IMG/VR virus record: IMGVR_UViG_3300018914_000069
Span: 1-58,466 of that record
DNA length: 58,466 nt
Strand: one strand, 5' to 3'
Source: a virus
Taxonomy: Duplodnaviria > Caudoviricetes
In this document: in pieces, positions 1-58,466 of the stretch
Layout of the letters: each line of letters begins with the position of its first letter
Numbering within the stretch: the first letter of the stretch is position 1
Made by a program: the position numbers and the translations under genes
The notes under the pieces: generated by a model
What the model was told of the DNA's origin: nothing
The model's input: only the letters and a program-made list of their open reading frames with translations
The model's database searches: none

Positions 1-330
1 TTACCATTGTTTCGCAAATTCCTCTTTAAATTGCTTCAAAGTACTTTCCACAAGGGCTTTGATTTCCTCATCAGTATACTTCAAACCAGCCTTCTCGAAT
101 TGTACCGTTAACCACTTAACTGCTTCATTATATTTTTGTTCACCATTATAATTTTTATATGCCTGTTCAACAAAGCGAATGGCAATAGCGACAAGTTCCT
201 TCTTTTGTTCAAGTTTCGATTTATCAATATACTGTTTAATGACGTAAGATAATCCAGAAGCAATTAAAATCACTAAAGATAATAAAAGATTCTCTAAAAT
301 ATCTTTCAATAAAACTTCCATTTCATTCAA
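1..330 (-). CDS. Phage holin, LL-H-like
   Basis: 109 aa; one N-terminal TM helix, then an AIRFVEQAY...GEQKYNEA...IKALVES pattern typical of LL-H holins; adjacent to the endolysin. Confidence 0.75.
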   Translation of the reverse strand: MNEMEVLLKDILENLLLSLVILIASGLSYVIKQYIDKSKLEQKKELVAIAIRFVEQAYKNYNGEQKYNEAVKWLTVQFEKAGLKYTDEEIKALVESTLKQFKEEFAKQW

Positions 331-338
331 ACCTCCAA

Positions 339-1103
339 TTATTTTTGTTTATTGGAAATTCGGTCTAAGAGCACAAGCGTCATCCAAGGTAACTCTTGAT
401 AAATTTCTCCACTATCTACACGCTTCTTCCAATCTTCAGGACTGTTGAGAAACCCCTTTTTAGATAAACTATCAATTGCTTCTTTAGCATATTTTTTACC
501 TTGTTCTGACATGATGAATTGCATAAAGGCATCCTCCTCTTTTGGACTGACAGGCGGAGTGATTTTCAGCTTGTGGTCGAGTGAATTATCGAATTGTGTT
601 AAGTTAAACTTCTCAACTATTTTGGTAATTTTAGACACATAAGAGGGATCGGTTGCATAACCACCACGCTTTAATGCGCTTGCAAATTCGTGTGGTGTTT
701 TCGCTTCCCACACACCTGCATTAACATATCTCTTGTTCTTCAGCAATGTAAAATGATCTGTAATGGCTTCTGCATAATTGTTATATGCACGAAATTTATC
801 CTTCACCAATACTTTGACTTTTCCGTTCACATTGCCAATTACTTTGACCAATGTGCCTGATTTCTTTGCTTTTTCCACTTGGGCTGGAGTGTAGTACTCT
901 GTCGTAAGAATCGTAACACTTCCCGCAGTCCCAACTCCTTTAATGTTGCCGATGTTGTAAGATTCTCTTCCTGTGACCATATCTTTTGGGGTCTTTAAAT
1001 TGAAACCAACTTCAAGGATTAACTGTGCAATGACCCCAGAAGGACAGGGATATCTACCGACAATGTGTTTCGCCAACATTTCAATAACTTGTTTTGGTGT
1101 CAT
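339..1103 (-). CDS. Endolysin, GH73 glucosaminidase (FlgJ-like)
   Basis: AQLILE (catalytic Glu), YNIGNIKG, FRAY and GGYATDPSY motifs; lies in the lysis cassette. Confidence 0.85.
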   Translation of the reverse strand: MTPKQVIEMLAKHIVGRYPCPSGVIAQLILEVGFNLKTPKDMVTGRESYNIGNIKGVGTAGSVTILTTEYYTPAQVEKAKKSGTLVKVIGNVNGKVKVLVKDKFRAYNNYAEAITDHFTLLKNKRYVNAGVWEAKTPHEFASALKRGGYATDPSYVSKITKIVEKFNLTQFDNSLDHKLKITPPVSPKEEDAFMQFIMSEQGKKYAKEAIDSLSKKGFLNSPEDWKKRVDSGEIYQELPWMTLVLLDRISNKQK

Positions 1104-1115
1104 TTTTTCACCTTC

Positions 1116-1430
1116 TTAAATGAGAGGCTTCTCTTCGTCAGTTGTGTTGATAATTTCATCAAAGCAATCTCCACGTTGCCTGTATTCAATTTCAGCTTCA
1201 ACTTGTATATTCTGATCTTGTTTATTTTTTACATAAGATGCTCCAAATTTCACCATATTCACTCCTGTTACAGCAGCAATTAGTGCATAAAGGAGATTTG
1301 TTAAGTTCATTGGTAAATCGCCAAACTGAAAGATGGTGTAAACACCAATGCTAGAGAAAACAATCAACAAAACCATTATCGTACTTAATTTTGCTTCATC
1401 AATAGATAATCCATCTTTGAAAAAATTCAT
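1116..1430 (-). CDS. Two-TM membrane protein, holin-like
   Basis: Two hydrophobic segments and an acidic tail; directly upstream of the endolysin. Confidence 0.55.
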   Translation of the reverse strand: MNFFKDGLSIDEAKLSTIMVLLIVFSSIGVYTIFQFGDLPMNLTNLLYALIAAVTGVNMVKFGASYVKNKQDQNIQVEAEIEYRQRGDCFDEIINTTDEEKPLI

Positions 1431-1443
1431 TTATATTCAACTC

Positions 1444-1863
1444 CTAAAATCCAAAGAATTGGATAATCTGTTCATGGTTGAATCCCAGAGCGAACAATAC
1501 CAACACAATCACTAATCCAATTAACCCTTTTACAGTGAGCAATTGTTGAAGCATATTCCCATCATTATTGTTCTCTGCTTCATAGCGTGCCTTCATGGAT
1601 TGCAAGTCAGTGTTCACCTGATTAAGTGTATCCTCAGTTTTCTCTTGCTTCTCAACCAGCAATTTTATTTGTTCAGATTGTGTTTTAAGAAAAGCAGTAG
1701 TAGCAGCAGTGTTCTTTTCGATTGAAATTACCGCCTCTGTCAACCTTTGAACCGTTGCTTTGTGATCTGCTTCAATAATATCAACACGTTTTTCAATATT
1801 ATCTACTTTGACAGTTAGTGCATCTAAAGATAGGGGAGAGGACATTGGATTCACACCCTTCAA
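1444..1863 (-). CDS. Coiled-coil protein with C-terminal TM (XhlA/BhlA-like lysis accessory)
   Basis: Coiled coil followed by the hydrophobic GLIGLVIVLVLFALGF segment; first gene of the lysis cassette; likely ATG at 1845. Confidence 0.5.
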   Translation of the reverse strand: MKGVNPMSSPLSLDALTVKVDNIEKRVDIIEADHKATVQRLTEAVISIEKNTAATTAFLKTQSEQIKLLVEKQEKTEDTLNQVNTDLQSMKARYEAENNNDGNMLQQLLTVKGLIGLVIVLVLFALGFNHEQIIQFFGF

Positions 1864-1879
1864 TTTCTTATATTTTATA

Positions 1880-1975
1880 TTGCATTTACAGAAAATTTTG
1901 GTATAATAAATCTATCAGTGGCGAACACTACTGACGGACTCCCTTTATCGTTGGATAGGGGAGTCCTTTTATTTC
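1880..1975 (+). ncRNA. Candidate small antisense RNA with its own sigmaA promoter and terminator
   Basis: TTGCAT 1880-1885, extended -10 TGnTATAAT 1899-1907, hairpin TCAGTGG/CTACTGA, terminator GGACTCCC...GGGAGTCC-TTTT; opposite strand to the late mRNA. Confidence 0.5.
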
Positions 1976-1981
1976 AAAAGA

Positions 1982-4192
1982 CTATGTACTTAAATCGATC
2001 CACAATAAAGTGGTGTTAGATGGGGCGTTGGTATCTGCGACGTATCCACCGCCAGATGCAGTAATGCTTGATTTCACTTCATTTATTGCCGCAACGAGGT
2101 TAGTTTTATCTGTAGTTGTTAGGCTATTCAAAGTTCCTATTTGTGTTTGGATATTGCTTGTGGCACCACTTAAGTATCCCAATTGCGTGGTCGTTATAGT
2201 ACTTGCTGCCACCTTGCCACTCGAATTAGACACTAATACTCTAGAGGCTGTTAAGTTCGAAGTTGTAATTGTGGATGCTGCACCAGTGATTATATCTTGC
2301 TTATTGTTTATTGCTGATAAGTCAAAGGATGTTTCTGTGCCAGATTGTGTTATTTTATCCAATACACTTTGATTTGAGTGAACGTGTAATCTTGTGTCAT
2401 TATCAAGAACGACATTTTGACCGTTCGACTTAATATCACCCACAACATCTAACTTCGCTGAAGGGGAAGATGTGCCTATACCGAGATTACCATTTGGATC
2501 TAATCTCATTTTTTCGGTAGGGGCAGATGATGAAGCAGACGTGCCGAAAATTAACGCTTGTGCTCCAGTTGTGGGTGTATTGGTGCGAACCCCAGCAATA
2601 TAACTTGAAAATGCACCACTAGCGTCATTAGCTGTTGTATTAGAGAAACGCAATTCAACTTGGCTATTTGTAGTAGTTGAGTGATTCCGCAATCGTAATG
2701 CAGTTCCACCAGAAACAATGTCTTGCTTATATTGCGGTGAGGCTGTTCCAATCCCAAACTTACTATCAATTGATAACTCACCTTGTGCTCCAAGTGTGAT
2801 TGCATCCGACTTCGCCTTATCAACCTTACCCATAAGTCCATCGTTAAGATTTGCTACAGCAACAGGGATTGGGTCAGAACCTCCCGTTAGGTGCTCGTTG
2901 CCATGCTGCGGAAATGGAGAGCCAGTGAAGGCTTGAGTATATACGATTGTTACTTCGTCTCCATTATTTAGACTAGAATTTAAAGTAATGCTTGTTTCAG
3001 ATGTTTCCTGAAAAGATTTATTTGGCAATCTGTTTCCCCAAACATATGCTTGAATCATGTTTTTATTCGGCACATAAGTACCCTGTGTAAGATTAAAAAC
3101 AGTTTGTCCCTCTGTAGCAATGAATTTTTCTTCTTTAATAACATAATTAGAAGAAATGGTGTCAATTTCCGCGTTCAGTACACCATCTGCATTGATAAAT
3201 AGATTCTCCCCAATTTTAACTCCTCCAAGGGTAGTGGAGGATGCAATGGGTAATTTGTTTAAAAATGCTCCATCCTTAACCTTTATGTAATTATTTGTTG
3301 TATCAACAACAATTGTATTCCCATCTACTTTAACATCTGCTTTAATTTTATTATTGGCATCATCATAAGTGAGATCAATGGAAGAAGTATCGGTAAGTAT
3401 GCTCCCAACTGCGTCTTGTGCTCGCTCATCGGTAAAATATAAATTTGTTCCTTCTGTAATGTTGCTAGTAGTGTGAGTATGCGAAGCACTAGCTTTTGTA
3501 GCAAGGCCATCATCGACGTATTTCTTTCTTACAGCTTCATTGTCATTTGTAGGAGAAATAGCAGGAAGAATAGGGATAGAGGAAAATGTTTTTATGCCAC
3601 TGATCGTTTCACTCCCAGTAGAATGAACATAATCGCTTTCACTAAAATCTGTTATAGTTGATTTTGTATGCGTGTGACTAAGGTTCGCTTTTTGGGCTAA
3701 TTCACTTGAAATTTTGCTTGCAGTCCAAAGATTGTTAGTTGTATTGATTGAATCATTAACGTCTCTTCCATCAACCTTATCTGAGTTTGTAGCAAAATCT
3801 GCGTTTATAGCAGCAATAACTTTACCATCCCCATCTGGATCATAGGTGGATTTTAACATGTCACCAGAATTAGTGCCGCCCCCAACACCGTTGTCCGTTG
3901 ATTCATTGCCTGTTGCTCTTTTAGCAATTACAAATTTATTTTTTGAATCGCCATTAATAAAAATAACAAAAACTTCTTCATTATCCAGAAATCTAACATT
4001 TGGGTTACATGGGACAGTTTGCGGGGTGGGGGAGCCATCAATAAATACACTTAATTCATAAGCAGATATGACAGAATTAATTTTCCCTAAATGCCATTCT
4101 CCCTGAAGAAGTTTTTCATTTTCAAGGATTCCATAGACAATCTCTTTTATTTTCGAAAATACATCCTCGGTGATTTTATAATCTGACATCAA
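1982..4192 (-). CDS. Tail fibre / receptor-binding protein
   Basis: 736 aa, S/T-rich; HTHT repeats, LPIASSTTLGGVKIG, GIGT..P repeats, L.TTDKTNLVAAINEV fibre motif. Confidence 0.8.
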   Translation of the reverse strand: MMSDYKITEDVFSKIKEIVYGILENEKLLQGEWHLGKINSVISAYELSVFIDGSPTPQTVPCNPNVRFLDNEEVFVIFINGDSKNKFVIAKRATGNESTDNGVGGGTNSGDMLKSTYDPDGDGKVIAAINADFATNSDKVDGRDVNDSINTTNNLWTASKISSELAQKANLSHTHTKSTITDFSESDYVHSTGSETISGIKTFSSIPILPAISPTNDNEAVRKKYVDDGLATKASASHTHTTSNITEGTNLYFTDERAQDAVGSILTDTSSIDLTYDDANNKIKADVKVDGNTIVVDTTNNYIKVKDGAFLNKLPIASSTTLGGVKIGENLFINADGVLNAEIDTISSNYVIKEEKFIATEGQTVFNLTQGTYVPNKNMIQAYVWGNRLPNKSFQETSETSITLNSSLNNGDEVTIVYTQAFTGSPFPQHGNEHLTGGSDPIPVAVANLNDGLMGKVDKAKSDAITLGAQGELSIDSKFGIGTASPQYKQDIVSGGTALRLRNHSTTTNSQVELRFSNTTANDASGAFSSYIAGVRTNTPTTGAQALIFGTSASSSAPTEKMRLDPNGNLGIGTSSPSAKLDVVGDIKSNGQNVVLDNDTRLHVHSNQSVLDKITQSGTETSFDLSAINNKQDIITGAASTITTSNLTASRVLVSNSSGKVAASTITTTQLGYLSGATSNIQTQIGTLNSLTTTDKTNLVAAINEVKSSITASGGGYVADTNAPSNTTLLWIDLST

Positions 4193-4201
4193 TTCACCTC
4201 C

Positions 4202-5410
4202 CTAAATGAAATTCCAATCATCAATCACTTTCCTGTACTTGATACATTCACACATCATCAATTGGGGATTTAACGGAACTTGAAATGACTCCATTAAATA
4301 CTTGCCTTGTACGGAGTTTTCAGCATCTATTATTTCAATAACATCCCCAGCATCATGCAAGTACATGGGAGAGATTGATAGTGAGATTCTTTCGGCATAA
4401 CCAAGTCGCTTCATTAATTCATATTTTGCTCGCCATTTGGCTTTTTCCGTAGTATCTATTAAAAAGTCTGGGTTCCCGTTGTTATGGAAATATGTAACCT
4501 TGCCTATCTTCTGAATGGAGTATGGGTTATCAACCCATAATGGATTGTTTTCATCAACGACCAAATCATAAAGAACACTGGGGGTTTGACTTGACCCGCC
4601 AATTACGCGAATGTGATTCGCTAATCCTGAATCATCCATTTTCCTGATATTCCCCGCATAAAACCGTTCGGTCGGATCTCCATACTTGTAGCTCCATACT
4701 ACAGGTTGTGCATCGAATTCATTCAAGTCAATTTTTCTCAACCTCAAATAACCATCGACGTCATAATAAACATCACACTCTGCAAACTTAGCTAATTCTT
4801 CAATTGCTTGCCACCTGTTATCACTTGGAGCATATGTTAGCTCACGAGGAGTTCTTGTGGCAATATTGTCAAAGTTAAACAAAGTTTCACCTTGAGCAAT
4901 CGTTTTAATTGCCTCGGTAATCAAAGTATTATTTGCGATTGTGGTTTCATTTACGAACTTGCCTCTTTTGTCAGTGTAAAGATAAGCCTTATCCATACCG
5001 TTAATTGAGGTTCTTTTGCCATTGAAATCATGACTATCTTGTGGCTCGGTCATAATGAAAACGCCTTGGGGAACATATTCAATTGTCCCATCGAGGAGCT
5101 TTAGTCCTGTGTAAACTTTAACTCGTTTATCAATCCAAATTAAGTTTTGTTCTCCCCAAGTAAAGTCTCCATTTGTGTTATCAAGTGAAAAGGAAAAAGA
5201 CCTGCGTATAGGTCTATCCATTGAAACACTGATTGAGCCAATATCATTTTTACTTACTTGCTTCGTATATTCACCAAGATAGCGCATCGTGCTATCATAA
5301 AATTCAATTTTAACAAAAACTTCTTTTTGACGAGGAGATAGTACTGTCTTAATGTAATTATCACTTACAGGATACAACTTTTCCCACCTCACAAAAAAGG
5401 AGAGGGGCAT
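4202..5410 (-). CDS. Baseplate hub / tail tip protein (DUF5048-like)
   Basis: IRRSFSFSL, PQGVF and YYDVDGYLRL motifs of siphophage hub proteins; likely TTG start at 5377. Confidence 0.65.
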   Translation of the reverse strand: MPLSFFVRWEKLYPVSDNYIKTVLSPRQKEVFVKIEFYDSTMRYLGEYTKQVSKNDIGSISVSMDRPIRRSFSFSLDNTNGDFTWGEQNLIWIDKRVKVYTGLKLLDGTIEYVPQGVFIMTEPQDSHDFNGKRTSINGMDKAYLYTDKRGKFVNETTIANNTLITEAIKTIAQGETLFNFDNIATRTPRELTYAPSDNRWQAIEELAKFAECDVYYDVDGYLRLRKIDLNEFDAQPVVWSYKYGDPTERFYAGNIRKMDDSGLANHIRVIGGSSQTPSVLYDLVVDENNPLWVDNPYSIQKIGKVTYFHNNGNPDFLIDTTEKAKWRAKYELMKRLGYAERISLSISPMYLHDAGDVIEIIDAENSVQGKYLMESFQVPLNPQLMMCECIKYRKVIDDWNFI

Positions 5411-5423
5411 AGCCTCTCCTGTA

Positions 5424-5897
5424 TTAATTAACTTTAGCTAAAAATTTAGATTTAACTAAATCTGCTGGTGTAACATGTCCATCAACTTCAGCAGAAAGGT
5501 CAATATTAGCAGATTTAAATAGGCGATCAACGAATTCCGAGCAATTGAATTTTTTAGAGTTATCGGCTATAGGCAAACCAGTTAGTAAATAAAGACCATG
5601 TGAAATACTTTGCCATAAGTCATAGTTCGTACCTAAATTATTGTAGATAAACTTCTCCATTGACTCCAACTGACTTGGAGTCAATTCACCTATGTATCTA
5701 TACACATCAAAAGAAGAAGAGTGATATCTAAGAAATCTTTCTTGTAAGGGATACCACCAGTTAGTTTCAACAACTGTTCGCTTTCCAGTTACAACGGCGA
5801 CATGTGAGTAGGGGGAGTGAGTAATCCGACTAACCATTTTGCTAATGATTGGTGTATCACCGCGAACGAAAAGGAGATCAAAGCACCTTAGTTCCAT
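5424..5897 (-). CDS. Permuted papain-like amidase, YaeF/YiiX (C92) family
   Basis: DLLFVRG, SPYSHVAVV (His), YD, FNCSEFV (Cys) and VTPADL, in the permuted NlpC/P60 order. Confidence 0.85.
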   Translation of the reverse strand: MELRCFDLLFVRGDTPIISKMVSRITHSPYSHVAVVTGKRTVVETNWWYPLQERFLRYHSSSFDVYRYIGELTPSQLESMEKFIYNNLGTNYDLWQSISHGLYLLTGLPIADNSKKFNCSEFVDRLFKSANIDLSAEVDGHVTPADLVKSKFLAKVN

Positions 5898-5909
5898 ACT
5901 CTCGACCTC

Positions 5910-6524
5910 CTACCAATTTATTGCATCTATTTCTTCTTTTGTGGTTGCAGCCAATACTTTTGGTTGTAAAATATCTCTAAATTTACTAATTTGATCTTGT
6001 TTATGTTGAACCCCTGCATAATATACAGCATTAAATTCAGATGCATTTAAGGAAATTCTGTGAACTTTCCCGTCTTTATGCGCTGTCCAAGAAATAGAAT
6101 TTATCATACCATCCGTAAAAGCTATTTTTGCATCTTTAAAATTACTTTGCGCCTCGGCATCATAGCTAAATTGGTAAGTTCCTCCACAGACTTCAACTTG
6201 AAAATAACCATTTATTGCTTCTCCACATGCTACATTCAATTGATTAATTTTATTTTGTTTTAATTCATCTAATGTTTTAGATAGAATATTAATCCCTATT
6301 GGCGCTCCGTTTGCATCACAAACTAGTTCGCAGCGCCTTCCAATTCTATTTTTTTCTTCTTCATCGGAAATTTTAATAAATCCATAATCGGCAAGTGAGC
6401 CTCCAAGGTTCGGAATAATGTTTACTTCTATTTCACGTTCTCCAGTATGCTCAGGATCAACGATTGTGCCAGAATAACCTACTATTGAAAAATCAGATTT
6501 TCTATAACATACAAATGACATCAA
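5910..6524 (-). CDS. DUF4376-like tail fibre assembly/chaperone protein
   Basis: LDELKQNKINQL, FSYDAEAQSNF and C-terminal AATTKEEIDAINW. Confidence 0.7.
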   Translation of the reverse strand: MMSFVCYRKSDFSIVGYSGTIVDPEHTGEREIEVNIIPNLGGSLADYGFIKISDEEEKNRIGRRCELVCDANGAPIGINILSKTLDELKQNKINQLNVACGEAINGYFQVEVCGGTYQFSYDAEAQSNFKDAKIAFTDGMINSISWTAHKDGKVHRISLNASEFNAVYYAGVQHKQDQISKFRDILQPKVLAATTKEEIDAINW

Positions 6525-7147
6525 CTTTCAACCTCCCATAGAACCCGTACGTTTAACGTGGATGTTGCCGATGTACTCCCATTTTTAAATAAAATAACGA
6601 GATCATTTGTAGTTGAATCAATATACGCATCAGTGATGAGAATAGAAGTGCCGAACATACCACTATACGACAGTCGCCCAGTAACGGCTTTACTGTACAT
6701 TCCCGATCCTGCGGTGGCACCGTCATCCGCGTAGATGGCTACAGATTCGTTCGGATCAGTGGTGAAACGTGCAAAAATACCGTCCTCCCCATTTGCCTTA
6801 TGGGCAAAAAATCTCCCCTTACGAGCTGCAAAACCAAGTGGAATTCTCTTAGTATATGTTGAGTTTATACCTATCACAGTGGTGTTATCTGACCAAACTC
6901 CATTTGCGAATCTAGCTGTTCCCGCAATATAGCCCGCAGAATCACGGATGACAAATGAATTAGCATTCACAGATTGTGAAAAAGTAAAATTATTTATTGA
7001 CGAGATATTAATATTTTTATTTGTATCTCTAACTACTACAGTATCGGAAACGTTAGTTGTCGAGGGGGTTTTACCACCCAATTTATTTGCATTTTCAGCA
7101 TCTAAAGGAACCCAAGTCGTCCCATTATGGTATTTCATTAACGGCAT
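6521..7147 (-). CDS. Short tail fibre / adhesin-like protein
   Basis: RBS AAGGAGG before ATG at 7147 (MPLMKYHNGTTWVP); NANKLGGK and V.RD..G repeats of fibre proteins; the ORF track starts at 7177. Confidence 0.55.
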   Translation of the reverse strand: MPLMKYHNGTTWVPLDAENANKLGGKTPSTTNVSDTVVVRDTNKNINISSINNFTFSQSVNANSFVIRDSAGYIAGTARFANGVWSDNTTVIGINSTYTKRIPLGFAARKGRFFAHKANGEDGIFARFTTDPNESVAIYADDGATAGSGMYSKAVTGRLSYSGMFGTSILITDAYIDSTTNDLVILFKNGSTSATSTLNVRVLWEVES

Positions 7148-7192
7148 AATAAACCTCCTTAAAATAAATACAACCACTGCTTACGAGAGTGC

Positions 7193-7996
7193 TCAAGATT
7201 GAAAATATTCCTCTAATGTCATTATTTCAATTGCGTCAATAGTAACCTGTATGAAATCTCTGTCTCTCCATGTGTTCATTGGATTAGATTTTCGTGGGTT
7301 ACTAATATCACAAACATATACTTCACCAGTTGAGCCTTTAATCAGGAAAGGTTTATGTTGTTTAATAAATTTGTTCAATATTCTCTCATATACTTGCCCT
7401 GATTTTTCATATTCAGAAGGGATAAATACCGCGCTCAATGAAAAAGTATGATATGACTGTGGTGTGTAATATATTTGAGGGTATTGAGCCATTGTGTCAA
7501 TTTGGACTCTGCCTTGAATAAAGTTTGTATCCACATTAGGTTCTGAGCCTATGAATTTATCAAAAGAAAGTACTTCGTTTGTTTCTTTGTCAACAATGTA
7601 CCATCCAGTAAACTCCGATTCCACTTCAATTTCATTTGGGCTGCCCTCAAGATCATTGTCACCTATTGGAACAATACTATAAATATATCTATTATTACCT
7701 TGAGTGTAATCAATAAATTCTAAACCTTGTCCATGAATGTAATCTGCATATCCAATTGTCAACGATTTTATCTCATTGACTTTTCTTCGTTTAATTGCAA
7801 ATTTAACAATCTTAACACCTGCGTTATTTACATTACCTGCTTCTAAATTGTTAATAAAACTAGCTAACAGATATGTATCGATCTGCCAAGGGTTTTTCGT
7901 GGCGCTAACATCAACTCCAGAATCTGTTCTAGACCTAACATGAATTTCATCAATCGTGCATTTTTTTATTTCAATTTGATTGATATTGGTAATCAA
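7193..7996 (-). CDS. Baseplate / distal tail-like protein
   Basis: Position after the TMP; FN3-like YIYSIVP and Dit-like KPFLIK...GEVY. Confidence 0.5.
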   Translation of the reverse strand: MITNINQIEIKKCTIDEIHVRSRTDSGVDVSATKNPWQIDTYLLASFINNLEAGNVNNAGVKIVKFAIKRRKVNEIKSLTIGYADYIHGQGLEFIDYTQGNNRYIYSIVPIGDNDLEGSPNEIEVESEFTGWYIVDKETNEVLSFDKFIGSEPNVDTNFIQGRVQIDTMAQYPQIYYTPQSYHTFSLSAVFIPSEYEKSGQVYERILNKFIKQHKPFLIKGSTGEVYVCDISNPRKSNPMNTWRDRDFIQVTIDAIEIMTLEEYFQS

Positions 7997-8011
7997 TATT
8001 TCACCTCCTTA

Positions 8012-9280
8012 TTATGCTATTACTTGAGCGGAGAGACGATATGTATCACCAATCTGCTGGATGTATACATAAAATTTTGAACCTGTAATAATTCTTTCTG
8101 CTACTTTTGTTTTTATATTATTCTCGTACTTACTTAATACAAATTTCCCATTATAATAATCCAATGTTAAATATCCATTATCACCAGACATTTTCATTAA
8201 GTAAATGGTGTCTTTGATATTTGCTGCTTCCACCCATAAAGCATTTGTTGCGGGAGTGGCTAAATTATATTCAGCAGTTAATGTATATGATGATGTAAGA
8301 GATGCATCGTCAATCCAAAGAGTATTTGTATCTATTGGTTGGGTTTTTGACGCTACAATTGTTAAGGATTTTTCCGTAGTCTGATTGGAATCCTCCAACC
8401 AAATAGCGTTGAAATTGGATGGAGCAGAGGATTTACTCAACGTCTGTGTATTATCTAAAATAGGTGGATTGGGCACGTTTTCAATCCATAGTTTTGCAGT
8501 AAAATCACTCTGTATGTTGAATCCGTTTGAGAACGTGACTTTTCCATTAGTAACATTAAGTTTTTCATTATTTTCAAAAGTTCCATTCTCGGATTGTCCA
8601 ATGATTTGTGTTGCGCCCCAAGCCAACTTTACTCCGCCATTATCTGTGTTGATTGCAGTGAGATCAACACTCATATTTGGTTTTGCATACAGTACACTAA
8701 ATGGTTTCAAACCTGTTGAGCCGATGAGTCCCTTGTTACTTGTTGCTTGAAACTCGATATAATAGCTTTTACCAGAAACCAGTCCGTCAAATAAATATTG
8801 AAGAGGTGATGTTGTCTGTATCCCTGATTGTTTTATTAGTACTTGGTTGGAATCATATAGATTTGCAATCCACGATTTTATAGCAATACTCTGAGCCTGT
8901 GAATATGTTGCCTGAAAGTTATACCAAGGAGCTTTAACTGTAGTTACCGTACTCAAGGAAACGATAGGCCTAGACGAAGTTGAAAATATTTCGGCATCAG
9001 ATGTTGCACTAGAATTGGTTTCATCGTAAACAGTAATTAGTATTTTATACTCGTTCCCATTAATTAATGAATTAGCGGGTAGCTGATATGTGGTGGAATA
9101 ACTGTTGGTTTTCGGTACGCTAAAAACAGTTAAATTATCACTATTACGCTTAAATTCAATACTGTAGGAGGTCTGAATTGCCCCCGACACTTTCCAAGTT
9201 ATTGTGTTTACCTCTGAAGCATCAATGGCTAAACCTTTAACAGAAATAGAAAAAGGCTTTTGTATACTAATGTCAATCAC
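8012..9280 (-). CDS. Tail protein with Ig/FN3-like domains
   Basis: Directly after the TMP; beta-rich; three P-x5-LW-x-D/E repeats near the C-terminus. Confidence 0.55.
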   Translation of the reverse strand: MIDISIQKPFSISVKGLAIDASEVNTITWKVSGAIQTSYSIEFKRNSDNLTVFSVPKTNSYSTTYQLPANSLINGNEYKILITVYDETNSSATSDAEIFSTSSRPIVSLSTVTTVKAPWYNFQATYSQAQSIAIKSWIANLYDSNQVLIKQSGIQTTSPLQYLFDGLVSGKSYYIEFQATSNKGLIGSTGLKPFSVLYAKPNMSVDLTAINTDNGGVKLAWGATQIIGQSENGTFENNEKLNVTNGKVTFSNGFNIQSDFTAKLWIENVPNPPILDNTQTLSKSSAPSNFNAIWLEDSNQTTEKSLTIVASKTQPIDTNTLWIDDASLTSSYTLTAEYNLATPATNALWVEAANIKDTIYLMKMSGDNGYLTLDYYNGKFVLSKYENNIKTKVAERIITGSKFYVYIQQIGDTYRLSAQVIA

Positions 9281-9338
9281 CTCCTTTTGAGAATAAAGGG
9301 ATGTAATATTTTAGACTACATCCCTCATATACGTTTGC

Positions 9339-12300
9339 TTAATATTTATTAGATTTAATGAGTATATTAAGTCCCTGTAGCCACTGTGCAGGATTATCAG
9401 ATTTCACTGTCATGTTGTTAAAGTGAAAATGATTTTCTGTCACCATTGAAGGGTTAGACATTGGTGTGGTCAGTGCCGCCGCCATATTGCGCAAATTGGG
9501 GAGTAGATTGCTTTGAATATTTTTTGGAGGTATTTGCAGTTCCCCAATGAGCGATTTTGTTAAAGATTCGTGTGGTTTTACATTGAAGAGACGATTGGCA
9601 AGTTGAACGAGTTTATTCGGTGCTTTGTCACCAACAATTCCGCCATCATGATACTTTTTCACTGTAGTAGACCCGCCAGTAGGTGAATGTGTTACGGACG
9701 GTAGGGGAGTGCTCGATCCAGATGGTGGCTTTAAGCTGGCTATAGACCGATATAATGATTTTAAACGCTCAAATTGATCTTCAACCTCATCAGTATAGTT
9801 TTCTAAGTGATTTATTGCTTTAGAATACCAACCCTTTTCACCATGCATGAGTTCATCGAAAGCAAGCGTTCCTTCCTCAGCAGCTTCAATTAAACCTTCC
9901 CAACGCTTTTGCGCTTCTTTAATTTCCTCTTCATGCTTCAACTTAAGATGTTCAAGTTCTTCTTGAAGGAATTCAATCTTTTTATTTTTTGCTTCTTCAA
10001 GTCGTGTAATCTCATCTTCAATTGCTCGTTTAACATCTTCACGCTGATATTGTCTGAGAAGTTCTTCACGTTCCTGTTCAAGTTCTGATACACGTTCTTT
10101 ATCATACGTGTTAATTAATGTTCCATCTTCTTGAACAAAGTCGTGGTCGTTGACACCTTTAATTTTGTTAATCTGGTCGTCAATTTCTTTTAATTTAAGG
10201 AGTCGATCTTCCTTTTCATACTCTTCATCCAGCAATTCCAATTTCTCGCGTTGTTTTTCAATTTGTTTATCATAGTCTTCATTAAGGTCTTCAATTCTTT
10301 TTTCAAGTTTTGAAACAGCTTTTTCATGTTTCTCTTGCAATGCCGCAAGGTGATTTTGCTTTTGTTGCTCAAGTATGTCTTTAATCATACCTTGAATAGA
10401 GCGTCTGGTTTGCTCAATGGAAACCTTATAATCAAGTTGCTGTTTAGTAAGGTCAGCTAATTTTTGACGCAATTCACCTTTTTGAGCTAATGTAAGATTG
10501 CCAAGTTGAAGCTGTTTGTTCACAAGATTGATTTCATCTTGAATGTTCTGCTGGAGAACGTCCATCACTTCGATTTGGAACTGAAGTTCCTCTGTATACT
10601 CTTGAGAAGACTCTCTAAACAAATTCATCCGAGTGCGAGAGAGGTCAAGATGATTACTCAGTTCAGCAGATTTTACAGCATACTCCTCGAACTGTGAATT
10701 AACTTGATCGAAAGAGAGGCTAGAAATTTGTGATTGCAATTGAATAATTTGCTGTTTGAGTTCGTTTGCTCTCTTAAAAGCTTCATCAGAGTCTTTAGGT
10801 GAGCCACCAATTTTGTTTGACTTACCGCCAATGCGCTGAGTCTTTGTGACTTGATCGTATTCCTTCTGGAGAAGAGTGATTTTCTCTTGTAAAAGCTTTT
10901 TCTCTTTTTCAATGTTGTCGCGGTATTCTTGAGAAGCGGAGGAGAGTTGGGCACGTCTAGCTTGTACTTCTTCGAGCTGTGTTTCGATTTCGAGAAGTCG
11001 TTTAGCTGAAGAAGAGAGGGCTTCATACTCGGTTTTGGGAGATTTTGTGCTAGAAGGAGTTTTTGATTTCCCAAAAGTAGGGGAGGAGATAGCCTTCTTT
11101 AAAGCCTCGATCTGCTCAAATTCTGATTTTACACCTTCAACTTGACGTTTGGTCTTTTCTATCTCCATTGCCTCTGTAATGCTTCTGGATTCCCTAATTC
11201 GGGAATCGAGTCCAGAGAGTGCATTTTGCGCATCTGCAACAGATTGGATTGCTTTAATCTCAATACCATAATTATTTAACTTTTTAATTAAATTGGCTTG
11301 TTGATTTGCCAAATCTTGTGCTCGTGCATTGGCAATATCACTAAAAGCCTTAAGTTTACTGTTTCTTAGTTCAAGGATTGCTTGTTGATTTATTTTAACT
11401 TGACCATTTTCAAACGTGAACGCATTGGCGAGTTCTTTTTCCTTAAGAATTAGCTCTGCGGCTTCATCTGCCGTGATTGATTTCCCTTCAGCTAGGTCAT
11501 CTAGTACTTGATTTAAAGATAAAACTTCTTTCTTAGTTGAGTCAAATTGTTTAAATAACTCATCTTGGGTGTTGTTGACTTCTTCTAGGGAGTCAGAAAA
11601 TTCTTCGGTGTCAATTATTCCATTTTTAAAGGTATTATTTAAATCATCTTGGGACTTCTTAACCTTATCGTTTCCGAAGATAATTTTATCAAGTGTAGTT
11701 ATTTGATCATTATTGGCCTTCTTTTTATCTTCTAAGGTTTGAAGTGATTTTTGTGCCTCTAAGAATTCGGTGTCACCTATATCACTTAATTGTTCTTCGT
11801 AAGCTTGCAATTCCTTTACAAAGCTTAGTAATTCTCCACGTTTTTGAGCGTATAGGTCAGCGTTACCTGATTTTTGAATTACTTCAATTTCTTCTTGTTT
11901 TGCGTCGACGATTGCACGAGCATCTTCAATGGCTTTAACTTTATATTTGTTTTGAAATGCTAGTATTTGCTCGTATGTACTTTGATGTTCATCTTGTATT
12001 TTCTTTAAATCATCAGCAGCTTCCGTTATGTCTAAATCTAGCTTTGCATTTTGTGCTTCCAAGGTCGCTTTTGCTAATTTTGCTTGTTCAATAGACATTG
12101 TTTTTAGTGATTCAGCGTAAGCATTTGCTTTTTGAGTATTTATCTCAATTGCATTGCCATATTCATCAGTCGATTGAACTAAAGCTGGCTGTATCCTCTG
12201 AATATCAGACATGACTTGCTGCAATTCTTTTTGTGCATCAGTATTAACAGAGGCTTGAGATTTTAATTCTTCATACTTCTGTACTAAATTTTGTAAATCA

Positions 12301-14276
12301 GATGAAGTGTTTCTTGTCTTTTCTGCAAATTTATGAATATCGTCTGCGCTCTGGGTCACTGCATCTGAAGTAGATATAAACGCCGATACAAGAGCTTCGA
12401 CCCCTACTAAGACAACACCAATAAGCCCAAGAGATAGTTTAAAGCCTTTAACACCTAGTTCGGCTGTTTTTGCAGCAGCACTTATGGCAATAAAAGCTTT
12501 TGAAATACCATAAAGTGATAAAGCAAGTGCAGGAATCGCAATATTTAATCCATTAGTCATCCTTGTAAACTCGGTAAATCCTTGTATTAAGCCAGTAACC
12601 ATCTTAATCGCGGTAGAAAGTCCTGTATTTAGACCGCCATCTGAAATCACAAACACTAATTCTTGCCATGCCCCTTGAAGCGCATTCAATTGATGGGTCA
12701 GAGATTGCATTGCTTTTTCATTCTCTCGCATCGCACTGCCTTGTGAATTCGCAGCAGAAGCACTTGCCTTGGTAGCTACATCCATACCTTGCATTAAGGC
12801 AAGGAATCTGTTTAATTGATAGCGACCAGCGGCACTAATTGCGATATTTTGTTGTTGCTCTTCAGTGAGGTCATTCCACTTGGAGGACAGTTCAGTCAAG
12901 ACCTGAGAAACAGGCTTCAAATTACCTTCCATATCTTTAATGGAAATGCCAACTGCCTGTAATGCGCTTACTGAATCACTAACAGTTGTAAGTCTACTAA
13001 GGATTGTTTTTAGTGAGTTGCCCACCACATTCCCAGATTCCTGAGTACTAGCCTGTATCGCAACGGTGTAACCTAAAAGAGTATTTAAATCTGCACCAAA
13101 GGTCTTTGCAGTTGATCCAGCTTTAATTAGTGACAGAGCCAGATCTTTAGTCGTGGTGCTAAAGTCATTATCAACTTGGTTCAGGCGTGAAATTAGATCT
13201 ACAGAATCTTCCAGTTCGTCATTGAAGACTTTTCTACCCACAATGACTGCCTTTGTTGCTTCTGCTGCGTCTAATTCACTCACATTCATAGCAAGTAATA
13301 CGGCGCGGGCATTTGCAAGTGCCTCTGCTGAACTTTGTCCTGCACGAGCAAATTCAATCAAGGCAGTGTTTGTATTAGTCAGGGTTTGACCAAGTTCTTT
13401 AGATAACTCAATTGAACCCTCGAAAAGTCCCTGAAAGTTAGTGCTATCATCCATAACCCTTTTTAGTTGGGTCATTTGATCGTCCAATTCAATTGCTGTT
13501 TGAATTAGAGATTGTAGCGCATTTACAGTGCCATATACCGCGGTGGTAGCAGCACCCCATTGTAAAATTTTGGAAAGTGCATGGTCAAAATTTCCACTTA
13601 ATGAGTTTGCAGATGCTCTCGCATTTGCCTCCATTTGTTTAAAGGAGGCATTTAATTTTTGTATTTCTTGATTTAATTTTGGCGTAGAGGAGGTGAGTTT
13701 ACTTACAGAGTTTTGGAATTCCTGTAATTGTTTTTTGTCTACATTATTACCGTATGCAGTCAATAAATTTTGTACCTTAATTTGCGCTTGCTGTTTATAG
13801 TTATCTACATTAAAGTCATTACGCTGTTGAACTTTAAGTTGCCTAGATTGCTCTTGGTCAATTTTCCTACGGATTTGCTGTTCAGCTTGTAATGCTTTTT
13901 CACGTTCTTTTGCGATCTTCTGCTCTTCTTTTATTCTCTGGTCTTCAATGGCTTTTCTGGTTTTTTGTTCCTGTTGTAATGCTCTTTCTCTATCTTGCTC
14001 TATTCTTTTTTCTAGTGCAACACGAGTCCTATGTTCTGACTGTAAAACTCGCTCCCGTTCCTTTTCTTGTTTCTGTAGGGCTTTTTCCCACCATAGTTCA
14101 TAATTAGACGCAATACTCCTCAATGCTTCATTTGTTTTATTGAGATGAGATGTATTTACATTGACGCTTAAATTTAAGTTATTAATTTTTAATTGTTTTA
14201 GTTGCTTATTGATTTCTGCTGTAGTTGATTTAAGGTCTAATGAGCCTTGTATGAGAATTCGAAGATCGTCTGCCAT
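9339..14276 (-). CDS. Tape measure protein (TP901-family core)
   Basis: 1645 aa, helical/coiled-coil; TQESGNVVGNSLKTILSRL and AAGRYQLNRFLALM core; C-terminal YHDGGIVG. Confidence 0.92.
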   Translation of the reverse strand: MADDLRILIQGSLDLKSTTAEINKQLKQLKINNLNLSVNVNTSHLNKTNEALRSIASNYELWWEKALQKQEKERERVLQSEHRTRVALEKRIEQDRERALQQEQKTRKAIEDQRIKEEQKIAKEREKALQAEQQIRRKIDQEQSRQLKVQQRNDFNVDNYKQQAQIKVQNLLTAYGNNVDKKQLQEFQNSVSKLTSSTPKLNQEIQKLNASFKQMEANARASANSLSGNFDHALSKILQWGAATTAVYGTVNALQSLIQTAIELDDQMTQLKRVMDDSTNFQGLFEGSIELSKELGQTLTNTNTALIEFARAGQSSAEALANARAVLLAMNVSELDAAEATKAVIVGRKVFNDELEDSVDLISRLNQVDNDFSTTTKDLALSLIKAGSTAKTFGADLNTLLGYTVAIQASTQESGNVVGNSLKTILSRLTTVSDSVSALQAVGISIKDMEGNLKPVSQVLTELSSKWNDLTEEQQQNIAISAAGRYQLNRFLALMQGMDVATKASASAANSQGSAMRENEKAMQSLTHQLNALQGAWQELVFVISDGGLNTGLSTAIKMVTGLIQGFTEFTRMTNGLNIAIPALALSLYGISKAFIAISAAAKTAELGVKGFKLSLGLIGVVLVGVEALVSAFISTSDAVTQSADDIHKFAEKTRNTSSDLQNLVQKYEELKSQASVNTDAQKELQQVMSDIQRIQPALVQSTDEYGNAIEINTQKANAYAESLKTMSIEQAKLAKATLEAQNAKLDLDITEAADDLKKIQDEHQSTYEQILAFQNKYKVKAIEDARAIVDAKQEEIEVIQKSGNADLYAQKRGELLSFVKELQAYEEQLSDIGDTEFLEAQKSLQTLEDKKKANNDQITTLDKIIFGNDKVKKSQDDLNNTFKNGIIDTEEFSDSLEEVNNTQDELFKQFDSTKKEVLSLNQVLDDLAEGKSITADEAAELILKEKELANAFTFENGQVKINQQAILELRNSKLKAFSDIANARAQDLANQQANLIKKLNNYGIEIKAIQSVADAQNALSGLDSRIRESRSITEAMEIEKTKRQVEGVKSEFEQIEALKKAISSPTFGKSKTPSSTKSPKTEYEALSSSAKRLLEIETQLEEVQARRAQLSSASQEYRDNIEKEKKLLQEKITLLQKEYDQVTKTQRIGGKSNKIGGSPKDSDEAFKRANELKQQIIQLQSQISSLSFDQVNSQFEEYAVKSAELSNHLDLSRTRMNLFRESSQEYTEELQFQIEVMDVLQQNIQDEINLVNKQLQLGNLTLAQKGELRQKLADLTKQQLDYKVSIEQTRRSIQGMIKDILEQQKQNHLAALQEKHEKAVSKLEKRIEDLNEDYDKQIEKQREKLELLDEEYEKEDRLLKLKEIDDQINKIKGVNDHDFVQEDGTLINTYDKERVSELEQEREELLRQYQREDVKRAIEDEITRLEEAKNKKIEFLQEELEHLKLKHEEEIKEAQKRWEGLIEAAEEGTLAFDELMHGEKGWYSKAINHLENYTDEVEDQFERLKSLYRSIASLKPPSGSSTPLPSVTHSPTGGSTTVKKYHDGGIVGDKAPNKLVQLANRLFNVKPHESLTKSLIGELQIPPKNIQSNLLPNLRNMAAALTTPMSNPSMVTENHFHFNNMTVKSDNPAQWLQGLNILIKSNKY

Positions 14277-14299
14277 TTTCCCACTCCTTTTTTAACAAT

Positions 14300-14332
14300 A
14301 AAAAAAGAAGTAGGGGAGATGACCCTACTTCT
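14300..14332 (-). terminator. Intrinsic terminator between the lipoprotein gene and the TMP gene
   Basis: AGAAGTAGGG/CCCTACTTCT stem followed by a T-run on the minus strand. Confidence 0.7.
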
Positions 14333-14367
14333 GAAAGTAACCATAACAAAATGAGTGTTGGTTCCAA

Positions 14368-14973
14368 TTATTCTTGTATTGCTATGACAATTCCATTATC
14401 CAAATAAACGTATTTACCTAACTCATAAACCCATTGTTCACTGACACCAGATGTAGTAGTTGTCTTATTGATGTCTTTTGGCTTACCCCAAGACGTTTTT
14501 ACTACCTGTTCAGCAGTCATGCCAATCTGCGGTTTCATATTTGAATAGTCAATAAACTTTGGAGCATTGGGATCTCCTTTAGGAGAAGATATGATAAACG
14601 AAAATTCACTGTTTCTTTTTTCTATATCTGTATGAAAAGCACCAATTTCCTCTTTAAACATTCCATCGTAGTTAGCTGGGATTTTATTAAGGTATCTTAA
14701 TGCGGCTGGATAGGCTACATCTTTAAGCTTATCTGTTTCAGTGTTTTTGATGATTAATTTCGCTTTAACATAATTTAAAATATTAGGCGCATCTTTGTAA
14801 TCACCAATCTTCGATAATATAGGTTCAGCAGCTTCCATATTGTAATTATTAATTAAAGATATTGCATATTGATAATCCTGCTCTCTTGAGTCGGAAAGCA
14901 CAGACATACTTCCACACCCACTCAATAATACAACCGCCAAAACCAACAACCCAATCCATCTATTCATGGACAT
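14368..14973 (-). CDS. Lipoprotein (moron), C-terminal SmpA/DUF2845-like domain
   Basis: Lipobox LLSGC; IGMTAEQV...WGKP.DIN.T....SEQWVY...YVYLDNG motif. Confidence 0.75.
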   Translation of the reverse strand: MSMNRWIGLLVLAVVLLSGCGSMSVLSDSREQDYQYAISLINNYNMEAAEPILSKIGDYKDAPNILNYVKAKLIIKNTETDKLKDVAYPAALRYLNKIPANYDGMFKEEIGAFHTDIEKRNSEFSFIISSPKGDPNAPKFIDYSNMKPQIGMTAEQVVKTSWGKPKDINKTTTTSGVSEQWVYELGKYVYLDNGIVIAIQE

Positions 14974-15073
14974 TACCCCTTAAACTGTTTTACCAACATT
15001 ATACACAAATTGGTAACGTTTAAGAAGTGGGGGAGTAGGACAAAACAAAAGCCACTAAACTTTGATAGTGGCT

Positions 15074-15634
15074 TTAACTCGCATCTTCCTCAGATTGTTC
15101 TTTATTCTTCGAATAGATTCCCAATTCAAAGCAATAATTCAACCTGTTATCAATAACTGGCAAATATGACGAAATGTCCATTTTTTCCTCAAGTAGCATA
15201 TTCTTATGTATATTGGTTGCAGTTGCAAGATCAATGTAACACTCTCTTCCAGTTACATTCTTCGGAAGGTAAGCAAACAGTGGATGAGTACCTTCTACTG
15301 TAGGTTGATACCAAGGCTCAGTTTTATCCTCTTCATAGATGCTGTAGATTTTCGCTACAGTAACATCAAAATGTTCTGTATCTTCATTTAAGACATCAGC
15401 AGATATAACAACTACTTTTCGTGGCTTTATGCTCAATACTACTTGATGAACTTTTCCCGTCAAAAAAGCTTCATTTACAGAAACACAAGTGCCACGATAA
15501 TTGCAGTCATCATCCGGAATAAAGAAGTCCAGTGGCCTTTTGGGAATATAGGGCATGGCTGCCTCAAAGATCCATCCACGCTTAATTAGACTCCAATTTT
15601 GTTTATCCAAGAATTTAGAATTTCTAACTGCCAT
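15074..15634 (-). CDS. PemK/MazF-family endoribonuclease-like protein
   Basis: IKRGWIF...KPRKVVVISAD.LN...VTVAKIYS matches the PemK pattern KRGDI..K.RPVVVIS.D..N..V.VAPITS; longer than usual (186 aa). Confidence 0.7.
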   Translation of the reverse strand: MAVRNSKFLDKQNWSLIKRGWIFEAAMPYIPKRPLDFFIPDDDCNYRGTCVSVNEAFLTGKVHQVVLSIKPRKVVVISADVLNEDTEHFDVTVAKIYSIYEEDKTEPWYQPTVEGTHPLFAYLPKNVTGRECYIDLATATNIHKNMLLEEKMDISSYLPVIDNRLNYCFELGIYSKNKEQSEEDAS

Positions 15635-15638
15635 TATC

Positions 15639-15821
15639 CTAGTCCTCTCTGCGTCTTTTTAAACTAGAAGATCTCATTTGTTCAGGTGTCAACTTTTTAA
15701 GAGGTTTCACTTTTGTATACTGTTGATCTGACTTCAATCCGCGCTTTTCCGCAAGACTAACAATTGTGGAAGGTGCCATCTGTTTCTTCCCCCGTTTCTT
15801 CCTCATAGTTATTCCTCCCAA
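15639..15821 (-). CDS. Small basic protein upstream of the MazF-like gene (possible antitoxin/regulator)
   Basis: RBS GGGAGG before ATG at 15806; 4-bp gap to the toxin gene. Confidence 0.45.
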   Translation of the reverse strand: MGGITMRKKRGKKQMAPSTIVSLAEKRGLKSDQQYTKVKPLKKLTPEQMRSSSLKRRRED

Positions 15822-16101
15822 AGAACACTTTGAAAGAAATATATGAGGAAATAAATACAGTAGAACTGTTGCAATTGAAGGTTAAACGTTAAAGGTTAAA
15901 CCTCCTAATGTCATAATAATATTTGCTACGGAAATAAACAATCTTTTTCTACCAGAAACTAGTATGAAAAGAAAGCAAACTGGGAATAATATAACCACAA
16001 TTTATTTCAAAGGAACAGCATAAAACTAGAATTTAATTCAAATATGTATCCAAGACTGTCAGTAGGGGAGAAGGATACCTACTGACACTGTTAGGTACAT
16101 A

Positions 16102-17067
16102 TTATGCAAATGCGTCATCGAGTTCATCGTCCGTTTCTTTGACAATATAGATCTTAGTTGTCTCGGACGATTCGTGTCCAAGCAGAGCCTGAGCTGATTC
16201 AATGTTTTTGCCGCTTAGTACAAGATGAGTCGCTCGGGTGGATCTCAATTGGTGAGGGTGCACACGTCTTCCGACTATCTCACTGAAAATTTCCGAACAC
16301 CAATAATTAAAGGTGGTTGGATTGACTTGATTTACTTTGCCATCTTTTGTCTTTTTTACAAACACATATGGACAATCATCTTCACCACGAACCTCTAGCC
16401 ATTTTTTTATTGCTTGCATTGCGGTTTCGTCAAATACCAATTTTCTTATCTTACCTTGCTTTGACCTTCCCTTACACCTAATGTTATGAGTGAGGTAATA
16501 AGACTTATCCTTAACCTTTTCGTAATTCGCAACTTCCTTTAGTAGCTGACGTACCTCTTCACGTCTCGCCCCAGAAGAATAGGAAAAATGAATATACGCA
16601 AGCATTTGCCACTCTTCCCGTTCCTCAAGTGTCCTAATTAGATGTCGCAACTCTTCCTCACTTAATGGCTTTTTCTCATTCCTTAATGCTTTCGGAGGAT
16701 TAGGAATCTGTTTGTTATAGATATTTCTGAATAGGGGATAGTCCTCGCCATAATATAACTCAACGTAACCGCAGAGACTGGAAACAACCGAACGCTTTAA
16801 TTTGACAGCACTTGAAGACAATCCACGAGCAAGTAGAAAGTTTTGATACTTCAATGCGTCTCTAGCTTTAAGTTCGTAAATTGGTTTATTCATACACTGA
16901 TCGTGAACGAAACGGAAAAATTGGCGTAAACCCGATTTATATTGCATTAGAGTTTTGTCGGATAAATGTTGCTGTTGCAAGAACTCTTCCGTAATGTCTC
17001 GATTAAATTTATGTACTAAACTCCATTCTTCATCAGTGACCTCTGGCAATTTTTCAAATCTCATCAA
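16102..17067 (-). CDS. yomM: Tyrosine recombinase in the tail operon (SPbeta YomM-like)
   Basis: Intact catalytic set SGARREE, HPHQLR, LLGHES, TTKIY; same position as SPbeta yomM. Confidence 0.85.
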   Translation of the reverse strand: MMRFEKLPEVTDEEWSLVHKFNRDITEEFLQQQHLSDKTLMQYKSGLRQFFRFVHDQCMNKPIYELKARDALKYQNFLLARGLSSSAVKLKRSVVSSLCGYVELYYGEDYPLFRNIYNKQIPNPPKALRNEKKPLSEEELRHLIRTLEEREEWQMLAYIHFSYSSGARREEVRQLLKEVANYEKVKDKSYYLTHNIRCKGRSKQGKIRKLVFDETAMQAIKKWLEVRGEDDCPYVFVKKTKDGKVNQVNPTTFNYWCSEIFSEIVGRRVHPHQLRSTRATHLVLSGKNIESAQALLGHESSETTKIYIVKETDDELDDAFA

Positions 17068-17072
17068 TACAC

Positions 17073-17512
17073 CTACTTCACGTCTAAGCCTTTCTTCTGA
17101 AGACTTTTCTTCAACTCTTGTGCGTGAGCACCTGTTTGTTTTAATTCTTCTCTAGTGTTCTCCGTAAAGGGACGTGGTTTATTAGAATAGGGGAATTCGT
17201 AATCGTACCCAGTTCCTGTTTCCACGGTGTAGGCAATGTACTTGCCTGTTTCCTCATCCACACGCATATTTTGAACGGCTATTCCGTTTTCAATCTCTGA
17301 GACTTTAATATTGTCCCTGTCGATTAAACCGCCATCATACTTTTGTCGAACATAACCGCCTTTTTCGGGAGGAACAGGAGTATACACATCATACACATCT
17401 TCTTGAATATGTCGCTGCATAGTCTTTACAACAACCTCAGAAACATCTTCTTTTAATGATTCATTGATCTGCTTTTGTAAATGCCTAGCTAAATCATTCA
17501 GACTCCTGAATT
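17073..17512 (-). CDS. HK97 gp10-like neck/tail completion protein
   Basis: VYDVYTP, VETGTGY and PRPFTENT motifs; probable start MPQFRS. Confidence 0.6.
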
Positions 17513-18015
17513 GCGGCATCAGTATCAACTTCTTCCTCAACGTTAAAATCCATGTTCTTCAAAGCAATGTTCTCAAATACATTGGTTATTTTGTTTTGCA
17601 ATAGAGGTAAGTTATCGAGAGTTTTCTTCGTAATTCGGTTTAACTTGTTCAGTTGTTCTTCATCAAATGATTTCAGAATTGGTTCTAGGATTTCCAAGTC
17701 AACTAGACGTTGAGCGTAGGCAATGATTTCAGCGATGGAGAGGGGGATTTCTAGAGAGGTAAAATTACGAATCAGGAGCATATTTTCAATTAGCATGGTG
17801 TTTGCCAATGTGTCCTGATCAATTCCTTTTTCCTTGACCTCTTCCATGACAATTCCATACTCAAGCATATATTTGGTTATTTTAGTTGGACGGAACTCTA
17901 CATCGACCAATACTTGACTGTTCAATTCGGGGAAATGTACCACTTTACGCTCATCTAATTTCTTGTCTAACTTGACTACATCTTGTAGAGTCAGATTTTT
18001 TACTTTTTTACTCAT
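17494..18015 (-). CDS. Putative tail assembly chaperone
   Basis: Follows the major tail gene; helical and acidic. Confidence 0.45.
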   Translation of the reverse strand: MSKKVKNLTLQDVVKLDKKLDERKVVHFPELNSQVLVDVEFRPTKITKYMLEYGIVMEEVKEKGIDQDTLANTMLIENMLLIRNFTSLEIPLSIAEIIAYAQRLVDLEILEPILKSFDEEQLNKLNRITKKTLDNLPLLQNKITNVFENIALKNMDFNVEEEVDTDAAIQESE

Positions 18016-18103
18016 AATTTCCCTCCCAGAAATTTTTAAATGAAACCTGTATTTTATAAAAATAGGGTAGAGATTAACTTCTCTACCCTATTAATTTTAT
18101 TTA

Positions 18104-18874
18104 TTACGTCATGAACACATAATCAGCATACACAAAATCTCCGCCAACTTTTTCAGCAAACAAGTCAAATGTGATACTAAGTGTTGTAGCGTCAGCACTT
18201 GACATAGTAATTTCGAAGTTGCCCTGTGGACGTGCTTTGTAGAAGGTAATATTTGTTGCAACATCAGCTTCAGTTACTTGGTCACGAGCGATTCCAACAC
18301 CAATCAGTCGCATAGCTTTAGCAAATTTTGTTGCCTTAACAGAGAATTTAGTTACGGTAGAAGGGGTGGCATGTTGATACCATACTACCACTTGCTTATT
18401 ATTGTCGGCAGTATTGAACGTAAGTGTTGTACCAGAAATGGAATATTGACCCGCAGTAGGTGCTGATGCAGTCTTTGTCAAAGCCGTTCCGTTGTCACGA
18501 GTACCGTTAAGGAAGTATACAGACGGATTTGTTCCAGCAAGTGGTGTTTGAGATAGGGTAGCAGATCCACCTGTAACAGTTAACACTTCTCGCTTGTAAA
18601 CATTCTGTGCTTGACCAGTAACTAGAGAATCTCCACCAAGAGCCGCTAACAGATTTAGGTCAACAAGGGGAATTTCAAGTCGAAGTTCACTTGTTTTTGT
18701 ATGATCAAATGCTAGAAGACGACCATTACCCTGACCGCCAGTAATGAATGTCCGTTCAGATGCGACAGCATTTGTAGTTGCGGTAGCATAATCAATGAAA
18801 AACAGAGGATTGCCAGTTGTATAATCCAGAGCTTGTAAGTCCATGACTTCCTTAATTCCATATTGAAGACTCAT
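18104..18874 (-). CDS. Major tail tube protein
   Basis: YGIKEV, ITGGQGN..L..FD and T/A-rich beta sequence; followed by a hairpin at 18061-18092. Confidence 0.7.
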   Translation of the reverse strand: MSLQYGIKEVMDLQALDYTTGNPLFFIDYATATTNAVASERTFITGGQGNGRLLAFDHTKTSELRLEIPLVDLNLLAALGGDSLVTGQAQNVYKREVLTVTGGSATLSQTPLAGTNPSVYFLNGTRDNGTALTKTASAPTAGQYSISGTTLTFNTADNNKQVVVWYQHATPSTVTKFSVKATKFAKAMRLIGVGIARDQVTEADVATNITFYKARPQGNFEITMSSADATTLSITFDLFAEKVGGDFVYADYVFMT

Positions 18875-18898
18875 TATTGAATTCCTCCTGTAAATATT

Positions 18899-19621
18899 TT
18901 AGTTATCTAACTTAGTTGCCCAATGCTTCAAGTCAATTAACTTTGGATCTGAAGTATGGGGTAGTAGATAGAATTGAGAATCATATTGATCTTTCATTAG
19001 AAGGCGAATATATTTTGTATATAATTGATATACCGTGAGGTTTAATACATCAAAAATGCTTAAATTTGGACTGTAAGCAGCAATTATCGAGGCAATATCT
19101 CCAATAGATAGACCATTTTCCTTTTTGTGCTGTCTAACTTTTTCTTTCATGGACTTGAGCTTTTCGATATATTTTGACGCAACCTCATTTACTGGTTTAT
19201 ACTCTTGCTCTTTTGATTCCTTGATATAATTTTGGAGAGAAATGACTTTTTGGATTTCAGCCCACTTTTCTTCTGTTATTTTTCGAAAACCTTCTTTTGT
19301 CTTGAAATAAAAAAAACCTTCTTCAGAAAAACACACATCTTCTCTGAAAAAAAGGTTGAATCCAAAGTTCATCATTCTTTTAAAGTCGGGATCTTGAAAA
19401 TAATACGCAAGAATCAAATCATAATTTGAAATGTCATCACTACCATCAAATCGCATGCTGCTTTTTGATAACAAGAAAAATGACGTTATTAGATTGTAAT
19501 TCGACTCGCCTATCTCCGCAATATCTCGAATGGTCAATGGATATAAGCTTCCGACAGATTCAATCGCAATTGGAAGTCCTGCGAGTAATTTCAACTCAAG
19601 GTCATTATTGTTCATGATCAA
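18899..19621 (-). CDS. Conserved SPbeta-like morphogenesis protein
   Basis: Position in the head-tail block; ends KHW. Confidence 0.5.
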   Translation of the reverse strand: MIMNNNDLELKLLAGLPIAIESVGSLYPLTIRDIAEIGESNYNLITSFFLLSKSSMRFDGSDDISNYDLILAYYFQDPDFKRMMNFGFNLFFREDVCFSEEGFFYFKTKEGFRKITEEKWAEIQKVISLQNYIKESKEQEYKPVNEVASKYIEKLKSMKEKVRQHKKENGLSIGDIASIIAAYSPNLSIFDVLNLTVYQLYTKYIRLLMKDQYDSQFYLLPHTSDPKLIDLKHWATKLDN

Positions 19622-20118
19622 TTCTCACTTCCAAAGAGATACCTCAATCGATATCCAACATAACCATTAGGTGCGCCAATTTCTCTGCCTGATTTAAATT
19701 CTGCTTTACCCATACCTGTGATTCTTTGGTTAAATAACAGGTCATTCAAACGATCACATATCCATGAAAGTCTTTGATCTAAATCATCGAATTTCATGTG
19801 AACCAGAACATCAAACACCATTTCCTGATCTGCAATCAGATAATTTCTAGTAGAGTTCCTCGTCCCAGCATAAAACAACAAACGACACTTTGGAGTGTCG
19901 TCTACAAGGTCATCAACTTTCGGAGTCGTCTTGATCCTATCTAAAATAATTGACCACTTTTCGTTATCAGGCATTTCCAAAATGTTTTGCTTAGAAGGGG
20001 AGAGGGGAGAGTCCAAAGGATTAGAGGCAGGATAGTACAGTAAACGTAGCAGCGTTTCATCTGTGGTCAATACTTTATATATATCTTGAATATTTTTACG
20101 CATTTCCATGTCCCACAC
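19618..20118 (-). CDS. Tail terminator/completion protein
   Basis: DETLLRLLYY, FDVLVH and APNGYVGYRLRY; head-tail joining position. Confidence 0.55.
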   Translation of the reverse strand: MWDMEMRKNIQDIYKVLTTDETLLRLLYYPASNPLDSPLSPSKQNILEMPDNEKWSIILDRIKTTPKVDDLVDDTPKCRLLFYAGTRNSTRNYLIADQEMVFDVLVHMKFDDLDQRLSWICDRLNDLLFNQRITGMGKAEFKSGREIGAPNGYVGYRLRYLFGSEN

Positions 20119-20121
20119 CTC

Positions 20122-20745
20122 CTAAACAAAACGTTCAACTGTTAACGTAACTATACCGACCTGATTCATCGACTCCGAATAATCCACATTCTTGACCTTG
20201 TACTTTTGCTGATACATATTAAACTCCATGCCCTCTTTGATTATCTCAGTGTAGGGGAGGGTGATAAATAATTGACCGCTAGGCAAGTTGATGGTTTGAT
20301 TGGAGTCGTAACCAGCAGATTTCGAAGAACTCACGATACAAGGGAAATCGGAGTAAACGGGAGTGGTCGTGTATACTGGTCGTCCCATACTGTCAATGCC
20401 AGTTTGAGTTTTAGTTTCACCTGTCTTGATGTGGAGAGTGTTATTGCAGAGTTCGATGGTGGACTCATTGTAAACATGTTTGTTCTTTGGTTGAGTAACT
20501 ACCAGCCAGTTATCACCATTAAAAGCAACCACGTCCCCGCGCTGTATATCCACATCAATTATTATCTTCTTCAAAATTCGATTGGCAGAATATTTGTCGA
20601 TGATAACCGCAGTGTATTGAACGCCTTTGATCAGTACAGGATATCCATCAAATCCATTTTTGGCTAATTCCAACAATTTTACTCCGTCACTAAGGATCTT
20701 GTCTTTACTATTGGTATGATAGTTAGAGTAATCTTTCATTACCAC
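20122..20745 (-). CDS. Head closure / head-tail adaptor protein
   Basis: IQRGDVV..NGDNWLV and ELCNNTL; position in the operon. Confidence 0.5.
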   Translation of the reverse strand: MVMKDYSNYHTNSKDKILSDGVKLLELAKNGFDGYPVLIKGVQYTAVIIDKYSANRILKKIIIDVDIQRGDVVAFNGDNWLVVTQPKNKHVYNESTIELCNNTLHIKTGETKTQTGIDSMGRPVYTTTPVYSDFPCIVSSSKSAGYDSNQTINLPSGQLFITLPYTEIIKEGMEFNMYQQKYKVKNVDYSESMNQVGIVTLTVERFV

Positions 20746-20750
20746 ACCAC

Positions 20751-21146
20751 CTAAAGATAATCCACTTGCATATTATTTATCAATCCGTCAATGACCTTGT
20801 TTTCATATGCAATTAGTGATTCAAGGGATTTGACTTGAGACTGATAATTTCTTAAACCAATGTCAGATTGAAACGGCTGCCAGAGAGTCGTAAAGCTTAT
20901 GTGCTGGTTCTCTAAAAAGCTCAATCTCAAAAAATGGGCTAGAATTGTCAATTCATCATTGTTCAATTCCCGATCAACAATCTCACTTTGATCATCCCAC
21001 CCTAAATCATCCCTTAAGCGATTGTTGAAATGTCTGATTGCACTGTGTATTGCATCATATATTTGCATTTCATTTGAGGGGAGATTAATGGAATCAGTTT
21101 TGCATTTTGTTAAAAATTCAGTATAAATATCATCATATGTGGTCAT
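20751..21146 (-). CDS. Head-tail connector protein
   Basis: MTTYDDIYTEFL and ELTILA; position after the capsid genes. Confidence 0.5.
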   Translation of the reverse strand: MTTYDDIYTEFLTKCKTDSINLPSNEMQIYDAIHSAIRHFNNRLRDDLGWDDQSEIVDRELNNDELTILAHFLRLSFLENQHISFTTLWQPFQSDIGLRNYQSQVKSLESLIAYENKVIDGLINNMQVDYL

Positions 21147-21164
21147 TCAAAACCACACTCCTTA

Positions 21165-21647
21165 TTATTCTGCAAAAAGAACATCTTGAGGGATTCCAGC
21201 CCATTCAGACAATACTTTCAGAGTAGACACACTATCGATTTTCTCTTCTTTGGCGACTTGAATAATGAAACGTTTTTCTGATTCGACTGTGACTTTACTC
21301 AGTTCGGCTTTTAACTGTTTAACGTTACCTTTGAGCAGTTTAACCACTTCTTCACGGGAATGGGTATTGTTAACGTATGAATCCTTATCATCAATGTTCT
21401 CCAATACTTCTTTTGCTTCAGGCGTATCTTCAATTACCACCAATTCTCCATCACGGAAGCAGGAGCTATTCATTAGAAGCCAATCAACTACTTCTTCAGG
21501 GATAGGCTTGATGTCTGTTTTATTATTTTTACTTCCAGACCACTGATACGTCTTTAGCCCACCATTGGTAATAAAGTTAACTACATAAGGTGTGTTGCGA
21601 TATCGTGCAATGTTAATCATTTTCTCCATTATTAATTTTCCTCCCAT
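21165..21647 (-). CDS. yonA: Conserved head-region protein (YonA-like)
   Basis: Directly downstream of the major capsid gene, as in SPbeta. Confidence 0.5.
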   Translation of the reverse strand: MGGKLIMEKMINIARYRNTPYVVNFITNGGLKTYQWSGSKNNKTDIKPIPEEVVDWLLMNSSCFRDGELVVIEDTPEAKEVLENIDDKDSYVNNTHSREEVVKLLKGNVKQLKAELSKVTVESEKRFIIQVAKEEKIDSVSTLKVLSEWAGIPQDVLFAE

Positions 21648-21691
21648 AAATTAATACGAGAGGGGAGTTGTCCCCTCTCGCAATATTTATT

Positions 21692-22708
21692 TTACAGCGC
21701 GACGGCAGCGTCTTCTTTAACGTATCCAAGTGCCTCACCGAAGATTAGTTGAATGTCAGCTTCTTGAACCAGTTTCATTTTAATACGCTCATCTTCCATG
21801 TCTTGCTCAGTCATTTGACGGAGGCCGCCAAATTCAGTTACAACGAAAGGTTTTTGTGTAACTCCACCAGCAAACATATAGCCAACGTTCACAGGGAGTT
21901 CAACCTTATTGTTTTGATCGTTAACAAACGGGTTAACAAGATTTACGGCGTCAGTGCGTCCGATTGTTGTAGGATTTAGTTCACGAATAAGTTCTTCTTT
22001 TACACGATCCGTAAGCAGGTTTTTAAATGTAGCATCTGTTGCTTGTTGTTGAGCAAAATAGTCAATCAGAAGAGTGTCAGCAACAAAAATTGGACGACCA
22101 CCATAGCGAGCGAGGGTAGATGCAAGTTTATTGTATTGTGCCAGTGTCAGATTGTTACCTTGTAGAACATTAGCAGTCGGAATGTCTCCGGCGCTAATAG
22201 CTTTTACAACTAATTTAGAAATGTTATCCAAATACAGGCGAACCTTTGCATTTGCAATATCATTAACGAGCTTGCGGAAACCTTCTTCGCCGCCTTCTAC
22301 AATGTCAGCAGACTCATAATAGAAACCAGCAGAGAATGCCTTTGGAGTAGCAACTTCAAATTTTTTACCTTCAACACGAACGAGGTCAACGCCGGAGCCA
22401 TTTGCAGACCAACGGACTTTTGCTTTATTTTTAGTTGGGATTTCGTATTTAACAATTTGGTTTTTAGCTGCGGTTTTGTAAGAAGCAAGAATGCCAACCA
22501 TATCCGTAACCATGGGCTTGGCAATTTCATCTGCTTGTTGAACAACGAGGTTGTTAAATTGATGGAGTAGGGAAGGATCTGGAGTTACAGAGCCATCGCC
22601 AAATACGCGAGAGCAATACTCGCGAATATCGGTGCTGTCGTTTTCAACCATAGTGTTATTATAGACTCGTGTGAAGAGAGATTTTAGTTTTTTGTTATCA
22701 AATGCCAT
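21692..22708 (-). CDS. yonB: Major capsid protein (YonB-like)
   Basis: 338 aa; WSANGSGVDLVRV; strong RBS, downstream hairpin at 21658-21680; SPbeta gene order. Confidence 0.75.
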   Translation of the reverse strand: MAFDNKKLKSLFTRVYNNTMVENDSTDIREYCSRVFGDGSVTPDPSLLHQFNNLVVQQADEIAKPMVTDMVGILASYKTAAKNQIVKYEIPTKNKAKVRWSANGSGVDLVRVEGKKFEVATPKAFSAGFYYESADIVEGGEEGFRKLVNDIANAKVRLYLDNISKLVVKAISAGDIPTANVLQGNNLTLAQYNKLASTLARYGGRPIFVADTLLIDYFAQQQATDATFKNLLTDRVKEELIRELNPTTIGRTDAVNLVNPFVNDQNNKVELPVNVGYMFAGGVTQKPFVVTEFGGLRQMTEQDMEDERIKMKLVQEADIQLIFGEALGYVKEDAAVAL

Positions 22709-22740
22709 TGAACAATTACCTCCTATGTATTTATCAAATA

Positions 22741-23274
22741 TTAAGATTCAAGTACTTCCAAACGAACAGTTGGCTTGCCAAGAGTATAATCAAGATCATC
22801 TTCATCAGAAACTACGACAAACTTCGCTTTAGCGTTAGCATAATCTGCATGTGGAGTTCCAGCGGCGGAAATAATAAATGTCTTTGTTGCAGGATCGAAG
22901 TGCGCTACCTGACCATTTGCAATTTGAGTTACACCTGCATTCAGTGTATATGCAGAAGTATCAAAACGAACGCCTTCATCAAGATAAACGATACGGGCGC
23001 GTTCCCCAACTGCGTTATAGAAGTCTACCATAGCTTCACCCAAAAACCGTTTTTCAGGGGAGGCAATAAGGTAAGATTTTTTATTTACCGCAGACAGTTG
23101 TTTACAAGTACGCTCACCATCAGCGTTAAATCCAAGCTCAACAAGCGTGAAGTTCCCGATATCAGCAGTATCCACAAGAGCACCATGAGCGAGGGTGCGG
23201 ATTTTAATAGAGCACAAATTACCCACAGGATAATTACCTTTTTGAGTCAAGGTAGAGAGTTGACGAGTAGCCAT
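22741..23274 (-). CDS. yonC: Capsid decoration/cement-like protein (YonC-like)
   Basis: NFTLVELG, LIASPE.R and RARIV; between scaffold and capsid genes. Confidence 0.6.
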   Translation of the reverse strand: MATRQLSTLTQKGNYPVGNLCSIKIRTLAHGALVDTADIGNFTLVELGFNADGERTCKQLSAVNKKSYLIASPEKRFLGEAMVDFYNAVGERARIVYLDEGVRFDTSAYTLNAGVTQIANGQVAHFDPATKTFIISAAGTPHADYANAKAKFVVVSDEDDLDYTLGKPTVRLEVLES

Positions 23275-23297
23275 TATTAATTCCTCCTAAATATATT

Positions 23298-23990
23298 TTA
23301 ATTTTTATGGTAAGCCCAAAGAAAGCCGCCAGTGCTTTTTCTTTTATTATTACAACAGTTAACAATATTTGAGCTTGACAAATTTAATGTATCGGCAGCT
23401 TCTTTAATGCTGTTCCAGATAGCAATTAAAAAGCCATCCATTGAATATTGGATGACTGTAGTGCTTTTCTTATTCTGTTTATAGTTGGGCGAAGTTTTAG
23501 TTTTGATGTTAGTTAGCCTAATTTTTTCTCTTGTCTCCTGAGAAACTGTTCGTCCTTTTAATGATTCACCAATCCTTTTCTTATGTTCCTCAGATAATTT
23601 TCTTCCAAGATTAATTTCTCTTAGTTTCCGTTTTGCTTCATCTGAATGCTTAAAGAAACGCAAAGAATCTGCTTTTTGATTAATATTGTATCCAACCGTT
23701 CTATCATATGATTTTAGTTCATCCATCCAATATTGTTCTCGCAAATGCAGATTATTAACATTTTCAACTTTTTCAATCTCAACCATAATGAAGTACTTGT
23801 TATCAATATTATATGCATTTTGCAAGTGCTGATTAGTGTGATTATTCTTTTTGAGATCATTAAAGTGACTTTTCTTGCGAGTGTATAAATTATTGCTACT
23901 ACCTATGTATACTTTTCCGTTATTTAAATTAATGACTGCATAAATGCCAGCATATTTGGAGTTATTTGTGACTAATTTCCCGTGAATCAT
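23298..23990 (-). CDS. Free-standing GIY-YIG homing endonuclease with NUMOD3 and NUMOD1 domains
   Basis: GIYAVIN...VYIGSS, LREQYWMD, GYNI, HSDEAKRKL repeats, C-terminal SIKEAA...TGGFLW. Confidence 0.92.
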   Translation of the reverse strand: MIHGKLVTNNSKYAGIYAVINLNNGKVYIGSSNNLYTRKKSHFNDLKKNNHTNQHLQNAYNIDNKYFIMVEIEKVENVNNLHLREQYWMDELKSYDRTVGYNINQKADSLRFFKHSDEAKRKLREINLGRKLSEEHKKRIGESLKGRTVSQETREKIRLTNIKTKTSPNYKQNKKSTTVIQYSMDGFLIAIWNSIKEAADTLNLSSSNIVNCCNNKRKSTGGFLWAYHKN

Positions 23991-24002
23991 TGAAAAATTC
24001 CT

Positions 24003-25436
24003 TTAAAGTGAATATCTGCTATCGAAATCATTCGCTACTGGAATCAAATTTTCGCGTTTGGAAGCAAACTCTCTGACAGCAAGATTTTCATTTGGTTTAT
24101 TTTGAACCTGAACTAAGTCCACAAGCATAGTGTTGAGCTGGAGAATCGCTTCTTTACCTTCATCACTAATGTCATTCAATGATTTTTTAATCAATTCTTG
24201 AACTTCTTCTGTATTAAATTTATCAGCAGCGTTTACTGCCATAAATTTTTCATTATAGTATTCAATTTTTTCATTCAATTTTTTCTCAAATTGTTCCTGT
24301 TCGTATTTCTCTTTAAACGGCTTAAGCTCATCAATTTGAGCATTCAAAGATACAAGTTTTTCGGCAGATTCATTGAATTGTTTCGTCAGTTTATCCTTTT
24401 CATTTTGAACTGCTTCAAACTCTTGTTTTAGAGACTTAACTGTTTCGTTTGCTTCATTTAATTGAGTCTGGAGAGCTTGCACTTCCGTCACTTGAACCCA
24501 CTTACGCTCTTCCATAACTTCAACTTTCGTATCAAAGTCCACAGTGACGGTGTCTTCAGTTTTGGAATAATTAACTTGATAGTATTTTCCACCATCAGCC
24601 CATGTGTGATAAATAAAATGAGTATCATATACTTCAACAATCCAGCTATGCTCATACTCATCTTCTGTCATTTTACTGGACATTTCTCCGTATAATTTAC
24701 TACGAACATCTTCATGCGAAAGTTCGCAAACCTTTTTGAAAAATTCCATTTTTTCACCTTCCTTATTGCTTTGTTGATTAAATGCTTGGGCGACTAAACG
24801 CGTAAATTCCTTCATATCATTAAAACTCAGCAAATGTGATGAATCGTATGCAGGAAGAACAATGTCATGATCTCCCCGTTGTTCAGAATTTAATACACAG
24901 TGTCCATCATAAAATATTGGTGATTCAATATATTCAATGCCATCTCTAAAGCTAAAATTCTTATAAAGATATTCAACACTCGAAAGTATACGAACACCAC
25001 GTTGATACCACTCAAGTAGTAGGTCACATGCATCACTAAATCTAGACCGCCAAAGAACAGCATCTACTGCTAATACCTCTTTTTCTTTGCCATTTTCTTG
25101 CACGGTCATAATGTAACCCTCTGTGGTAATAACCCCTATTGGTACAGTATCAGTCATAACATCTTTTTCACCATACCTGTTAACCCCTAGGTATTGTGCG
25201 TGATCTCCAAGCGCATCGGTTGATGTATTCCCATTCTCTACTGAATAATACTTCGCTACAATCGGCTTATTTTTGAGAGTGTGAGCACCACTTAAAGCAA
25301 CTTCTTTTGAGACAATTTGATTATTCCATGATCTTTCAAAGTCATGAACAACGAATGTACAATTCAATATTGTAAAATCATCGCTTTGATTTATTGAGTT
25401 TAATTGAAGCTGGAAATGTGATTTTTTTGGCTGCAA
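24003..25436 (-). CDS. yonD: Prohead protease-scaffold fusion (YonD-like)
   Basis: N-terminal protease-like domain (LGDH, SSVEY) plus a C-terminal coiled coil; follows the portal gene. Confidence 0.65.
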   Translation of the reverse strand: MQPKKSHFQLQLNSINQSDDFTILNCTFVVHDFERSWNNQIVSKEVALSGAHTLKNKPIVAKYYSVENGNTSTDALGDHAQYLGVNRYGEKDVMTDTVPIGVITTEGYIMTVQENGKEKEVLAVDAVLWRSRFSDACDLLLEWYQRGVRILSSVEYLYKNFSFRDGIEYIESPIFYDGHCVLNSEQRGDHDIVLPAYDSSHLLSFNDMKEFTRLVAQAFNQQSNKEGEKMEFFKKVCELSHEDVRSKLYGEMSSKMTEDEYEHSWIVEVYDTHFIYHTWADGGKYYQVNYSKTEDTVTVDFDTKVEVMEERKWVQVTEVQALQTQLNEANETVKSLKQEFEAVQNEKDKLTKQFNESAEKLVSLNAQIDELKPFKEKYEQEQFEKKLNEKIEYYNEKFMAVNAADKFNTEEVQELIKKSLNDISDEGKEAILQLNTMLVDLVQVQNKPNENLAVREFASKRENLIPVANDFDSRYSL

Positions 25437-25450
25437 CTAATTCACCTCCT

Positions 25451-26974
25451 TTAGCCGCTAGGATTATCATTCCCATTTGAAGTTTTGGACTTCAAAGTAT
25501 TATCTGTTGGATCATCTGTCGGGGGACGTCCATCTCGTTCTCCACCCGTGGAAGTATAGGCACTCTTGTATGGCTTAATTTTTTCTTGTAATTGAAGCAC
25601 TTCTTGTTCGTAAATTGATTGATTCACGTATTCAGAGAAGTCAATACCACTCAATAAATCTACAACCGCTTTAAGGCTAAAGCCTTCTTGTGAATGTAAT
25701 TTCATTAAAATATCTACTTTATCCTTAAGCGTAAGTGGCGGTTCTTTATCATAAACCATCAAATATTCATCAGAAGCAGAGGAGGGGAGGATCAGGTTGA
25801 AAAGCTTTCCATAAACCTCTGTTTCGATATCTTCTAATAACACTGATATTTTTTTGTAGAAAATATCAAGGTTAATTTTGAGGGAAGCAAAGTTCCCGCC
25901 TTCACCATTTGTCAGTCCTCTTGAATAACCAAAAGCTGAAGTCACATCGCTATTGATTGAATCGAACTTTTTGGGGTCTAAAGCATCACTTTTCATGTCT
26001 GGAAATGAAATGTTTGCAAAGTCAGGGATACTTACAACAGTTACTCCTTGAGACTGATTCTTTTCCAGAGCAGTCTTGACACCCGCATGTATTTTTTTCT
26101 TTAGTTCTTTGTTTAATTTTAGATTAGAATATTCACCGTGATTTTTGTCACTACCAATTGTCAACACGGCTATTGCTGAAATAATCTTATTTGCAATTGA
26201 CTTTTCAAGGTCTTTCAACTTCTTCTTGTGTTGTAGGTCATATAAGCCAGTGAGCGACCAGTTCAAACCAAAAGACTGGTTTCTTTTAAGTGTGTGCGTT
26301 CTCAGGCAAACAGTCCGCTCTTGCGGCAAATCAATATACCGATACGTTTCAGATTTATGCTTCTGGTATTGCTCATATTGTTGAAATGTTACATGTGGAT
26401 GAAGATTTTGAAGAAAAGCTTTTCGTTCAAAATCCTTCATTTCATCTAGCCATGATAAATCTAACTGGATTACCCATTCGCCATTCAACATATACGAAGG
26501 AAAGGCTTTGTCAACTCTATCGAAAATATACAAATAAGGCTTCTTTTTGTCTCCAAGCCATATTCCAGTAAGTGTACCAACTGAGATTGTTTGAGAGATT
26601 AAATCCCTAGTCAATTGCTTATGACGCACTCTGTTCAAAGTCTTATTACACAACGCAAGGTTCTTTTCGTAATTCTTACTCTTTTCGTAAACGATAATTT
26701 TATGATTTAGGGTAGGGAGTACTCTTGCTAAATCAAACAATTGAAATACTTCACCAGAAGTTATGTAGTAGTAGTTGGCAATTCCTTCAAGTTCTCGAAT
26801 ATAGTTATCTGGATTCGCTAAATAGGTTTGGAGTTGACTAATTGAAACTTCAGTCAATATTCCATCGCTATACATTTTACTAACGAAACCTTCAGCAAAA
26901 ACAGAAGCAATTTCATTAATCGAGCGTTCGGTTTCAATATCAATTGTTGATTTGTCAGATTTTCCTCTTGCCAT
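25451..26974 (-). CDS. yonE: Portal protein (YonE-like)
   Basis: 507 aa directly after TerL; C-terminal GRP motif typical of portals. Confidence 0.75.
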   Translation of the reverse strand: MARGKSDKSTIDIETERSINEIASVFAEGFVSKMYSDGILTEVSISQLQTYLANPDNYIRELEGIANYYYITSGEVFQLFDLARVLPTLNHKIIVYEKSKNYEKNLALCNKTLNRVRHKQLTRDLISQTISVGTLTGIWLGDKKKPYLYIFDRVDKAFPSYMLNGEWVIQLDLSWLDEMKDFERKAFLQNLHPHVTFQQYEQYQKHKSETYRYIDLPQERTVCLRTHTLKRNQSFGLNWSLTGLYDLQHKKKLKDLEKSIANKIISAIAVLTIGSDKNHGEYSNLKLNKELKKKIHAGVKTALEKNQSQGVTVVSIPDFANISFPDMKSDALDPKKFDSINSDVTSAFGYSRGLTNGEGGNFASLKINLDIFYKKISVLLEDIETEVYGKLFNLILPSSASDEYLMVYDKEPPLTLKDKVDILMKLHSQEGFSLKAVVDLLSGIDFSEYVNQSIYEQEVLQLQEKIKPYKSAYTSTGGERDGRPPTDDPTDNTLKSKTSNGNDNPSG

Positions 26975-27014
26975 TTAATCACCTCCTAAAATTTAATAAT
27001 GGGGGAGAGGGTAA

Positions 27015-28802
27015 TTAAAAATAGACGAGTTCATCATCCTCGTCTACATCATTCTTTCTTAACACTTCCCTTTCGATCAAATTGGCAATGAAGTTCCCAT
27101 ATGTTATTGAACTATACCTATCTTTGCGCTTTGACCTAGGCTCTTTTAACCTAATCAATCCACTGTCTGTTCGTTCACCCTCTAGGTTGATCATCTCGTT
27201 TATTAATGAAGTAATTTGTATATATACTGTTTCATACTTTGCTTGCTGCTCAGGAGGTAAGCTTTCATACCCTTTTAGTTTACGCAAATATTCTTTACCT
27301 TCATTTTCACTAACTAGTAATTTTATATTTCCTCGTTTTAATCCATCACGAAGTAGTACCGCACACTCACTGTTAAATTGAGGATTACCTTTAATACTGT
27401 ATATTTTTTTGGGGGCGCTTTGATAGGTACATCTCTCAGCCATTCTTTCATCATTTATACATGTCCAAGGTTCATATTCAACTTGACGCTCCCGATCATA
27501 CAATGGCTGCACTAATTGATCATAAATACCTAGACCAAAGTTTTGAGTGTCTAAAACAAGGAAGTCACAATCAAGGTCTTCAAACAATTGTCTTATCCTG
27601 ATTGCTTGGGTTACAGTATGACCGCCAATTATACTTTCCATGTAGCTGACGTGTCTCTCGAATCCCTTGGAAGTTGGAATCATCCTAATCAGAGAATAAG
27701 CACTCGCGTCATTTTCTTTTCCAGCCATCCCAGCGATATCGCAGGATAACAATCTAATTTCTCCACTTTTCTTTGGCTCATATTTAAAGTTTGGCTCTTT
27801 TATTAAGCCATACATATCTTTAGGGAAAATTGGTTTAATGAGCTTTCTGTTTTTTTCAAGATCCTCAAATTTGAAGAATGCCTTCTCGGACTCACCAAAG
27901 AATAAACATTCCATCTCCATCGAAAATCCAACTTCGTCGAAGTCAGACTCTGACATTTCATCTAATACTTGTTCTCTGTCCAAAAGGTTTTCTTTGATTG
28001 CCAATTGATAGGGGAGTCCACAAACGAAATAATTTTTCAAATCAGTCATCGCTTTATAAAATGCGTTTAATTTTGCCCATGACCAGTGAATTTTATACCA
28101 ACATGATGATAAGTAAATTTCTTTATTTCGTTCTTTCAAATGAGCGTATTCATTTTTTTGTAAATATTTTGGTTGCCGAGGAGCAGTTAAAAATTTTCTA
28201 AGAACTTTATTAATGATTTCTAGGTCAATCATCCGAAACTCATCAGCAATTAATAAGTTTGCGCGTTTGCTTCGAGCGTTATCATTAGAAGCTACTACTT
28301 TTATCCAACTGCCGTTATGGAATTCTACCTTTGGATCGTTAGATGAAGTACTTAAATCGCTAATTTCTCTTTGAAGATTCGGAGAACTTTTTTTTAAATC
28401 GTCTATTTTTTCGACAACTTCTCTGGCCTGTCCTTTTGTGCCAGACGCAATAATTATTTTAGTTTCTGGATATAGAATACACCTAACACAGCAGTAGATA
28501 GCAGTGAGCCATGTCTTACCTTGCCCGCGACTTGCAAGATACATAAAATAATGTGCAAAATTCATCATATAAATTAAAATAACCTGAAATAACTTCAGGT
28601 TAATTCCTAAGTATTCTTTAACAAAACGATGAGGATTCGCACGGTAAAAACTCGCCCAAGTTCCAATTCCTTGCATTAACTTTTCTGATTTAGTTAATGT
28701 ATCCGATCTTTTATTATAATTTCTACCTTTTTCAAAAATATTATTTCCCTTATGTGCTTTATTTCTGTTTACTTGGAAATTACTAATTGAAGCCATCATC
28801 AA
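27015..28802 (-). CDS. yonF: Terminase large subunit (YonF-like)
   Basis: Walker A ASRGQGKT, Walker B LIADEF, nuclease LSCDIA, and KDRYSS. Confidence 0.92.
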
Positions 28803-29728
28803 ACACCTTCGCTCTCCGTGTCTTCTTCATAGATAGGGGCTTCAACTTTATATTTATTTATTTCTTCATCATAAGCATCAGAGTATTCATTTTTTATACC
28901 TAACATTCTACAAAGATGACCGAGAAACCAAATATTTATATACTTTCTAATACCGTCAACATCTTTCCATGCGGCATCAGGCTCTGGTATAGGTCTTTCA
29001 TTTTCAAATTTTTTTATTAAAGTCCCGAATGTAGCATGCTCATTTGCATTCGCCCCTGTTTCTTGAACAGGCTTTACATTAGCAGAGCCAAGTAAGTCTT
29101 GAAGTGTTTTTAATTCTTTATCTACAGACTCATTTTTTTCGCGTTTCTTTTTAATCGTTAAACGTACTTGTGCAGCTTCTTGAAATAGCAACTCCATTGC
29201 GTATGAATCACACTCATAAGAGGTAAGGAATTTTTCGTATTCATTTTGAAGATATTCGTAGTCTTCGTCAGAATACCCTCGCCCCCAAAAACTAATTAAA
29301 GTTTGTCTTTCTTCAGGACTATAATAAATTTCATTATCATTTTCGTCTATTTGTTCACTATTATTTTGTACCACGAGTCGCTCACTGTTATCATTGTTAT
29401 GATCGCTGTCAGCAAACGTCAAACCCTTATACTGATGAAAAGAGGATAACTGCGGTATGTATTTAGACCAGTCTTGACTTCTTTGCTTCCAAAGTTCCCG
29501 TAAAAAGGGCTTGTTTAACATTGCTAATACCATTGTTACACGATCGATATATCCTTCAGATTCTTTTTGTCCTATAAACTCAGTTATACAATCTTTACAA
29601 ACTTCAAATCGTTCAGATGTAATTAGCGGATTGGAGTTAATGTAAAAGTTTGATTGAGCTGCTTTTTGTTTTCGGCATTTTAGACATTCTATCTTCTCAC
29701 TCTTAGTATTATTTTTAACCCTACTCAT
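28799..29728 (-). CDS. Terminase small subunit-like protein with Zn ribbon (YonG-like)
   Basis: CLKC...CKDC and WG.GY..EDY..L; overlaps the terL start. Confidence 0.6.
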
Positions 29729-29924
29729 TTCACACCTCCATTAAAAAGAGAATAGGGAAGAGGGAGGGGAGGACTACCTCTTATCAGATTTCTCCTATCC
29801 CTACTCAGGCATAAAAAAATGCCTATACTGGGTTTGAGGAGAAGGGGAACTCGTCAAACCCAGTTAGACAGCTCTTTATAAATAGGGGAGAGGGGACTAT
29901 ATGAAATTAATATTTCATGAGGAA

Positions 29925-30521
29925 TTATTCAATAATTTCATGCACAATTCCGAAATTCTTCGCGTCTTCTGCACCAAAATACCAATCTTTCAGTTGCTTT
30001 CGTTTACTGTCAAGTTGTTTTTGCGTGAGATTAGAGTTCTTTAGAATTAACGAATCATACATTTTCTGAAGTCGTTTATTTTCGACTGTTACACGTTCAA
30101 TTTCTTCGTTCTTACCATAGACCATGGTAGAGATTTCATGGTACATAAAAGTACTATAGGGAGCTGCGAAACGCTTATGAGCAGCAGTAAAGATCGCAAG
30201 TCCCATTGACATTACGTATCCATCACAATATGCATGAACAGGAGTCTTACTCGTTACAATCGCATTTACAATTCCGAACCCATCATACACTGAGCCGCCA
30301 TATGAGTTAATGTGTAGTTCAATTGGCTTTCTCTCTTCGACTGGCTTTCCCTCATCCTCAAGATTGAACTTCTTAATTTGCATAGCCACTGTGTCTAGTA
30401 CAGAAGGCATAATTTCTTCGTTTAGGATGATTCGACGTTCTTTTAAGTTCTCAAGATAAATTCGATCATATAACTGTACAGCCTTCTCAATACCACATTC
30501 AGAACACAATTTCTTTTGCAT
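29925..30521 (-). CDS. clpP: ClpP-family protease
   Basis: INSYGGSVYDG, GYVMSMG (Ser), FMYHE (His), DWYF (Asp). Confidence 0.85.
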   Translation of the reverse strand: MQKKLCSECGIEKAVQLYDRIYLENLKERRIILNEEIMPSVLDTVAMQIKKFNLEDEGKPVEERKPIELHINSYGGSVYDGFGIVNAIVTSKTPVHAYCDGYVMSMGLAIFTAAHKRFAAPYSTFMYHEISTMVYGKNEEIERVTVENKRLQKMYDSLILKNSNLTQKQLDSKRKQLKDWYFGAEDAKNFGIVHEIIE

Positions 30522-30588
30522 AAATAAATCCCTCCTTAGATTAGAAGGGCAGAGGACTGCTCATTGAGCATTCGTACCGTAAAAAGGT

Positions 30589-31941
30589 TTAGAACATGAC
30601 GGTTGTATTTAAAATGTCAGTTAGACCGTGTTCGCGATCCCAAACAAAAGATTGCGATTTCTTAATTGCACCAACATAACCTGATTCAAAATGCCAGTTA
30701 TCGGTTGCAGATGGGGAACTTACAGTTCTCACTATGATTCCGTTTTCCTCATTCACTGCTTTCTCCGAATGAATATGACCCACATGGAACTCTCGGAATG
30801 TTGTTCTGCCCCATGCTTCCTTTGCCTCAATTGGCATTAACGAACCAAGTCTTTTCTTCTCGGCATGACCATGACTGAATCCAATCAAACATTTCCCGAA
30901 CTCAACATATTTTCTGGATTTTGCATCTGTGTTTACGGTTACATTAGGATTGTTTCGATACCATGCTGCAATATGCTCAATGGCAAAATAACTTGTCATC
31001 TTGTCATGATTGGAGCCAATGTAAAACGTTTCGACTGGAGCATATTGAGATAAGAGGTCGATTCCCTCAATGAGCATCTCGACTCCAAATTTATATAGGT
31101 TTTGCCATCTGATATTGGTGTCCTGTCGTGTTCCAGCAGTTGTGGTCTGATTGATTGTGTCATAGTGGAAAAAGTCATTCGACCATACAAACAAAATTTT
31201 ATTAAATTGATAATGCTTTGTCCGTGTCAATACATCGTTAATTATGTATAAAAACTTTTCTTTTGCTTTTTGGTAGTCATAATTATCCCCAGAATCGCCT
31301 TCCCAACAATATTTGCCAACATGCAGGTCTGCAATATTAATTTCGAGCATTTTACCATCATATGAATAATTTGTTGGGGTATGAATTGGACTCTTATAAT
31401 TTTGACTCATTTCCTCAAAAAATTCTTTTACTTCTTCGAGTGAAATGCTTCCCTTTCGTGGCTTGACCGTGATTTTACTGGAATAAAGAGTCTTAATCCC
31501 GTCTTGTTTGCTGTATACGTTCCAAATATTATTCCGAGCGGAAACTAACTCCCACTCATAAATGTCATATCCATGAGCTTTCAGAAGGTAATTGACATCT
31601 TTTGATTCCTCTATAGACATTCGCACTAGCTTATTGCTAGTTTGTGAGCCATCCTTATTAATTTCAACGGACTCTTTATAATTTAAAGGTTCAATTACTA
31701 ATTCATCATTCTCTAATTGGAGATCCAACGAAACTTGGATATTTTTATTATCACGCTTTTCCAGTCGCTTCCTAAATTTTCTAAAGTAGTCATCGCTTTT
31801 CCGTTGACCAGTATGGTCGAGCCATAATTGAGCAATGTCAGACCAATATAGTCCATATGCTTTCTTGTTCAAAACAAGACGTTCCTTGTACTGATCCAGA
31901 CTTTCGTTAGGTTGACGTAGGTGAGGGGAGACAATGCACAT
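30589..31941 (-). CDS. yonJ: Calcineurin-like metallophosphoesterase (YonJ-like)
   Basis: ADLHVG, NDFFH, SNHD, FSHG and GHIH motifs. Confidence 0.8.
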   Translation of the reverse strand: MCIVSPHLRQPNESLDQYKERLVLNKKAYGLYWSDIAQLWLDHTGQRKSDDYFRKFRKRLEKRDNKNIQVSLDLQLENDELVIEPLNYKESVEINKDGSQTSNKLVRMSIEESKDVNYLLKAHGYDIYEWELVSARNNIWNVYSKQDGIKTLYSSKITVKPRKGSISLEEVKEFFEEMSQNYKSPIHTPTNYSYDGKMLEINIADLHVGKYCWEGDSGDNYDYQKAKEKFLYIINDVLTRTKHYQFNKILFVWSNDFFHYDTINQTTTAGTRQDTNIRWQNLYKFGVEMLIEGIDLLSQYAPVETFYIGSNHDKMTSYFAIEHIAAWYRNNPNVTVNTDAKSRKYVEFGKCLIGFSHGHAEKKRLGSLMPIEAKEAWGRTTFREFHVGHIHSEKAVNEENGIIVRTVSSPSATDNWHFESGYVGAIKKSQSFVWDREHGLTDILNTTVMF

Positions 31942-31952
31942 TCAATCACCCC

Positions 31953-32150
31953 TTATTCCTGATCATCAGCCAAAAACTCGGAGTCATCGGCTTCAATGGA
32001 AATTGAAAATTTTACTTTATATCCATCATATTTACCAAGAACTTTACGCAAATCGAAGACATTAATTGCTTCTTTAGTTTCTTCCGTGATTTTCACCATA
32101 TCCAACTCAAGATTACCTGTAACACTGAAACTCGAATTAAATTTAGCCAC
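31953..32150 (-). CDS. yonK: YonK-family small protein
   Basis: RBS GGGAGG before GTG at 32150; AKFNSSFSVTGNL...ITEETKE...FDL. Confidence 0.7.
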   Translation of the reverse strand: MAKFNSSFSVTGNLELDMVKITEETKEAINVFDLRKVLGKYDGYKVKFSISIEADDSEFLADDQE

Positions 32151-32196
32151 TTCAAAATTCCTCCCTAATTTTGAATGAAATTGTCTTTTTATGTAT

Positions 32197-33408
32197 TTAC
32201 ATCTGATCAGCAATATCAGCAATTCTAGATCTGTAAATGGTGGAGAATGTCATCTCTCCATATACGTCAGTGCCACGGAAAATTTTGCTCATACGCTTAA
32301 TTCCATTGTTACGCCCTGCAAATGCACTATTATCAACCTGTGCTTTGTCGTCACCGTCAATAATAATTTTACTTCCCTTGCCAATACGCTGCAAACCCAG
32401 CTTCATTAAATCTACAGACAGGTTTTGCGCCTCTGTAATCCAAACAATGGAATCGTCACCTGTATCATAGCCGCGAATATCCACAAACGGAATTAATACA
32501 ATTTCACCGACAGCAATCATGGCCTCAACTTTATTCCTGTCGCCAATTTTGCTTGTTAAGATATTACCAATACCACTTTGCATCAACTTTTCATCTTTGA
32601 ACCCTTTATAAAATCCAATTTCCTGAGCGTTCTTAACAGGGTAAGGATTTACCAAACACACTAAACGACTAGCTTTACCTTTTTCTAGTTGATGTAATGC
32701 ATAATTCAGTGCAACAAGACTTTTCCCTGAGCCTGCTTTCCCACGTAACAAGGTGATATCATTCGTCAGTAAGCTATCTATAGCAGCCTTTTGATACAGA
32801 TCCATCGGCTTAAACTTTCCTAACAAGTGAGTGGAGAGATTCTTCTCTGTGCATTTAACATGAGAGCGTCCATCCCACTTAACCACATCAAAATAATTAC
32901 CATTTTCATCCTTTAAAAATAGATATTGGTTTTGTAATAGGTTGTAAGTATTTTCAGCTAGATTCTCATAAAAGTATGCTAATTGCTCATCATCCACAGT
33001 TACTTCTGTGTAGCCTGAATAATCATCTTCAGTGTTCTCATCTAAATCAATAACTTCAATTTCAAGACCTCTTGCTTTTTGGCGCAATAAGAGATCATTG
33101 GTCATCAACGCATAGCCATTATCATAACAGGCTTGTAGAATGTTATTATCTTGATATGTACTATCAAAAAAGCTATTCAGTGACCATTTATAGTCCCGTA
33201 AATCAAAGTAAAACCTATCCTTATTGTTTTCAATAAAGCGAGTCGCTTGTCTTGCACGATAGGCTAAATCTTGATTATGACTAAGCTTATGTTTTTCTAA
33301 TTCGCGCAAAGTGTGTGATAGGAGAGTGGGGATGCCTTGAATACTTATTGACTCCAAGCCTTCTAGGAGTAAATTTGTATCGATTACAACGTATTTTTTC
33401 ATAGGCAT
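32197..33408 (-). CDS. phoH: PhoH-family PIN-ATPase (PhoH2-like)
   Basis: PIN domain VIDTN...ELEKHK...TNDLLLR; Walker A GKAGSGKS; RGYD, EAQN, GDDKAQVD; likely start at 33408 or 33402 rather than 33546. Confidence 0.9.
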   Translation of the reverse strand: MPMKKYVVIDTNLLLEGLESISIQGIPTLLSHTLRELEKHKLSHNQDLAYRARQATRFIENNKDRFYFDLRDYKWSLNSFFDSTYQDNNILQACYDNGYALMTNDLLLRQKARGLEIEVIDLDENTEDDYSGYTEVTVDDEQLAYFYENLAENTYNLLQNQYLFLKDENGNYFDVVKWDGRSHVKCTEKNLSTHLLGKFKPMDLYQKAAIDSLLTNDITLLRGKAGSGKSLVALNYALHQLEKGKASRLVCLVNPYPVKNAQEIGFYKGFKDEKLMQSGIGNILTSKIGDRNKVEAMIAVGEIVLIPFVDIRGYDTGDDSIVWITEAQNLSVDLMKLGLQRIGKGSKIIIDGDDKAQVDNSAFAGRNNGIKRMSKIFRGTDVYGEMTFSTIYRSRIADIADQM

Positions 33409-33419
33409 TTTTACCTTTC

Positions 33420-33690
33420 TAGGTAGATTTAAAAGAGGGGAGAGGTGAGTAAGTTCACCAATCCCCCTAAGACTATAACCGTAGCGCACCCATATGCCTA
33501 CGTGATCGTGTCCATGACTAGATGGACGAGATATTATAAACGACAAGGTGGGGCGGCGTATCCCACATCTCTTTTAACCATCTACGATCAATGATATTTC
33601 CTCGTAATGGTGCGATAGTAACCTTTCTATCCTCTTGTCGTTTACTTCACTTTCACAAACTGCTCATGAGAGCATTCACATTCATCTATA
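33420..33690 (-). ncRNA. Candidate structured RNA in the HU-phoH intergenic region
   Basis: 11-bp stem 33537-33547/33634-33644 enclosing three hairpins, plus further hairpins. Confidence 0.45.
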
Positions 33691-33691
33691 G

Positions 33692-33970
33692 TTAGCAACA
33701 ATTAATCTGTCCTTTTAATGCTTTAGCTGGTTTCCACGATGGTACCTTTGATGCAGCAATTTCGATCTCTTCACCAGTTTGCGGGTTGCGACCTTTGCGA
33801 GCCGCGCGTTCGCGAACTTCGAAGTTTCCGAAGCCAATCAGTTGCACTTTTTCGCCGTTCTTCAGCGCCTCAGCAATTGCATCAAGAACTGCATCAACAG
33901 CTTTGGCGGCATCTTTCTTTGTCACTTCTGTAGTTTCTGCTACTTTAGCAATTAGTTCTGTTTTGTTCAT
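33692..33970 (-). CDS. hup: HU DNA-binding protein (YonN/HBsu-like)
   Basis: MNKTELI...[26 protein letters not shown] signature. Confidence 0.97.
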
Positions 33971-34184
33971 TTTAATAATCCTCCCAAAATAATATTTTTA
34001 TTTAATATGTATTCGCTTTATAAGCGAAGGGGATACAACAACCTCTTCACTTTGTATATCAGATTGTTTTGTTTCCCTTAGTAATTTACAATACTCATCA
34101 AAAACCTTGATATATCAACGTTTTTAAGTACTTCATTATAACTTTAATATATCACTTATCTCAGAAATCCTTATATATCAAGCG

Positions 34185-34859
34185 TTACAGCGTTTGTCTA
34201 TTTTTCTTCCAATTATTCTTTTTCCATTGATTTTTTTGTGCCTGTGCTATTTTTTTCGCGCAACTATCGCAATACTTCTTTTTATTTCCTGTGGTTTCAA
34301 TCCTTATCCCGCAAGCAGCACATTGAATCCTCTTTCCAATTTCACGCTCAACATTCTTCCTTAAATTTTCAATGATGATATCGCCAAAACATTCCCATAG
34401 AGTAACCTTATAATCTGTTTTTCTATATCTGTATAAATACTCGATAAGAACGTCAGAAACATAGTGTACATCAGAGTTTAGAGCCAATAATTTTTCTCTT
34501 ATATCTTTGTAATTCAATAAGAAATCATCATTCCAGCCTGCATTTTTATGTATCATCATTCTACTCTTTAAGTCTAATTCATTATAAAGATCAACAATAC
34601 CTTGATCCAATTCAATATCTGAATTACTCATCAGCATTTTGTAATTAAATTTTCCAAGTCCACTGGAAGTAAATTGAGTTTTAAGATTAGGCACAATCCT
34701 TTCTAACCTGTTAACAACACTGTTATTGATGGGTTCAACCTCATGTTTCTTTTTGTCTTTTGCATAGATGAAAAAGTGGGGGACTTTGGACTTGGTGTAT
34801 TTAGTAATCTGTTTACCGATTTCTTTTGGTCTTTTCACTTTATACAAGGTTTTAGCATA
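34185..34859 (-). CDS. yonO: YonO-type RNA polymerase, exon 2
   Basis: Begins TAT GCT AAA ACC (YAKT) in frame with ORF 34185..34847; KVPHFFIYAK, SVVNRL and a C-terminal CxxC...CxxC. Confidence 0.88.
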   Translation of the reverse strand, partial: YAKTLYKVKRPKEIGKQITKYTKSKVPHFFIYAKDKKKHEVEPINNSVVNRLERIVPNLKTQFTSSGLGKFNYKMLMSNSDIELDQGIVDLYNELDLKSRMMIHKNAGWNDDFLLNYKDIREKLLALNSDVHYVSDVLIEYLYRYRKTDYKVTLWECFGDIIIENLRKNVEREIGKRIQCAACGIRIETTGNKKKYCDSCAKKIAQAQKNQWKKNNWKKNRQTL

Positions 34860-35184
34860 CCTGAATACCCTCGGTTTCCCGATATTTAAATAGGGGAGTA
34901 GACCATATCATCAACTATTAGGGGAAATAGTTGGTCAGCGCTTCGCAATACAGGATTTCACTGTAAAGCTACTTCCATTAGGAATGGTCGTTGCACCTTC
35001 AAGGATACAATGATCCGAGCTTGGCACAGGATTATCATATCGACTTTTGACTTAGACTTCCCCTGTTAGCACTATCATTAACAAGCCATTTCCTGCTTGA
35101 AGCTAATCGCTGATAGCACACCCTAGATTTCTAGGTTCACTGACTTTTCATTCGCACATCGCTGCGCGAAGCGACTATAATTTA
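34860..35184 (-). ncRNA. Group I self-splicing intron (325 nt, ORF-less)
   Basis: 5' splice site after GAU with U.G wobble (CGAU/GUCG), terminal omega G at 34860, P AACAGGGGA, Q AAUCCUGUG, P7 GACCA/UGGUC (R GCAACGACCAU, S GAUAUGGUCUA), P10 UAUG/UAUA. Confidence 0.9.
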
Positions 35185-37128
35185 ATCGATCACGTAGTTA
35201 TTTTCCATACATAACCACTTAATTACGTCCAAATTCACGTTCCCACTGTTCCAAATCTTAGTGATGTTATTGGAGATAATACCAATGTTACCCCCTGTGT
35301 AGGCAGCTTTAAGACCTTGATAAATTGCCTGATTGCTTATAATGTCTTTACCCGCAGTTGCCATATTGTAATACAATGGCACAATATCTGTCATGTTTCT
35401 TTCTGCAACTTTTATGATAGTGGGATCTGCACAAACAAGACTTTTATCTCCATCGTTGTCGAACATGAGGATTTTGCTTATTGGATCATGTACACTGGTG
35501 TACAGTCCGTTTGTAATGAACCATCTGCCTTTTTCTTTATCCACTACATTTGTCCTTACCGCATGCTCCAAGTAAAGGTGAGGACTCCGTAAACAGTCCA
35601 ATTTTGGCATGTTCTTATAAAGTCTACATGATACCTCTCCGTTTGCCAAAAGACCGCTAGGTTGCTTTTCACCGAGTATCAACCACTGGCAGAAGGCGTA
35701 AAGATCAGGACATATAAAAGTGTACTTTCCTTCAACGTCAATCTTTCCTGCTCTTGCTTCCTTAACCATGCTCCTTTTGACATTTTTCAATATTTCCTTG
35801 CTATATGTATCGCTTAGTAACTCAGGATATATCTCCAATGCTTGTTGAAGATAGTTCTTATACTTATTCGACTCAACTACACCAAGAACTTTTAGCATTG
35901 TTTTTTTGTCTTTACCGATATTCATAATACTTGAGATGGTGCTTTTACAAATTTCACTTATCTCATCATCAGTCATATCGGTTAAAGTTTGTAACATCTG
36001 ATAATTTAACTTAGCATTGGCAGGTAGATCTTCTTCCTCATTACATTTTCCTGCTTGGCAATTATATTTCTTGAACTTTTCTTTATAGGCATCCCAATCA
36101 GAGTAGTACTTCCACATTTTAAATTGACTCTTGGTGAGAATGATTTCGATTCCATCCTTCAATAAATCATGCTGCTTTCCATAAATGTCAGTGACAATAC
36201 CGCATTTTATATCACTGTTTCTATTATGCTCTCGGATGAACTTATCAAAGGGGAAGGGGACAAGTAACCCTTTAATCCAAGGTAGCCTAATCATCATGCT
36301 TTTCTTTGATTTTCTAGGGAGAATCATCCCGCACCCGTCAGTGTGATTAATAAGAATGTCCATTTCCTTACGAGTTATTTCGTAATTCTTTTCGTCAATG
36401 AAATCAACAACGCTGCGTACTGTAGTCTCCATATCATCAACTACAATGACTTTATCAATGTCAAAATCTGTCCACGGATCAGTTGCAGAGTTGCACAAGG
36501 CGAGATAGGCAAGGTATTTATTAATATTAACCCCACCTTGCTTGTTGATGTCATCCACTGACAATCCGCAAGTTAAAGAATTTTGATGTTTGTTCAGTAC
36601 ACTTTCTTTAATAAAAACGGTTTTCTTAGTACGAATTTGCCCTGCACTTGCCGTAAAACAAACGTACTTTTCACCTTTGAACATGAATCCGTTAAGAATA
36701 ATGTCTTCAAGAATATTAAAGAAATAAGTTTGAACTACAATGAGGTCTTCAGAGAAAGTATCTTGTTTAATTCCCAGAGTTCTTGTCAATACAGAATCAA
36801 ATACAGATATCACATGCTTTTTTCCTATTTTCGATTCATTTAGTGTTCTAATCTCAGTATTGTTTGCAAATTCAGCGTACAGTAAATCCTTTAGTTTCTT
36901 GATACGTTTATTAATGCTTGTAAAGTGTCTTTCTAGCTTAAGTCCGAAGGCAGCCGATATGTTCTTTTTATTGCGTAATTTTTTTACATGGTTTTTAAAC
37001 CTATAAGCCTTATTCAATTTATTATGTATCTTGTTTTCTTTTTCATTGTAAAAGAAGCTGGTGTCTACACTATAAATATGTACTTGTTTATCCAAACTAA
37101 TTACGATTCCCTCCGTCTCCATCTTCAA
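35185..37128 (-). CDS. yonO: YonO-type single-subunit DNA-dependent RNA polymerase, exon 1
   Basis: TASAGQIR, HTDGCG, RLPWIKG, LNYQMLQTL, RSPH, catalytic FDNDGD, GNIG; splices to give about 872 aa. Confidence 0.92.
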
Positions 37129-37357
37129 GTGTACAAATCATCATATCCTCAATTTCATCTAATTCATAATATTTACCTTCTTCAAGCTCGAAGCCATTCT
37201 CATCAAGCGTGTAGCCAATCACATCAAGATATGTATAAGTACGATTCCGTTTTGAATCATTAAGTTTCTTTTCACCGTATGTATTTAGAAGATATTCTTC
37301 GATACTTGAAAAGTGGTGGGGGATATTTGATTCAACAATTTTGATTTTTTTATTCAT
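37097..37357 (-). CDS. Hypothetical protein upstream of yonO
   Basis: 86-aa ORF overlapping the yonO start region. Confidence 0.5.
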   Translation of the reverse strand: MNKKIKIVESNIPHHFSSIEEYLLNTYGEKKLNDSKRNRTYTYLDVIGYTLDENGFELEEGKYYELDEIEDMMICTLEDGDGGNRN

Positions 37358-37446
37358 AATATTCTGCTATTAAAACCACAGCGAAAACATAGCAGTGTAC
37401 ACCTCCAGATGGATTTAATTTGATGTGTGGTTTCTTTTAAAAGCAT

Positions 37447-37599
37447 TTATGCGGAATGATCTCGAACATATTGCACATAGTCATAGAAATCATCGTATTC
37501 CTCCTTGGATTCGTATGGGTGAAGTCCAAATGGGTTTGAGGATTTTCCATAAATTTTAGATAGAGCCAAATCAATGTTGTTTGGTTTAAGGTATTTCAC
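37447..37599 (-). CDS. Small hypothetical protein (50 aa, not in the ORF track)
   Basis: AGGAGGTG RBS, GTG start, MKYLKPNNIDLALSK... Confidence 0.55.
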   Translation of the reverse strand: MKYLKPNNIDLALSKIYGKSSNPFGLHPYESKEEYDDFYDYVQYVRDHSA

Positions 37600-37614
37600 G
37601 TATTCACCTCCTTT

Positions 37615-37775
37615 ATCTATACAATATATTTTTACTTATTATTTGTCAAGTCATCTGATTATTTTATTTATTATGTAGTATTTCTTCATTATATGGTCAC
37701 GGAAACAGGGTTGATTACACTACAGATTATTTTTATCCTTTGTATTGACATTCCTTGCCAATTGAATATAATTGA
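37615..37775. promoter_or_regulatory. Divergent sigmaA promoters (yonO operon and recombinase-fold gene)
   Basis: Minus strand TTGACA-17-TATTGT near 37649; plus strand TTGACA 37745-37750, 16 bp, TATAAT. Confidence 0.6.
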
Positions 37776-37804
37776 ATTATCAACGGAAATAGGGAGGGAA
37801 TAAT

Positions 37805-38827
37805 ATGCTGGCAAATGTATCAGAGTTGCATGTCAATACGGTTTTCAATGATGTTGAGACTTTTTTCAATGAAGAGTTACGATCCGACAATACCAGAAGA
37901 GCGTACCGAAATGACATTGAATCTTTCTTTAAATACATGAGAAATAAAAATATTAATGAGCTTACATACACCGGAAAGAAAGGTGAGGGCTGCGACTTAT
38001 GGTTCGAGTATAAGGACATTCTTCGGTATCGGAGTTATCTAAAAAAAATCTACCCTAAAAGTGCCACAGTAGAGCGCAAAATTGCATCGGTCAGAAAGCT
38101 ATACAAATACTTTGCAAAAAACAACTACAATATTAATCCTCATGCGTTTGAACTGGAATGGGAAGATGAGGACGATACAGACAGTGTAGGAGTACTCTCA
38201 GTACAAGAAGCGATCACAATGGTCGAGTTAGCAAAAGAACTGCCAAATGGTGAGGAAAAATCTCTGATAATTGAACTAGCGTATATGACATCCATTCGTA
38301 TTTCCGCAATTTTAAACATCACATGGGATAAATTTCGCTTTATCGGTAACGATCTATGGGAAATCAAAATTAAAGATAAAGGGAAGAAAAATAAAAAGCC
38401 CATCTTTGACGAAACATATCAACGCCTATATAAGGCAATGAAAAGAGCAGGAGAAGAAAAGGTTTTTACATTATCCTATACAACCATTTATGACACCATA
38501 AAGGAACTTGCAAAGCGAATGGGGATTTCTGAGGAGCGAAAAATAAGTCCGCACAGTCTCAAAAAAACTATGATCAATTGGACATTAGACCAACTTAAAG
38601 ATGTTTTGTTAGCAGCTAAACAAGGCAATCACTCACTAGATGTAATGATGAAGAATTATGTTAGTCAAAATCCCGACTACTCTAACTATCCATTGATGCT
38701 AATGAAGAAGGGCAATGACATCACGCCCCTCATGGAATTAAGCAAAGAAGAATTGATTGCATTGATACAGAGAGCGAGCTTCGGTACACAAAATGAATTG
38801 CTTTCTTTACTAAAACAAGAGAAGTAA
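37805..38827 (+). CDS. Tyrosine-recombinase-fold protein (YopP/MrpR-like), HxxR changed to HSLK
   Basis: SAM-like N-domain (NTRRAYRND), SIRISA, SPHSLKK, GNHS, KNY. Confidence 0.75.
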   Translation: MLANVSELHVNTVFNDVETFFNEELRSDNTRRAYRNDIESFFKYMRNKNINELTYTGKKGEGCDLWFEYKDILRYRSYLKKIYPKSATVERKIASVRKLYKYFAKNNYNINPHAFELEWEDEDDTDSVGVLSVQEAITMVELAKELPNGEEKSLIIELAYMTSIRISAILNITWDKFRFIGNDLWEIKIKDKGKKNKKPIFDETYQRLYKAMKRAGEEKVFTLSYTTIYDTIKELAKRMGISEERKISPHSLKKTMINWTLDQLKDVLLAAKQGNHSLDVMMKNYVSQNPDYSNYPLMLMKKGNDITPLMELSKEELIALIQRASFGTQNELLSLLKQEK

Positions 38828-38905
38828 AATATCTCTTGTTTTCTTCTTGTAATAAATAAAAATATAATGTAAAATGAAAATAAAATATCTTAAGGAGATG
38901 ATCAT

Positions 38906-41077
38906 TTGAGTAATGAAGTGATTGAGATTGAATTAACACCAGTAAAAGAAGTGTCGTACAAAGAGAATACTAACTGGGGACTGTATGCCTGTGACACTCC
39001 AGATTTTGAGCGTGTTGAGTACAACCGTCACGGCAACATAAGCGTTTCTGGGATTATGCCCCGACTCGTAATTAACGGAAATTACAAAGCACACCTAATT
39101 AAAACGATTCACCCGCGTTATGGGGTGGGATACCAAGTTAAATGGATTGAGCAAATCTTACCTTCATCTGTCGCAGAGCAGCGAGCCTACCTAAAGTCCA
39201 TTCTCACCCCGTTACAAGTTGAAGCCATTTATGAAGCTTACCCAAATGAAGATGTAATTCAATTATTCAAAGATAATACATTTGACTTTAAACGAGTCAA
39301 AGGCATAGGGGAAATTACCTACAAGAATATCCGTGAAAAGGTACTTGAAAATCTCAATGTGCAAGCTGCACTATCTAAATTGAGCCGATATAATATCACA
39401 TACAACATGATATTGAAGCTAATCCGACAATACGGCTCATCGGAATTAGCCATCCAGAAGGTTGAAAGCAATCCATATTGCCTTGCTACAGACATCTCTG
39501 GAGTTGGATTCCTTAAAGCGGACTCTATTGCTCATAGCATGAATTTCGATCCGCAGAGTTCGTTTAGAATACGAGCTGCTATCGAATATGTCATTGAACA
39601 AGAACAGTTTAACGGGCATACATACATATCTGCAAAACAACTGACCGAAATGACTCAGGATTTATTGCAACTTCCTGCTGACTTAATTACTGAGCAAATA
39701 AATGTCCATGAAAACATTGTTCGTATTGATGACAAGATTGCCCTTAAGAGGACTTATGAAGCGGAAAAATACATAAGCGTTAAACTGAAGGAAATGTTGG
39801 AGAACTCGACCCAATTGGGGTTCGATCCTGATGAGTTCATTCAAGAACAAGAAGAATTATTAAATATAAAATTAACAGAACAACAAAAAGGATTCATTTA
39901 CAATATCAAAAAGAGTAATGTTAACCTTCTTATTGGGTATGCGGGTACGGGCAAGTCGCAAATGCAGAAGCTATTGATTAACTTACTGAAGAAATTAGGC
40001 ATCACTTACCGTTATTTGTCACCCACTGGAAAAGCTGCTAAGATTCTTACCAATTACATTGGTGAAGAAGCAACAACAATTCACCGAGCGATTGGCTTTG
40101 ACTTAAAGGGTATTATTCCAGAGCAATTTGTAATCGTGGATGAATCAAGTATGTTAGGTGTCCTACTGGCAAGTCGATTACTAAAAAACTGTACTCATCC
40201 AAGATTGCGTATTTTATTTGTGGGTGATCCGTTCCAGTTGCCGTCAGTTGAAGCTGGCTGCTTACTCCATGATTTGATTAGTAGTGGGATCTTCCCTGTA
40301 ACAGAATTGAACCATGTATTCCGTCAGGAAGAGGGTGGTATTCTCGATGTTGCAACAAAGATAAGACAGGGCACTCCCTTTATTGAAAGTGACTTTAGCG
40401 GTGGGCAGATGTTTGGCAAAGATTTGCAGTTTTACTCAGTTGAGCAAGAAAAAATGATTGGTGGATATAAGTACGGATTTAATAAGTTACTAGAGAATTA
40501 TGAAGCAGACGATATTATGGTGCTTTCACCGACTAAAAAGGGTAATTTGGGTACGATCTCAATAAACACAGTCATTCAGGATATTGTAAATCCTAAGAGT
40601 GATGACAAAGTTGAATATGAATATGGAACAGGCGTGTTTTATCGCGTTGGTGACTCCATTATCAACACGAAAAATCTATATGAAGTTAATACAATCGATG
40701 GAGAAAAAACGAATGTAGTTAATGGCGATATGGGTAAAATTATTGAGATTGACCTACATAACAAGAAGATGATCATTGACTATGGTTTCGCAAAAGTTCC
40801 TGTAAGTTTTAGTGATCTGGATACAATCTTACATTCATATTGCATCACGATACATAAAAGTCAGGGTTCGGCTGCGAAAGCTGTGATTGTTTTGTTTGAT
40901 AAGTCGCATACATATCAACTTAATGCAAACTTGATTTATACAGCTATTACTCGTGCAAAGGAATATGTATTTATGCTATGTCAGGCCAATGTTATCAATC
41001 GAGCGATAAAAAAGGTGGAGAATTTACAACGGAATACATTTCTTAAGGATTTACTGATTGAAGATGGCGATAAATAA
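38906..41077 (+). CDS. recD2: RecD2/TraA-family SF1B helicase
   Basis: HhH VKGIG, GYAGTGKS, SPTGKAA, VDESSM, GDPFQLPSV, NGDMG, TIHKSQGS, YTAITRAK. Confidence 0.95.
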   Translation: MSNEVIEIELTPVKEVSYKENTNWGLYACDTPDFERVEYNRHGNISVSGIMPRLVINGNYKAHLIKTIHPRYGVGYQVKWIEQILPSSVAEQRAYLKSILTPLQVEAIYEAYPNEDVIQLFKDNTFDFKRVKGIGEITYKNIREKVLENLNVQAALSKLSRYNITYNMILKLIRQYGSSELAIQKVESNPYCLATDISGVGFLKADSIAHSMNFDPQSSFRIRAAIEYVIEQEQFNGHTYISAKQLTEMTQDLLQLPADLITEQINVHENIVRIDDKIALKRTYEAEKYISVKLKEMLENSTQLGFDPDEFIQEQEELLNIKLTEQQKGFIYNIKKSNVNLLIGYAGTGKSQMQKLLINLLKKLGITYRYLSPTGKAAKILTNYIGEEATTIHRAIGFDLKGIIPEQFVIVDESSMLGVLLASRLLKNCTHPRLRILFVGDPFQLPSVEAGCLLHDLISSGIFPVTELNHVFRQEEGGILDVATKIRQGTPFIESDFSGGQMFGKDLQFYSVEQEKMIGGYKYGFNKLLENYEADDIMVLSPTKKGNLGTISINTVIQDIVNPKSDDKVEYEYGTGVFYRVGDSIINTKNLYEVNTIDGEKTNVVNGDMGKIIEIDLHNKKMIIDYGFAKVPVSFSDLDTILHSYCITIHKSQGSAAKAVIVLFDKSHTYQLNANLIYTAITRAKEYVFMLCQANVINRAIKKVENLQRNTFLKDLLIEDGDK

Positions 41078-41139
41078 ACTTCTTGGGTGAAGGGATCAGT
41101 CATTCTCTTTGCCCGAACCTTTACTTTTGGAGTGATGAC

Positions 41140-41433
41140 ATGAAACGTGATTTCTATATATACAATCCAGCACAAGCTAATTTCTTTTTACAAAAAGGAT
41201 TGGTGCCTGTTGAGATTGGAAAATTAAAGGGAAGTGTGTATATAAAGTTTCTTCGAAATGTAAAAAGTGAAGAGGTTTTTGGAGAGTGGTGTAATCAGAA
41301 TAAAAGTAAAACACTACCCGAATCGGGTAGTAAATTTTTAAAAACGGTACCCGAAAAGGGTAGTGAATTTATGAATAATAAAAAATCGCTACCCGATTCG
41401 GGTTCAAAATTGGACAACATAATAATTAAATAA
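41140..41433 (+). CDS. DUF5659-like small protein with a repeat-encoded C-terminal tail
   Basis: FYIYNPAQANFF..KG; ATG at 41140 after GGAGTGA. Confidence 0.55.
   Translation: MKRDFYIYNPAQANFFLQKGLVPVEIGKLKGSVYIKFLRNVKSEEVFGEWCNQNKSKTLPESGSKFLKTVPEKGSEFMNNKKSLPDSGSKLDNIIIK
41313..41411. repeat. Three palindromic TACCCGA-n-TCGGGTA-like repeats followed by an AT-rich tract
   Basis: ACTACCCGAATCGGGTAGT, TACCCGAAAAGGGTAGT and CTACCCGATTCGGGTT. Confidence 0.75.
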
Positions 41434-41520
41434 TTAATATCAAATAAAAATAGTATAATTAATGACCATATCTTTATTGTCGCGCACGAATGCGCTCCAT
41501 ATGAAAATCTATTTGAAGGG

Positions 41521-42261
41521 ATGTGTACCATGCCAGAATTCAATACTGGATCTGATAACTATCATGAAGGGAATTTTCTTTTACTTTACAATAAATACTA
41601 CACTGAAGATGATCCTCAGCAATTAACACCTAAAGAATTATATACGCTGCTTATCTTGAAGGAATATTCCTCAAAGTTGACTGGGAAAGTTGTCACTACA
41701 TACAATCTAATGGGACATTTGTTACCTTTCACTAATCTATCTGAAAAGAAAAAGAATGCAGCTATCGCTAAATCTTTAATGCAATCCCTTAGAGCGAAAG
41801 GTGTTATTGAATATGATGAACCGAAAGATGCGAATGATCCAGTTATAGTTGACATTGAGAGTGTGAAATATGTACAAAATGATTCTCGAACAAGTTTTCA
41901 ACCGATACCTGATTTTATTTTGAAACGCACAATTGATCCTGATGAATTATATGTATTGATTGTTGTACATAATATTGCCAAGATGTGTGATAAGGGTGAG
42001 TACTCAAAGCCTTATTTCCGTAACAAAAAGAACTGGGGAACATTATTATCCAAAGGAGATTCTACGGCAGAAAAGATTGTAAACCGAATGTGTGAGAAAA
42101 AAATATTATATTACTATGAAAATGATACACACTATGACCGAGAGAAGAATAAATTTGAGCAGCGCCAAGGAAAATATTATTTATTCCCACAGGAACATGA
42201 AGAAGAACGGATAGCTAAAAGGGATATGGAAAGGGAAACTAGAAGAGAGATTAAGAGGTGA
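41521..42261 (+). CDS. Putative winged-helix replication initiator-like protein
   Basis: Two predicted wHTH-like units (LTPKELYTLLIL...SLRAKGVI; ELYVLIVV...RMCEKKIL); next to the helicase and the repeats. Confidence 0.4.
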   Translation: MCTMPEFNTGSDNYHEGNFLLLYNKYYTEDDPQQLTPKELYTLLILKEYSSKLTGKVVTTYNLMGHLLPFTNLSEKKKNAAIAKSLMQSLRAKGVIEYDEPKDANDPVIVDIESVKYVQNDSRTSFQPIPDFILKRTIDPDELYVLIVVHNIAKMCDKGEYSKPYFRNKKNWGTLLSKGDSTAEKIVNRMCEKKILYYYENDTHYDREKNKFEQRQGKYYLFPQEHEEERIAKRDMERETRREIKR

Positions 42262-42280
42262 ATTTATCACCTCTTTTTTT
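42252..42280 (+). terminator. Intrinsic terminator
   Basis: AAGAGGTGA/TCACCTCTT stem followed by a T-run. Confidence 0.75.
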
Positions 42281-42540
42281 AATTTGATTTGGTGACGATA
42301 TAGACGTGTATCGTAAAAGTATAGGTGTGATATGGGATTAAGTCGATTTTAGGTGTAAAATATGCCCCCTGCTTGGTTATGGTGTGGGGATGAGAAAATA
42401 AAGTAAACAAAAAATATAATGTATTGACTTATTAATAGAGATTATGGTACATTAAACTAATGGAGGTGATGGATAAGATATTTTTATTTAATAAATTTGT
42501 ACAGTAGGTTTTTGTGTTTTTGTAAAAAGGGAGAGGTTGT

Positions 42541-43512
42541 ATGATTGAGCAGAAACAAATACAGATAGCTGGCATTACCATTCCAGTAATAATTGAAGAT
42601 GGTATTAGATGGTTTCCGATGAAGAGATTATGTCGAGATATTTTATTGAGAGGAAGTTTATGTAGCGAAAAGGAAATTAAAAATAAATATCATAAGTACA
42701 TACGACCTTTCGATATTAAATACACGGCTAATCAACCTGTTAAAAGCACAATTTGTATTTGTGAAAATGGATTAATTGAAATATTAGTTAAAACTAAAAT
42801 AAACAAACTGACAATAGAAGAGATAAAAAATCAAAATGTTTTACATACATTCTTGGGGATTTTACCAATACATATTACTGAAAAAGATAAGAAACAACTC
42901 AAAAAGCAAAGAAAGAAATCGATAAAATGGAGTAAGCATAAAATTAAACAATATATAAGAAAAAGATATGACAATGGATTAAGTTTATCTAGTGCAAGTG
43001 TTCAGGGTGAATTTAGACAGTTACATGAAGCAGCTATCAAATACTATGGTTCTTGGGAGCAAACTATCAATGCAATCTTGAATATTGATTATGATGAGAT
43101 CCGCGAGGACATTGACTTAATGAAATATTACGGGTTAAAATTTGAAAAATTATTAGGAGATATTATTAAAGAAGTTAGCGGAGATTTTGTTAAAGGATAC
43201 AATCAATATCTGAAACCTGACTTTGTGATAGGATCAACTTGGATAGATGCAAAACTATCGCACTGGACAGCCAGTATTCCTGAAACAATAGAGAAATATG
43301 AGCCATTTTGCGATTATCTAATGATAATTTTCTTAAGAGGCAATAGAACTTTAGATAAAATGGTCACTAATAAAACAAGAATACTAAGTGTTTATACCTA
43401 CATAAAATTATTGTCGGAAGAAAGACAAGAATATTTTATTAAATTATTGGATGAATTGTATGAAAGAATAAATGAGCAAGAGAAGACAATTAAATTAGCT
43501 GAAATTGTTTAG
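42541..43512 (+). CDS. Antirepressor-like N-domain fused to a PD-(D/E)XK nuclease
   Basis: IPVIIEDGIRWFPMKRLC; WS..I...AAIKYYGSW homing-endonuclease-type repeat; KPDF...WIDAK. Confidence 0.55.
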   Translation: MIEQKQIQIAGITIPVIIEDGIRWFPMKRLCRDILLRGSLCSEKEIKNKYHKYIRPFDIKYTANQPVKSTICICENGLIEILVKTKINKLTIEEIKNQNVLHTFLGILPIHITEKDKKQLKKQRKKSIKWSKHKIKQYIRKRYDNGLSLSSASVQGEFRQLHEAAIKYYGSWEQTINAILNIDYDEIREDIDLMKYYGLKFEKLLGDIIKEVSGDFVKGYNQYLKPDFVIGSTWIDAKLSHWTASIPETIEKYEPFCDYLMIIFLRGNRTLDKMVTNKTRILSVYTYIKLLSEERQEYFIKLLDELYERINEQEKTIKLAEIV

Positions 43513-43822
43513 TGTGAAAATGTATCGTGTGCGATTTATACTCATCGTGCAGCGATACATTTTTTGTTGTTAATTGGATAAAATCTATATTTATCAATGA
43601 ATTTCTAACTCCACCAGTTGCAAAAAGCCATATAAAATCGTAAAAACTGAGTAATGGTGTGGTTTCTTGAATGTTTATCGATCATTAATTGAGAAATTGA
43701 ACAAAATTTCAAATTGTAAACTCTTTGATTTTGCTGACTTTTTACGATGCGCATACGATGCGAAAATGTAAAAGTGTGTACTCCAACTGGACGGTAAGAG
43801 TGGATGTGCTAGGCCAATATTC

Positions 43823-43836
43823 CGAACAAATGTTCT
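43823..43836. promoter_or_regulatory. LexA (SOS) box
   Basis: CGAACAAATGTTCT matches the Firmicute GAAC-N4-GTTC consensus. Confidence 0.55.
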
Positions 43837-44255
43837 TATTATGGATGTAAAATAGCCCCCTACCTTGATAATCAAGGCATCTAAAAGCCGTTGATAAGAT
43901 TAGTTATCTTCACTTTACCTTTATCATCTATATTATTTTAGTTATTGGGCACACTATGAGCAGCAGAGTAGAGGACATAACTGCATGATCCAATCCATTT
44001 TCTAAAAGTGGAAGGGAGGCTATCTGCTCAAGCTGCTACCATATATTCGTCACATCGTTTGGGTAACATGTTCGCAGGATTGCAACTCTTCTAATTAGTA
44101 CCACATCCTAATACTAAACATAAACCATATGCAATCAGATATTAGTACCAGATAATAGAAGAACAATTGACCATATATTAAATAAAAATAACTTGTAATA
44201 ACTCATACACCATGTTACAATATATTTAAGCCAATAATAAAGGAGCGGATACATA

Positions 44256-45293
44256 ATGAAAAAGTACTCTTACATCCAAATCGAACAAGATGAGCGTAAA
44301 CCTTACCAAATCAACATTACCGCACAAGTTGAGGAAAACGGTTATTTCTATAGCGACACCATTGGGCGTTTCTGCTTCTACGATGGAGAAGGATCTATTA
44401 CACTAGAAGACGGTACACGCAAAAAATACAAACGTTTTTCCGCTATGCTTAACTTAGTTTACAATATTGATCCAATGGCAAGCATGACAACAAACCTGAT
44501 TGAACAAGTCAAAGAAGAAGTCAAAAAAATAAAGGATACTCAACAAACAGATGCAACTGAACTAACCACAGAACAACAAGAAACAAAAAATAATGAAACG
44601 ACAGAAACCGTCTATACCTCATTCAATCGCTCATTCCCAACTTATGAAGAGGCACATAACTACTGCATTAATTCAGACTTTGACCCATCCCATATTGAAC
44701 AGGTGGAGGTTTCCAATTCTTCACCTATCGAACAACAGCATAATGTAGTAATCGAACAACCAGAAAAACTCTATCTTTACAATCAAACATTCGATACATA
44801 TATGGACGCTTACAATTATGCAATTAAGAACAATATTACAGTATCCATGATTATCTCCAGTAAGGCTAGTATAACGAATGAACGTTTGCAACAATTAGAA
44901 CAAGAATACATTCATAATAAATACAACATGACTTACTTAGATATGGTGGAATACCTTAATCATTTACAGTCTATTCCATTGACTAGGGACTCAGACGACC
45001 GTATTTACAAACTAAAAAATATGATTGAACGTTTTGAACGCAAACAACAGCGAGTAGAACAGGAACGGCAACGACAACAACAGATGAATAAGAAAATAGA
45101 CGCAATGCTACAAGACATGTATTCAAAAGGGATGACCAAACGGGAAATAGGAAGTACAATAACAGAATACCAGTATAACAATCAACCTATATATAAATGG
45201 TATAGCGGTATAACAACGGAACAGATGTATGACGAACTATTAGAGGTTTATAACAGACACTTCATTAATAAAAATATAACGGAGGCCAGTTAA
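44256..45293 (+). CDS. Early hypothetical protein with an internal repeat
   Basis: Promoter TTGTAA...TACAAT and RBS AGGAG; repeated F.TY..A.NY.I motif. Confidence 0.6.
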   Translation: MKKYSYIQIEQDERKPYQINITAQVEENGYFYSDTIGRFCFYDGEGSITLEDGTRKKYKRFSAMLNLVYNIDPMASMTTNLIEQVKEEVKKIKDTQQTDATELTTEQQETKNNETTETVYTSFNRSFPTYEEAHNYCINSDFDPSHIEQVEVSNSSPIEQQHNVVIEQPEKLYLYNQTFDTYMDAYNYAIKNNITVSMIISSKASITNERLQQLEQEYIHNKYNMTYLDMVEYLNHLQSIPLTRDSDDRIYKLKNMIERFERKQQRVEQERQRQQQMNKKIDAMLQDMYSKGMTKREIGSTITEYQYNNQPIYKWYSGITTEQMYDELLEVYNRHFINKNITEAS

Positions 45294-45372
45294 ACACTGG
45301 TTTCCGTTATAACAGCAGCATATTATGATAACAAACTGATAACAGTCATATGATCCAATAACAGAATAACAG
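45159..45372 (+). repeat. ATAACAG repeat cluster 1
   Basis: Exact copies at 45159, 45250, 45309, 45339, 45358 and 45366, plus four near-copies. Confidence 0.8.
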
Positions 45373-45461
45373 CAGCCATTCATACATTCGAGTAATAATT
45401 ATAGAATGGGCTGAATAAGTCTTTTTCATTTCTTCCCCAAGCCTCCTTAATTACTCACACA

Positions 45462-45483
45462 TTATCCACAATATTTATCCACA
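45462..45483 (+). promoter_or_regulatory. Two perfect tandem DnaA boxes
   Basis: TTATCCACA at 45462-45470 and 45475-45483, followed by an AT-rich tract. Confidence 0.7.
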
Positions 45484-45582
45484 CCATGTTTATAAAAAAA
45501 TCATAATAAATAAAAATAATTTGTATACATACACACAATTCCGTGTTATACTTATAATAGATAAAGCGAGAGGGGAAATCTT

Positions 45583-45813
45583 ATGGAAGACTTTTGGAAA
45601 TGGTTAGCCACAATATTAGCAGGAGTTACGGCACTTATAGTCTCGATACTCAACGGAACAAAATTCAAACAAGAACGTCGAAAACTCCGATTAGAGAACA
45701 TCAAACTGGAAAGAGAGATAAAACTAATGAATAGGAAATCAAAACTAGAAATGGAGAAACTAGAACAGGAAATAATCAAACTAAAAAGGGAAAACGCAAA
45801 AGAAAACGAATAG
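45583..45813 (+). CDS. Small membrane-anchored coiled-coil protein
   Basis: N-terminal TM, charged coiled coil, own promoter and terminator. Confidence 0.55.
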   Translation: MEDFWKWLATILAGVTALIVSILNGTKFKQERRKLRLENIKLEREIKLMNRKSKLEMEKLEQEIIKLKRENAKENE

Positions 45814-45894
45814 ATACGATTGATAATACATAATAAAAGGAGAGGGAAGAAATTCCCTCTCTAAACTACAATCCATAATAAAGCGGGTGATACC

Positions 45895-46053
45895 ATGAAA
45901 TTCATTCTATACGCATTGATCATATTAGGATTCACAATCCTATCCTTTGCATTTAATGAACCTTCAACTACAATGAAACTTGTCTATACACTAATCGGCC
46001 TGTTTGCAATCACTTCAGCAGCATACAATCTATATAAGTTGCGTCATAAATAA
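45895..46053 (+). CDS. Small two-TM protein (52 aa, not in the ORF track)
   Basis: GCGGGTGA RBS; MKFILYALIILGFTILSFAF... Confidence 0.55.
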   Translation: MKFILYALIILGFTILSFAFNEPSTTMKLVYTLIGLFAITSAAYNLYKLRHK

Positions 46054-46137
46054 TATGACTTCTCTTAAAGCTCATCTATATCAGGTGAGCTTACATATTA
46101 AATAAGTTAAAAATATAAAGGAGTAATCAATAATCAA

Positions 46138-46725
46138 ATGAATCTAGCCAATATCTCAGTAGGTCAGACCATCAAGAATTACAAGGAATTATGCGCATTA
46201 CTAGGAGTAGAACTGAAAACAGGCAAATCTAAACAACTTCAGTTGTCAGAGTTTGAATTGTATTTCAAGTATAAGAAAGCAGGACATAGTTTTATTATTG
46301 AAGATATTTATGAAATTCCAAAAGTCAAGCCTTATAAACGTGGCGGGGAAAATTTTATTCGTGGATCTAGTAGTCAAAGACTTTATAAAATATACACAGG
46401 AATGAAGGATCGTTGCTATAATTTAAATAATCAAGCCTACAATCATTATGGTGGTAGAGGTATAAAAATATGTGACGAATGGTTAGGAAATTTCATGAGT
46501 TTCTATACTTGGTCAATTCAAAACGGCTACAATGACACTTTGACAATTGACCGTATAGACGTAAATGGGAATTATGAACCATCAAATTGCAAATGGTCTA
46601 CAAGAAAAGAGCAAGCCACCAACAGAAGACCAAAGAGTATAAATAAAGCTAAATTAGAACAAATACGAAAAATTAAAGAAATTATGGGTAAATACGGAAT
46701 AACACTACATTATTTGTCTACATAG
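46138..46725 (+). CDS. HNH homing endonuclease
   Basis: MKDRCYN...YGGRGIKICDEW...LTIDRIDVNGNYEPSNCKW. Confidence 0.88.
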   Translation: MNLANISVGQTIKNYKELCALLGVELKTGKSKQLQLSEFELYFKYKKAGHSFIIEDIYEIPKVKPYKRGGENFIRGSSSQRLYKIYTGMKDRCYNLNNQAYNHYGGRGIKICDEWLGNFMSFYTWSIQNGYNDTLTIDRIDVNGNYEPSNCKWSTRKEQATNRRPKSINKAKLEQIRKIKEIMGKYGITLHYLST

Positions 46726-46852
46726 CATCCATCCACGACCAGATAAAATTCTGGTCTTTTTCTTTAAATAATATCTAAAAATAACTTGTAATCCGTTCTG
46801 CAATCGATTATAATAAAGATAAGAAAAAGATACATAAACGGGAGTGATTAAA

Positions 46853-47023
46853 ATGATCAACTTGCTTGAGAAATACCAAAAAGGGCAGGCAATCACACTT
46901 AAACGTATGCATGGTCAACAAAACATTTCGGCAACCATTCACCTAGTCATGGAGGATGCTTTAATAGTTCAGGTAAGCGGATATGAAGGCACTGCAAGCG
47001 TAACGGAAGATATGATTGCTTAG
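46853..47023 (+). CDS. Small early protein (56 aa)
   Basis: TTGTAA-17-TATAAT promoter and GGAGTGA RBS. Confidence 0.55.
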   Translation: MINLLEKYQKGQAITLKRMHGQQNISATIHLVMEDALIVQVSGYEGTASVTEDMIA

Positions 47024-47055
47024 ATATAAAAATAAAAATAATTGGAGTGATTATA

Positions 47056-47184
47056 ATGAAAACAGTTTTCTGCTATGTTTGTGATTGTGAAGTTAGTCAA
47101 ATGGATGCGATCATTGAAAGTGAAGAAATCCAATTTTGTAGCAATAAATGTGAAACTTTTTATGATAATAAAAAAGAGGAGTAA
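47056..47184 (+). CDS. Small TRASH/MYM-type zinc-finger protein (42 aa)
   Basis: CYVC...FCSNKC; RBS GGAGTGA. Confidence 0.55.
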   Translation: MKTVFCYVCDCEVSQMDAIIESEEIQFCSNKCETFYDNKKEE

Positions 47185-47261
47185 TCATGATAAAAGCGGT
47201 CTTTGATTAGCATTATCCTTTAGGATATAATAAAATTTATAAATGAGCGGAGGCGGTTACG

Positions 47262-47447
47262 GTGAAAGTTAGACAACAAAATGCGAATGGTGAATGGATT
47301 GAACATGAGGTAAAAATCTCTAATGATCTCGAAACAGAAAGACAAAAGTTAATCAGCGAAATAAACGCATTTAAAAAGGATGTAGCAAAGAAATATGGTA
47401 AGGATGGCTTAAGTAAAGTAAACAACGCATTGAAAGGCTCATTCTAA
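47262..47447 (+). CDS. Hypothetical early protein
   Basis: GGAGG RBS and downstream terminator. Confidence 0.55.
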   Translation: MKVRQQNANGEWIEHEVKISNDLETERQKLISEINAFKKDVAKKYGKDGLSKVNNALKGSF

Positions 47448-47544
47448 TATACGCAAAAAGCCAGTACAAAACTGGTTTTCTTTTTTCCTAATCAAATCGG
47501 CTTTATTAGAAGTAAATACATATGATGAAAAGGAGCGGGTCAAT

Positions 47545-47733
47545 GTGAATGAAATTAAATTTGTAGAGTTTTTAACTGACTTATTATACAATGATGAATC
47601 GGGAATCGTTCGTACAGTAGGCACTTATGAAGATTTCATGGTTATGACACACAACAATGGATTAGTCGTTAAACTTGGTGACGGATCAGAGTTCCAGCTA
47701 ACTGTTGTGCAAACTAAAGAAGCAAAGGAGTAG
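47545..47733 (+). CDS. Conserved small phage protein
   Basis: VMTHNNGLVVKLGDGSEFQLTVVQ motif; RBS and terminator. Confidence 0.6.
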   Translation: MNEIKFVEFLTDLLYNDESGIVRTVGTYEDFMVMTHNNGLVVKLGDGSEFQLTVVQTKEAKE

Positions 47734-47879
47734 ACCAGTCGAATGACTGGTCTTTTTGTTTTCCAGTCATTGCAGATTTATATAAATATATAAATAAAAA
47801 TAATAAAAACTAATTGACATTTATTTGTATCTCCTGTATAATAAAGATATAAAATAAATGATACGGAGATGATACATAA

Positions 47880-48089
47880 ATGGCAACTGAAAAACAAATC
47901 GCATACTTTGAAGCACTGGCGAAACAATGGGAGCAACGCAACGGATCGGCAAAATTTCAAGGAAGAAAACAAACTGAGCGGGCAACAGGTGGGATGATTC
48001 AATCAGTAAGGAGAGCAATTGAAGATGGAGAAATCAGTAAGACAGTAATCTCAATGGCAATCGATACACTGAAGAAAGAGCTTCAATAA
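47880..48089 (+). CDS. Hypothetical early protein
   Basis: Consensus TTGACA-17-TATAAT promoter at 47814-47842; starts MATEKQIAY. Confidence 0.6.
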   Translation: MATEKQIAYFEALAKQWEQRNGSAKFQGRKQTERATGGMIQSVRRAIEDGEISKTVISMAIDTLKKELQ

Positions 48090-48226
48090 GAGGCTCTTTC
48101 TTTTACTAATCAAATCGGTTTTTTATTGCAAGTTTAATAAACAAAAAAATATAATAAACATGTTGCAATAACTTGCTATATCCCTTATAATATAATCAAG
48201 AAGCAAATACATAGGAGGCGATTAGG

Positions 48227-48427
48227 ATGAAACAAATAAAGATTCTTTCCACAATTAGTTTATCCCTTACTGTTGACAAGGTATATGAAGTAATCAACGA
48301 GGATAGCTGGACGGATGAAGATCCAGAAGGCAATAAATATACAGTAAAATCTGTCAAAGTAATTGACGATGATGGAGACGAATACGCTATAGTGAACTTT
48401 GATGAAGCTGAATATGTATACGTTTAA
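48227..48427 (+). CDS. Small acidic early protein
   Basis: Own promoter, AGGAGG RBS and terminator. Confidence 0.6.
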   Translation: MKQIKILSTISLSLTVDKVYEVINEDSWTDEDPEGNKYTVKSVKVIDDDGDEYAIVNFDEAEYVYV

Positions 48428-48575
48428 GAAGCCAAAAAGTGGCTTCTTTTCATTTCTGAATCAAAGAATGTTTTAGTTCGATTTTTATAAACCAAAAATA
48501 AAACAATACTGTTGCTTAGTATAGTGAAATCCTATATACTGGAATTAAGGAACAAAAGCATAGGAGGCGGTTTGA

Positions 48576-48962
48576 ATGTCACAAATTTACATCCTGAAAA
48601 ATGGTTTCCCTGTCACGATCCCATACAGAAAGAATCTTGAAAAATCGGCGAATATGGGCAGCATGTTTGCTCAGGATATTGAGCCAACAGGCGACTATAT
48701 CAATTATCACGAAAAACAATGGGGCATTGACTTGCCTAATCATGTATACGGCACAATTACATTTTATAATCCGCTTGTTATTGAATGGGAAACGACTGGT
48801 CACGGGGGATGGAAAACAAAACTGTCTGAGCGTTTTGGAGGAAAAACCAAAAAGGCACTAACAAACGCAATTGTGAAAGCTGGATATGACGCAGTGATAA
48901 CTATAGACAGTAGTAGCGGCGAATTCATGGAAATAGTGAATATCAATGGAGTTAAATCATAA
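48576..48962 (+). CDS. Possible ART-PolyVal-like ADP-ribosyltransferase-fold protein
   Basis: TITFYNPLVI...AIVKAGYDAVI...EIV pattern; own promoter and terminator. Confidence 0.4.
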   Translation: MSQIYILKNGFPVTIPYRKNLEKSANMGSMFAQDIEPTGDYINYHEKQWGIDLPNHVYGTITFYNPLVIEWETTGHGGWKTKLSERFGGKTKKALTNAIVKAGYDAVITIDSSSGEFMEIVNINGVKS

Positions 48963-49077
48963 CCAGCAAATAGGCTGGTTTTTCATTTGACCAATATCCA
49001 TAAGTATAAAAATAAATTCAACCGTCAATAATTGACTAGTACATACTTCCCAGACTATACTATTTACATGCCATTTT

Positions 49078-49437
49078 ATGGAGGATGATCCAATGGAAGC
49101 AGTAACTTGTTTCAAGTGTGAGGGATCAGAATATTTGCCGCAGTACAAACATAAAGACGATGGAATCTGCTATCCGTGTAAGGGGACAGGGGAACTTAAG
49201 CGGGCTACAATTGAAAAGGCAGGAATACTGTTTGAATACATGGTCGCAAATGAACGTTCGACAAAAAAGGATCTGATAGTGAAGATTATACAACTCGTGA
49301 ACGAGAATGACGAATTAGAACGGGAATCACAACATGCCAAAAGGGATTTTGATTTTGAGACTGCATACTATTTTGATACGCAGATTGCAGAGAATATGAC
49401 CAAGATACACAAGCTGCGGAAAGAAGCTGGAATATAG
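49078..49437 (+). CDS. Zn-ribbon protein (CxxCxG repeats)
   Basis: CFKCEGS and CYPCKGTG. Confidence 0.55.
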   Translation: MEDDPMEAVTCFKCEGSEYLPQYKHKDDGICYPCKGTGELKRATIEKAGILFEYMVANERSTKKDLIVKIIQLVNENDELERESQHAKRDFDFETAYYFDTQIAENMTKIHKLRKEAGI

Positions 49438-49578
49438 AAGGCCATTGAGATGGCCTTTTTCTTTTTGTCCATTAGACGAGAAAACTTAAAAATAACAACC
49501 AAAAATAACTTGTAAACCATATCGAAACATGGTACAATAAGGACAGTTAAGGAATACATATTTCAGGAGGCGTTACAA

Positions 49579-49704
49579 ATGTCCGAAACAAAACTAAAAT
49601 TAGCTGAAAAATTCCTGATTGAATTTATCCAGAAAGGTGATTTATCGTCAGAAGACGAGCAAGCTCTTTTCGAAGCAATACGGGTATTAAAGGAAAATAC
49701 ATAA
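49579..49704 (+). CDS. Small protein (41 aa, not in the ORF track) ending at the hammerhead
   Basis: TTGTAA-17-TACAAT promoter, AGGAGG RBS, MSETKLKLAEKF... Confidence 0.6.
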   Translation: MSETKLKLAEKFLIEFIQKGDLSSEDEQALFEAIRVLKENT

Positions 49705-49768
49705 GCCACCTGACGAGCTAGTGAGAGTCTAGCGAAACGCCTAGAAATAGGCGTAGTGGTAAGTATTT
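49695..49768 (+). ncRNA. Type I hammerhead ribozyme
   Basis: Stem I GCCAC/GUGGU (plus AAAUAC/GUAUUU), core CUGACGA 49710-49716, stem II GCUAG/CUAGC, GAAA 49734-49737, stem III CGCCUA/UAGGCG, cleavage triplet GUA (cut after 49755). Confidence 0.92.
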
Positions 49769-49790
49769 AATTACAAGGAGGTATATACAT

Positions 49791-52241
49791 ATGAAATACC
49801 AAACGGGAACAATTGTAAAAATGGAAGGCTGCCCAAAGAAAGTGGATTGCGGAGTATTTGAGATTGACCGCCTTTGGAATGAAAACGAATCCGCATTTGT
49901 CTATAAGCTTAAAAAAGATGGTACACGTTCTAAAAACGGGCTTAATATCTTTAAAATTTCCCATATGGATAAGTACGGAAAGATTATCAATAGGGAAGAA
50001 CTTGCAAATGCCATTTCTCAAGTAAACAAGACACTTAAAGAAACTAAAGAAAATCAAACTATCTATACATATGTAGAAACAGACCGAAAAAAGCTGCAAA
50101 AAGGCGATTACATCAAAGTAGTTAAGCCTATTCATACAACGTCCAGCATTTACGCAATCCCAGCAGGAGCCATTTACACTATTTCCGCTTGTGAAGGTCA
50201 AAACGCTACAAGATACGTTTTAAAGCGTATCGGTAAAAAAGGGCAAGTATTAAGCGGTAACTCTGGAGCATTTAATATTGTTAGTTTTTCCGCTCAAACT
50301 GTAGAAAAACTGATTGCGGAAGGATATATCATCATTGTTGAGCAAGTACAGCAGATTAGAAAAGAAATGAGCCAACAACAAGAAGAACAACCAACAGCCG
50401 AACAGGTAACAGAACAAGCAGATAACCAAGCAGAAGCGCAAGAGGAGCCGACAAGCAACGAAACGAACACAGCAGAGCCAGTGAAAAAGCATCATGTCCA
50501 ATCTGTACAGGTGACACGTTTAGAGGGCTACAAATGGGATTGTAAGACGCTAACAGTCTCCACAATTGCAGAAGCTAACAAAGTCATTCAGGAAATGGCG
50601 TGGGCTGCGCCTTCTGATGGTTCGTATGACAAAACGCAATTTGTAATAACCTTTACAGATGAGAACACATATACAGGTAGAATTGACTTGCAATACAAAC
50701 ATACTAGCGGCTATGACTTAGAAAAGCATGTAATGAGACACATTAACTACATGATGGAACAGGGAACAGATGAACAAAAGGAACATGGCAGAGATTTCCT
50801 CAATAGGTATGTGCTTAGTGAGGAGCCTGTCAAAATTGAAGAAGTGAGAACAAAACCGCCTGCGCAAGCACAAGTAGAACAAGAACAGCAAGTCGAAATA
50901 ACAGGCACAACAGATGACAACGAGCTTCTTGTTCTGACTAATGAACAGTCCGCAGAGTTGGAAAAACGTTTCACAAACAACAAGGCAACCAAACAGGAAG
51001 AGGAACTATTAACCAAGTACCATTTGCAATTACAGGAACAGGCTATGAAATACAAGGCAACATTACCAAGCAACTATGAAGAATTGATTAATGATGAAAA
51101 CGTGTATAAAGTTCTTTCTTGCTTCCCTTCTGATGGTGGATCGGCTGGAGTGTATGAGATTGAAATAACAGGCAAGCAGTTAAAAGATGACTTATGGACT
51201 GGGGTATTTATTCTAAATATCATTACACCATTAGAAGAACAGCACGACACGACAGAAGAGTTTGAGGAGATTAGCAGCGAAGAGCAGACACAAGGAGAAC
51301 AAAGCGACACAGACAACGGAATAGCAGTTACAATTAATCAGGAATTACAGGGTATCGAAATTGCTTTTACTGAAAAGCCATTGCAAGAAGTCATCGTACA
51401 ACTAAAAACAAACGGTTTCCGCTGGTCTAAGTTTAAAAAAGTTTGGTATGCTAAACAAACAGGAAAAACACTTGCATTTGTTCAATGTTTGACAGGAGAA
51501 AAGGCGAACGACATCCATACAGAACAGGTAAAAACAGAGCAGCCTTATTCATATCCTGAAATTAATATTGATGATCTAGACCAATACACGGTTTCTGAAC
51601 AATTGCAAAGCCGCCTTAATTCTTCTTCCCTGTTTAATGTTGATTATCAGAAAGATTGTGAATTGACATTCCGAAACATTCAAAGCGAAGCTTTAGAAGT
51701 TCTTTCGCTAACAGATGATCCGCGTTTGACATATTACATAAAAAAATATGTACAATCATTTAAGCGGCGATATTATGAACAATACTTGAAAATACTTAAT
51801 CATAAAGCGTCTAACCCATCTTGGGCAGTTACTGGACGTGGTGGGATAAACGTAAGACGTTATAACAAAATGCAGGATAGATATGACAAATATCTTGGGG
51901 AATCAGTGAAACTGTCCGAAGAGTTTAAACGGAAGATGCAAGAATTCAAAAGGCAAATACGAGACGAAAAGCAGCGACAATGGCGCGAAAAAATGAATAT
52001 CAATCTAAGTGGAACAGAACTAAAAGAAATGTTTACAGTAGAGAAGAAACCTGTCACAGTGGCAGGATATACGGAAACAGTTAGGACATACAACTATAAC
52101 GGGTACACGATTGCAAAAACGTGGGGGATGTGGCGCATTTTTAAGAACGGAAAAGAGATTGATACAACACTCAAAACAACAGACACCCTAGACACGGCAA
52201 AAAGATATGTATTGATGCTCTGTGAGCAAGAATCTGCTTAA
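49791..52241 (+). CDS. Large polyvalent-type early protein (LPD25-like and DUF3560-associated-like domains)
   Basis: GSYDKTQFVITF...YTGRIDL; IEIAFTEKP...LKTNGFRWS....WY; PSWAVTGRGG; E/Q-rich linkers. Confidence 0.6.
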   Translation: MKYQTGTIVKMEGCPKKVDCGVFEIDRLWNENESAFVYKLKKDGTRSKNGLNIFKISHMDKYGKIINREELANAISQVNKTLKETKENQTIYTYVETDRKKLQKGDYIKVVKPIHTTSSIYAIPAGAIYTISACEGQNATRYVLKRIGKKGQVLSGNSGAFNIVSFSAQTVEKLIAEGYIIIVEQVQQIRKEMSQQQEEQPTAEQVTEQADNQAEAQEEPTSNETNTAEPVKKHHVQSVQVTRLEGYKWDCKTLTVSTIAEANKVIQEMAWAAPSDGSYDKTQFVITFTDENTYTGRIDLQYKHTSGYDLEKHVMRHINYMMEQGTDEQKEHGRDFLNRYVLSEEPVKIEEVRTKPPAQAQVEQEQQVEITGTTDDNELLVLTNEQSAELEKRFTNNKATKQEEELLTKYHLQLQEQAMKYKATLPSNYEELINDENVYKVLSCFPSDGGSAGVYEIEITGKQLKDDLWTGVFILNIITPLEEQHDTTEEFEEISSEEQTQGEQSDTDNGIAVTINQELQGIEIAFTEKPLQEVIVQLKTNGFRWSKFKKVWYAKQTGKTLAFVQCLTGEKANDIHTEQVKTEQPYSYPEINIDDLDQYTVSEQLQSRLNSSSLFNVDYQKDCELTFRNIQSEALEVLSLTDDPRLTYYIKKYVQSFKRRYYEQYLKILNHKASNPSWAVTGRGGINVRRYNKMQDRYDKYLGESVKLSEEFKRKMQEFKRQIRDEKQRQWREKMNINLSGTELKEMFTVEKKPVTVAGYTETVRTYNYNGYTIAKTWGMWRIFKNGKEIDTTLKTTDTLDTAKRYVLMLCEQESA

Positions 52242-52325
52242 CAACTAAAAATAATCATCCTGCCTTATCTTATAACGGGATAGGGCAGGATGACCCAAAT
52301 AACAGCATAACAGGGAGGGTTTCAA

Positions 52326-52478
52326 ATGACAGGAACAGCACACCGCATAGGAATTTTAGGTAAAGATCAATGGTCATATAATGGCAAGACAGGGGACGGC
52401 ATGGAAATTTATGAACACAAGGAACGAGGGTGGATCAACCTTTACAACCCAAAAACAGGAGAAATGATTGAAGACTGA
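52326..52478 (+). CDS. Small hypothetical protein (50 aa)
   Basis: GGGAGGG RBS; MTGTAHRIGIL... Confidence 0.5.
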   Translation: MTGTAHRIGILGKDQWSYNGKTGDGMEIYEHKERGWINLYNPKTGEMIED

Positions 52479-52613
52479 ATAACAGCAGCATAACAGAGGA
52501 GGTAATAAACATGCTAACGAAACGACAACAGGCAATCTTAGACATGCTTATTGCAATCTCAAAACAGGATAAACCCGTTAATACTAACCAAAGTAGAAAA
52601 GGAGCATAAACTC

Positions 52614-52913
52614 ATGAAAACAGTTTGTAAATATATCGTTTCATTGCTCATTGTGTGTGCTATCACTTTTTCAACGTCCAGCACGTTTGCATGTGGTGAC
52701 TATGCAGTATTCGTCTACAAGGTGACAAAGGTACAAAACGGGCAATACTGGGGAACTGGTGTTTACGATAACAGCAAAGTATATTTCATTCAGGATAATG
52801 TGATAACAGCCACTAAATTCAAAGTTGGTGATTTTGTGGTAGCTTACTTTGATCCTGATAACATAACAGATGGTCTTGTGGGTGTTGAAAAAGCGATTCC
52901 TGTAGGGAACTAA
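52614..52913 (+). CDS. Secreted/membrane small beta-barrel protein
   Basis: AAGGAG RBS before ATG at 52614; signal-peptide-like N-terminus. Confidence 0.5.
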   Translation: MKTVCKYIVSLLIVCAITFSTSSTFACGDYAVFVYKVTKVQNGQYWGTGVYDNSKVYFIQDNVITATKFKVGDFVVAYFDPDNITDGLVGVEKAIPVGN

Positions 52914-53194
52914 TAACAGAAGGTCGACAACAGAAAGGAGGAATAACAGATGCATGATGAGCGTTTTGATGAGACAATGGGACTGATAACAGCCGTAGTA
53001 GGTGGGATTCTGATTGTGTTGATTGTGTTAGCAGCAAACGCAATGGGAATTACATTGGATTAATAAATAAAAAATAGTTGTAAAGCGTATTGTGTTGGTA
53101 TATAATGGAATTAAGAACAGGATAACAGAACAGATACATAGCAACGATTTAAGATAGAAAAGAAACTAAATAACTTTATACGGGGGTACTTATA

Positions 53195-53497
53195 ATGACA
53201 GGATCAATGAACACTCGCAAGCAAGTTTCTACAGCTCGTAAAAAATCAATCAATGATTTAAAGAGCGGAAAATGGAAAAGGGAGTTTGATGAAGCGGTTT
53301 TGAAGTATCATGCAGAGAATGATCCTGAGATTAAAGAAAGTATTAAGTCCGCATTAGGATTCATGTCAACCACTTTTGGGATTAACAACTTTCCAGAATT
53401 AAAACAATATGCAAAAGAAAAGCTTGCTGAAATTGATAATAATGCAATTGAAAAGTTAACGCCTGCGGAGTTTGTAAAGCGCTGGAAAAATAAATGA
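53195..53497 (+). CDS. Hypothetical protein
   Basis: TTGTAA...TATAAT promoter; stop codon overlaps the junction motif. Confidence 0.55.
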   Translation: MTGSMNTRKQVSTARKKSINDLKSGKWKREFDEAVLKYHAENDPEIKESIKSALGFMSTTFGINNFPELKQYAKEKLAEIDNNAIEKLTPAEFVKRWKNK

Positions 53498-53532
53498 AAC
53501 TATATTTTTATGGGGAAAGGGTTGATTGATAA

Positions 53533-53787
53533 ATGGGTTATAATTACGATGAACAAATCCGAAAACAAGATGAGTTTTTAACGACGGTATTTAGAAACAT
53601 GACTGATATTCAGATGAAACAAATAAGTAAAGGCGTTAACAAACTGGTTGAAAAAGGCATTCTTAATAAAGAAGACTATGAAGATATTCATTCAGTGATT
53701 GTATGGAAGTCAATTAAAGGTTTTTACAATCTGGAGACACAACCAAGAGAAGAGTTATGGAAGCTTTTGAACGAAATTTGCAAATAA
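53533..53787 (+). CDS. Hypothetical protein
   Basis: RBS present; flanked by junction motifs. Confidence 0.55.
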   Translation: MGYNYDEQIRKQDEFLTTVFRNMTDIQMKQISKGVNKLVEKGILNKEDYEDIHSVIVWKSIKGFYNLETQPREELWKLLNEICK

Positions 53788-53817
53788 AATGATCCTTTTA
53801 ACGGGAGATGAAGTGTA

Positions 53818-53994
53818 ATGGAAAAAGTAACAACTGCAGAATATAGGAAAATTACAGCCGCATTTTGGAATCAGGTTGCTACTATGAGAGATAACGGAGT
53901 ATCAGATCAAGAAATCGAGAAATATAAATGGGAAATGTTTAAGAAGCTTGAAACAGAATATGAGGTTGTAGATCAGCAGGACACAAAATTCTAA
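53818..53994 (+). CDS. Hypothetical protein (58 aa, not in the ORF track)
   Basis: GGGAG RBS; MEKVTTAEYRK...; flanked by junction motifs. Confidence 0.55.
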   Translation: MEKVTTAEYRKITAAFWNQVATMRDNGVSDQEIEKYKWEMFKKLETEYEVVDQQDTKF

Positions 53995-54032
53995 TACAAT
54001 TGAGATTTTATTATAAATCTGGAGTGATAATC

Positions 54033-54209
54033 ATGAATAATATCATTTTAGAAACACCTCTCAAGGTAACTAATACAAAACATGGACGGTTGATTATGCT
54101 TCCACCAGTAAGAGAGGCTACTGAACAAGATAGAGTAAATTTACATCGACTTATAGCAAGATTACTATTTGAAGATTATCAAATGTTAATAGGAAATGGA
54201 AAGGTATAG
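54033..54209 (+). CDS. Hypothetical protein
   Basis: GGAGTGA RBS before ATG at 54033. Confidence 0.5.
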   Translation: MNNIILETPLKVTNTKHGRLIMLPPVREATEQDRVNLHRLIARLLFEDYQMLIGNGKV

Positions 54210-54226
54210 TTGAAAGAAGGGATATT

Positions 54227-54760
54227 ATGGAGAATGTTATTGCTCTATATAAAGAAGGGAAATCCCTACAATATATTTCAGAATTAAAAGGCGTATCTTT
54301 AGGGAAGGTGCAAAAAATAATAAAAAACCATGAAGATAAAGGCTTTCAACTATATAGGAAGAGCAGAAAGCAAGGGGAAAGTTACGAAGAGTTCCAAAGA
54401 AGATTTGAACAAGAAGAGCATGAAAAGTTAGTTATTGAGTTGTTTAATCATTATTCTACTAATGAAATTGCAGAAATGCTTAATCAGAGTCAATGGAATA
54501 TTTGGCAGATTGTACATAAACATACTTTTGATACTAAGAATATTGATAAATATATGAAATTACACTGTGAAACTGAGACAGATGAATTCAAATTAAAAGA
54601 AAGGAAATTGTTTTTTGAAACCTATTTGCTAGATGTATCAATGAAAGCTAATGGTATAGAGGATGATGTTGCATATAGGAATGCTTTCTTGTATTATCAA
54701 ACCAATATCGGCATACTCGCTAAAGAATGTAAAAGGGATATACTTCCTACTTTTAAATAA
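54227..54760 (+). CDS. HTH-domain protein
   Basis: LYKEGKSLQYISELKGVSLGKV and STNEIAEMLNQS HTH-like segments. Confidence 0.6.
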   Translation: MENVIALYKEGKSLQYISELKGVSLGKVQKIIKNHEDKGFQLYRKSRKQGESYEEFQRRFEQEEHEKLVIELFNHYSTNEIAEMLNQSQWNIWQIVHKHTFDTKNIDKYMKLHCETETDEFKLKERKLFFETYLLDVSMKANGIEDDVAYRNAFLYYQTNIGILAKECKRDILPTFK

Positions 54761-54791
54761 AAGTAAAATTTAATTGAAGGTGGTATAATAG

Positions 54792-55028
54792 ATGACAAAA
54801 CACGAACTTGCCAAGAAGATTCATGATATGCAACGGGGTGAGACGTTTGATTTCGAATTTGTCAATAAATATGGAGACTTGATTTATGCAGCAGCTACGC
54901 ACTTTAGATTCCATGACTTGGAAAGGGTTCTTGTCTCAGCCTATGGAAGAAACGAATATGATCTGTTAATTACTGAATTTGATAACGTAAAGGATATTGA
55001 GGAGAAACTGGATTTTATCGTAAGTTAA
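54792..55028 (+). CDS. Hypothetical protein
   Basis: ORF with RBS; converges on the 55041-55061 hairpin. Confidence 0.5.
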   Translation: MTKHELAKKIHDMQRGETFDFEFVNKYGDLIYAAATHFRFHDLERVLVSAYGRNEYDLLITEFDNVKDIEEKLDFIVS

Positions 55029-55060
55029 ATAATAAGTAAAACCTCCCAGCACAGGGGAGG

Positions 55061-55336
55061 TCACACTTTAGCAGTTTTATCTCTATAACTCATGATTCCT
55101 AGATAAGCAATTTCTAATTTACCATCTAAGTAATTCGTTGGATTGTAGGCTACAATTTCCCCATGCTCAATCTCCTGTAACCTTAAATCAACGAGAAAAC
55201 CAGCAACTCTAGCCAAGTGATCTACAACGTCCAGTAATTCATGTGATTGATAAGTTCCGTAGGTAGTAGCTGCTACTTGAAGTTCACTCAACTTCTTGTG
55301 TAAGCCTTTGAGATAATCATAATCTAATTGCTTCAT
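55061..55336 (-). CDS. Hypothetical protein (lone minus-strand gene)
   Basis: AAGGGA RBS; shares a bidirectional hairpin with the previous gene. Confidence 0.5.
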   Translation of the reverse strand: MKQLDYDYLKGLHKKLSELQVAATTYGTYQSHELLDVVDHLARVAGFLVDLRLQEIEHGEIVAYNPTNYLDGKLEIAYLGIMSYRDKTAKV

Positions 55337-55413
55337 GTGGCTTCATTCCCTTCGGTTTATTGAACACGTTATAACAGAGTATGTATAGTAAATTAAGACT
55401 AGAACAGTTTTTT

Positions 55414-55487
55414 GGATCTGTAGCTCAAAGGATGAGCAGGCGGCTCATAACCGCTAGGTCTTGGTTCGATTCCAAGCAGATCCACCA
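55414..55487 (+). tRNA. tRNA with CAT anticodon, most like tRNA-Ile2 (lysidine type, reads AUA)
   Basis: Acceptor GGATCTG/CAGATCC, anticodon arm GGCGG-CTCATAA-CCGCT, T-loop TTCGATT, encoded CCA. Confidence 0.9.
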
Positions 55488-55488
55488 T

Positions 55489-55564
55489 GCGCCTGTAGCT
55501 CAGCGGATAGAGCAATCGCCTTCTAAGCGATGTGTCAGGGGTTCAAATCCCTTCAGGCGCACCA
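55489..55564 (+). tRNA. tRNA-Arg(TCT)
   Basis: Acceptor GCGCCTG/CAGGCGC, anticodon loop CTTCTAA, T-loop TTCAAAT, encoded CCA. Confidence 0.95.
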
Positions 55565-55583
55565 TACATATTAAAATTAGGAT

Positions 55584-55769
55584 GTGATAACAGTGGACAT
55601 TGTTCCTGATGGGGTCGGTAGCTGCTTGTATCATGGAATATCAAAGAAAATAGAGTGGATTAACAACTGCATGGATTGGCATAGGGAAGACTCAAAAACA
55701 AATCCAAAATTGCTTAACCGAGATCTGAAAGACATTGAAGAAGCGATTGGGTTTAAAACTATCATGTAA
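55584..55769 (+). CDS. Hypothetical protein
   Basis: ORF after the tRNAs; start uncertain. Confidence 0.35.
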   Translation: MITVDIVPDGVGSCLYHGISKKIEWINNCMDWHREDSKTNPKLLNRDLKDIEEAIGFKTIM

Positions 55770-55785
55770 CAAGAGGTGACACATC

Positions 55786-56199
55786 ATGTCTCATGAAATT
55801 GGCTCTTCTCTATGGTATAGAGAGCAAGTTGACAATATGGAGAAGATGGAGTTTGAAAAAGAAGTCGCCTATAGACATGAATTACTCGAAACATGTAACA
55901 ACAGGATTAAATTTAAACTTTCCGAAGGTATGATAGTAAGAATCCAAGCGTTCAAAGATTGGTATGACATAAAGGGAAGAAAATACAAGGGAGTTATTGA
56001 ACGCATAGATCATTGGACAGGGCTTCCACATCATTGGTTTGTTGAATTGAGACAAGGAAATAGGTTACTGAATTTCAGTGCAATATCAATTGGAGAAATT
56101 GAGATCTTGGCAGAAAAACAGGAGCCGCGTCGGGAGGATGATATGATTCTTCACAGCAAGTTCATTTATGATAAAGATAATCACAAATTTTATCATTGA
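55786..56199 (+). CDS. Hypothetical protein
   Basis: GAGGTGA RBS. Confidence 0.55.
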   Translation: MSHEIGSSLWYREQVDNMEKMEFEKEVAYRHELLETCNNRIKFKLSEGMIVRIQAFKDWYDIKGRKYKGVIERIDHWTGLPHHWFVELRQGNRLLNFSAISIGEIEILAEKQEPRREDDMILHSKFIYDKDNHKFYH

Positions 56200-56212
56200 G
56201 GAGTGACAATTG

Positions 56213-56377
56213 ATGGATGTTGCTTTTATAGCAGGCATTATGATGAATACTGAACGAAAAGTAAAACAAGGATGGACGTTCACATGGAAATGTGGCGTCT
56301 TAAATGCTACGCATGATCAATTAGGTGAGGTTAAGCTGGAGACAGATGAGCAAATTAGAAAATGGTTAATTCAATAA
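56213..56377 (+). CDS. Hypothetical protein (54 aa, not in the ORF track)
   Basis: AGGAG RBS; stop overlaps the junction motif. Confidence 0.5.
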   Translation: MDVAFIAGIMMNTERKVKQGWTFTWKCGVLNATHDQLGEVKLETDEQIRKWLIQ

Positions 56378-56410
56378 ATGCATAGATTTATCGAGAAAGG
56401 ATGAAAAGTC

Positions 56411-56593
56411 ATGATTATTTATTTGGTATATGATCGAAAATGGGAAGACAAAGATATTCTATATGTCGGTACTGAGGAGTCCATAGCTACAGTTATTTTC
56501 CAAAATGGAGATCATAACAGATTCATTGAATCATGGACTAATGGACAACGGATTAGTTGGACTCAGGGTGACTACAAGAGTAAAATTGTATAA
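56411..56593 (+). CDS. Hypothetical protein
   Basis: AAAGGA RBS; flanked by junction motifs. Confidence 0.55.
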   Translation: MIIYLVYDRKWEDKDILYVGTEESIATVIFQNGDHNRFIESWTNGQRISWTQGDYKSKIV

Positions 56594-56634
56594 CTGAATT
56601 AAAGTCTGAATTTATGGGGAGAGACAGAGTTTAT

Positions 56635-56787
56635 ATGTATTTTTTTAAATTTTCTGATGGCAAAAAGCTATACATTGAAGCTGACAATGTACTTGAAGCA
56701 ATGAAAAGTGTTGAGGAAAAGTGGTATAAAGGTATATTTGATAAATGTGATTTTGAAGTAATGCATGTTACTGGAGCATCATACTAA
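56635..56787 (+). CDS. Hypothetical protein (50 aa, not in the ORF track)
   Basis: GGGGAG RBS; flanked by junction motifs. Confidence 0.45.
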   Translation: MYFFKFSDGKKLYIEADNVLEAMKSVEEKWYKGIFDKCDFEVMHVTGASY

Positions 56788-56877
56788 ACCAAATAAAAGA
56801 GACATTTCATGAGAGACTTTGCAGCATAAAGCAAAGTCTTTTTGCTTGAATAGCACAATAACCCATGACATAATATA

Positions 56878-56891
56878 AGAACAAATGTTCT
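56878..56891. promoter_or_regulatory. LexA box overlapping the yolD transcription start
   Basis: AGAACAAATGTTCT just after TTGAAT-17-CATAAT. Confidence 0.75.
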
Positions 56892-56909
56892 TATATAGGG
56901 GTGTTAATA

Positions 56910-57251
56910 ATGCAGAGAAAATTAAACGACTTATTTGGTAGCATGCGAATGATTTTACCTGAACACAAAGCTGCCATACTGGATCACAATTCTGAGCGCG
57001 GTTTGGTTGAGAAGCCTTACATAGACGAAGATGAGATAGGTGAGATGTGCTTTCGGATCTATGATAGTACTCAATATGACTACGCAATAGACATAAAATG
57101 GTTTAAGCCTGTGAAGGGTGAGTTAGGGATAATTGAGTCTACTTGGGGTACTGTTCGTGAAATAGATGTTAACCGCAAAAGATTCAAAGTCACAAATGAC
57201 TGGGATTCCCAATGGATAAATATAGATCATTTGGTATCCGTAACGAAGTAA
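56910..57251 (+). CDS. yolD: YolD-like protein (SOS-regulated)
   Basis: SMRMILPEHKAA...KP.IDEDE motif; LexA box upstream. Confidence 0.85.
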   Translation: MQRKLNDLFGSMRMILPEHKAAILDHNSERGLVEKPYIDEDEIGEMCFRIYDSTQYDYAIDIKWFKPVKGELGIIESTWGTVREIDVNRKRFKVTNDWDSQWINIDHLVSVTK

Positions 57252-57380
57252 TTAATAAATTGTAGCAAAGACCTTATTTAACAAGGTCTTTTTTTCTTTT
57301 TTACAGCATACGTTGGTATTGAGATTAAATAAAGTTTGATTTGTCTAAGATGGTAACAACTGAGATAAGGAGGAGTAAAC

Positions 57381-58466
57381 ATGAATCCTAACGTTGAGGG
57401 CACTGGCGCTCTGCAAGAAGATAGCAAAATTGCGTTTCTGAAGACACTCCAGCAAGTCCAAATTAAGGATTTTGGGATTAGCAGGCTTAAGCAGGAAATC
57501 AGCGTGAAAGAGTTTATCCGCATGCAAGACAAGTTCCTGTTCGATGATCCTGTACAGCGGAATGCAAACGCATGGAACGATGAGAAGAAATCACTGTTGA
57601 TCCACTCCATCATTATGGGTATCCCTGTTCCAAACTTCTTTGTGCAGATGGTTGACGGCAAATACAATGTGATTGATGGAAAGCAGCGTTTAACAACTCT
57701 TCTACAGTTTCTGGATGATCAGTTCATACTACACAGAGATACACCACCCGTTCCCATTACTGATGAAAACGGCGTGAATCATGAATACCCAATAGCAAAC
57801 ACACTTTTCAATGCGTTACCTGAAGAATTCAAAGATCGCATTCACGCTAATACTCTGGTGCTTGAAGTATTGGGCATGACTGATGAAATTAAAAACCTTG
57901 TGTTTGCTCGTCTCAATCAGACTGAGCCATTGAAGCCAACTGAGAAACTTCGTTCCGTCATGACTACAGAATTAATTCATTTTGTAGCACAAATGGCGAG
58001 AAGCGAATTTATTCAGGCGGTCAACATGTCTGCAAGCACACGCAATCGCTTAGGGGATCAGGAGCTAGTACTTCAATCCATGTTGTTTATTGCTAAGAAC
58101 GGAGAGACTGGAATTGGTTCTGACGATGTGAAGAAGTGGGTTTCGGAAGGTGTAACAGAAGATGTGCTGGACGCATACAAGTATGCCATTCATTATCTAG
58201 ATGAAGTAGCGCAGCACTTGGAAGGAAAGAAAGTCAAGAAGCAATTGAAAAAGAATCACATCCCAATGCTGACATTGATTGCACTGAACGCTAAAGACGT
58301 TACTGCCGAACAGTTTGCAGAATGGATGGAGTCTTTCCTAGTGGAACGGTACGACAAACTGAACTATAAAGACTACGCTCGACTTGGTTCAGCTAAGAAA
58401 GAAAATGCATCTACTCGGTATAGAATTATGCAGAGAGACTTCAACAAAACATTTAACCTGTCATAA
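57381..58466 (+). CDS. DUF262 (ParB-like/GmrS) domain protein
   Basis: VQRN..AW...KKSLLIHSII.G.PVP, VIDGKQRLTT, F.RLN. Confidence 0.85.
   Translation: MNPNVEGTGALQEDSKIAFLKTLQQVQIKDFGISRLKQEISVKEFIRMQDKFLFDDPVQRNANAWNDEKKSLLIHSIIMGIPVPNFFVQMVDGKYNVIDGKQRLTTLLQFLDDQFILHRDTPPVPITDENGVNHEYPIANTLFNALPEEFKDRIHANTLVLEVLGMTDEIKNLVFARLNQTEPLKPTEKLRSVMTTELIHFVAQMARSEFIQAVNMSASTRNRLGDQELVLQSMLFIAKNGETGIGSDDVKKWVSEGVTEDVLDAYKYAIHYLDEVAQHLEGKKVKKQLKKNHIPMLTLIALNAKDVTAEQFAEWMESFLVERYDKLNYKDYARLGSAKKENASTRYRIMQRDFNKTFNLS

Follow-up and report, generated by a model that had tools for sequence, protein, structure and literature searches.

Why the gene for a YonO-type phage RNA polymerase should be divided into two open reading frames by a stretch of 325 nt, and whether this stretch is removed from the transcript, times the synthesis of the polymerase or marks its decay, is the question raised by the locus described here. 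The window, i.e. the whole stretch of 58,466 nt that was analysed, comes from an IMG/VR record that represents a metagenome-derived provirus fragment with an estimated completeness of 44%. To our knowledge, no single-chain relative of the cellular multi-subunit RNA polymerases has been characterised other than YonO, the enzyme that drives late transcription in SPbeta-like phages. The late genes of SPbeta are transcribed by YonO, and the role of the DxDGD triad of this enzyme has been established (PMC5467207).

Two exons of a YonO-type polymerase gene

The list of open reading frames contains a frame of 648 aa (37128..35182) and a TTG-start frame of 220 aa (34847..34185), both on the minus strand. 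Exon 1 ends with GAA AAT AAC TAC GTG ATC GAT, the last codon of which ends at 35185, and is directly followed by TAA (35184-35182). Because the intron begins with this TAA, the frame stops at once in unspliced RNA. At the other end, the sequence reads TTCAGG/TAT GCT AAA ACC with exon 2 starting at 34859, and excision of 35184..34860 in silico results in a single frame of 872 aa with the junction MENNYVID/YAKTLYKV. The preliminary description had placed the feature at 34860-35184 (325 nt) with the junction ENNYVID/YAKTLYK and a stop in the first intron codon; all of this proved exact in the sequence, the feature lying on the minus strand. The alignment to intron-less yonO alleles that it had put forward as a check was carried out as well and found the motif contiguous in homologues: the joined-exon junction aligned without gaps to YonO of SPbeta (ENNFTIDFAKTLF, MENNFTIDFAKTLF) and to the homologue of the intron-less Clostridium phage D-1873 (ENNFTIDFAKTLYK, MENNFTIDFAKTLYK).

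Both exons belong to the same protein family, the two-barrel, RdRP-related single-subunit RNA polymerases of the YonO type. Exon 1 matched the Pfam family RdRP (PF05183) with 53.1 bits (cut-off 23.8) and covered positions 2-644 of the 847 positions of PHROG 8308 (E 1.7e-269), which exon 2 continued at positions 645-844 (E 2.4e-37). The metal-binding triad DNDGD is found at residues 557-561 of the polymerase and lines up with DNDGD of SPbeta YonO. A sequence search of the PDB with exon 1 gave no match. In named genomes, the closest relatives of the polymerase were found in Brevibacillus gelatini (76%) and in Paenibacillus species.

On the 3' side of the polymerase gene, genes for HU, a PhoH/PIN protein, a YonK-domain protein, Clp protease, the large terminase subunit and the tape-measure protein follow on the same strand, and genes for an integrase and a RecD2-type helicase are located upstream on the opposite strand. 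This neighbourhood matches the SPbeta layout, in which yonN (HU) and yonK precede the late structural genes, when compared to the maps of SPbeta and phi3T. In a promoter scan, 13 sites were found as compared to a mean of 17.1 in shuffled sequences, indicating no enrichment, and a promoter-like site at 37649-37621 (minus strand) can be regarded only as a hint, as such sites were not enriched over shuffles. The coordinates of all features are collected in Table 1.

Table 1. Positions of the exons, the intron with its structural elements and two neighbouring genes in the window, and of related introns that split the catalytic triad of YonO-like genes in other contigs.
Feature	Position	Strand	Remarks
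YonO-like RNA polymerase, exon 1	35185..37128	-	648 aa, listed from TTG (putative start codon); Pfam, PHROG and triad
Polymerase, exon 2 (conserved C-terminal part)	34185..34859	-	224 aa plus stop; PHROG 8308; gapless alignment
Candidate ORF-less group I intron	34860..35184	-	325 nt; first codon TAA, last base G
P1	35172..35188	-	exon C-G-A-U (35188-35185) with guide G-U-C-G (35175-35172); U.G is 35185/35175
P2 hairpin	35151..35170	-	compensatory changes among window, B. subtilis-type introns and L021
P3	35144-35138 with 34940-34934	-	97.1% paired, 5 pairs changed on both sides
Extra hairpin labelled P3.1	35135-35122	-	enclosed by P3; 91.7% paired
Extra hairpin labelled P3.2	35117-35071	-	enclosed by P3; 93.1% paired
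P4-P5-P6/P6a	35066-34995	-	P4, P6 and P6a 100% paired
P7 pseudoknot helix	34989-34985 with 34905-34901	-	100% paired, 2 covarying pairs; aligned to Rfam core consensus
P7.1	34984-34973	-	69.6% paired, compensatory changes
P7.2	34969-34945	-	85% paired, compensatory changes
P8	34933-34912	-	enclosed by P7
P9 (CCC/GGG) and inner GAAA-capped hairpin	34868..34896	-	both helices 100% paired, compensatory changes
HU gene	33692-33970	-	downstream of polymerase
YonK-domain gene	31953-32222	-	downstream of polymerase
Intron splitting D/FDGD	L126 1685-1998		excision restores triad
Intron splitting D/FDGD	L116 6545-6852		excision restores triad
Intron splitting D/FDGD	L108 2127-2410		excision restores triad
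Intron splitting DFD/GD	L168 6828-7164		excision restores triad

Rfam match and sequence hallmarks of the insert

The Rfam model RF00028 aligned over its full length (model positions 1-253) to 34878..35194 on the minus strand, with 47.3 bits (E 8.8e-11) when 851 nt were searched and with 43.4 bits (E 2.1e-11) in a search of the whole record. The gathering cut-off of this model is 50 bits, a database convention and no biochemical criterion, and the window intron with its 47.3 bits goes unreported in a default scan. A relative of the type found in B. subtilis phages (L071, 4845-5167) reached 38.3 bits when searched alone. In a 65-kb scan of nine loci, seven of them intron-bearing, RF00028 gave no match at E ≤ 0.001, which we attribute to the filters and low scores, since L071 alone yields the score just given. 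Routine annotation with the general Rfam model is likely to miss members of this intron family, and as the model at its cut-off misses both of these introns, similar ones are probably under-counted in phage genomes.

The hallmarks of group I introns that the preliminary description had pointed out are present, namely P1 with the U.G pair at the 5' splice site, P7, the P4/P7 core sequences and the terminal G (34860). The P10 that it also listed fared less well: the sequence of the window copy allows a helix of 4 bp to be drawn, yet the relatives do not retain it, which makes it a weak element. P1 itself has undergone a compensatory change in L042, where the exon has ATTGAT in place of ATCGAT and the guide has GTCAC in place of GTCGC. 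Within 34860-35184, the list of open reading frames holds no frame of 40 aa or more, so that the insert does not encode a homing endonuclease.

Fold and covariation

A fold was worked out from the window copy together with the family alignment and was tested on a MAFFT alignment of 20 related introns. Relatives had been gathered by a scan for a conserved 3' motif, which was found in at least 111 viral contigs, and a subsequent profile search of those contigs. Over the 20 introns, 88.6% of the cells of the fold held standard pairs, as compared to 35.2-41.5% when the 3' partners were slid by 1-3 columns, a control that favours the fold since the window sequence, on which the latter is based, is itself among those aligned. 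Changes on both sides were observed in 58 of the 81 pairs, and none of 500 shuffles matched any of the five observed measures. Given the size of this compensatory signal, a chance origin of the fold is untenable. The segment containing P9 is the most conserved stretch of the intron family, and it is its motif that recurs in the viral contigs mentioned above. Pairing was weaker in distant relatives for P7.1 and towards the outside of P1, P2 and P8, which is partly explained by the fact that the alignment ignores structure.

P7 is the guanosine-binding helix of group I introns. Introns of subgroup IA, as defined by Michel and Westhof, have two additional helices, P7.1 and P7.2, which separate the 5' strand of P7 from the 3' strand of P3. 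Because the window intron has both helices in exactly this place, it is of the IA type by this definition. The surroundings of P3 are unusual, with two covarying hairpins (35071-35135, minus strand) between its 5' strand and J3/4, which are flanked by invariant GUGAAC, GGUGU and GCUAAC. We know of no such placement of hairpins in textbook IA introns, including the diagrams of the T4 td and Twort introns, and our search of the literature on extra hairpins of the P3.1/P3.2 type found nothing relevant. One reading is that P3 constitutes one helix interrupted by a two-hairpin insertion. An alternative P3, in which UAGUGC next to J3/4 pairs with the 3' strand of P3, was set aside as the main pairing because the hairpin that uses the UAGUGC strand covaries (93.1%) and because the alternative pairs poorly in the copies of the B. 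subtilis type. An extension of P3 by 3 bp formed with UGC is possible; UGC is invariant and hence carries no covariation signal.

Alleles with and without the intron

Relatives of exon 1 are encoded at 80 loci in viral contigs, 64 of which are contiguous, while 15 carry an insert at the exact codon boundary and one has no match to exon 2. At the site used in the window, the inserts measure 325-331, 358-367, 400, 1154 or about 1290 (1289-1296) nt. The three viral loci nearest to the window polymerase (75% identity) are all intron-less. In a set of genomes restricted to one per species, an insert at the window's site was present at 4 of the 73 loci (L219, L220, L222 and L269), and all four inserts matched the intron profile. 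Two of these, L220 (titled Streptomyces sp.) and L269 (Paenibacillus sp.), contain a yonO intron like those of B. subtilis phages, and both introns score 258.4 against the profile; the contig names suggest one strain series, and assembly contamination or a shared prophage may account for the finding.

Among cultured phages, the 400-nt form occurs in phi3T, SPR and SPbetaL3, the form of about 1290 nt in Goe11, Goe14, SPbetaL4-L7 and BUCT083, and SPbeta, Goe12, Goe13 and D-1873 are intron-less. The longest form codes for a protein of 300 aa with GIY-YIG, NUMOD3 and helix-turn-helix domains, and in the 1154-nt form (L042) the GIY-YIG reading frame is broken in two. By reading of the alignment, the endonuclease gene is placed in the loop of P5, which measures 13 nt in the window. 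The window intron shares 76% identity with the ORF-less copies of the B. subtilis type. Such a mixture of copies that bear an endonuclease ORF, copies in which it decays and copies devoid of it is what is classically seen in a family of homing introns. The window copy, which has lost or never had a gene for a homing endonuclease, would accordingly be classed as a member of a mobile family that is presumably unable to move on its own.

In the SPbeta-like phages of B. subtilis (phi3T, SPR, Goe11, Goe14, SPbetaL3-L7 and BUCT083), the yonO inserts have the same insertion point after ID, the same TAA at their start, the same guide and the same fold as the window intron, and over the ribozyme parts they are 76-83% identical to it. 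They differ in being 330-331, 400 or about 1290 nt long, in the GIY-YIG, NUMOD3 and helix-turn-helix reading frame of the long form, and in residing in polymerase genes whose products are only 56-59% identical to that of the window. The records of these phages annotate two hypothetical proteins or yonO_1/yonO_2 and no intron, indicating that the yonO annotation is systematically wrong in many SPbeta-like phages, including phi3T and Goe11.

Related introns at other sites and in other genes

More distant YonO-like genes, whose products share 20-31% identity with the window protein, contain related introns that split the catalytic DxDGD triad itself (Table 1). In the genome set, inserts of 842-1019 nt were found near residue 557, i.e. 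at the triad, in L222, L250, L261 and L268. L261 has a further insert near residue 210, and in Neobacillus paridis (L222) the triad and the window's site are both occupied. All of these inserts match the intron profile in two halves arranged around a central insert. In other viral contigs, members of the family split genes for DNA polymerase III alpha (L119, 8817-9135, and L172, 1656-1981), and a LAGLIDADG domain was matched by the frame that precedes the intron in L172.

These distributions allow the speculation that YonO-type genes are a recurrent battleground of one homing intron family, with at least three sites (between ID and (F/Y)AKT, DxDGD, and near residue 210), and that ORF-less copies might persist because, with the target site destroyed, the late polymerase gene would be safe from the GIY-YIG endonucleases that co-infecting SPbeta-like phages encode. 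We hold this scenario to be tentative and rather doubtful as a whole. If it were true, the results of mixed infections and of prophage hybrid formation would be skewed according to whether the intron is present, as has been shown for PhiPA3 versus PhiKZ.

Nature of the insert and proposed mechanism

Because the exact in-frame junction, the Rfam match, the covariation and the occurrence of alleles with and without the intron at the same site all support it, we consider it very probable that the insert is a genuine ORF-less group I intron in the gene of a YonO-type phage RNA polymerase, with splicing as its expected activity. The preliminary description had come to the same assignment. Early transcription of the polymerase gene, for which the host polymerase is the probable enzyme, would then produce a pre-mRNA that folds into the ribozyme formed by P1-P9. 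External guanosine is predicted to attack after the U of the U.G pair (35185), after which the terminal G (34860) would take the place of the guanosine and the exons would be ligated. Spliced mRNA would direct the synthesis of the 872-aa polymerase, in which exon 2 is presumably needed for function, and unspliced RNA would yield only the fragment of 648 aa that ends at the intron's TAA. By analogy with SPbeta YonO, the polymerase would transcribe the late structural operon that is located downstream on the same strand. Copies with a GIY-YIG gene could spread the family among YonO genes, and the copy in the window would be a passive, ORF-less passenger.

The preliminary description had proposed that late transcription depends on guanosine-dependent splicing, which could act as a checkpoint; in such a scheme, splicing efficiency, set by the level of guanosine or GTP or by translation, would gate the late polymerase and time late transcription. 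The first half of the proposal stands insofar as the anatomy of the gene, with TAA as the first intron codon, implies that full-length polymerase is obtainable only from spliced RNA, and it is in line with a regulatory role that the polymerase gene heads the late module and that the intron is nearly unchanged in a diverged relative (see below). The guanosine-dependent checkpoint found no support, and we regard it as very unlikely. The closest relatives, the 64 contiguous viral loci and SPbeta manage without the intron, endonuclease-bearing copies occupy the same site, and related introns reside in genes as unrelated as that for DNA polymerase III alpha. Because of these endonuclease-bearing copies, unrelated host genes and intron-less relatives, the insert is better understood as a selfish mobile element than as a conserved regulator. 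Its sporadic distribution likewise fits an ordinary selfish mobile intron, and it is no surprise, biologically, to find such a selfish element in an essential and conserved gene of a phage.

Independent copies and the integrity of the intron

A contig from a sequencing run of a different study (X4), about 93% identical to the window, covers 34738-35787 with no gap and has the intron at the same site. Five of the listed differences between this contig and the window are located in the 325-nt intron and 35 in the 456 listed exon nucleotides, a contrast that rests on the assumption that the 25 differences outside the list lie beyond 35518, the 40 listed ones being given in positional order up to that position. 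The intron is much more tightly kept than the flanking coding sequence, which argues against a decaying relic and could be due to strong constraint on the structure or to a lateral spread in recent times.

This comparison bears on the view that the intron no longer splices, in which case a defective provirus would carry a pseudogene here, or the polymerase would be assembled from two polypeptides. The incomplete provirus record, the absence of an endonuclease gene and an Rfam score under the cut-off are compatible with such a state, and translation of the 220-aa frame from its TTG might conceivably supply the C-terminal part as a polypeptide of its own. All core helices are intact in the window copy, though, both exons have open frames with strong family matches, and decay would not give fewer differences in the intron than in the exons between two environmental copies. 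A dead relic or a split gene is thus highly improbable. Still further down in probability, and practically negligible, is an assembly artefact or a chimeric insertion, conceivable in any record that comes from a metagenome, in view of the independent gapless contig described above, of two runs that hold the whole stretch in single contigs (although these may be the record's own source) and of homologous inserts at the same codon in cultured phages. A joint across the intron, which would indicate an intron-less variant, was not found in four DNA runs, the holes in the cover of one of them (X3) being uninformative. A look for sequencing runs containing the stretch brought up no RNA run.

Relation to known phage introns

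Group IA introns are known from bnrdE and bnrdF of SPbeta, from the thymidylate synthase gene of beta22, from the DNA polymerase gene of SPO1, from the phages Twort and K, and from td and nrdB of T4. The 3' domain of the window intron is widely shared, with partial matches in 234 phage records, mostly of Staphylococcus, Enterococcus, Listeria and Bacillus phages. The introns of Firmicute phages and T4 resemble that of the window in having the same IA core with P7.1 and P7.2, in their sporadic distribution and in their location in conserved coding sequence. They differ in their host genes, and the window intron additionally has the two covarying hairpins enclosed by P3.

Phage RNA polymerase genes have been reported to harbour introns before. 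The jumbo phage PhiPA3 has a group I intron with the HNH endonuclease gp210 in the gene for an RNA polymerase beta subunit (PMC11620839), AR9/PBS1 have introns in the virion RNA polymerase genes (PMC12350094), and in 201phi2-1 an intron is present in the phage RNA polymerase gene gp273/274 (PMC2919709). In all three cases, as presumably in the window, an essential phage RNA polymerase gene harbours a self-splicing intron at a highly conserved site, and the intron of PhiPA3 adjoins conserved aspartates, as do the introns at the DxDGD site of the distant YonO-like genes. The polymerases concerned are multi-subunit enzymes of lytic jumbo phages, whereas the window encodes a single-chain enzyme of the YonO type in a temperate SPbeta-like phage, and the endonuclease of PhiPA3 belongs to the HNH type, whereas the window copy has none and its relatives have GIY-YIG enzymes.

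The rarity that the preliminary description had ascribed to an intron in a YonO gene was overstated, considering that introns are known in other phage RNA polymerase genes and that the split is visible in public records (yonO_1/yonO_2 in Goe11, phi3T_60/phi3T_59 in phi3T). No description of the yonO intron was found in the literature covered, which included the available parts of PMC5467207, PMC8270828, PMC2919709, PMC7824862, PMC2504315 and 10.1101/2021.11.22.469490, with subscription journals and supplements outside this scope. The present analysis adds that several sites of YonO genes, the catalytic triad among them, are targets of the intron family, and that the Rfam cut-off misses the family. 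With its intron-bearing and intron-less phages, B. subtilis offers a tractable system for the study of intron homing and of endonuclease-mediated competition between temperate phages.

Other elements of the window and of related contigs

Several further elements were noticed. A skipping-rope RNA (RF02924) was detected at 33540-33641 on the minus strand with 70.6 bits (cut-off 36.7), between the HU and PhoH/PIN genes at the head of the late module. In phi3T (L001, 6471-6536), a different motif, the DUF3800-VIII RNA, is located upstream of yonK (44.7 bits). It may be common for late operons transcribed by YonO to begin with a structured RNA. Two adjacent tRNA genes are present at 55414-55561 on the plus strand (66.0 and 71.1 bits). 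An open reading frame at 57381-58466 (plus strand), which runs off the end of the window, matches the N-terminal domain of the GmrSD restriction endonuclease with 60.3 bits and may be a defence gene of the provirus or of the host flank. In L168, a tRNA array located a few kb 3' of the intron-split YonO-like gene encloses a ROOL RNA (10269-11841, 303.8 bits).

Follow-up and report, generated by a model that had tools for sequence, protein, structure and literature searches.

The region between 44.2 and 53.2 kb of this phage raises the question of why one short word, TACAT, should stand in front of so many of its small genes. The window, that is, the whole stretch of 58,466 nucleotides analysed here, comes from the record of a metagenome provirus that is 44% complete. 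It carries the SPbeta-type gene set, including the giant tape measure, in a layout that matches SPbeta, and it encodes a YonO-like RNA polymerase (phrog_8308 / RdRP domain) and a YomM-like integrase-family protein (34% identical, E = 1e-58). Its host is probably not Bacillus subtilis. A preliminary description had listed ten TACAT sites in this region and had read them as targets of a MazF RNase. All ten are present, on the + strand, and the three described as falling in the gap from SD to ATG (44250, 47873 and 49786) do so, with starts at 44256, 47880 and 49791; the other listed sites are 19 to 60 nt 5' of a start codon.

A sense-strand word in the leaders of small genes

Between 44.2 and 53.2 kb, the intergenic DNA contains TACATA 12 times on the sense strand against 1.89 expected and its reverse complement 0 times, and the 7-mer ATACATA occurs 10 times against 0.84 expected, its reverse complement again being absent. 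Among its 60 anagrams (mean, 1.83) TACATA ranks first. For the shorter word TACAT, the intergenic DNA of 45294-53194 holds 13 copies compared to 3.9 +/- 1.9 expected, a count reached in 0 of 2000 dinucleotide shuffles, and ATGTA is found 0 times there, with 3.0 expected. We dropped the zero antisense count as a separate piece of evidence, because with about 1.9 expected a zero alone is not significant. The base that follows is A at 12 of the 14 intergenic TACAT sites (binomial p = 6e-4), and an A precedes TACATA in 10 of 12 cases, but outside the word the flanks are uninformative, with at most 0.8 bit per position.

It is the position of the word rather than its number that stands out, as had been proposed. 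Over the whole window and both strands, TACAT is unremarkable (186 versus 161 +/- 14; 5 of 100 shuffles match). In the leaders (-35 to -1) of the 18 genes of 44256-53195, however, it is found in 8 and its reverse complement ATGTA in none, which puts TACAT on a par with the SD words AGGAG (9) and GGAGG (8) in the same leaders. When windows from -40 to -1 were compared, 8 of these 18 genes had the word versus 2 of 39 late genes and 0 of 5 and 1 of 11 other + strand genes, and for leader placement here and elsewhere in the window (8/18 versus 3/55) Fisher's test gave p = 3.4e-4. These values have to be read knowing that TACAT was picked post hoc and that some 5-mer attains an equal z in 37% of 500 shuffles. 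Four of the 66 site pairs share at least 9 of 15 upstream letters, so the leaders include related cassettes and the 12 sites are not independent; merging the look-alike leaders into 8 groups leaves a Poisson p of 7.7e-4, which fails a correction for 4096 words. TACATA is a real motif in this region, sense specific and placed in leaders. Its copies, with three further features, are the following.

44250..44255, + strand: TACATA between the SD (AAGGAG) and ATG 44256; 29 nt past the -10 of promoter 44193-44221
45526..45531, + strand: TACATA at the 5' boundary of a pair of predicted promoters (45524-45552; 45530-45558); transcribed only as the 3' UTR of 44256-45293
45826..45832, + strand: ATACATA in the spacer that separates ORF 45583-45813 from ORF 45895-46053
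46092..46097, + strand: TACATA in a spacer, 46 nt 5' of the ATG of ORF 46138 (HNH endonuclease-like)
46830..46836, + strand: ATACATA 17 nt past the -10 of promoter 46786-46814, directly 5' of the SD of ORF 46853
47516..47522, + strand: ATACATA 28 nt 5' of GTG 47545, past the terminator 47457-47479, without a clear promoter
47872..47878, + strand: ATACATA in the gap between the SD and ATG 47880; promoter 47814-47842 (12/12 consensus)
48207..48213, + strand: ATACATA adjoining the SD (TACATAGGAGGCG) of ORF 48227, 17 nt past the -10 of promoter 48163-48191
49040..49045, + strand: TACATA inside the spacer of promoter 49032-49061
49554..49560, + strand: ATACATA preceding the SD of ORF 49579, 17 nt past the -10 of promoter 49510-49538
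49785..49791, + strand: ATACATA overlapping the ATG of the primase-like 816-aa gene (GGAGGTATATACATATG)
53134..53140, + strand: ATACATA 29 nt past the -10 of promoter 53078-53106, 60 nt 5' of ATG 53195
37805..43512, + strand: five longer ORFs, within which TACATA occurs 13 times on the sense strand where 2.3 are expected
44184..44198, + strand: AAAAATAACTTGTAA block, covering a -35 box (TTGTAA)
15074..15634, - strand: protein of 186 aa, predicted to fold like MazF/PemK

Ten of the 12 TACATA copies are downstream of predicted promoters or within spacers between ORFs and are therefore expected to be present in RNA. The site listed at 49065 departs from the strict 6-mer, reading TACATG; it lies 4 nt past a -10 box, at the predicted transcription start, and may be absent from the RNA. 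Three of about 11 transcription units (47262, 48576 and 49093) have no strict site. The predicted unpaired probability is 0.72 at the sites compared to 0.56 over all 6-nt windows, and 7 of 10 sites exceed the median, which weakly supports a MazF target. Avoidance of ATG in the leaders is mild (24 versus 31), and a reading of TACATA as a -10-like element was rejected, the conserved last T being missing.

The word is also in excess within reading frames. Across the ORFs of the window there are 36 sense copies of TACATA against 16.3 expected and 16 antisense copies against 16.5. The five longer ORFs that precede the small-gene block encode a YopP-like integrase-family protein, a RecD2-like helicase and three proteins of unassigned function.

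The closest relative, and a possible role of reused leaders or DNA operators

Viral and genome contig scans with the 816-aa protein led to the same single contig, from a Brevibacillus gelatini phage, which is the closest relative that we found. A Megablast search of 44000-50000 against a phage collection gave no match, tblastn with the 816-aa protein gave only distant partial matches, and contig scans with the 345-aa protein and with the MazF-fold alignment gave no relatives; with the 128-aa protein, two phages were retrieved that are unrelated (GC, 0.41-0.46) and whose leaders were not useful. The intergenic DNA of the B. gelatini phage contains 37 sense TACATA against 8.5 expected and 6 antisense against 9.9, and its syntenic block contains 8 against 1.22 expected. 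An A precedes 28 of the 37 copies, and 8 copies are at most 10 nt from a start codon. The lead of TACATA over the next nonoverlapping anagram is only 37 to 27. Within ORFs there are 99 sense copies against 42 expected and 62 antisense against 53. The enrichment of the word, its strand, its position and its identity with the MazF 6-mer are established in the window, with replication in one relative.

A reading without any nuclease could also account for much of this pattern. The word may ride on duplicated promoter-leader and ribosome-binding-site cassettes, or be a favoured A/U-rich spacer between SD and AUG (GGAGG-N2-4-TACATA-(A)TG), or both. We regard this as possible but doubtful; if the word merely hitchhikes on reused leaders, the finding is an ordinary one. 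Several leaders are indeed alike (47517 and 48208, which share AGAAG[T/C]AAATACATA; 44250 and 47873; 46831 and 47873). The cassette at 48207, AAATACATAGGAGGC, recurs at positions 6223 and 6953 of the B. gelatini phage, before nonorthologous genes, the distance from the -10 to the site is repeated exactly (17 nt in three promoters and 29 nt in two), and neither of the two orthologous leaders with a site in the window (49791 and 55593) has kept it in the relative. The design SD-TACATA-ATG is found eight times in the relative and two to three times in SPbeta. On the other hand, the low information in the flanks implies that most sites are not recent copies, and the word is found before, abutting or after the SD as well as in spacers without a promoter. 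A spacer preference alone would leave the sense excess within the ORFs of three phages unexplained, and reuse of leaders gives no reason why the favoured word should be the MazF 6-mer with its sixth A.

The preliminary description had offered a DNA operator near the transcription starts as the alternative. In SPbeta-like phages, the SPBRE/SroF (MrpR) operators are likewise a repeated element at early promoter regions, and the fixed distances from the -10 in three and two promoters would fit a repressor that acts as a roadblock. However, the motif reported for the SPbeta-family repressor, which has an integrase fold, is a DNA site of 15-24 bp (PMC10516654; preprint 10.1101/2025.11.27.690993), whereas TACATA is an asymmetric, strand-specific and transcribed word of 6-7 nt that has uninformative flanks and occurs outside promoters, both in promoterless spacers and between SD and ATG. 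An operator role for the word is hardly credible. A better operator candidate is the block AAAAATAACTTGTAA, which covers the -35 box, with exact copies at 44184, 46777 and 49501 and near copies at 45512 and 53069. The integrase-family protein at 37805 was considered as the SroF/MrpR repressor and rejected, as it resembles YopP (E = 4e-23) and not YopR (E = 16).

The MazF site and the SPbeta group

The strict site of B. subtilis MazF/EndoA, a nuclease of single-stranded RNA, is reported to be U^ACAUA, UACAU being cut only when an A comes next (PMC11780869; bioRxiv 10.64898/2026.08.06.743204). The intergenic word of the window is exactly this 6-mer, including the sixth A. We put it at slightly short of an even chance that (A)UACAUA in the leaders and SD-AUG spacers of 44.2-53.2 kb is the target of a MazF/EndoA-type endoribonuclease. 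The enzyme that cuts would most likely be the chromosomal MazF of the host; that of the host of the B. gelatini phage shares all but 8 of 116 residues with B. subtilis EndoA. Supporting a MazF target is also the ORF-level sense excess that the window, SPbeta (112 sense TACATA against 41 expected; 36 antisense against 41) and the B. gelatini phage have in common. Against it, the published MazF site does not include the conserved A 5' of the word (10/12 in the window and 28/37 in the relative).

That extra letter would suit another trans-acting RNA factor for which TACATA would be the seed or binding site, for example a translational enhancer, an RNA-binding protein or an sRNA whose seed is UAUGUAU. 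A strand-specific word of 7 nt by ribosome-binding sites has the size of an sRNA seed. However, an Rfam scan gave two tRNAs and a skipping-rope RNA only, with no candidate sRNA, and the excess within ORFs suits a nuclease better than a factor that binds at ribosome sites. We consider such a factor very unlikely.

The premise of the preliminary description that SPbeta and phi3T modulate MazEF holds (PMC10769878). In the published work on these phages (Guler et al.; Zamora-Caballero et al.; Chmielowska et al.), which belong to the same group as the window, UACAU enrichment was reported for the ORFs of SPbeta and phi3T (preprint 10.1101/2023.04.27.537455), in agreement with our ORF counts for the window and SPbeta, and most phi3T mRNAs were reported to be degraded by MazF. 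The route by which MazF promotes lysogeny is called uncharacterized in PMC10769878, with "possibly preferential cleaving of lytic transcripts" as a suggestion. MazF was already proposed there as a silencer of lytic transcripts, as we propose for the window. The idea that connects MazF with SPbeta and phi3T is largely in print; what is new is the placement of the word in leaders and at the ribosome-binding region. The published count, as far as the preprint text describes it (10.1101/2023.04.27.537455), concerns ORFs only, whereas in the small-gene block the word is in leaders and SD-AUG spacers. In the literature that we searched there was no report of UACAUA in leaders or at ribosome sites of phage genes. 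SPbeta itself, for which control by MazF is established, does not have this placement: its leaders show no enrichment (TACAT in 5/55 and 4/65 versus ATGTA in 6/55 and 5/65), and its intergenic DNA has no strand bias (14 versus 12). The MazF reading of the preliminary description is partly supported: the strict UACAUA, on the sense strand and in leaders, speaks for it, and the unbiased SPbeta and the absence of the site from both orthologous leaders in the relative speak against its generality.

From the sequence we infer RNA cleavage, the enzyme responsible and an effect on the life cycle, in the following way. The ORFs of the small-gene block have only 40-130 codons, a length in which a 6-nt site would rarely occur by chance. 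With a site in the leader, a single cut would suffice to hit each short transcript. A cut between SD and AUG would uncouple the ORF from its ribosome-binding site, and cleavage directly before the SD would remove the triphosphate end and leave a 5'-OH RNA exposed to trimming and to RNase J1; a translational effect of cuts upstream of the SD is a guess. The neighbouring long ORFs (37.8-43.5 kb) bear the same word within their reading frames, and active MazF could thus silence the whole gene block, as has been proposed for phi3T without AimX. The Pfam and PHROG scans, which were not aimed at these genes, flagged no aimR-aimP-aimX module and neither of the MazF inhibitors AimX and YosL; as the record is 44% complete, the absence of arbitrium genes cannot be concluded from this. 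If MazF does cut here, single sites placed in leaders would provide a concrete rule that tells silenced transcripts from others and gives the point in the mRNA. The runs listed as containing the sequence are three, all of DNA and all from a single biocrust-metagenome study, with no RNA run among them, and a read comparison of two of these runs gave no variant letters, which makes natural variation unusable.

There is some likeness to a model from another organism. According to Vesper et al. (2011), E. coli MazF reportedly cuts ACA just 5' of the AUG, giving leaderless mRNAs, a model that is contested. As in the window, the MazF sites of that model are immediately before start codons, but the model concerns selective translation and a 3-nt site, whereas we propose silencing.

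A predicted MazF-fold protein encoded by the phage

In T4, the phage-encoded RegB inactivates early phage mRNAs by a sequence-specific cut at the ribosome-binding region. It cleaves GGAG itself and has no known kinship to MazF, whereas the word of the window is a neighbour of the SD, and a host enzyme is the likely one to cut it. A RegB-like, autonomous shut-off of early mRNAs would be possible if a MazF-family RNase of the phage cut the sites, either the protein at 15074, as the preliminary description had suggested, or an orphan canonical MazF such as that on the contig of the B. gelatini phage (PF02452, 130 bits), which is 76% identical to the host copy and has no MazE-like gene in its neighbourhood. 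We consider this improbable.

That the 15074 protein is PemK-like was borne out at the level of its predicted fold and not by sequence profiles. PF02452 (PemK_toxin) gave E = 0.14 and 12.8 bits, below the cutoff of 23.1, a six-frame search of the entire window with this profile gave no match at E <= 0.001, and a PHROG scan of the protein gave none. BLASTP showed no similarity of the protein to SPbeta YomK or MazF, and none between the 14368 protein and YomJ. These profile scans had led us to a reading as not PemK-like, which was dropped after the structural comparisons. An AF2 model (pLDDT, 72) has a MazF/CcdB-type fold; among the PDB matches listed by Foldseek, MazF chains are at the top (E = 1e-5 to 2e-4; TM by target, 0.63-0.81), and in the ESM Atlas the structure has a TM of 0.74 to a PemK-named cluster. 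The protein is divergent, with an insertion at residues 32-66, and its gene is followed by its own terminator. In an hhalign alignment that is itself weak (E = 0.071), Arg72 corresponds to the catalytic Arg25 and is invariant across 8 homologues. In the same alignment the catalytic Thr48 falls on Tyr97, next to Ser98, and because of this the RNase activity of the modelled protein is uncertain. With 15-18% identity, its specificity need not be UACAUA. Moreover, the gene belongs to the late-strand module and has no counterpart in the B. gelatini phage.

A broader proposal would be that an SPbeta-like clade from Brevibacillus/Paenibacillus-type hosts has a one-cut kill switch, with one MazF-type site per small early leader and MazF-family RNases of its own, giving a RegB-like shut-off timed by the phage. 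This would be an unlikely arrangement. If true, the relationship with MazF would reach past the phages of B. subtilis to a distant SPbeta-like clade with its own MazF-family genes.

A candidate partner of the 15074 protein is encoded next to it.

15639..15806, - strand: 55-aa ORF, very basic, with 4 nt between it and the MazF-fold gene that it precedes

The basicity of this ORF is unlike MazE. Complex prediction for the pair gave a score of 0.52, which is weak support, compared to 0.01 for the best of 3 controls, with a pLDDT of 55-59 for the partner. Of 80 solved complexes, 58 attained the mark used for this score, as did 2 of 110 mismatched pairs, but only 7 of the 80, together with both mismatches, did so with a score of 0.60 or less. 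The runs for the pair agree in at least 60% of their contacts.

Placement of TACATA in the short-gene block

The window, a provirus record from IMG/VR that spans 58,466 bases and whose completeness is rated at 44%, agrees with SPbeta in gene layout and in several proteins, such as a YomM-like protein (34% identical to SPbeta YomM, E = 1e-58) and a YopP-like protein (E = 4e-23). Its genes lie in two groups:

1-37.6 kb, minus strand: genes for lysis, tail, a 1645-aa tape measure, head, portal, terminase and a YonO-like RNA polymerase
37.8-58.5 kb, plus strand: second gene group

The stretch from 44.2 to 53.2 kb is a series of short units, each running from a sigma-A-like promoter through a leader and an ORF of 40 to 130 codons to a terminator. 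The preliminary description had placed TACAT in these leaders, and all of its sites are present, positioned relative to the ribosome-binding sequence (SD) and the start codon as claimed. It had also argued from position and not from count, which proved correct: over the whole window TACAT is unremarkable (186 versus 161 +/- 14), but in leaders of this block it is enriched, on the sense strand only. It occurs in 8 of the 18 leaders (-35..-1), compared with 9 for AGGAG, 8 for GGAGG and none for its reverse complement ATGTA. In windows from -40 to -1 the 8/18 of the block stand against 2/39 for late genes and 0/5 and 1/11 for other plus-strand genes (Fisher p = 3.4e-4). Intergenic DNA between 45294 and 53194 holds 13 TACAT where 3.9 +/- 1.9 are expected, a number reached in 0 of 2000 dinucleotide shuffles, and no ATGTA (3.0 expected); the motif was selected after the sequence had been read, and some 5-mer attains the same z-score in 37% of 500 shuffles.

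The signal is sharper for the longer word. The 14 intergenic TACAT of the block are preceded by A in 11 cases and followed by A in 12, so that intergenic TACATA is found 12 times (1.89 expected) and ATACATA 10 times (0.84 expected), with no reverse complement of either; the zero for antisense TACATA, against about 1.9 expected, is non-significant alone, and ATG avoidance is mild. TACATA ranks top among its 60 anagrams (mean 1.83) in the intergenic DNA of the block, and only SD words and the repeat ATAACAG are equally enriched. When the sites are collapsed to 8 groups the Poisson p is 7.7e-4, which would fail correction over all 6-mers. Some occurrences are placed or spelled otherwise (start of TACAT, plus strand):

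45526 and 49040: TACATA inside promoters
49065: TACATG, not TACATA, at a predicted start site

The match to the MazF site and competing explanations

According to two reports, MazF (EndoA) of B. subtilis cuts U^ACAU only when A comes next, that is, at the 6-mer UACAUA (PMC11780869; bioRxiv 10.64898/2026.08.06.743204). The latter describes cleavage by the Listeria enzyme in reporters at UACAUA only, and for the S. aureus enzyme best cleavage at UACAUA with two other words cut weakly. As the preliminary description had argued from the 5-mer, the A in the sixth position at 12 of these 14 sites (binomial p = 6e-4, with A taken as 40%) is an independent match to the MazF site. Its premise from the literature, a link between phages of the SPbeta group and MazF, is sound, and the core idea is already in print in general form for phi3T and SPbeta. 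In the literature searched we found no prior report of UACAUA placed in leaders or at ribosome-binding sites of phage genes. The new element is this leader placement, seen in the window and more weakly in one relative.

The reading with the most support, though a tentative one, is that these leaders serve as targets of a MazF/EndoA-type RNase, in all likelihood that of the host. A cut between SD and AUG (44250, 47873, 49786) would part the ORF from its ribosome-binding site, and one just 5' of the SD (46831, 47517, 48208, 49555) would leave a 5'-OH end in place of the 5' triphosphate. In B. subtilis such an end is trimmed to a monophosphate, as stated in PMC11780869, and this could then expose the transcript to RNase J1. 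The predicted accessibility of the sites shows a slight excess (0.72 versus 0.56; 7 of 10 above the median). The silencing proposed earlier is partly supported, through the motif, its sense-strand leader placement and the strict 6-mer, and its general form had already been published. We give very little probability to some other RNA-level factor as the explanation.

Five sites keep constant distances from the -10 box, 17 nt in three cases and 29 nt in two. This would be expected if the word hitch-hiked on reused leader cassettes; such hitch-hiking, or a role of the word as a favoured spacer, is a possible, if rather unlikely, explanation. The leaders are partly akin, 4 of 66 site pairs matching at 9 or more of the 15 upstream letters, and the look-alikes include 47517 with 48208 and 46831 with 47873. 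A repeated element (our family D4) is a further sign of duplication of whole regulatory cassettes:

47488-47504 and 48106-48122: CTAATCAAATCGG(C/T)TTT, directly past two terminators

The same constant distances would suit a DNA operator, the alternative named in the preliminary description, but the word is short and asymmetric and its flanks are flat, and we regard an operator as most improbable.

MazF-family genes

The genome of Brevibacillus gelatini, host of the closest relative of the window phage, has three PF02452 genes. One encodes a MazF of 116 aa with 8 differences from EndoA of B. subtilis. The second lies on the phage contig (L001 20578-20982 = G001:C5:88655-88975; 134 aa, 130 bits) and encodes a canonical MazF that shares 76% identity with the chromosomal copy. 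It has no MazE-like neighbour; the preceding gene encodes a 223-aa protein without a Pfam family.

In the window no PF02452 match was found at E <= 0.001. The gene at 15074 that had been called PemK-like belongs to a cassette:

15074-15806, minus strand: autonomous pair of genes, a 55-aa basic ORF and the gene for the 186-aa protein with predicted MazF fold (15074-15634), with their own terminator, inserted between tape-measure-proximal genes and the YomM-like gene

The name is borne out by predicted fold and not at the family threshold, where the protein reaches only E = 0.14. In the ESM Atlas it groups with PemK-named clusters (feature score 0.94, structure TM 0.74), and 1 of 8 homologues is named PemK/MazF toxin by NCBI. 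Its AF2 model (pLDDT 72, residues 32-66 disordered) has MazF chains among the top-ranked PDB matches listed (E = 1e-5 to 2e-4, TM by target 0.63-0.81). These findings point to a MazF fold. Arg72 aligns with the catalytic Arg25, and since Tyr97 stands opposite Thr48, RNase activity is putative only. A RegB-like shut-off by a phage-encoded MazF-family enzyme appears improbable. The B. gelatini relative lacks this cassette, whose homologues occur in Paenibacillus. The predicted complex of the two products scores 0.52 (best of three controls, 0.01). Of 80 solved complexes 58 reach the mark, as do 2 of 110 mismatched pairs, and a score of 0.60 or under belongs to just 7 of the 80 solved complexes and to both mismatches. 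Between runs, 60% or more of the contacts are the same, the partner has a pLDDT of 55-59, and the modelling lends weak support to the 55-aa ORF as a partner.

Related phages and other elements

In SPbeta, our control, for which its own annotation was used, early-block leaders are not enriched (TACAT 5/55 and 4/65 versus ATGTA 6/55 and 5/65), nor is there a strand bias of intergenic TACATA (14 sense versus 12 antisense, each about 4 expected). The closer relative, a 136-kb contig of B. gelatini DSM 100115 (its version of the 816-aa primase-like protein is 70% identical), has 37 sense intergenic TACATA where 8.5 are expected and 6 antisense (9.9 expected); in the syntenic block the sense count is 8 (1.22 expected). 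The 5' neighbour is A in 28 of the 37, and in 8 cases TACATA is no more than 10 nt from a start codon, with the layout GGAGG-N-TACATA-(A)TG. TACATA is again the top anagram, its margin over the next independent one being just 37 versus 27. Leaders (-40..+3) give 15/240 versus 5/240, and 5/23 in the syntenic 10 kb (Fisher p = 0.008). Only 7 plus-strand proteins of the window have orthologues there, and neither of the two orthologues of window genes with a leader site keeps TACATA; this counts against selection on individual sites. The small ORFs are not common to the two phages, whereas leader cassettes such as AAATACATAGGAGGC are.

TACATA within ORFs, observed / expected from codon shuffles
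Window, all ORFs: sense 36 / 16.3; antisense 16 / 16.5
Window ORFs 37805-43512: sense 13 / 2.3 (0 of 500 shuffles); antisense 4 / 1.7
Window ORFs 44256-53497: sense 5 / 3.6; antisense 4 / 2.5
SPbeta ORFs: sense 112 / 41; antisense 36 / 41
B. gelatini phage ORFs: sense 99 / 42; antisense 62 / 53

In the window, TACATA thus lies within the frame in long ORFs and in the leader for the adjoining short ones, which fits a 6-nt site being undependable inside a gene of 40-130 codons.

ATAACAG occurs 30 times (9.7 +/- 3.2 expected), 22 of them on the plus strand; intergenic copies number 10 (0.38 expected), with no reverse complement. On the plus strand the repeat is clustered at 45159-45372 (6 copies) and at 52299-53128 (11 copies), the latter just 3' of the primase-like gene. 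The array may represent replication-origin iterons or a protein-binding array. Another repeat, a candidate UP element or repressor site, is also present on a contig that covers a different part of this phage's genome:

44184, 46777 and 49501 (exact), 45512 and 53069 (near): 15-nt block AAAAATAACTTGTAA over the -35 box of a promoter family

Further features of the window are these:

33540-33641, minus strand: skipping-rope RNA (RF02924, 70.6 bits), between the PhoH-like gene and that for a YonN-like DNA-binding protein
34185-34847 and 35182-37128, minus strand: YonO-like RNA polymerase (phrog_8308) split over two ORFs, gap about 334 nt
55414-55564, plus strand: tandem tRNA-Met (CAT) and tRNA-Arg (TCT), with TACATA beginning at 55565, immediately past the tRNA-Arg 3' end
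57381-58466, plus strand: GmrSD_N-domain protein (PF03235, E = 3.6e-16), truncated by the record edge

An Rfam scan found no intron family in the YonO-like gap, and the break may be an intron that escaped recognition, the result of a frameshift, or a genuine split. The GmrSD_N-domain gene, adjoined by a YolD-like gene at 56910, is likely a defence or restriction gene.

Follow-up and report, generated by a model that had tools for sequence, protein, structure and literature searches.

A dyad repeat at gene junctions of SPbeta-like phages looks like a recombinase target and appears to mark points of gene-block exchange

What is the short inverted repeat that recurs at gene junctions of an SPbeta-like Bacillus-type phage? 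The window, that is, the entire 58,466-nt stretch IMGVR_UViG_3300018914_000069:1-58466, contains 10 exact matches to ATNAAA-N6-TTTNAT versus 0.93 expected, a number reached in none of 100 dinucleotide shuffles of the window (shuffle maximum, 6). The original prediction had looked to enrichment over shuffled DNA, which was found clearly for the exact sites and weakly when one mismatch was allowed (28 versus 18.0 expected, with 28 reached in 3 of 100 shuffles). When the spacing between the same two half-sites was scanned from 0 to 30, 10 pairs were found in the window at spacing 6 and 0–3 at all other spacings. An unbiased dyad scan of the window, covering spacings 0–14 and every hexamer arm in which one position was left free, placed ATNAAA at spacing 6 at the top (z 9.9; runner-up, 4.2). 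This short two-armed repeat is real and common to the SPbeta-like phage family, and it looks like a recombinase target.

A caution had been attached to the motif, namely that it is AT-rich in an AT-rich genome. An origin as a by-product of composition and common codons (ATG-AAA starts and TAA stops) would fit the stop and start triplets within the arms, as well as the weak one-mismatch excess in the window. It is refuted by the spacing scans and can be given practically no credence: the peak at spacing 6 is present in seven genomes, control patterns yielded 0–5 matches, and other Bacillus phages that are AT-rich lack the motif.

All of the coordinates originally listed were borne out in the sequence, and one exact match, at 309, was missing from that list. 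The described placement, at or just past a stop codon and shortly ahead of the next RBS, is true of most sites. Sites were found also past terminators and between divergent genes, and they are dispersed genome-wide, with no single array next to an integrase. The sites of the window, to which no strand is assigned, are the following.

309..326, exact match, overlapping a gene start; it may be the sole chance copy expected in the window
16020..16037, exact dyad site, 64 nt 3' of the YomM-like recombinase gene, past a terminator-like hairpin
18040..18057, exact dyad site, between two minus-strand late genes, directly upstream of an RBS
29901..29918, exact dyad site, directly past the stop of a ClpP-like gene
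32175..32192, exact dyad site, directly past the stop of the PhoH/PIN gene
47190..47207, exact dyad site, 3' of a small gene and overlapping a 7-codon mini-ORF
48109..48126, exact dyad site, past a terminator, opening a repeated ~130-nt terminator-site-promoter module
47491..47508 and 48460..48477, degenerate copies
53494..53511, exact dyad site, with the stop TGA at site positions 2–4 and the RBS immediately after
53784..53801, one-mismatch site, with the stop TAA at site positions 2–4
53994..54011, one-mismatch site, immediately 3' of a stop codon
54757..54774, exact dyad site, with the stop TAA at site positions 2–4
56374..56391, two-mismatch copy (ATAAAT/ATTTAT), on a stop codon
56598..56615, one-mismatch site, between stop and RBS
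56793..56810, exact dyad site, past the last gene of the run and ahead of a terminator

Of the two degenerate copies, 47491 has three mismatches in the right arm and 48460 carries one mismatch. Two sites can be followed into the relative G001. The site at 32175 has an orthologue there with conserved arms and three of six spacer bases changed, and the 18-mer at 54757 has an identical copy at G001 position 93278, between unrelated genes.

The dyad motif was present in every SPbeta-like (YonO-encoding) phage tested. Exact sites numbered 17 in phi3T, 15 in SPR and 17 in Goe11 (control pattern: 4, 4 and 3, respectively), 42 in the Psychrobacillus phage Perkons (control, 4) and 35 in G001 (control, 2). 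SPbeta has 14 sites at spacing 6 versus 1–6 at other spacings, and the stricter pattern TAAAA-N6-TTTTA occurs 31–40 times in four further SPbeta-group phages (controls, 0–2). Among unrelated B. subtilis phages, the exact motif was found 0 times in SPO1, 0 in SPP1 and once in phi105. In the Brevibacillus gelatini genome, 35 of 48 sites lie on a 136-kb phage contig (a Brevibacillus prophage), leaving 13 in ~4.46 Mb outside it, and host chromosomes are near background. A complete SPbeta-like phage genome carries the motif ~15–40 times, chiefly in short intergenic gaps. Its core consensus varies by phage lineage, with A, A/G or A/C/G at the free position.

These 18 bp form the conserved core within a longer dyad of 28 bp. 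Folded frequency tables built from 54 SPbeta-group, 42 Perkons and 45 window plus G001 sites all place 11-bp arms on either side of a 6-bp spacer, with inner arm parts palindromic and conserved, outer parts looser and the centre variable. The consensus T-Y-T-R-R-ATAAAA can be read independently from both halves of the 54 distinct SPbeta-group sites. The earlier assignment of a tyrosine-recombinase geometry is upheld by this layout, and we propose that the dyad is a two-fold symmetric candidate protein-binding site of the Xer/dif type. In transcribed operons the site follows a stop codon and precedes the RBS of the next gene, so it could instead act as an RNA-level signal in polycistronic transcripts, as a translation-coupling hairpin or a processing site. 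We consider this very improbable, and it is largely refuted. Only 25 of 59 N/N' pairs are able to pair, with no covariation; within-site complementarity is not above shuffles; and no RNA fold was predicted in four of six window sites. The consensus symmetry, moreover, holds in both halves regardless of gene strand, and there are sites past terminators and between divergent genes. The dyad is a DNA-level site, not an RNA hairpin.

Breakpoints were mapped in the SPbeta group, the one available relative of the window lineage being too diverged for mapping. Among eight SPbeta-group genomes, 86 of 136 intergenic gaps with the motif were mosaic junctions versus 162 of 561 other gaps (OR 4.2), in statistics that pool closely related and, hence, non-independent genomes. 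The excess persisted when gaps were compared by length (60–120, OR 3.1; 120–400, OR 2.4) and when the genomes were taken one by one (OR 3.8–4.8). Gaps with the motif are junctions 2.4–5 times as often as gaps without it. The same arms at wrong spacings gave an OR of 1.6 (p 0.11). At finer scale, 17 of 305 distinct homology-block starts fell at site offsets −1 to +3 and 13 of 309 block ends at offsets 14–20, with ~0.8 and ~1.0 expected, respectively, from intergenic density. The alignments point to the site as a mark of gene-block swapping between related phages.

Differences between paired sites indicate where the switch takes place. In junction pairs, spacer and far arm match as closely as they do between orthologous sites. 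The arm on the junction side differs, with 2.0–2.3 differences in its outer five bases (0.15–0.29 in orthologous pairs) and 0.35–0.43 in its inner six (0.02–0.10). Judged from these comparisons, crossovers fall inside the site, between the junction-side arm and the spacer. The suggestion that breakpoints would lie within the 6-bp spacer stands as to the motif, where they exceed chance by far, but they map to the arm/spacer border, not to mid-spacer. Such placement is consistent with strand exchange at the borders of the central region, which is not proof of enzymatic cleavage: the arm sequence is common to all sites, so short-homology recombination in the arm would give the same junctions. Some sites are hot spots, a single site with a single spacer having up to five unrelated left flanks among eight phages. 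Crude clustering into 80 spacer families gave at least 56 left-side and at least 45 right-side junction events.

Most mosaic junctions arise without the motif, as only 27 of 274 replaced-segment edges (~10%) lie at one. The 13 parent switches seen in three phi3Ts x SPbeta hybrids made in the laboratory did not need the motif, 5 falling in long identical blocks and 8 in short motif-free intervals of 29–87 nt. The motif was found at both edges in none of 137 replaced segments and at both ends in none of the 26 simple indels that separate four genomes of the SPbeta group; 2 shared blocks among 414 HSP rows were bounded by sites at both ends. These counts do not support the proposal that one-gene units are captured or shuffled as in an integron, nor do they bear out plasmid-type dif modules moving as two-site units. 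An integron cassette system is further at odds with sites spread genome-wide and conserved in sequence but not in fold, the opposite of attC. The other reading put forward originally, an operator for an MrpR-like repressor, was likewise not supported in the form given: the SPBRE was located in SPbeta upstream of the ten named genes, as a different, asymmetric sequence that coexists with the dyad motif.

Two recombinase-family genes had been claimed for this phage, and both are present.

16102..17067, minus strand, YomM-like Xer-type tyrosine recombinase with all catalytic residues, the candidate enzyme (Pfam Phage_integrase)
37805..38827, plus strand, YopP (SroD)-like recombinase-fold protein, a candidate binder (Pfam Phage_integrase; Arg II replaced by Lys, Tyr kept)

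For the YomM-like protein of the window, structural matches were XerC-like, XerA and XerD proteins (E 3e-17); its R, K, HxxR, H and Y residues make up a complete R-K-H-R-H-Y set. All six catalytic residues are also present in its B. gelatini counterpart, while the second catalytic Arg is Lys in YomM of SPbeta and Perkons and in YopP of three of four lineages. YomM-like orthologues were detected in SPbeta, phi3T, Perkons and the B. gelatini genome; YopP-like proteins, in all four lineages. The arrangement at 16020, with a site 3' of the YomM-like gene after a hairpin, is repeated in a Brevibacillus gelatini contig (L119), and in Perkons a site lies 14 nt past the stop of the YomM orthologue. 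In the window, B. gelatini and Perkons alike, the gene is followed by an exact site no more than 85 nt away. The tie between the dyad and YomM or YopP is circumstantial.

Our best reading, held tentatively and at somewhat less than an even chance, is that the site serves a phage-encoded, Xer-like recombinase-fold protein (YomM-like or YopP-like) as its target and promotes block exchange. The protein would bind the 28-bp dyad as a dimer, the candidates being the YomM-like recombinase or, failing that, the YopP/SroD-like protein. Strand exchange at the arm/spacer border would join gene blocks of different phages, making the sites fixed seams for modular gene exchange. We infer the identity of the binder, its cutting and recombination as the selected function. 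Nearly every site has its own spacer, which would limit intragenomic recombination between different sites. If exchange took place on one side only and was finished by replication or a junction resolvase, the spacer would stay with one partner, which matches the observed junction pattern.

The main rival, unlikely on balance yet deserving serious weight, is stoperator-like silencing, in which a repressor component made in the lysogen, perhaps the recombinase-fold YopP/SroD-like protein or YopQ/SroE, binds the dyad in short gaps and blocks read-through transcription. The site would then be the only sequence common to unrelated gene blocks, so that short-homology recombination would occur there and the junctions would be secondary. 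Tens of sites per genome, in short intergenic spaces and often on stops, fit what is described for L5 and Bxb1, whose 24 and 34 stoperators are mainly intergenic and silence by blocking elongation (PMC3029335). SPbeta already uses a recombinase-fold repressor (PMC10516654; bioRxiv 10.1101/2025.11.27.690993), and yopP is among the genes that the dormant prophage transcribes (bioRxiv 10.1101/2021.11.22.469490). The presence of YopP-like proteins in all four lineages and the laboratory hybrids, which reflect ordinary homologous recombination and not site-targeted exchange, also favour silencing. However, stoperators are asymmetric and oriented with transcription, whereas the dyad is symmetric, and the ten MrpR/SroF ChAP-seq peaks are all at SPBRE, with none reported at the dyad motif. 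A pure operator, moreover, leaves unexplained both the 2.4–5-fold junction excess and the single sites with up to five unrelated flanks. It is improbable, more so than silencing, that a host factor uses the sites without the phage proteins, as host XerC/XerD may do on Acinetobacter plasmid pdif. Host dif sites have an identical 11+6+11 layout, and plasmid pdif modules are considered to rely on host Xer proteins, but the motif is near background in the host (the B. gelatini counts above), is absent from the three unrelated B. subtilis phages (0–1 copies) and differs in core consensus between phage lineages.

Among known systems, the closest in layout are the 28-bp dif and pdif sites, in which each of two 11-bp arms has a conserved, palindromic inner part and cleavage takes place in a 6-bp centre of variable sequence (PMC6449649; PMC5357621). 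The phage sites resemble these and the dif modules of Acinetobacter plasmids in their 11+6+11 plan, with inner arms most conserved and outer parts looser, and, like the modules, they are present many times per replicon and border gene blocks that can be exchanged (PMC6449649). Here, however, the replicon is a phage with its own Xer-like gene, two-site blocks are rare (2 cases) and recombination is only a candidate activity. The near symmetry of the phage sites implies no separate XerC and XerD arm, unlike in dif/pdif. They also resemble XerS/difSL, XerH/difH and archaeal XerA/dif, in which one recombinase acts on two similar arms, often beside its gene, and the left arm of difH ends in ATGAAAA, near the phage core (PMC5357621). 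The best solved relatives of the window's YomM-like protein are likewise XerC-like and XerA proteins. Single-recombinase Xer systems, though, have one site per chromosome for dimer resolution, while the phages have tens with different spacers.

Integron attC resembles the phage site as a single site directly past each gene's stop codon, and in integrons the exchange needs only one strand exchange before it is carried to completion. What is recognised in attC is a folded single strand whose sequence is little conserved, whereas the phage site is conserved in sequence without pairing, and neither a single cassette array nor one-gene indels at the sites were found. The SPBRE, operator of MrpR/SroF, is also a repeated element of this phage family bound by a recombinase-fold protein, but it is described as asymmetric, ~24 bp, monomer-read and placed at ten promoters, with another sequence. 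L5/Bxb1 stoperators are likewise tens of short sites in short intergenic spaces genome-wide, often at stops, but 13 bp long, asymmetric, transcription-oriented and bound by a helix-turn-helix repressor (PMC3029335).

In T4-type phages, promoter-early stem-loops form conserved sequences at module edges and have been proposed to guide mosaic exchange. The same role was proposed for the short conserved boundary (linker) sequences at module edges of lambdoid phages, although linkers cannot be found at most mosaic boundaries (PMC3029335). Neither is a dyad of recombinase geometry, unlike the phage site. It is possible, although we think it clearly less than evenly probable, that SPbeta-like phages own a genome-wide site-specific recombination system, in which an Xer-like recombinase and ~15–40 dif-like sites with individual spacers at gene seams swap blocks between relatives at fixed points. 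If so, it would be an enzymatic form of the linker sequence long proposed for phage mosaicism.

The window corresponds to a 58,466-base provirus record whose estimated completeness is 44%. Along with the RNA polymerase listed here, its products include ClpP, a PhoH/PIN protein, a RecD-like helicase and two Phage_integrase-family proteins, a gene content that identifies it as part of an SPbeta-like phage.

35182-37128, minus strand: YonO-type single-chain RNA polymerase (Pfam RdRP match; 58% identity to SPbeta YonO)

The nearest relative among those available, G001, is a 136,134-base IMG/VR record identical in sequence to contig_13 of the Brevibacillus gelatini DSM 100115 assembly. Because the window and G001 share just 15 short matches, at about 70-80% nucleotide identity, breakpoints could not be mapped between the window and this one diverged relative, and the evidence on breakpoints is drawn from the SPbeta group. 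Of the 26 accessory ORFs between 46 and 57 kb, only 4 match a G001 protein, and a megablast search of the site region against the phage collection retrieved no matches. The biggest gene of the accessory region is an 816-aa ORF (49791-52241) without a Pfam family and with 69% identity in G001. Adjacent tRNA-Met (CAT) and tRNA-Arg (TCT) genes also lie within this region (55414-55564), in a stretch kept in G001.

The original prediction had placed an 18-bp dyad, ATNAAA-N6-TTTNAT, at accessory gene junctions, and all of its site coordinates were confirmed in the sequence. Exact copies number 10 in the window, against 0.93 expected, a count reached in none of 100 shuffles; allowing one mismatch left a weak excess (28 against 18.0 expected, with 3 of 100 shuffles reaching 28). 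When half-sites were counted at spacings of 0-30, 10 were found at spacing 6 and 0-3 at each other spacing. Furthermore, when every hexamer arm with a single free position was scanned at spacings 0-14, this dyad ranked first in the window (z 9.9, against 4.2 for the runner-up), as well as in G001 and in Psychrobacillus phage Perkons, while the top pattern in SPbeta was TAAAA-N6-TTTTA (34 sites against 1.7 at other spacings). At one orthologous site (window 32175, G001 121411), the arms are kept and three of the six spacer bases have changed.

Three individual copies deserve description. An identical 18-mer with the same spacer occurs at window 54757-54774 and G001 93278-93295, flanked by unrelated genes at places that differ in gene content; it could be a travelling site or a match by chance (estimated at a few per cent). 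At 48091-48232, a module of about 130 nt combines a terminator, a dyad site, an A-rich stretch and a TTGCAA-17-TATAAT promoter. It has 74-77% identity to three places in G001, occurs in the window as three degenerate copies (also in the 47491 and 48460 regions) and may be a repeated early-promoter unit. The 47190 site is contained in a 7-codon mini-ORF (47187-47210, ATG ... TAG) with a good RBS upstream, which could be either chance or a leader peptide.

The dyad was also counted in other phages, using the same pattern read backwards as a control.

Exact dyad sites per genome, with control counts
G001: 35 sites, control 2
phi3T: 17 sites, control 4
SPR: 15 sites, control 4
Goe11: 17 sites, control 3
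Psychrobacillus phage Perkons: 42 sites, control 4
Clostridium phage D-1873 contig: 9 sites, control 5

SPbeta holds 14 sites at spacing 6, against 1-6 at other spacings, and 13 of the 14 are exactly ATAAAA-N6-TTTTAT. The form TAAAA-N6-TTTTA occurs 33 times in SPbetaL1, 40 in SPbetaL4, 35 in SPbetaL8 and 31 in Goe14, with controls of 0-2. Among unrelated B. subtilis phages, SPO1 and SPP1 have no dyad and phi105 has one. The B. gelatini genome contains 48 sites, 35 of them on the 136-kb phage contig, and in the genomes of other hosts the excess over control was modest or nil. Five more YonO-bearing genomes showed little or no excess across the whole genome (sites/control 35/24, 53/47, 122/62, 46/21 and 54/29); one of them, Virgibacillus halotolerans, has 10 listed sites at 405,663-524,355, on the contig bearing the yonO locus. 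No dyad excess was detected in the YonO island of Paenibacillus oralis (G007, L157-L163; about 6.33-6.37 Mb, low GC, about 40 kb), which is also without a YomM- or YopP-like gene, a single case and thus too few to tie the motif to either. The YonO homologue on this island indicates that YonO travels in smaller elements as well.

With sites oriented by their neighbouring genes, 42 of 59 in three genomes are held in short intergenic gaps between same-strand genes, the remainder lying between divergent or convergent genes (9) or within crude ORF calls (8). The upstream stop codon is usually at site positions 2-4 (A-TAA-AA or A-TGA-AA) or immediately 5' of the site; the RBS directly follows the right arm, and the next start codon is 11-31 nt past the site. 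In 54 distinct SPbeta-group sites, T-Y-T-R-R-ATAAAA is the reading of the left half and, independently, of the right half once reverse-complemented, with a weak T/G in the first position of the spacer. The same trend was observed in the window plus G001, and in Perkons. This extension of the symmetry past 18 bp in both halves makes the full site 28 bp long (11 + 6 + 11). In SPbeta (record L004), the sites at 113663 and 132746 have differing spacers, each followed by a near-identical 28-nt leader with its RBS; the leader/RBS island at 132746 is kept in SPR and Goe11, where the genes on either side differ.

An RNA hairpin was considered and rejected. The free arm position is pairable in just 25 of 59 sites, arm complementarity within sites is not in excess of that with shuffled partners (163 vs 165.5, 97 vs 92.1 and 90 vs 99.2), and structure prediction gave no fold for four of six window sites. 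This lack of arm covariation, and of a fold in most of those window sites, suggests that the symmetry reflects two copies of a putative protein half-site on duplex DNA rather than a hairpin.

The relation between sites and genome mosaicism was assessed by comparing homology blocks among SPbeta, phi3T, SPR and Goe11, with expected numbers based on how densely block termini occur in intergenic DNA. Counting from the first base of a site, 17 of 305 distinct block starts had offsets of -1 to +3 (about 0.8 expected), and 13 of 309 block ends had offsets of 14-20 (about 1.0 expected). In eight aligned SPbeta sites, an unrelated flank meets the 18-bp core, while core, spacer and opposite flank are unchanged. 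Intergenic gaps containing the motif were, moreover, junctions more often than gaps without it.

Junctions in gaps by motif content (p-values overstate independence, since the genomes are closely related)
Exact site: 35/51, OR 5.4 vs no motif
One-mismatch site: 51/85, OR 3.7 vs no motif
No motif: 162/561, reference
Motif gaps pooled: 86/136, OR 4.2, p 3e-13
Motif gaps, length 60-120: OR 3.1, p 3e-4
Motif gaps, length 120-400: OR 2.4, p 0.013
Motif gaps, length 10-60: 4/16 vs 50/306, not significant
Motif gaps, each genome alone: OR 3.8-4.8
Control, same arms at wrong spacings: OR 1.6, p 0.11

At a hot spot, SPbeta 83687, five unrelated left flanks are joined to one site among eight phages. Across 80 spacer families, crude clustering counted at least 56 junction events on the left side and at least 45 on the right.

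To position the crossover, site pairs sharing a spacer were classified in eight SPbeta-group genomes: flanks were homologous on both sides in 387, on the left only in 116, on the right only in 152 and on neither in 335. Where one flank alone was homologous, the arm on that side was as similar as in orthologous pairs, while the arm on the junction side differed by 2.0-2.3 in its outer five bases and 0.35-0.43 in its inner six, compared with 0.15-0.29 and 0.02-0.10 in orthologous pairs and 3.25 and 0.92 in random pairs. Single cases agree: at SPbeta 86885, phi3T shares the left arm, spacer and TTT and already differs in the remainder of the right arm, and at SPbeta 113663 the base adjoining the spacer differs in SPR. 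These comparisons place the exchange point within the 28-bp site, where the spacer borders one of the arms.

The integron-like gain and loss of single genes proposed originally was not borne out, as none of 26 simple indels had the motif at both ends and 7 had it at one. Similarly, 27 of 137 replaced segments had one edge at a site and none had both. Only two shared blocks have a site at each end, SPbeta 83687-86899 with phi3T (99.97% identity) and 92392-92768 with SPR, and about nine in ten junction edges are away from any site. Inversions between sites were not detected, there being no minus-strand blocks among the four SPbeta-group genomes. Three laboratory phi3Ts x SPbeta hybrids contain 13 parent switches, of which 5 fall in long identical blocks (1.4-18 kb) that happen to begin at sites and 8 in short intervals of 29-87 nt without a site. 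These hybrids do not support site-targeted exchange; between close relatives, therefore, ordinary homologous recombination dominates.

The alternative raised with the original prediction, an MrpR operator of the SPbeta repeated element (SPBRE) type, was likewise not supported. MrpR ChAP-seq is reported to give ten peaks at promoters bearing SPBRE, which a seeded scan found upstream of all ten named SPbeta genes, and a 2025 preprint describes binding by a monomer across about 24 bp. SPBRE is asymmetric and different in sequence, whereas the dyad is symmetric, and both coexist in SPbeta. A YonO promoter was rejected because of the symmetry of the site and because SPbeta late genes are reported as one operon with a single transcription start upstream of yonK (PMC5467207). 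The SPbeta record does annotate palindromes, which differ in sequence from the dyad. At L004 110881-111100, the annotated yorM start lies upstream of an SPBRE copy (110911) and of a dyad site (111028) with an RBS after it; the actual start probably lies downstream of 111046.

Two proteins of the window are candidate binders.

16102-17067, minus strand: YomM-like protein, matching XerC-like, XerA and XerD structures (best E 3.4e-17)
37805-38827, plus strand: YopP orthologue (24.8% identity to SPbeta, 62% to G001)

The former is the orthologue of SPbeta YomM (33.5% identity) and keeps the first Arg, Lys, HxxR, His and Tyr; further orthologues are present in phi3T, Perkons and another B. gelatini contig, and in SPbeta and Perkons YomM a Lys replaces the second Arg. 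In the window, B. gelatini and Perkons, the gene is followed by an exact site no more than 85 nt downstream; in SPbeta the exact site is 400 nt away. Between gene and site, the window has a terminator-like hairpin (16038-16101), kept at 2412-2489 of the B. gelatini contig L119. YopP keeps the Tyr and has Lys in place of the second Arg in three of four lineages; sequence searches found no solved relative of the window protein, and yopP is reported to be transcribed in the dormant prophage. A literature search on yomM/YopP/SroD returned Yersinia papers only. The SPbeta literature searched, to which the 1999 genome paper, the 2023 sro operon paper and supplements did not belong, contained no mention of the dyad motif, and a published SroD/SroE binding motif could have escaped this search.

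The origin of mosaic genomes in tailed phages is an old open question, and conserved boundary sequences, proposed decades ago, have usually not been found (PMC3029335). Here, a conserved boundary site with recombinase geometry occurs across a whole phage family, and since SPbeta, a model phage of Bacillus subtilis 168, belongs to this family, existing strains, mutants and hybrids allow a direct test of the idea. We tentatively favour a reading in which a candidate recombinase-fold protein would bind the 28-bp site as a dimer, with strand exchange at one arm/spacer border, the position at which Xer-type enzymes are described to cut (PMC5357621). The main rival, which we consider less likely, is a silencing site resembling the stoperators described in PMC3029335, whose conserved sequence would draw short-homology recombination; because the arm cores are identical in all sites, such recombination in an arm would give the same junction picture. 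A silencer would represent a second, symmetric operator class in the recombinase-fold repression system of arbitrium phages.

What argues for the recombinase-fold dimer is the likeness to dif and plasmid pdif sites. These are described as 28 bp long, their 11-bp arms being palindromic and conserved in the inner parts and enclosing a variable centre of 6 bp, a layout equal to that of the phage dyad site, and pdif sites are found at the edges of exchangeable modules, as the dyad sites are at mosaic junctions.

Follow-up and report, generated by a model that had tools for sequence, protein, structure and literature searches.

A predicted type I hammerhead ribozyme in front of a large phage gene whose closest Brevibacillus relative is preceded by a pistol ribozyme

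Hammerhead ribozymes have been described from bacteria in all three permutations, with a link to prophages and in arrays that flank genes (Perreault et al. 2011, PMC3088659). For the prophage hammerheads a processing of long phage transcripts into gene-length mRNAs was proposed, and one of them is located just upstream of ardA (PMC3088659). A review likewise reports type I and type III hammerheads in bacterial intergenic regions together with a persistent phage link, and states that the type I hammerheads of Schistosoma and of newt satellite DNA need an internally looped extension of helix I which is matched to loop II (PMC6155905). The pistol ribozyme, in turn, has been tied to phage genes and to Firmicutes and was discovered when the surroundings of genes accompanying the hammerhead and the twister were searched (Harris et al. 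2015, PMC4604425); the gene contexts shared by ribozyme classes are the subject of Weinberg et al. 2015, as cited in PMC4604425 and PMC6765202.

The window analyzed here, i.e. the whole stretch of 58,466 nucleotides from a virus of the Caudoviricetes, contains a further example of these already described phage and prophage hammerheads. It resembles the elements reported in PMC3088659 (a canonical core, a position between genes of the phage, frequently more than one copy in a genome) but differs from the emphasis on type II that is put there for bacteria in being of type I with closed stems II and III; the alignments of that study may already include close relatives of it. With the hammerheads of Schistosoma and newt (PMC6155905) it shares the permutation, in which stem I is open, whereas those elements stand in a eukaryotic repeat context and the phage class is without a conserved distal extension of stem I. 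The element and the parts of the transcript around it are as follows.

49436-49459, plus strand: terminator-like hairpin ending the preceding unit, after the ORF at 49078-49437 (10-pair stem and T run; consensus match only)
49510-49538, plus strand: promoter-like site, TTGTAA and TACAAT separated by 17 nt, TG before the -10 (consensus scan; 9 of 12 matches, extended -10)
49579-49704, plus strand: ORF of 41 aa, AGGAGG before its ATG, stop codon 8 nt before the CUGA box in the 5' flank of the hammerhead
49695-49768, plus strand: type I hammerhead ribozyme (sequence reading, MFE fold, sole descriptor match, covariance models R1 and R2)
49695-49700/49763-49768, plus strand: distal extension of stem I, six A-U-rich pairs beyond an internal loop of 4 nt and 2 nt (sequence)
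49705-49709/49756-49760, plus strand: stem I, 5 pairs (sequence)
49710-49716, plus strand: core box CUGACGA (direct sequence reading)
49717-49721/49729-49733, plus strand: stem II, 5 pairs with a 7-nt loop, closing pair G10.1-C11.1 (sequence)
49734-49736, plus strand: GAA, i.e. G12 A13 A14 (sequence)
49737-49743/49748-49754, plus strand: stem III, 7 pairs with a GAAA loop, A15.1-U16.1 (A49737-U49754) followed by C-G (sequence)
49755, plus strand: A17 (sequence)
between A49755 and G49756, plus strand: predicted cut (hammerhead consensus)
49756-49790, plus strand: 35-nt leader of the predicted 3' product with AAGGAGG at 49775-49781 (sequence; first 10 nt identical in Brevibacillus gelatini)
49791-52241, plus strand: gene of 816 aa (weak LPD25 signal at residues 258-319, PHROG match at 487-579)

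The hammerhead core is made up of C3 U4 G5 A6 N7 G8 A9, G12 A13 A14, the pair A15.1-U16.1 and H17, which is any nucleotide except G. In part, the definition used here follows the methods of PMC3088659. At 49695-49768 there is no deviation from this consensus; N7, a free position, is C and H17 is A, and the pairs adjoining the core are all standard (G-C at 10.1-11.1, C-G at 1.1-2.1, A-U at 15.1-16.1). The three-way junction is both the MFE and the centroid structure in RNAfold (-24.2 kcal/mol, z -3.76), and none of 200 shuffles was as stable. A descriptor of both core boxes and three helices, scanned over both strands of the whole window, matched only this site, with stems of 5, 5 and 7 pairs, while 300 dinucleotide shuffles of the whole window, likewise on both strands, gave 26 matches with stems of at least 3/3/3 pairs and one with at least 4/4/4; a loose core pattern found only noise in the window. 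The complete type I hammerhead with its core and three stems, which the first-pass annotation had proposed, is thus confirmed by direct reading, MFE fold, descriptor and the scores of the two models described below, and it is predicted to cleave itself. As it has a complete core and no ligand-binding insert, we take the ribozyme to be constitutive.

Relatives of the element were searched for in viral contigs (IMG/VR) with a pattern of the core, the first stem III pairs and free loops, taken from the window site, and at least 118 loci were obtained. Of the 134 pattern matches listed, 109 form both a stem I of 4 or more pairs and a stem II of 3 or more, 16 form such a stem I alone, 4 such a stem II alone, and the remaining 5 lack both. 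Eight viral sequences share the loop II type of the window (UGARANU) and its A-rich flanks, and in one of these nearest relatives stem II differs from that of the window by a compensatory pair. The covariance model R1, built from the 8 nearest viral matches among those listed, finds the window element as a single match (49696-49769, 70.7 bits, E 1.5e-20). In 100 of the listed viral loci (883,649 bases) it gives 156 matches, several contigs containing six or seven. A second model, R2, built from 150 viral R1 matches with the window excluded, has its single match in 86,065 bases at the window site (50.5 bits, E 3.2e-10). These scores are partly circular, the training set having been found with a pattern from the window site (core and first stem III pairs, for R1 also the loop II type), and their independent part is limited to stems I and II, the flanks and the spacing.

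In the class alignment of 150 sequences, 140 of them distinct, 98.4% of the cells are paired as compared to 31.5-38.6% with the partners slid, both partners vary in 13 of the 15 pairs, and none of 500 shuffles reaches the covariation score. Since the alignment had been fitted to the model, these values are biased towards the structure. The sequences of stem I vary freely across the class. Its placement is regular. In 65 of the 139 unique viral hammerheads, a frame of 40 or more codons ends with its stop 6-12 nt before the CUGA box, as compared to 91 of 2780 positions chosen at random in these loci, and a Shine-Dalgarno-like site with a start codon that opens at least 40 codons follows within 120 nt of the cut in 102 of the 139 (median 32.5 nt) against 835 of the 2780 random positions. 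The window element, with a stop at -8 from the CUGA box and a start 35 nt after the cut, is typical in this respect, and judged by its sequence and placement it is a member of a large class of intergenic phage type I hammerheads. The regular arrangement, with a stop abutting stem I and a start about 32 nt after the cut, could be used by annotation pipelines.

The first-pass annotation had also pointed to the internal loop in stem I as a partner for the usual contact with loop II. This loop is present in the window, but the six distal pairs that close it are no class feature: counting the window element, 11 of 123 hammerheads form a distal helix with 5 or more pairs, as compared to 314 of 2460 controls with shuffled flanks. 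Shared with the nearest relatives are A-rich unpaired flanks on both sides of a short stem I together with a loop II of the UGARANU type, and these are plausible partners for a tertiary contact of the kind that gives hammerheads fast cleavage at physiological Mg2+.

The element itself has no covariation of its own, as no close variant was found either in the contigs of other runs or by R1 in 61 Brevibacillaceae genomes. A near-exact pattern of it had 0 matches in the viral contigs, and R1 found no hammerhead in the 61 genomes, in each of which 80 out of several hundred initial candidates were scored. The assembled contigs of the likely source run cover the hammerhead site unchanged, and a search of sequencing runs found the stretch in none of the RNA runs. 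A relative in two sludge runs matches the window only from 49776 on; the letters before this position differ, and the contig is too short to judge.

None of the Rfam 15 hammerhead models (RF00163, RF00008, RF02276 and their clan) reaches its gathering score in the window. A sensitive scan of 251 nt gave only a mis-registered Hammerhead_3 (13.6 bits, cut-off 48.5, E 4.1), RF00163 and RF02276 gave nothing at E≤10, and Hammerhead_1 does not score the window; being without an Rfam match, the element is also not a pistol. An Infernal search with these models had been suggested as a check of the initial observation, and taken at face value its negative outcome would have dismissed the ribozyme wrongly. 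The Rfam library has, however, 0 matches in 8 viral loci (78,855 bases) in which R1 finds 26 hammerheads as well, and for this reason we read the failure as a blind spot of the models and do not count it against membership. A negative scan with the Rfam 15 hammerhead models should generally not be taken as evidence of absence.

The promoter-like and terminator-like sites suggest that a transcript would start upstream of the small ORF and run through the ribozyme. A TTGACC/TATAAT pair is found at the equivalent place in the locus of B. gelatini, and between 49704 and 49791 the consensus scan found no terminator-like site. The 41-aa ORF has no Pfam or PHROG match and is without homology to the ORF of 61 aa that takes its place in B. 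gelatini. Its stop codon falls in the internal loop of stem I, in agreement with the overlap noted initially, and the coordinates likewise bear out the 35-nt leader from the predicted cut after A49755 to the ATG at 49791, with the Shine-Dalgarno sequence at 49775-49781. This AAGGAGG lies 19 nt from the predicted new 5' end, in a leader for which next to no structure is predicted (-5.7 kcal/mol, a value that shuffles reach as well).

The gene that follows had been labeled a polyvalent protein. Its signal for LPD25, a large polyvalent protein associated domain, stays below the cut-off (15.8 against 27 bits), a homolog reaches 30.1 bits, and the B. gelatini homolog carries the UniRef name 'Large polyvalent protein assoc...'; the label is weakly supported by these three items. 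A blastn search with 49400-50000 found no match among the GenBank phages.

The best relative of the 816-aa protein is encoded in B. gelatini DSM 100115 (here L003) and is 70-72% identical over its full length. Its gene is preceded by a pistol ribozyme (RF02679) at 2906-2977, found by Rfam with 62.7 bits at a cut-off of 34.5. When the two loci are aligned, similarity remains at chance level through the promoter, the small ORF and the ribozyme body, and continuous similarity starts at 49756, the first nucleotide after the hammerhead cut, the next ten nucleotides being identical. Pistol is reported to cleave at a conserved G-U step, G53-U54 (PMC6154101). In the Rfam alignment we equate this step with the two columns without pairing that separate P3 from the 3' strand of P2. 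The pistol cut in B. gelatini would accordingly map between 2972 and 2973, 1 nt downstream of the hammerhead cut within the shared leader. Pistol is unrelated to the window hammerhead in fold and core, but leaves, as the latter would, a 5'-OH and a cyclic phosphate upon self-cleavage, and the two are predicted to generate almost the same 5' end on the same leader.

A second Brevibacillaceae genome (L007) contains a closely similar pistol at 2105-2174 on the minus strand (70.9 bits, cut-off 34.5). It directly follows the stop of a 205-aa ORF and lies 29 nt before an ATG preceded by AAGGAGG; this ATG opens an ORF of 86 aa, after which a long ORF contains a domain related to residues 497-603 of the window protein, i.e. 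a partial homolog. The upstream ORFs differ completely among the window, L003 and L007. Pistol is present in 2 of the 61 Brevibacillaceae genomes, and both are among the 4 of 61 that have a relative of the 816-aa gene. The weaker relatives in the other two (L008 and L009) have no nearby ribozyme by Rfam, R1 or R2, and the same holds upstream of gp185 of Geobacillus virus E3, which is 40% identical over the C-terminal 37%. As no ribozyme is detectable at these three genes, it is not obligatory for the wider protein family.

Relatives of the 816-aa protein are few altogether; apart from the Brevibacillaceae genomes, the searches gave one locus each in the viral and the genome contigs, both on the same contig, and 10 proteins in a large protein set, and none in metagenome contigs. 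The leader pattern occurs at 47 loci in the viral contigs. Apart from the B. gelatini contig none of these is relevant or preceded by a hammerhead. In the metagenome contigs, the leader plus start pattern has 1 match (L177), with the 10-mer in the last part of an ORF. Neither Rfam nor R2 detected a ribozyme there, and over the 24 codons (MKYKIGDKVKWNDGKHYKDDKRID) that are left on the contig the downstream protein shows no recognizable relationship. An interchange of ribozyme classes is known for HDV-like circular RNAs (PMC7936874), and a limited literature search found no orthologous phage locus in which one ribozyme class replaces another while the cut is kept.

In our opinion, the probable role of the hammerhead is to separate the two cistrons by constitutive self-cleavage and to fix the 5' end of the mRNA of the large gene, the position of the cut being under selection. 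Transcription would proceed from the promoter-like site through the 41-aa ORF, the ribozyme and the 816-aa gene, and the ribozyme would fold once the 3' strand of stem I is made and cleave itself between A49755 and G49756. The upstream RNA would keep the small ORF with its stop codon and end in the ribozyme body with a 2',3'-cyclic phosphate, while the downstream RNA would be monocistronic, with a 5'-OH, the fixed unstructured 35-nt leader and the strong Shine-Dalgarno site. The mRNA of the large gene would in this way be uncoupled from its upstream context, with selection acting on the position of the cut and not on the sequence of the ribozyme itself, since the related prophages obtain a near-identical end by means of a pistol behind unrelated upstream sequence. 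The host context seems to be a Brevibacillus-type prophage, and the presence of a pistol in a related prophage suggests that it is the cut that matters. The separation of the cistrons, which the first-pass annotation had also predicted, fits the placement of the whole class as well as the pistol at the orthologous site.

The arrangement recalls synthetic insulators of the RiboJ type, in which a hammerhead before the ribosome site removes variable upstream RNA and leaves a constant leader. These insulators are engineered and derived from a type III satellite hammerhead; the window hammerhead, which is natural, likewise stands directly before a ribosome site. From the break of homology between the window and L003 at the cut site we infer a natural insulating role.

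The cut may affect the stability or the translation of the mRNA, as the first-pass annotation had put forward. A change in the accessibility of the ribosome site is not borne out, and the unmasking of this site by cleavage was rejected as an explanation; in the predicted folds of uncut and cut RNA it is equally open, and unmasking is therefore not the point of the cleavage. A coupling to MazF by way of UACAU sites had been considered as well, but it is not supported. The plus strand of the window has 99 such sites where about 111 are expected, i.e. no enrichment, and 19 of 98 neighbouring sites are no more than 90 nt apart.

With regard to stability, the ribozyme might be real and nevertheless serve to destabilize the mRNA of the large gene, its 5'-OH providing an entry for RNase J1 so that the 816-aa protein is kept low relative to the upstream ORF. 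In Bacillus subtilis, the fragment with a 5'-OH that glmS leaves on cleaving itself is degraded by RNase J1 (PMC3997798). As is predicted for the window element, glmS cleaves itself in a 5'-UTR, so that the coding fragment begins with a 5'-OH, and B. subtilis belongs to the Bacillales, as does Brevibacillus with the relatives of the gene. The glmS ribozyme is, however, ligand-dependent and destabilizing (PMC3997798), whereas the window ribozyme is without a ligand domain. A constitutive ribozyme, moreover, would be an odd means of lowering expression, and the new end has a perfect AAGGAGG at a distance of 19 nt. Shine-Dalgarno sites and initiating ribosomes near the 5' end have been described as protective against decay from this side, and so strong a site may block the attack of RNase J1. 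Such a destabilization thus appears unlikely to us, although it ranks second after the definition and insulation of the 5' end.

Third in rank is the stabilization of the upstream fragment, in which the small-ORF mRNA would be the main beneficiary and the ribozyme body with its cyclic phosphate would shield it from 3' exonucleases as a substitute for a terminator. The start of the ribozyme right after a stop codon in 65 of the 139 viral hammerheads, and the lack of a terminator-like site between 49704 and 49791 mentioned above, would be in line with this. It is, however, the leader and the downstream gene that are conserved among the window, L003 and L007 while the upstream ORFs are entirely different, and the conserved spacing to the next start also points downstream, which makes this explanation highly improbable compared with a selected 5' end.

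There is even less reason to assume that cleavage is conditional and reports the translation of the small ORF, whose ribosome site, when free, would pair with the 5' strand of stem I and the CUGA box. The MFE fold of 286 nt (49545-49830) does pair 49564-49571 with 49705-49712, so that the Shine-Dalgarno site of the small ORF could compete with the active hammerhead in this predicted fold, but this is a single long-range pairing in a structure with an MFE frequency of 0.0002 and a z of only -1.77, and with stem I sequences varying freely in the class it cannot be general. Least probable of all is a chance or decayed look-alike that does not cleave, its hairpins being ordinary mRNA structure, for against the silence of the Rfam hammerhead models, which pass over 26 hammerheads in 8 other loci too, stand a core without deviation, a chance of about 1 in 300 windows even with looser stems, 50.5-70.7 bits with the phage hammerhead models, the class-typical placement and an independent ribozyme, the pistol, at the orthologous site.

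Going beyond the definition of the 5' end in this one locus, the suggestion may be made, tentatively and with more doubt than confidence, that unrelated ribozyme classes are interchangeable phage cassettes which set one exact 5'-OH end. Mosaic recombination at the cut site would then provide one gene cassette with different upstream modules (promoter, small ORF and ribozyme body), and the mature mRNA would begin with nucleotides that are also the 3' strand of the ribozyme. If this is true, the conserved start of the leader (10 nt) and the 5'-OH would have a function of their own, for example in resistance to 5' decay together with the Shine-Dalgarno site or in the escape from a host sensing of 5'-triphosphates.

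The biological role of many self-cleaving ribozymes of phages is still described as open (PMC6765202, PMC6155905). If the exchange of cassettes is indeed the explanation, the pair of hammerhead and pistol would constitute a natural experiment on the purpose of phage ribozymes. The same gene and leader stand behind a hammerhead in the one case and behind a pistol in the other, with predicted cuts that are 1 nt apart, and this would offer a clean comparison that can be tested by reporter swaps.

The leader 3' of the cut is alike in the window and in the two Brevibacillaceae genomes that carry a pistol ribozyme, the Brevibacillus gelatini locus (L003) and a second genome (L007), whereas the ORF located 5' of the ribozyme differs at each locus. 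The window encodes one of 41 aa and L007 one of 205 aa, and the ORF of B. gelatini, with 61 aa, is unrelated to that of the window. The upstream regions compared were:

L003, 2584-2612 and 2709-2894
L007, 2797-2180, minus strand

The combination of differing upstream ORFs with a similar leader represents a mosaic junction located at the ribozyme.

Two sludge-metagenome sequencing runs (X4 and X5) also contain a relative of the 816-aa gene, with 365-431 nt aligned and 38-45 letters differing. This relative matches the window only from 49776 (AAGGAGG) onward and the preceding letters differ, the contigs containing 11-33 nt upstream, which is too short to judge the presence of a ribozyme. In addition, the metagenome contig L177, identified by a pattern of leader plus start, contains at 2377-2415 the identical 10-nt leader start, AAGGAGG and ATGAAATA. 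Here the leader 10-mer overlaps the stop of an upstream ORF, and a ribozyme was not detectable at this leader-like site using Rfam or R2, a covariance model of viral type I hammerheads.

When 49545-49830 is folded, the minimum free energy structure pairs 49564-49571, the Shine-Dalgarno region of the 41-aa ORF, with 49705-49712, i.e. with the 5' strand of stem I and the start of the core. As the fold holding this pairing has an ensemble frequency of 0.0002 and a z of -1.77, the predicted pairing could represent a competing fold or could be meaningless.

Besides the hammerhead, the prophage contains a second structured non-coding RNA, a skipping-rope RNA, as well as two adjoining tRNA genes whose anticodon loops, read by eye from the search alignments, show CAU and UCU, respectively:

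33540-33641, minus strand, skipping-rope RNA (RF02924), 70.6 bits (cut-off 36.7), E 4.5e-15
55414-55484, plus strand, tRNA gene (CAU), 66.0 bits
55489-55561, plus strand, tRNA gene (UCU), 71.1 bits

Among the matches listed for R1, a further covariance model of this class, type I hammerheads occur in arrays on single viral contigs (L110, L154, L072, L130, L139 and others), for example with seven matches on L110 and six each on L072 and L154. The Rfam gathering score was reached by none of the array hammerheads at the eight loci tested.

Among the matches listed from the viral pattern-scan loci (L057-L156) and the resulting alignment (A3), there are 139 unique phage type I hammerheads. In 65 of these, the stop of the upstream gene abuts stem I, 6-12 nt 5' of the CUGA box, and another 30 have their longest frame terminated by the UGA within the core box. 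The conserved UAA-like flank of these hammerheads may be present as a stop codon or for a tertiary contact, or may combine the two roles.
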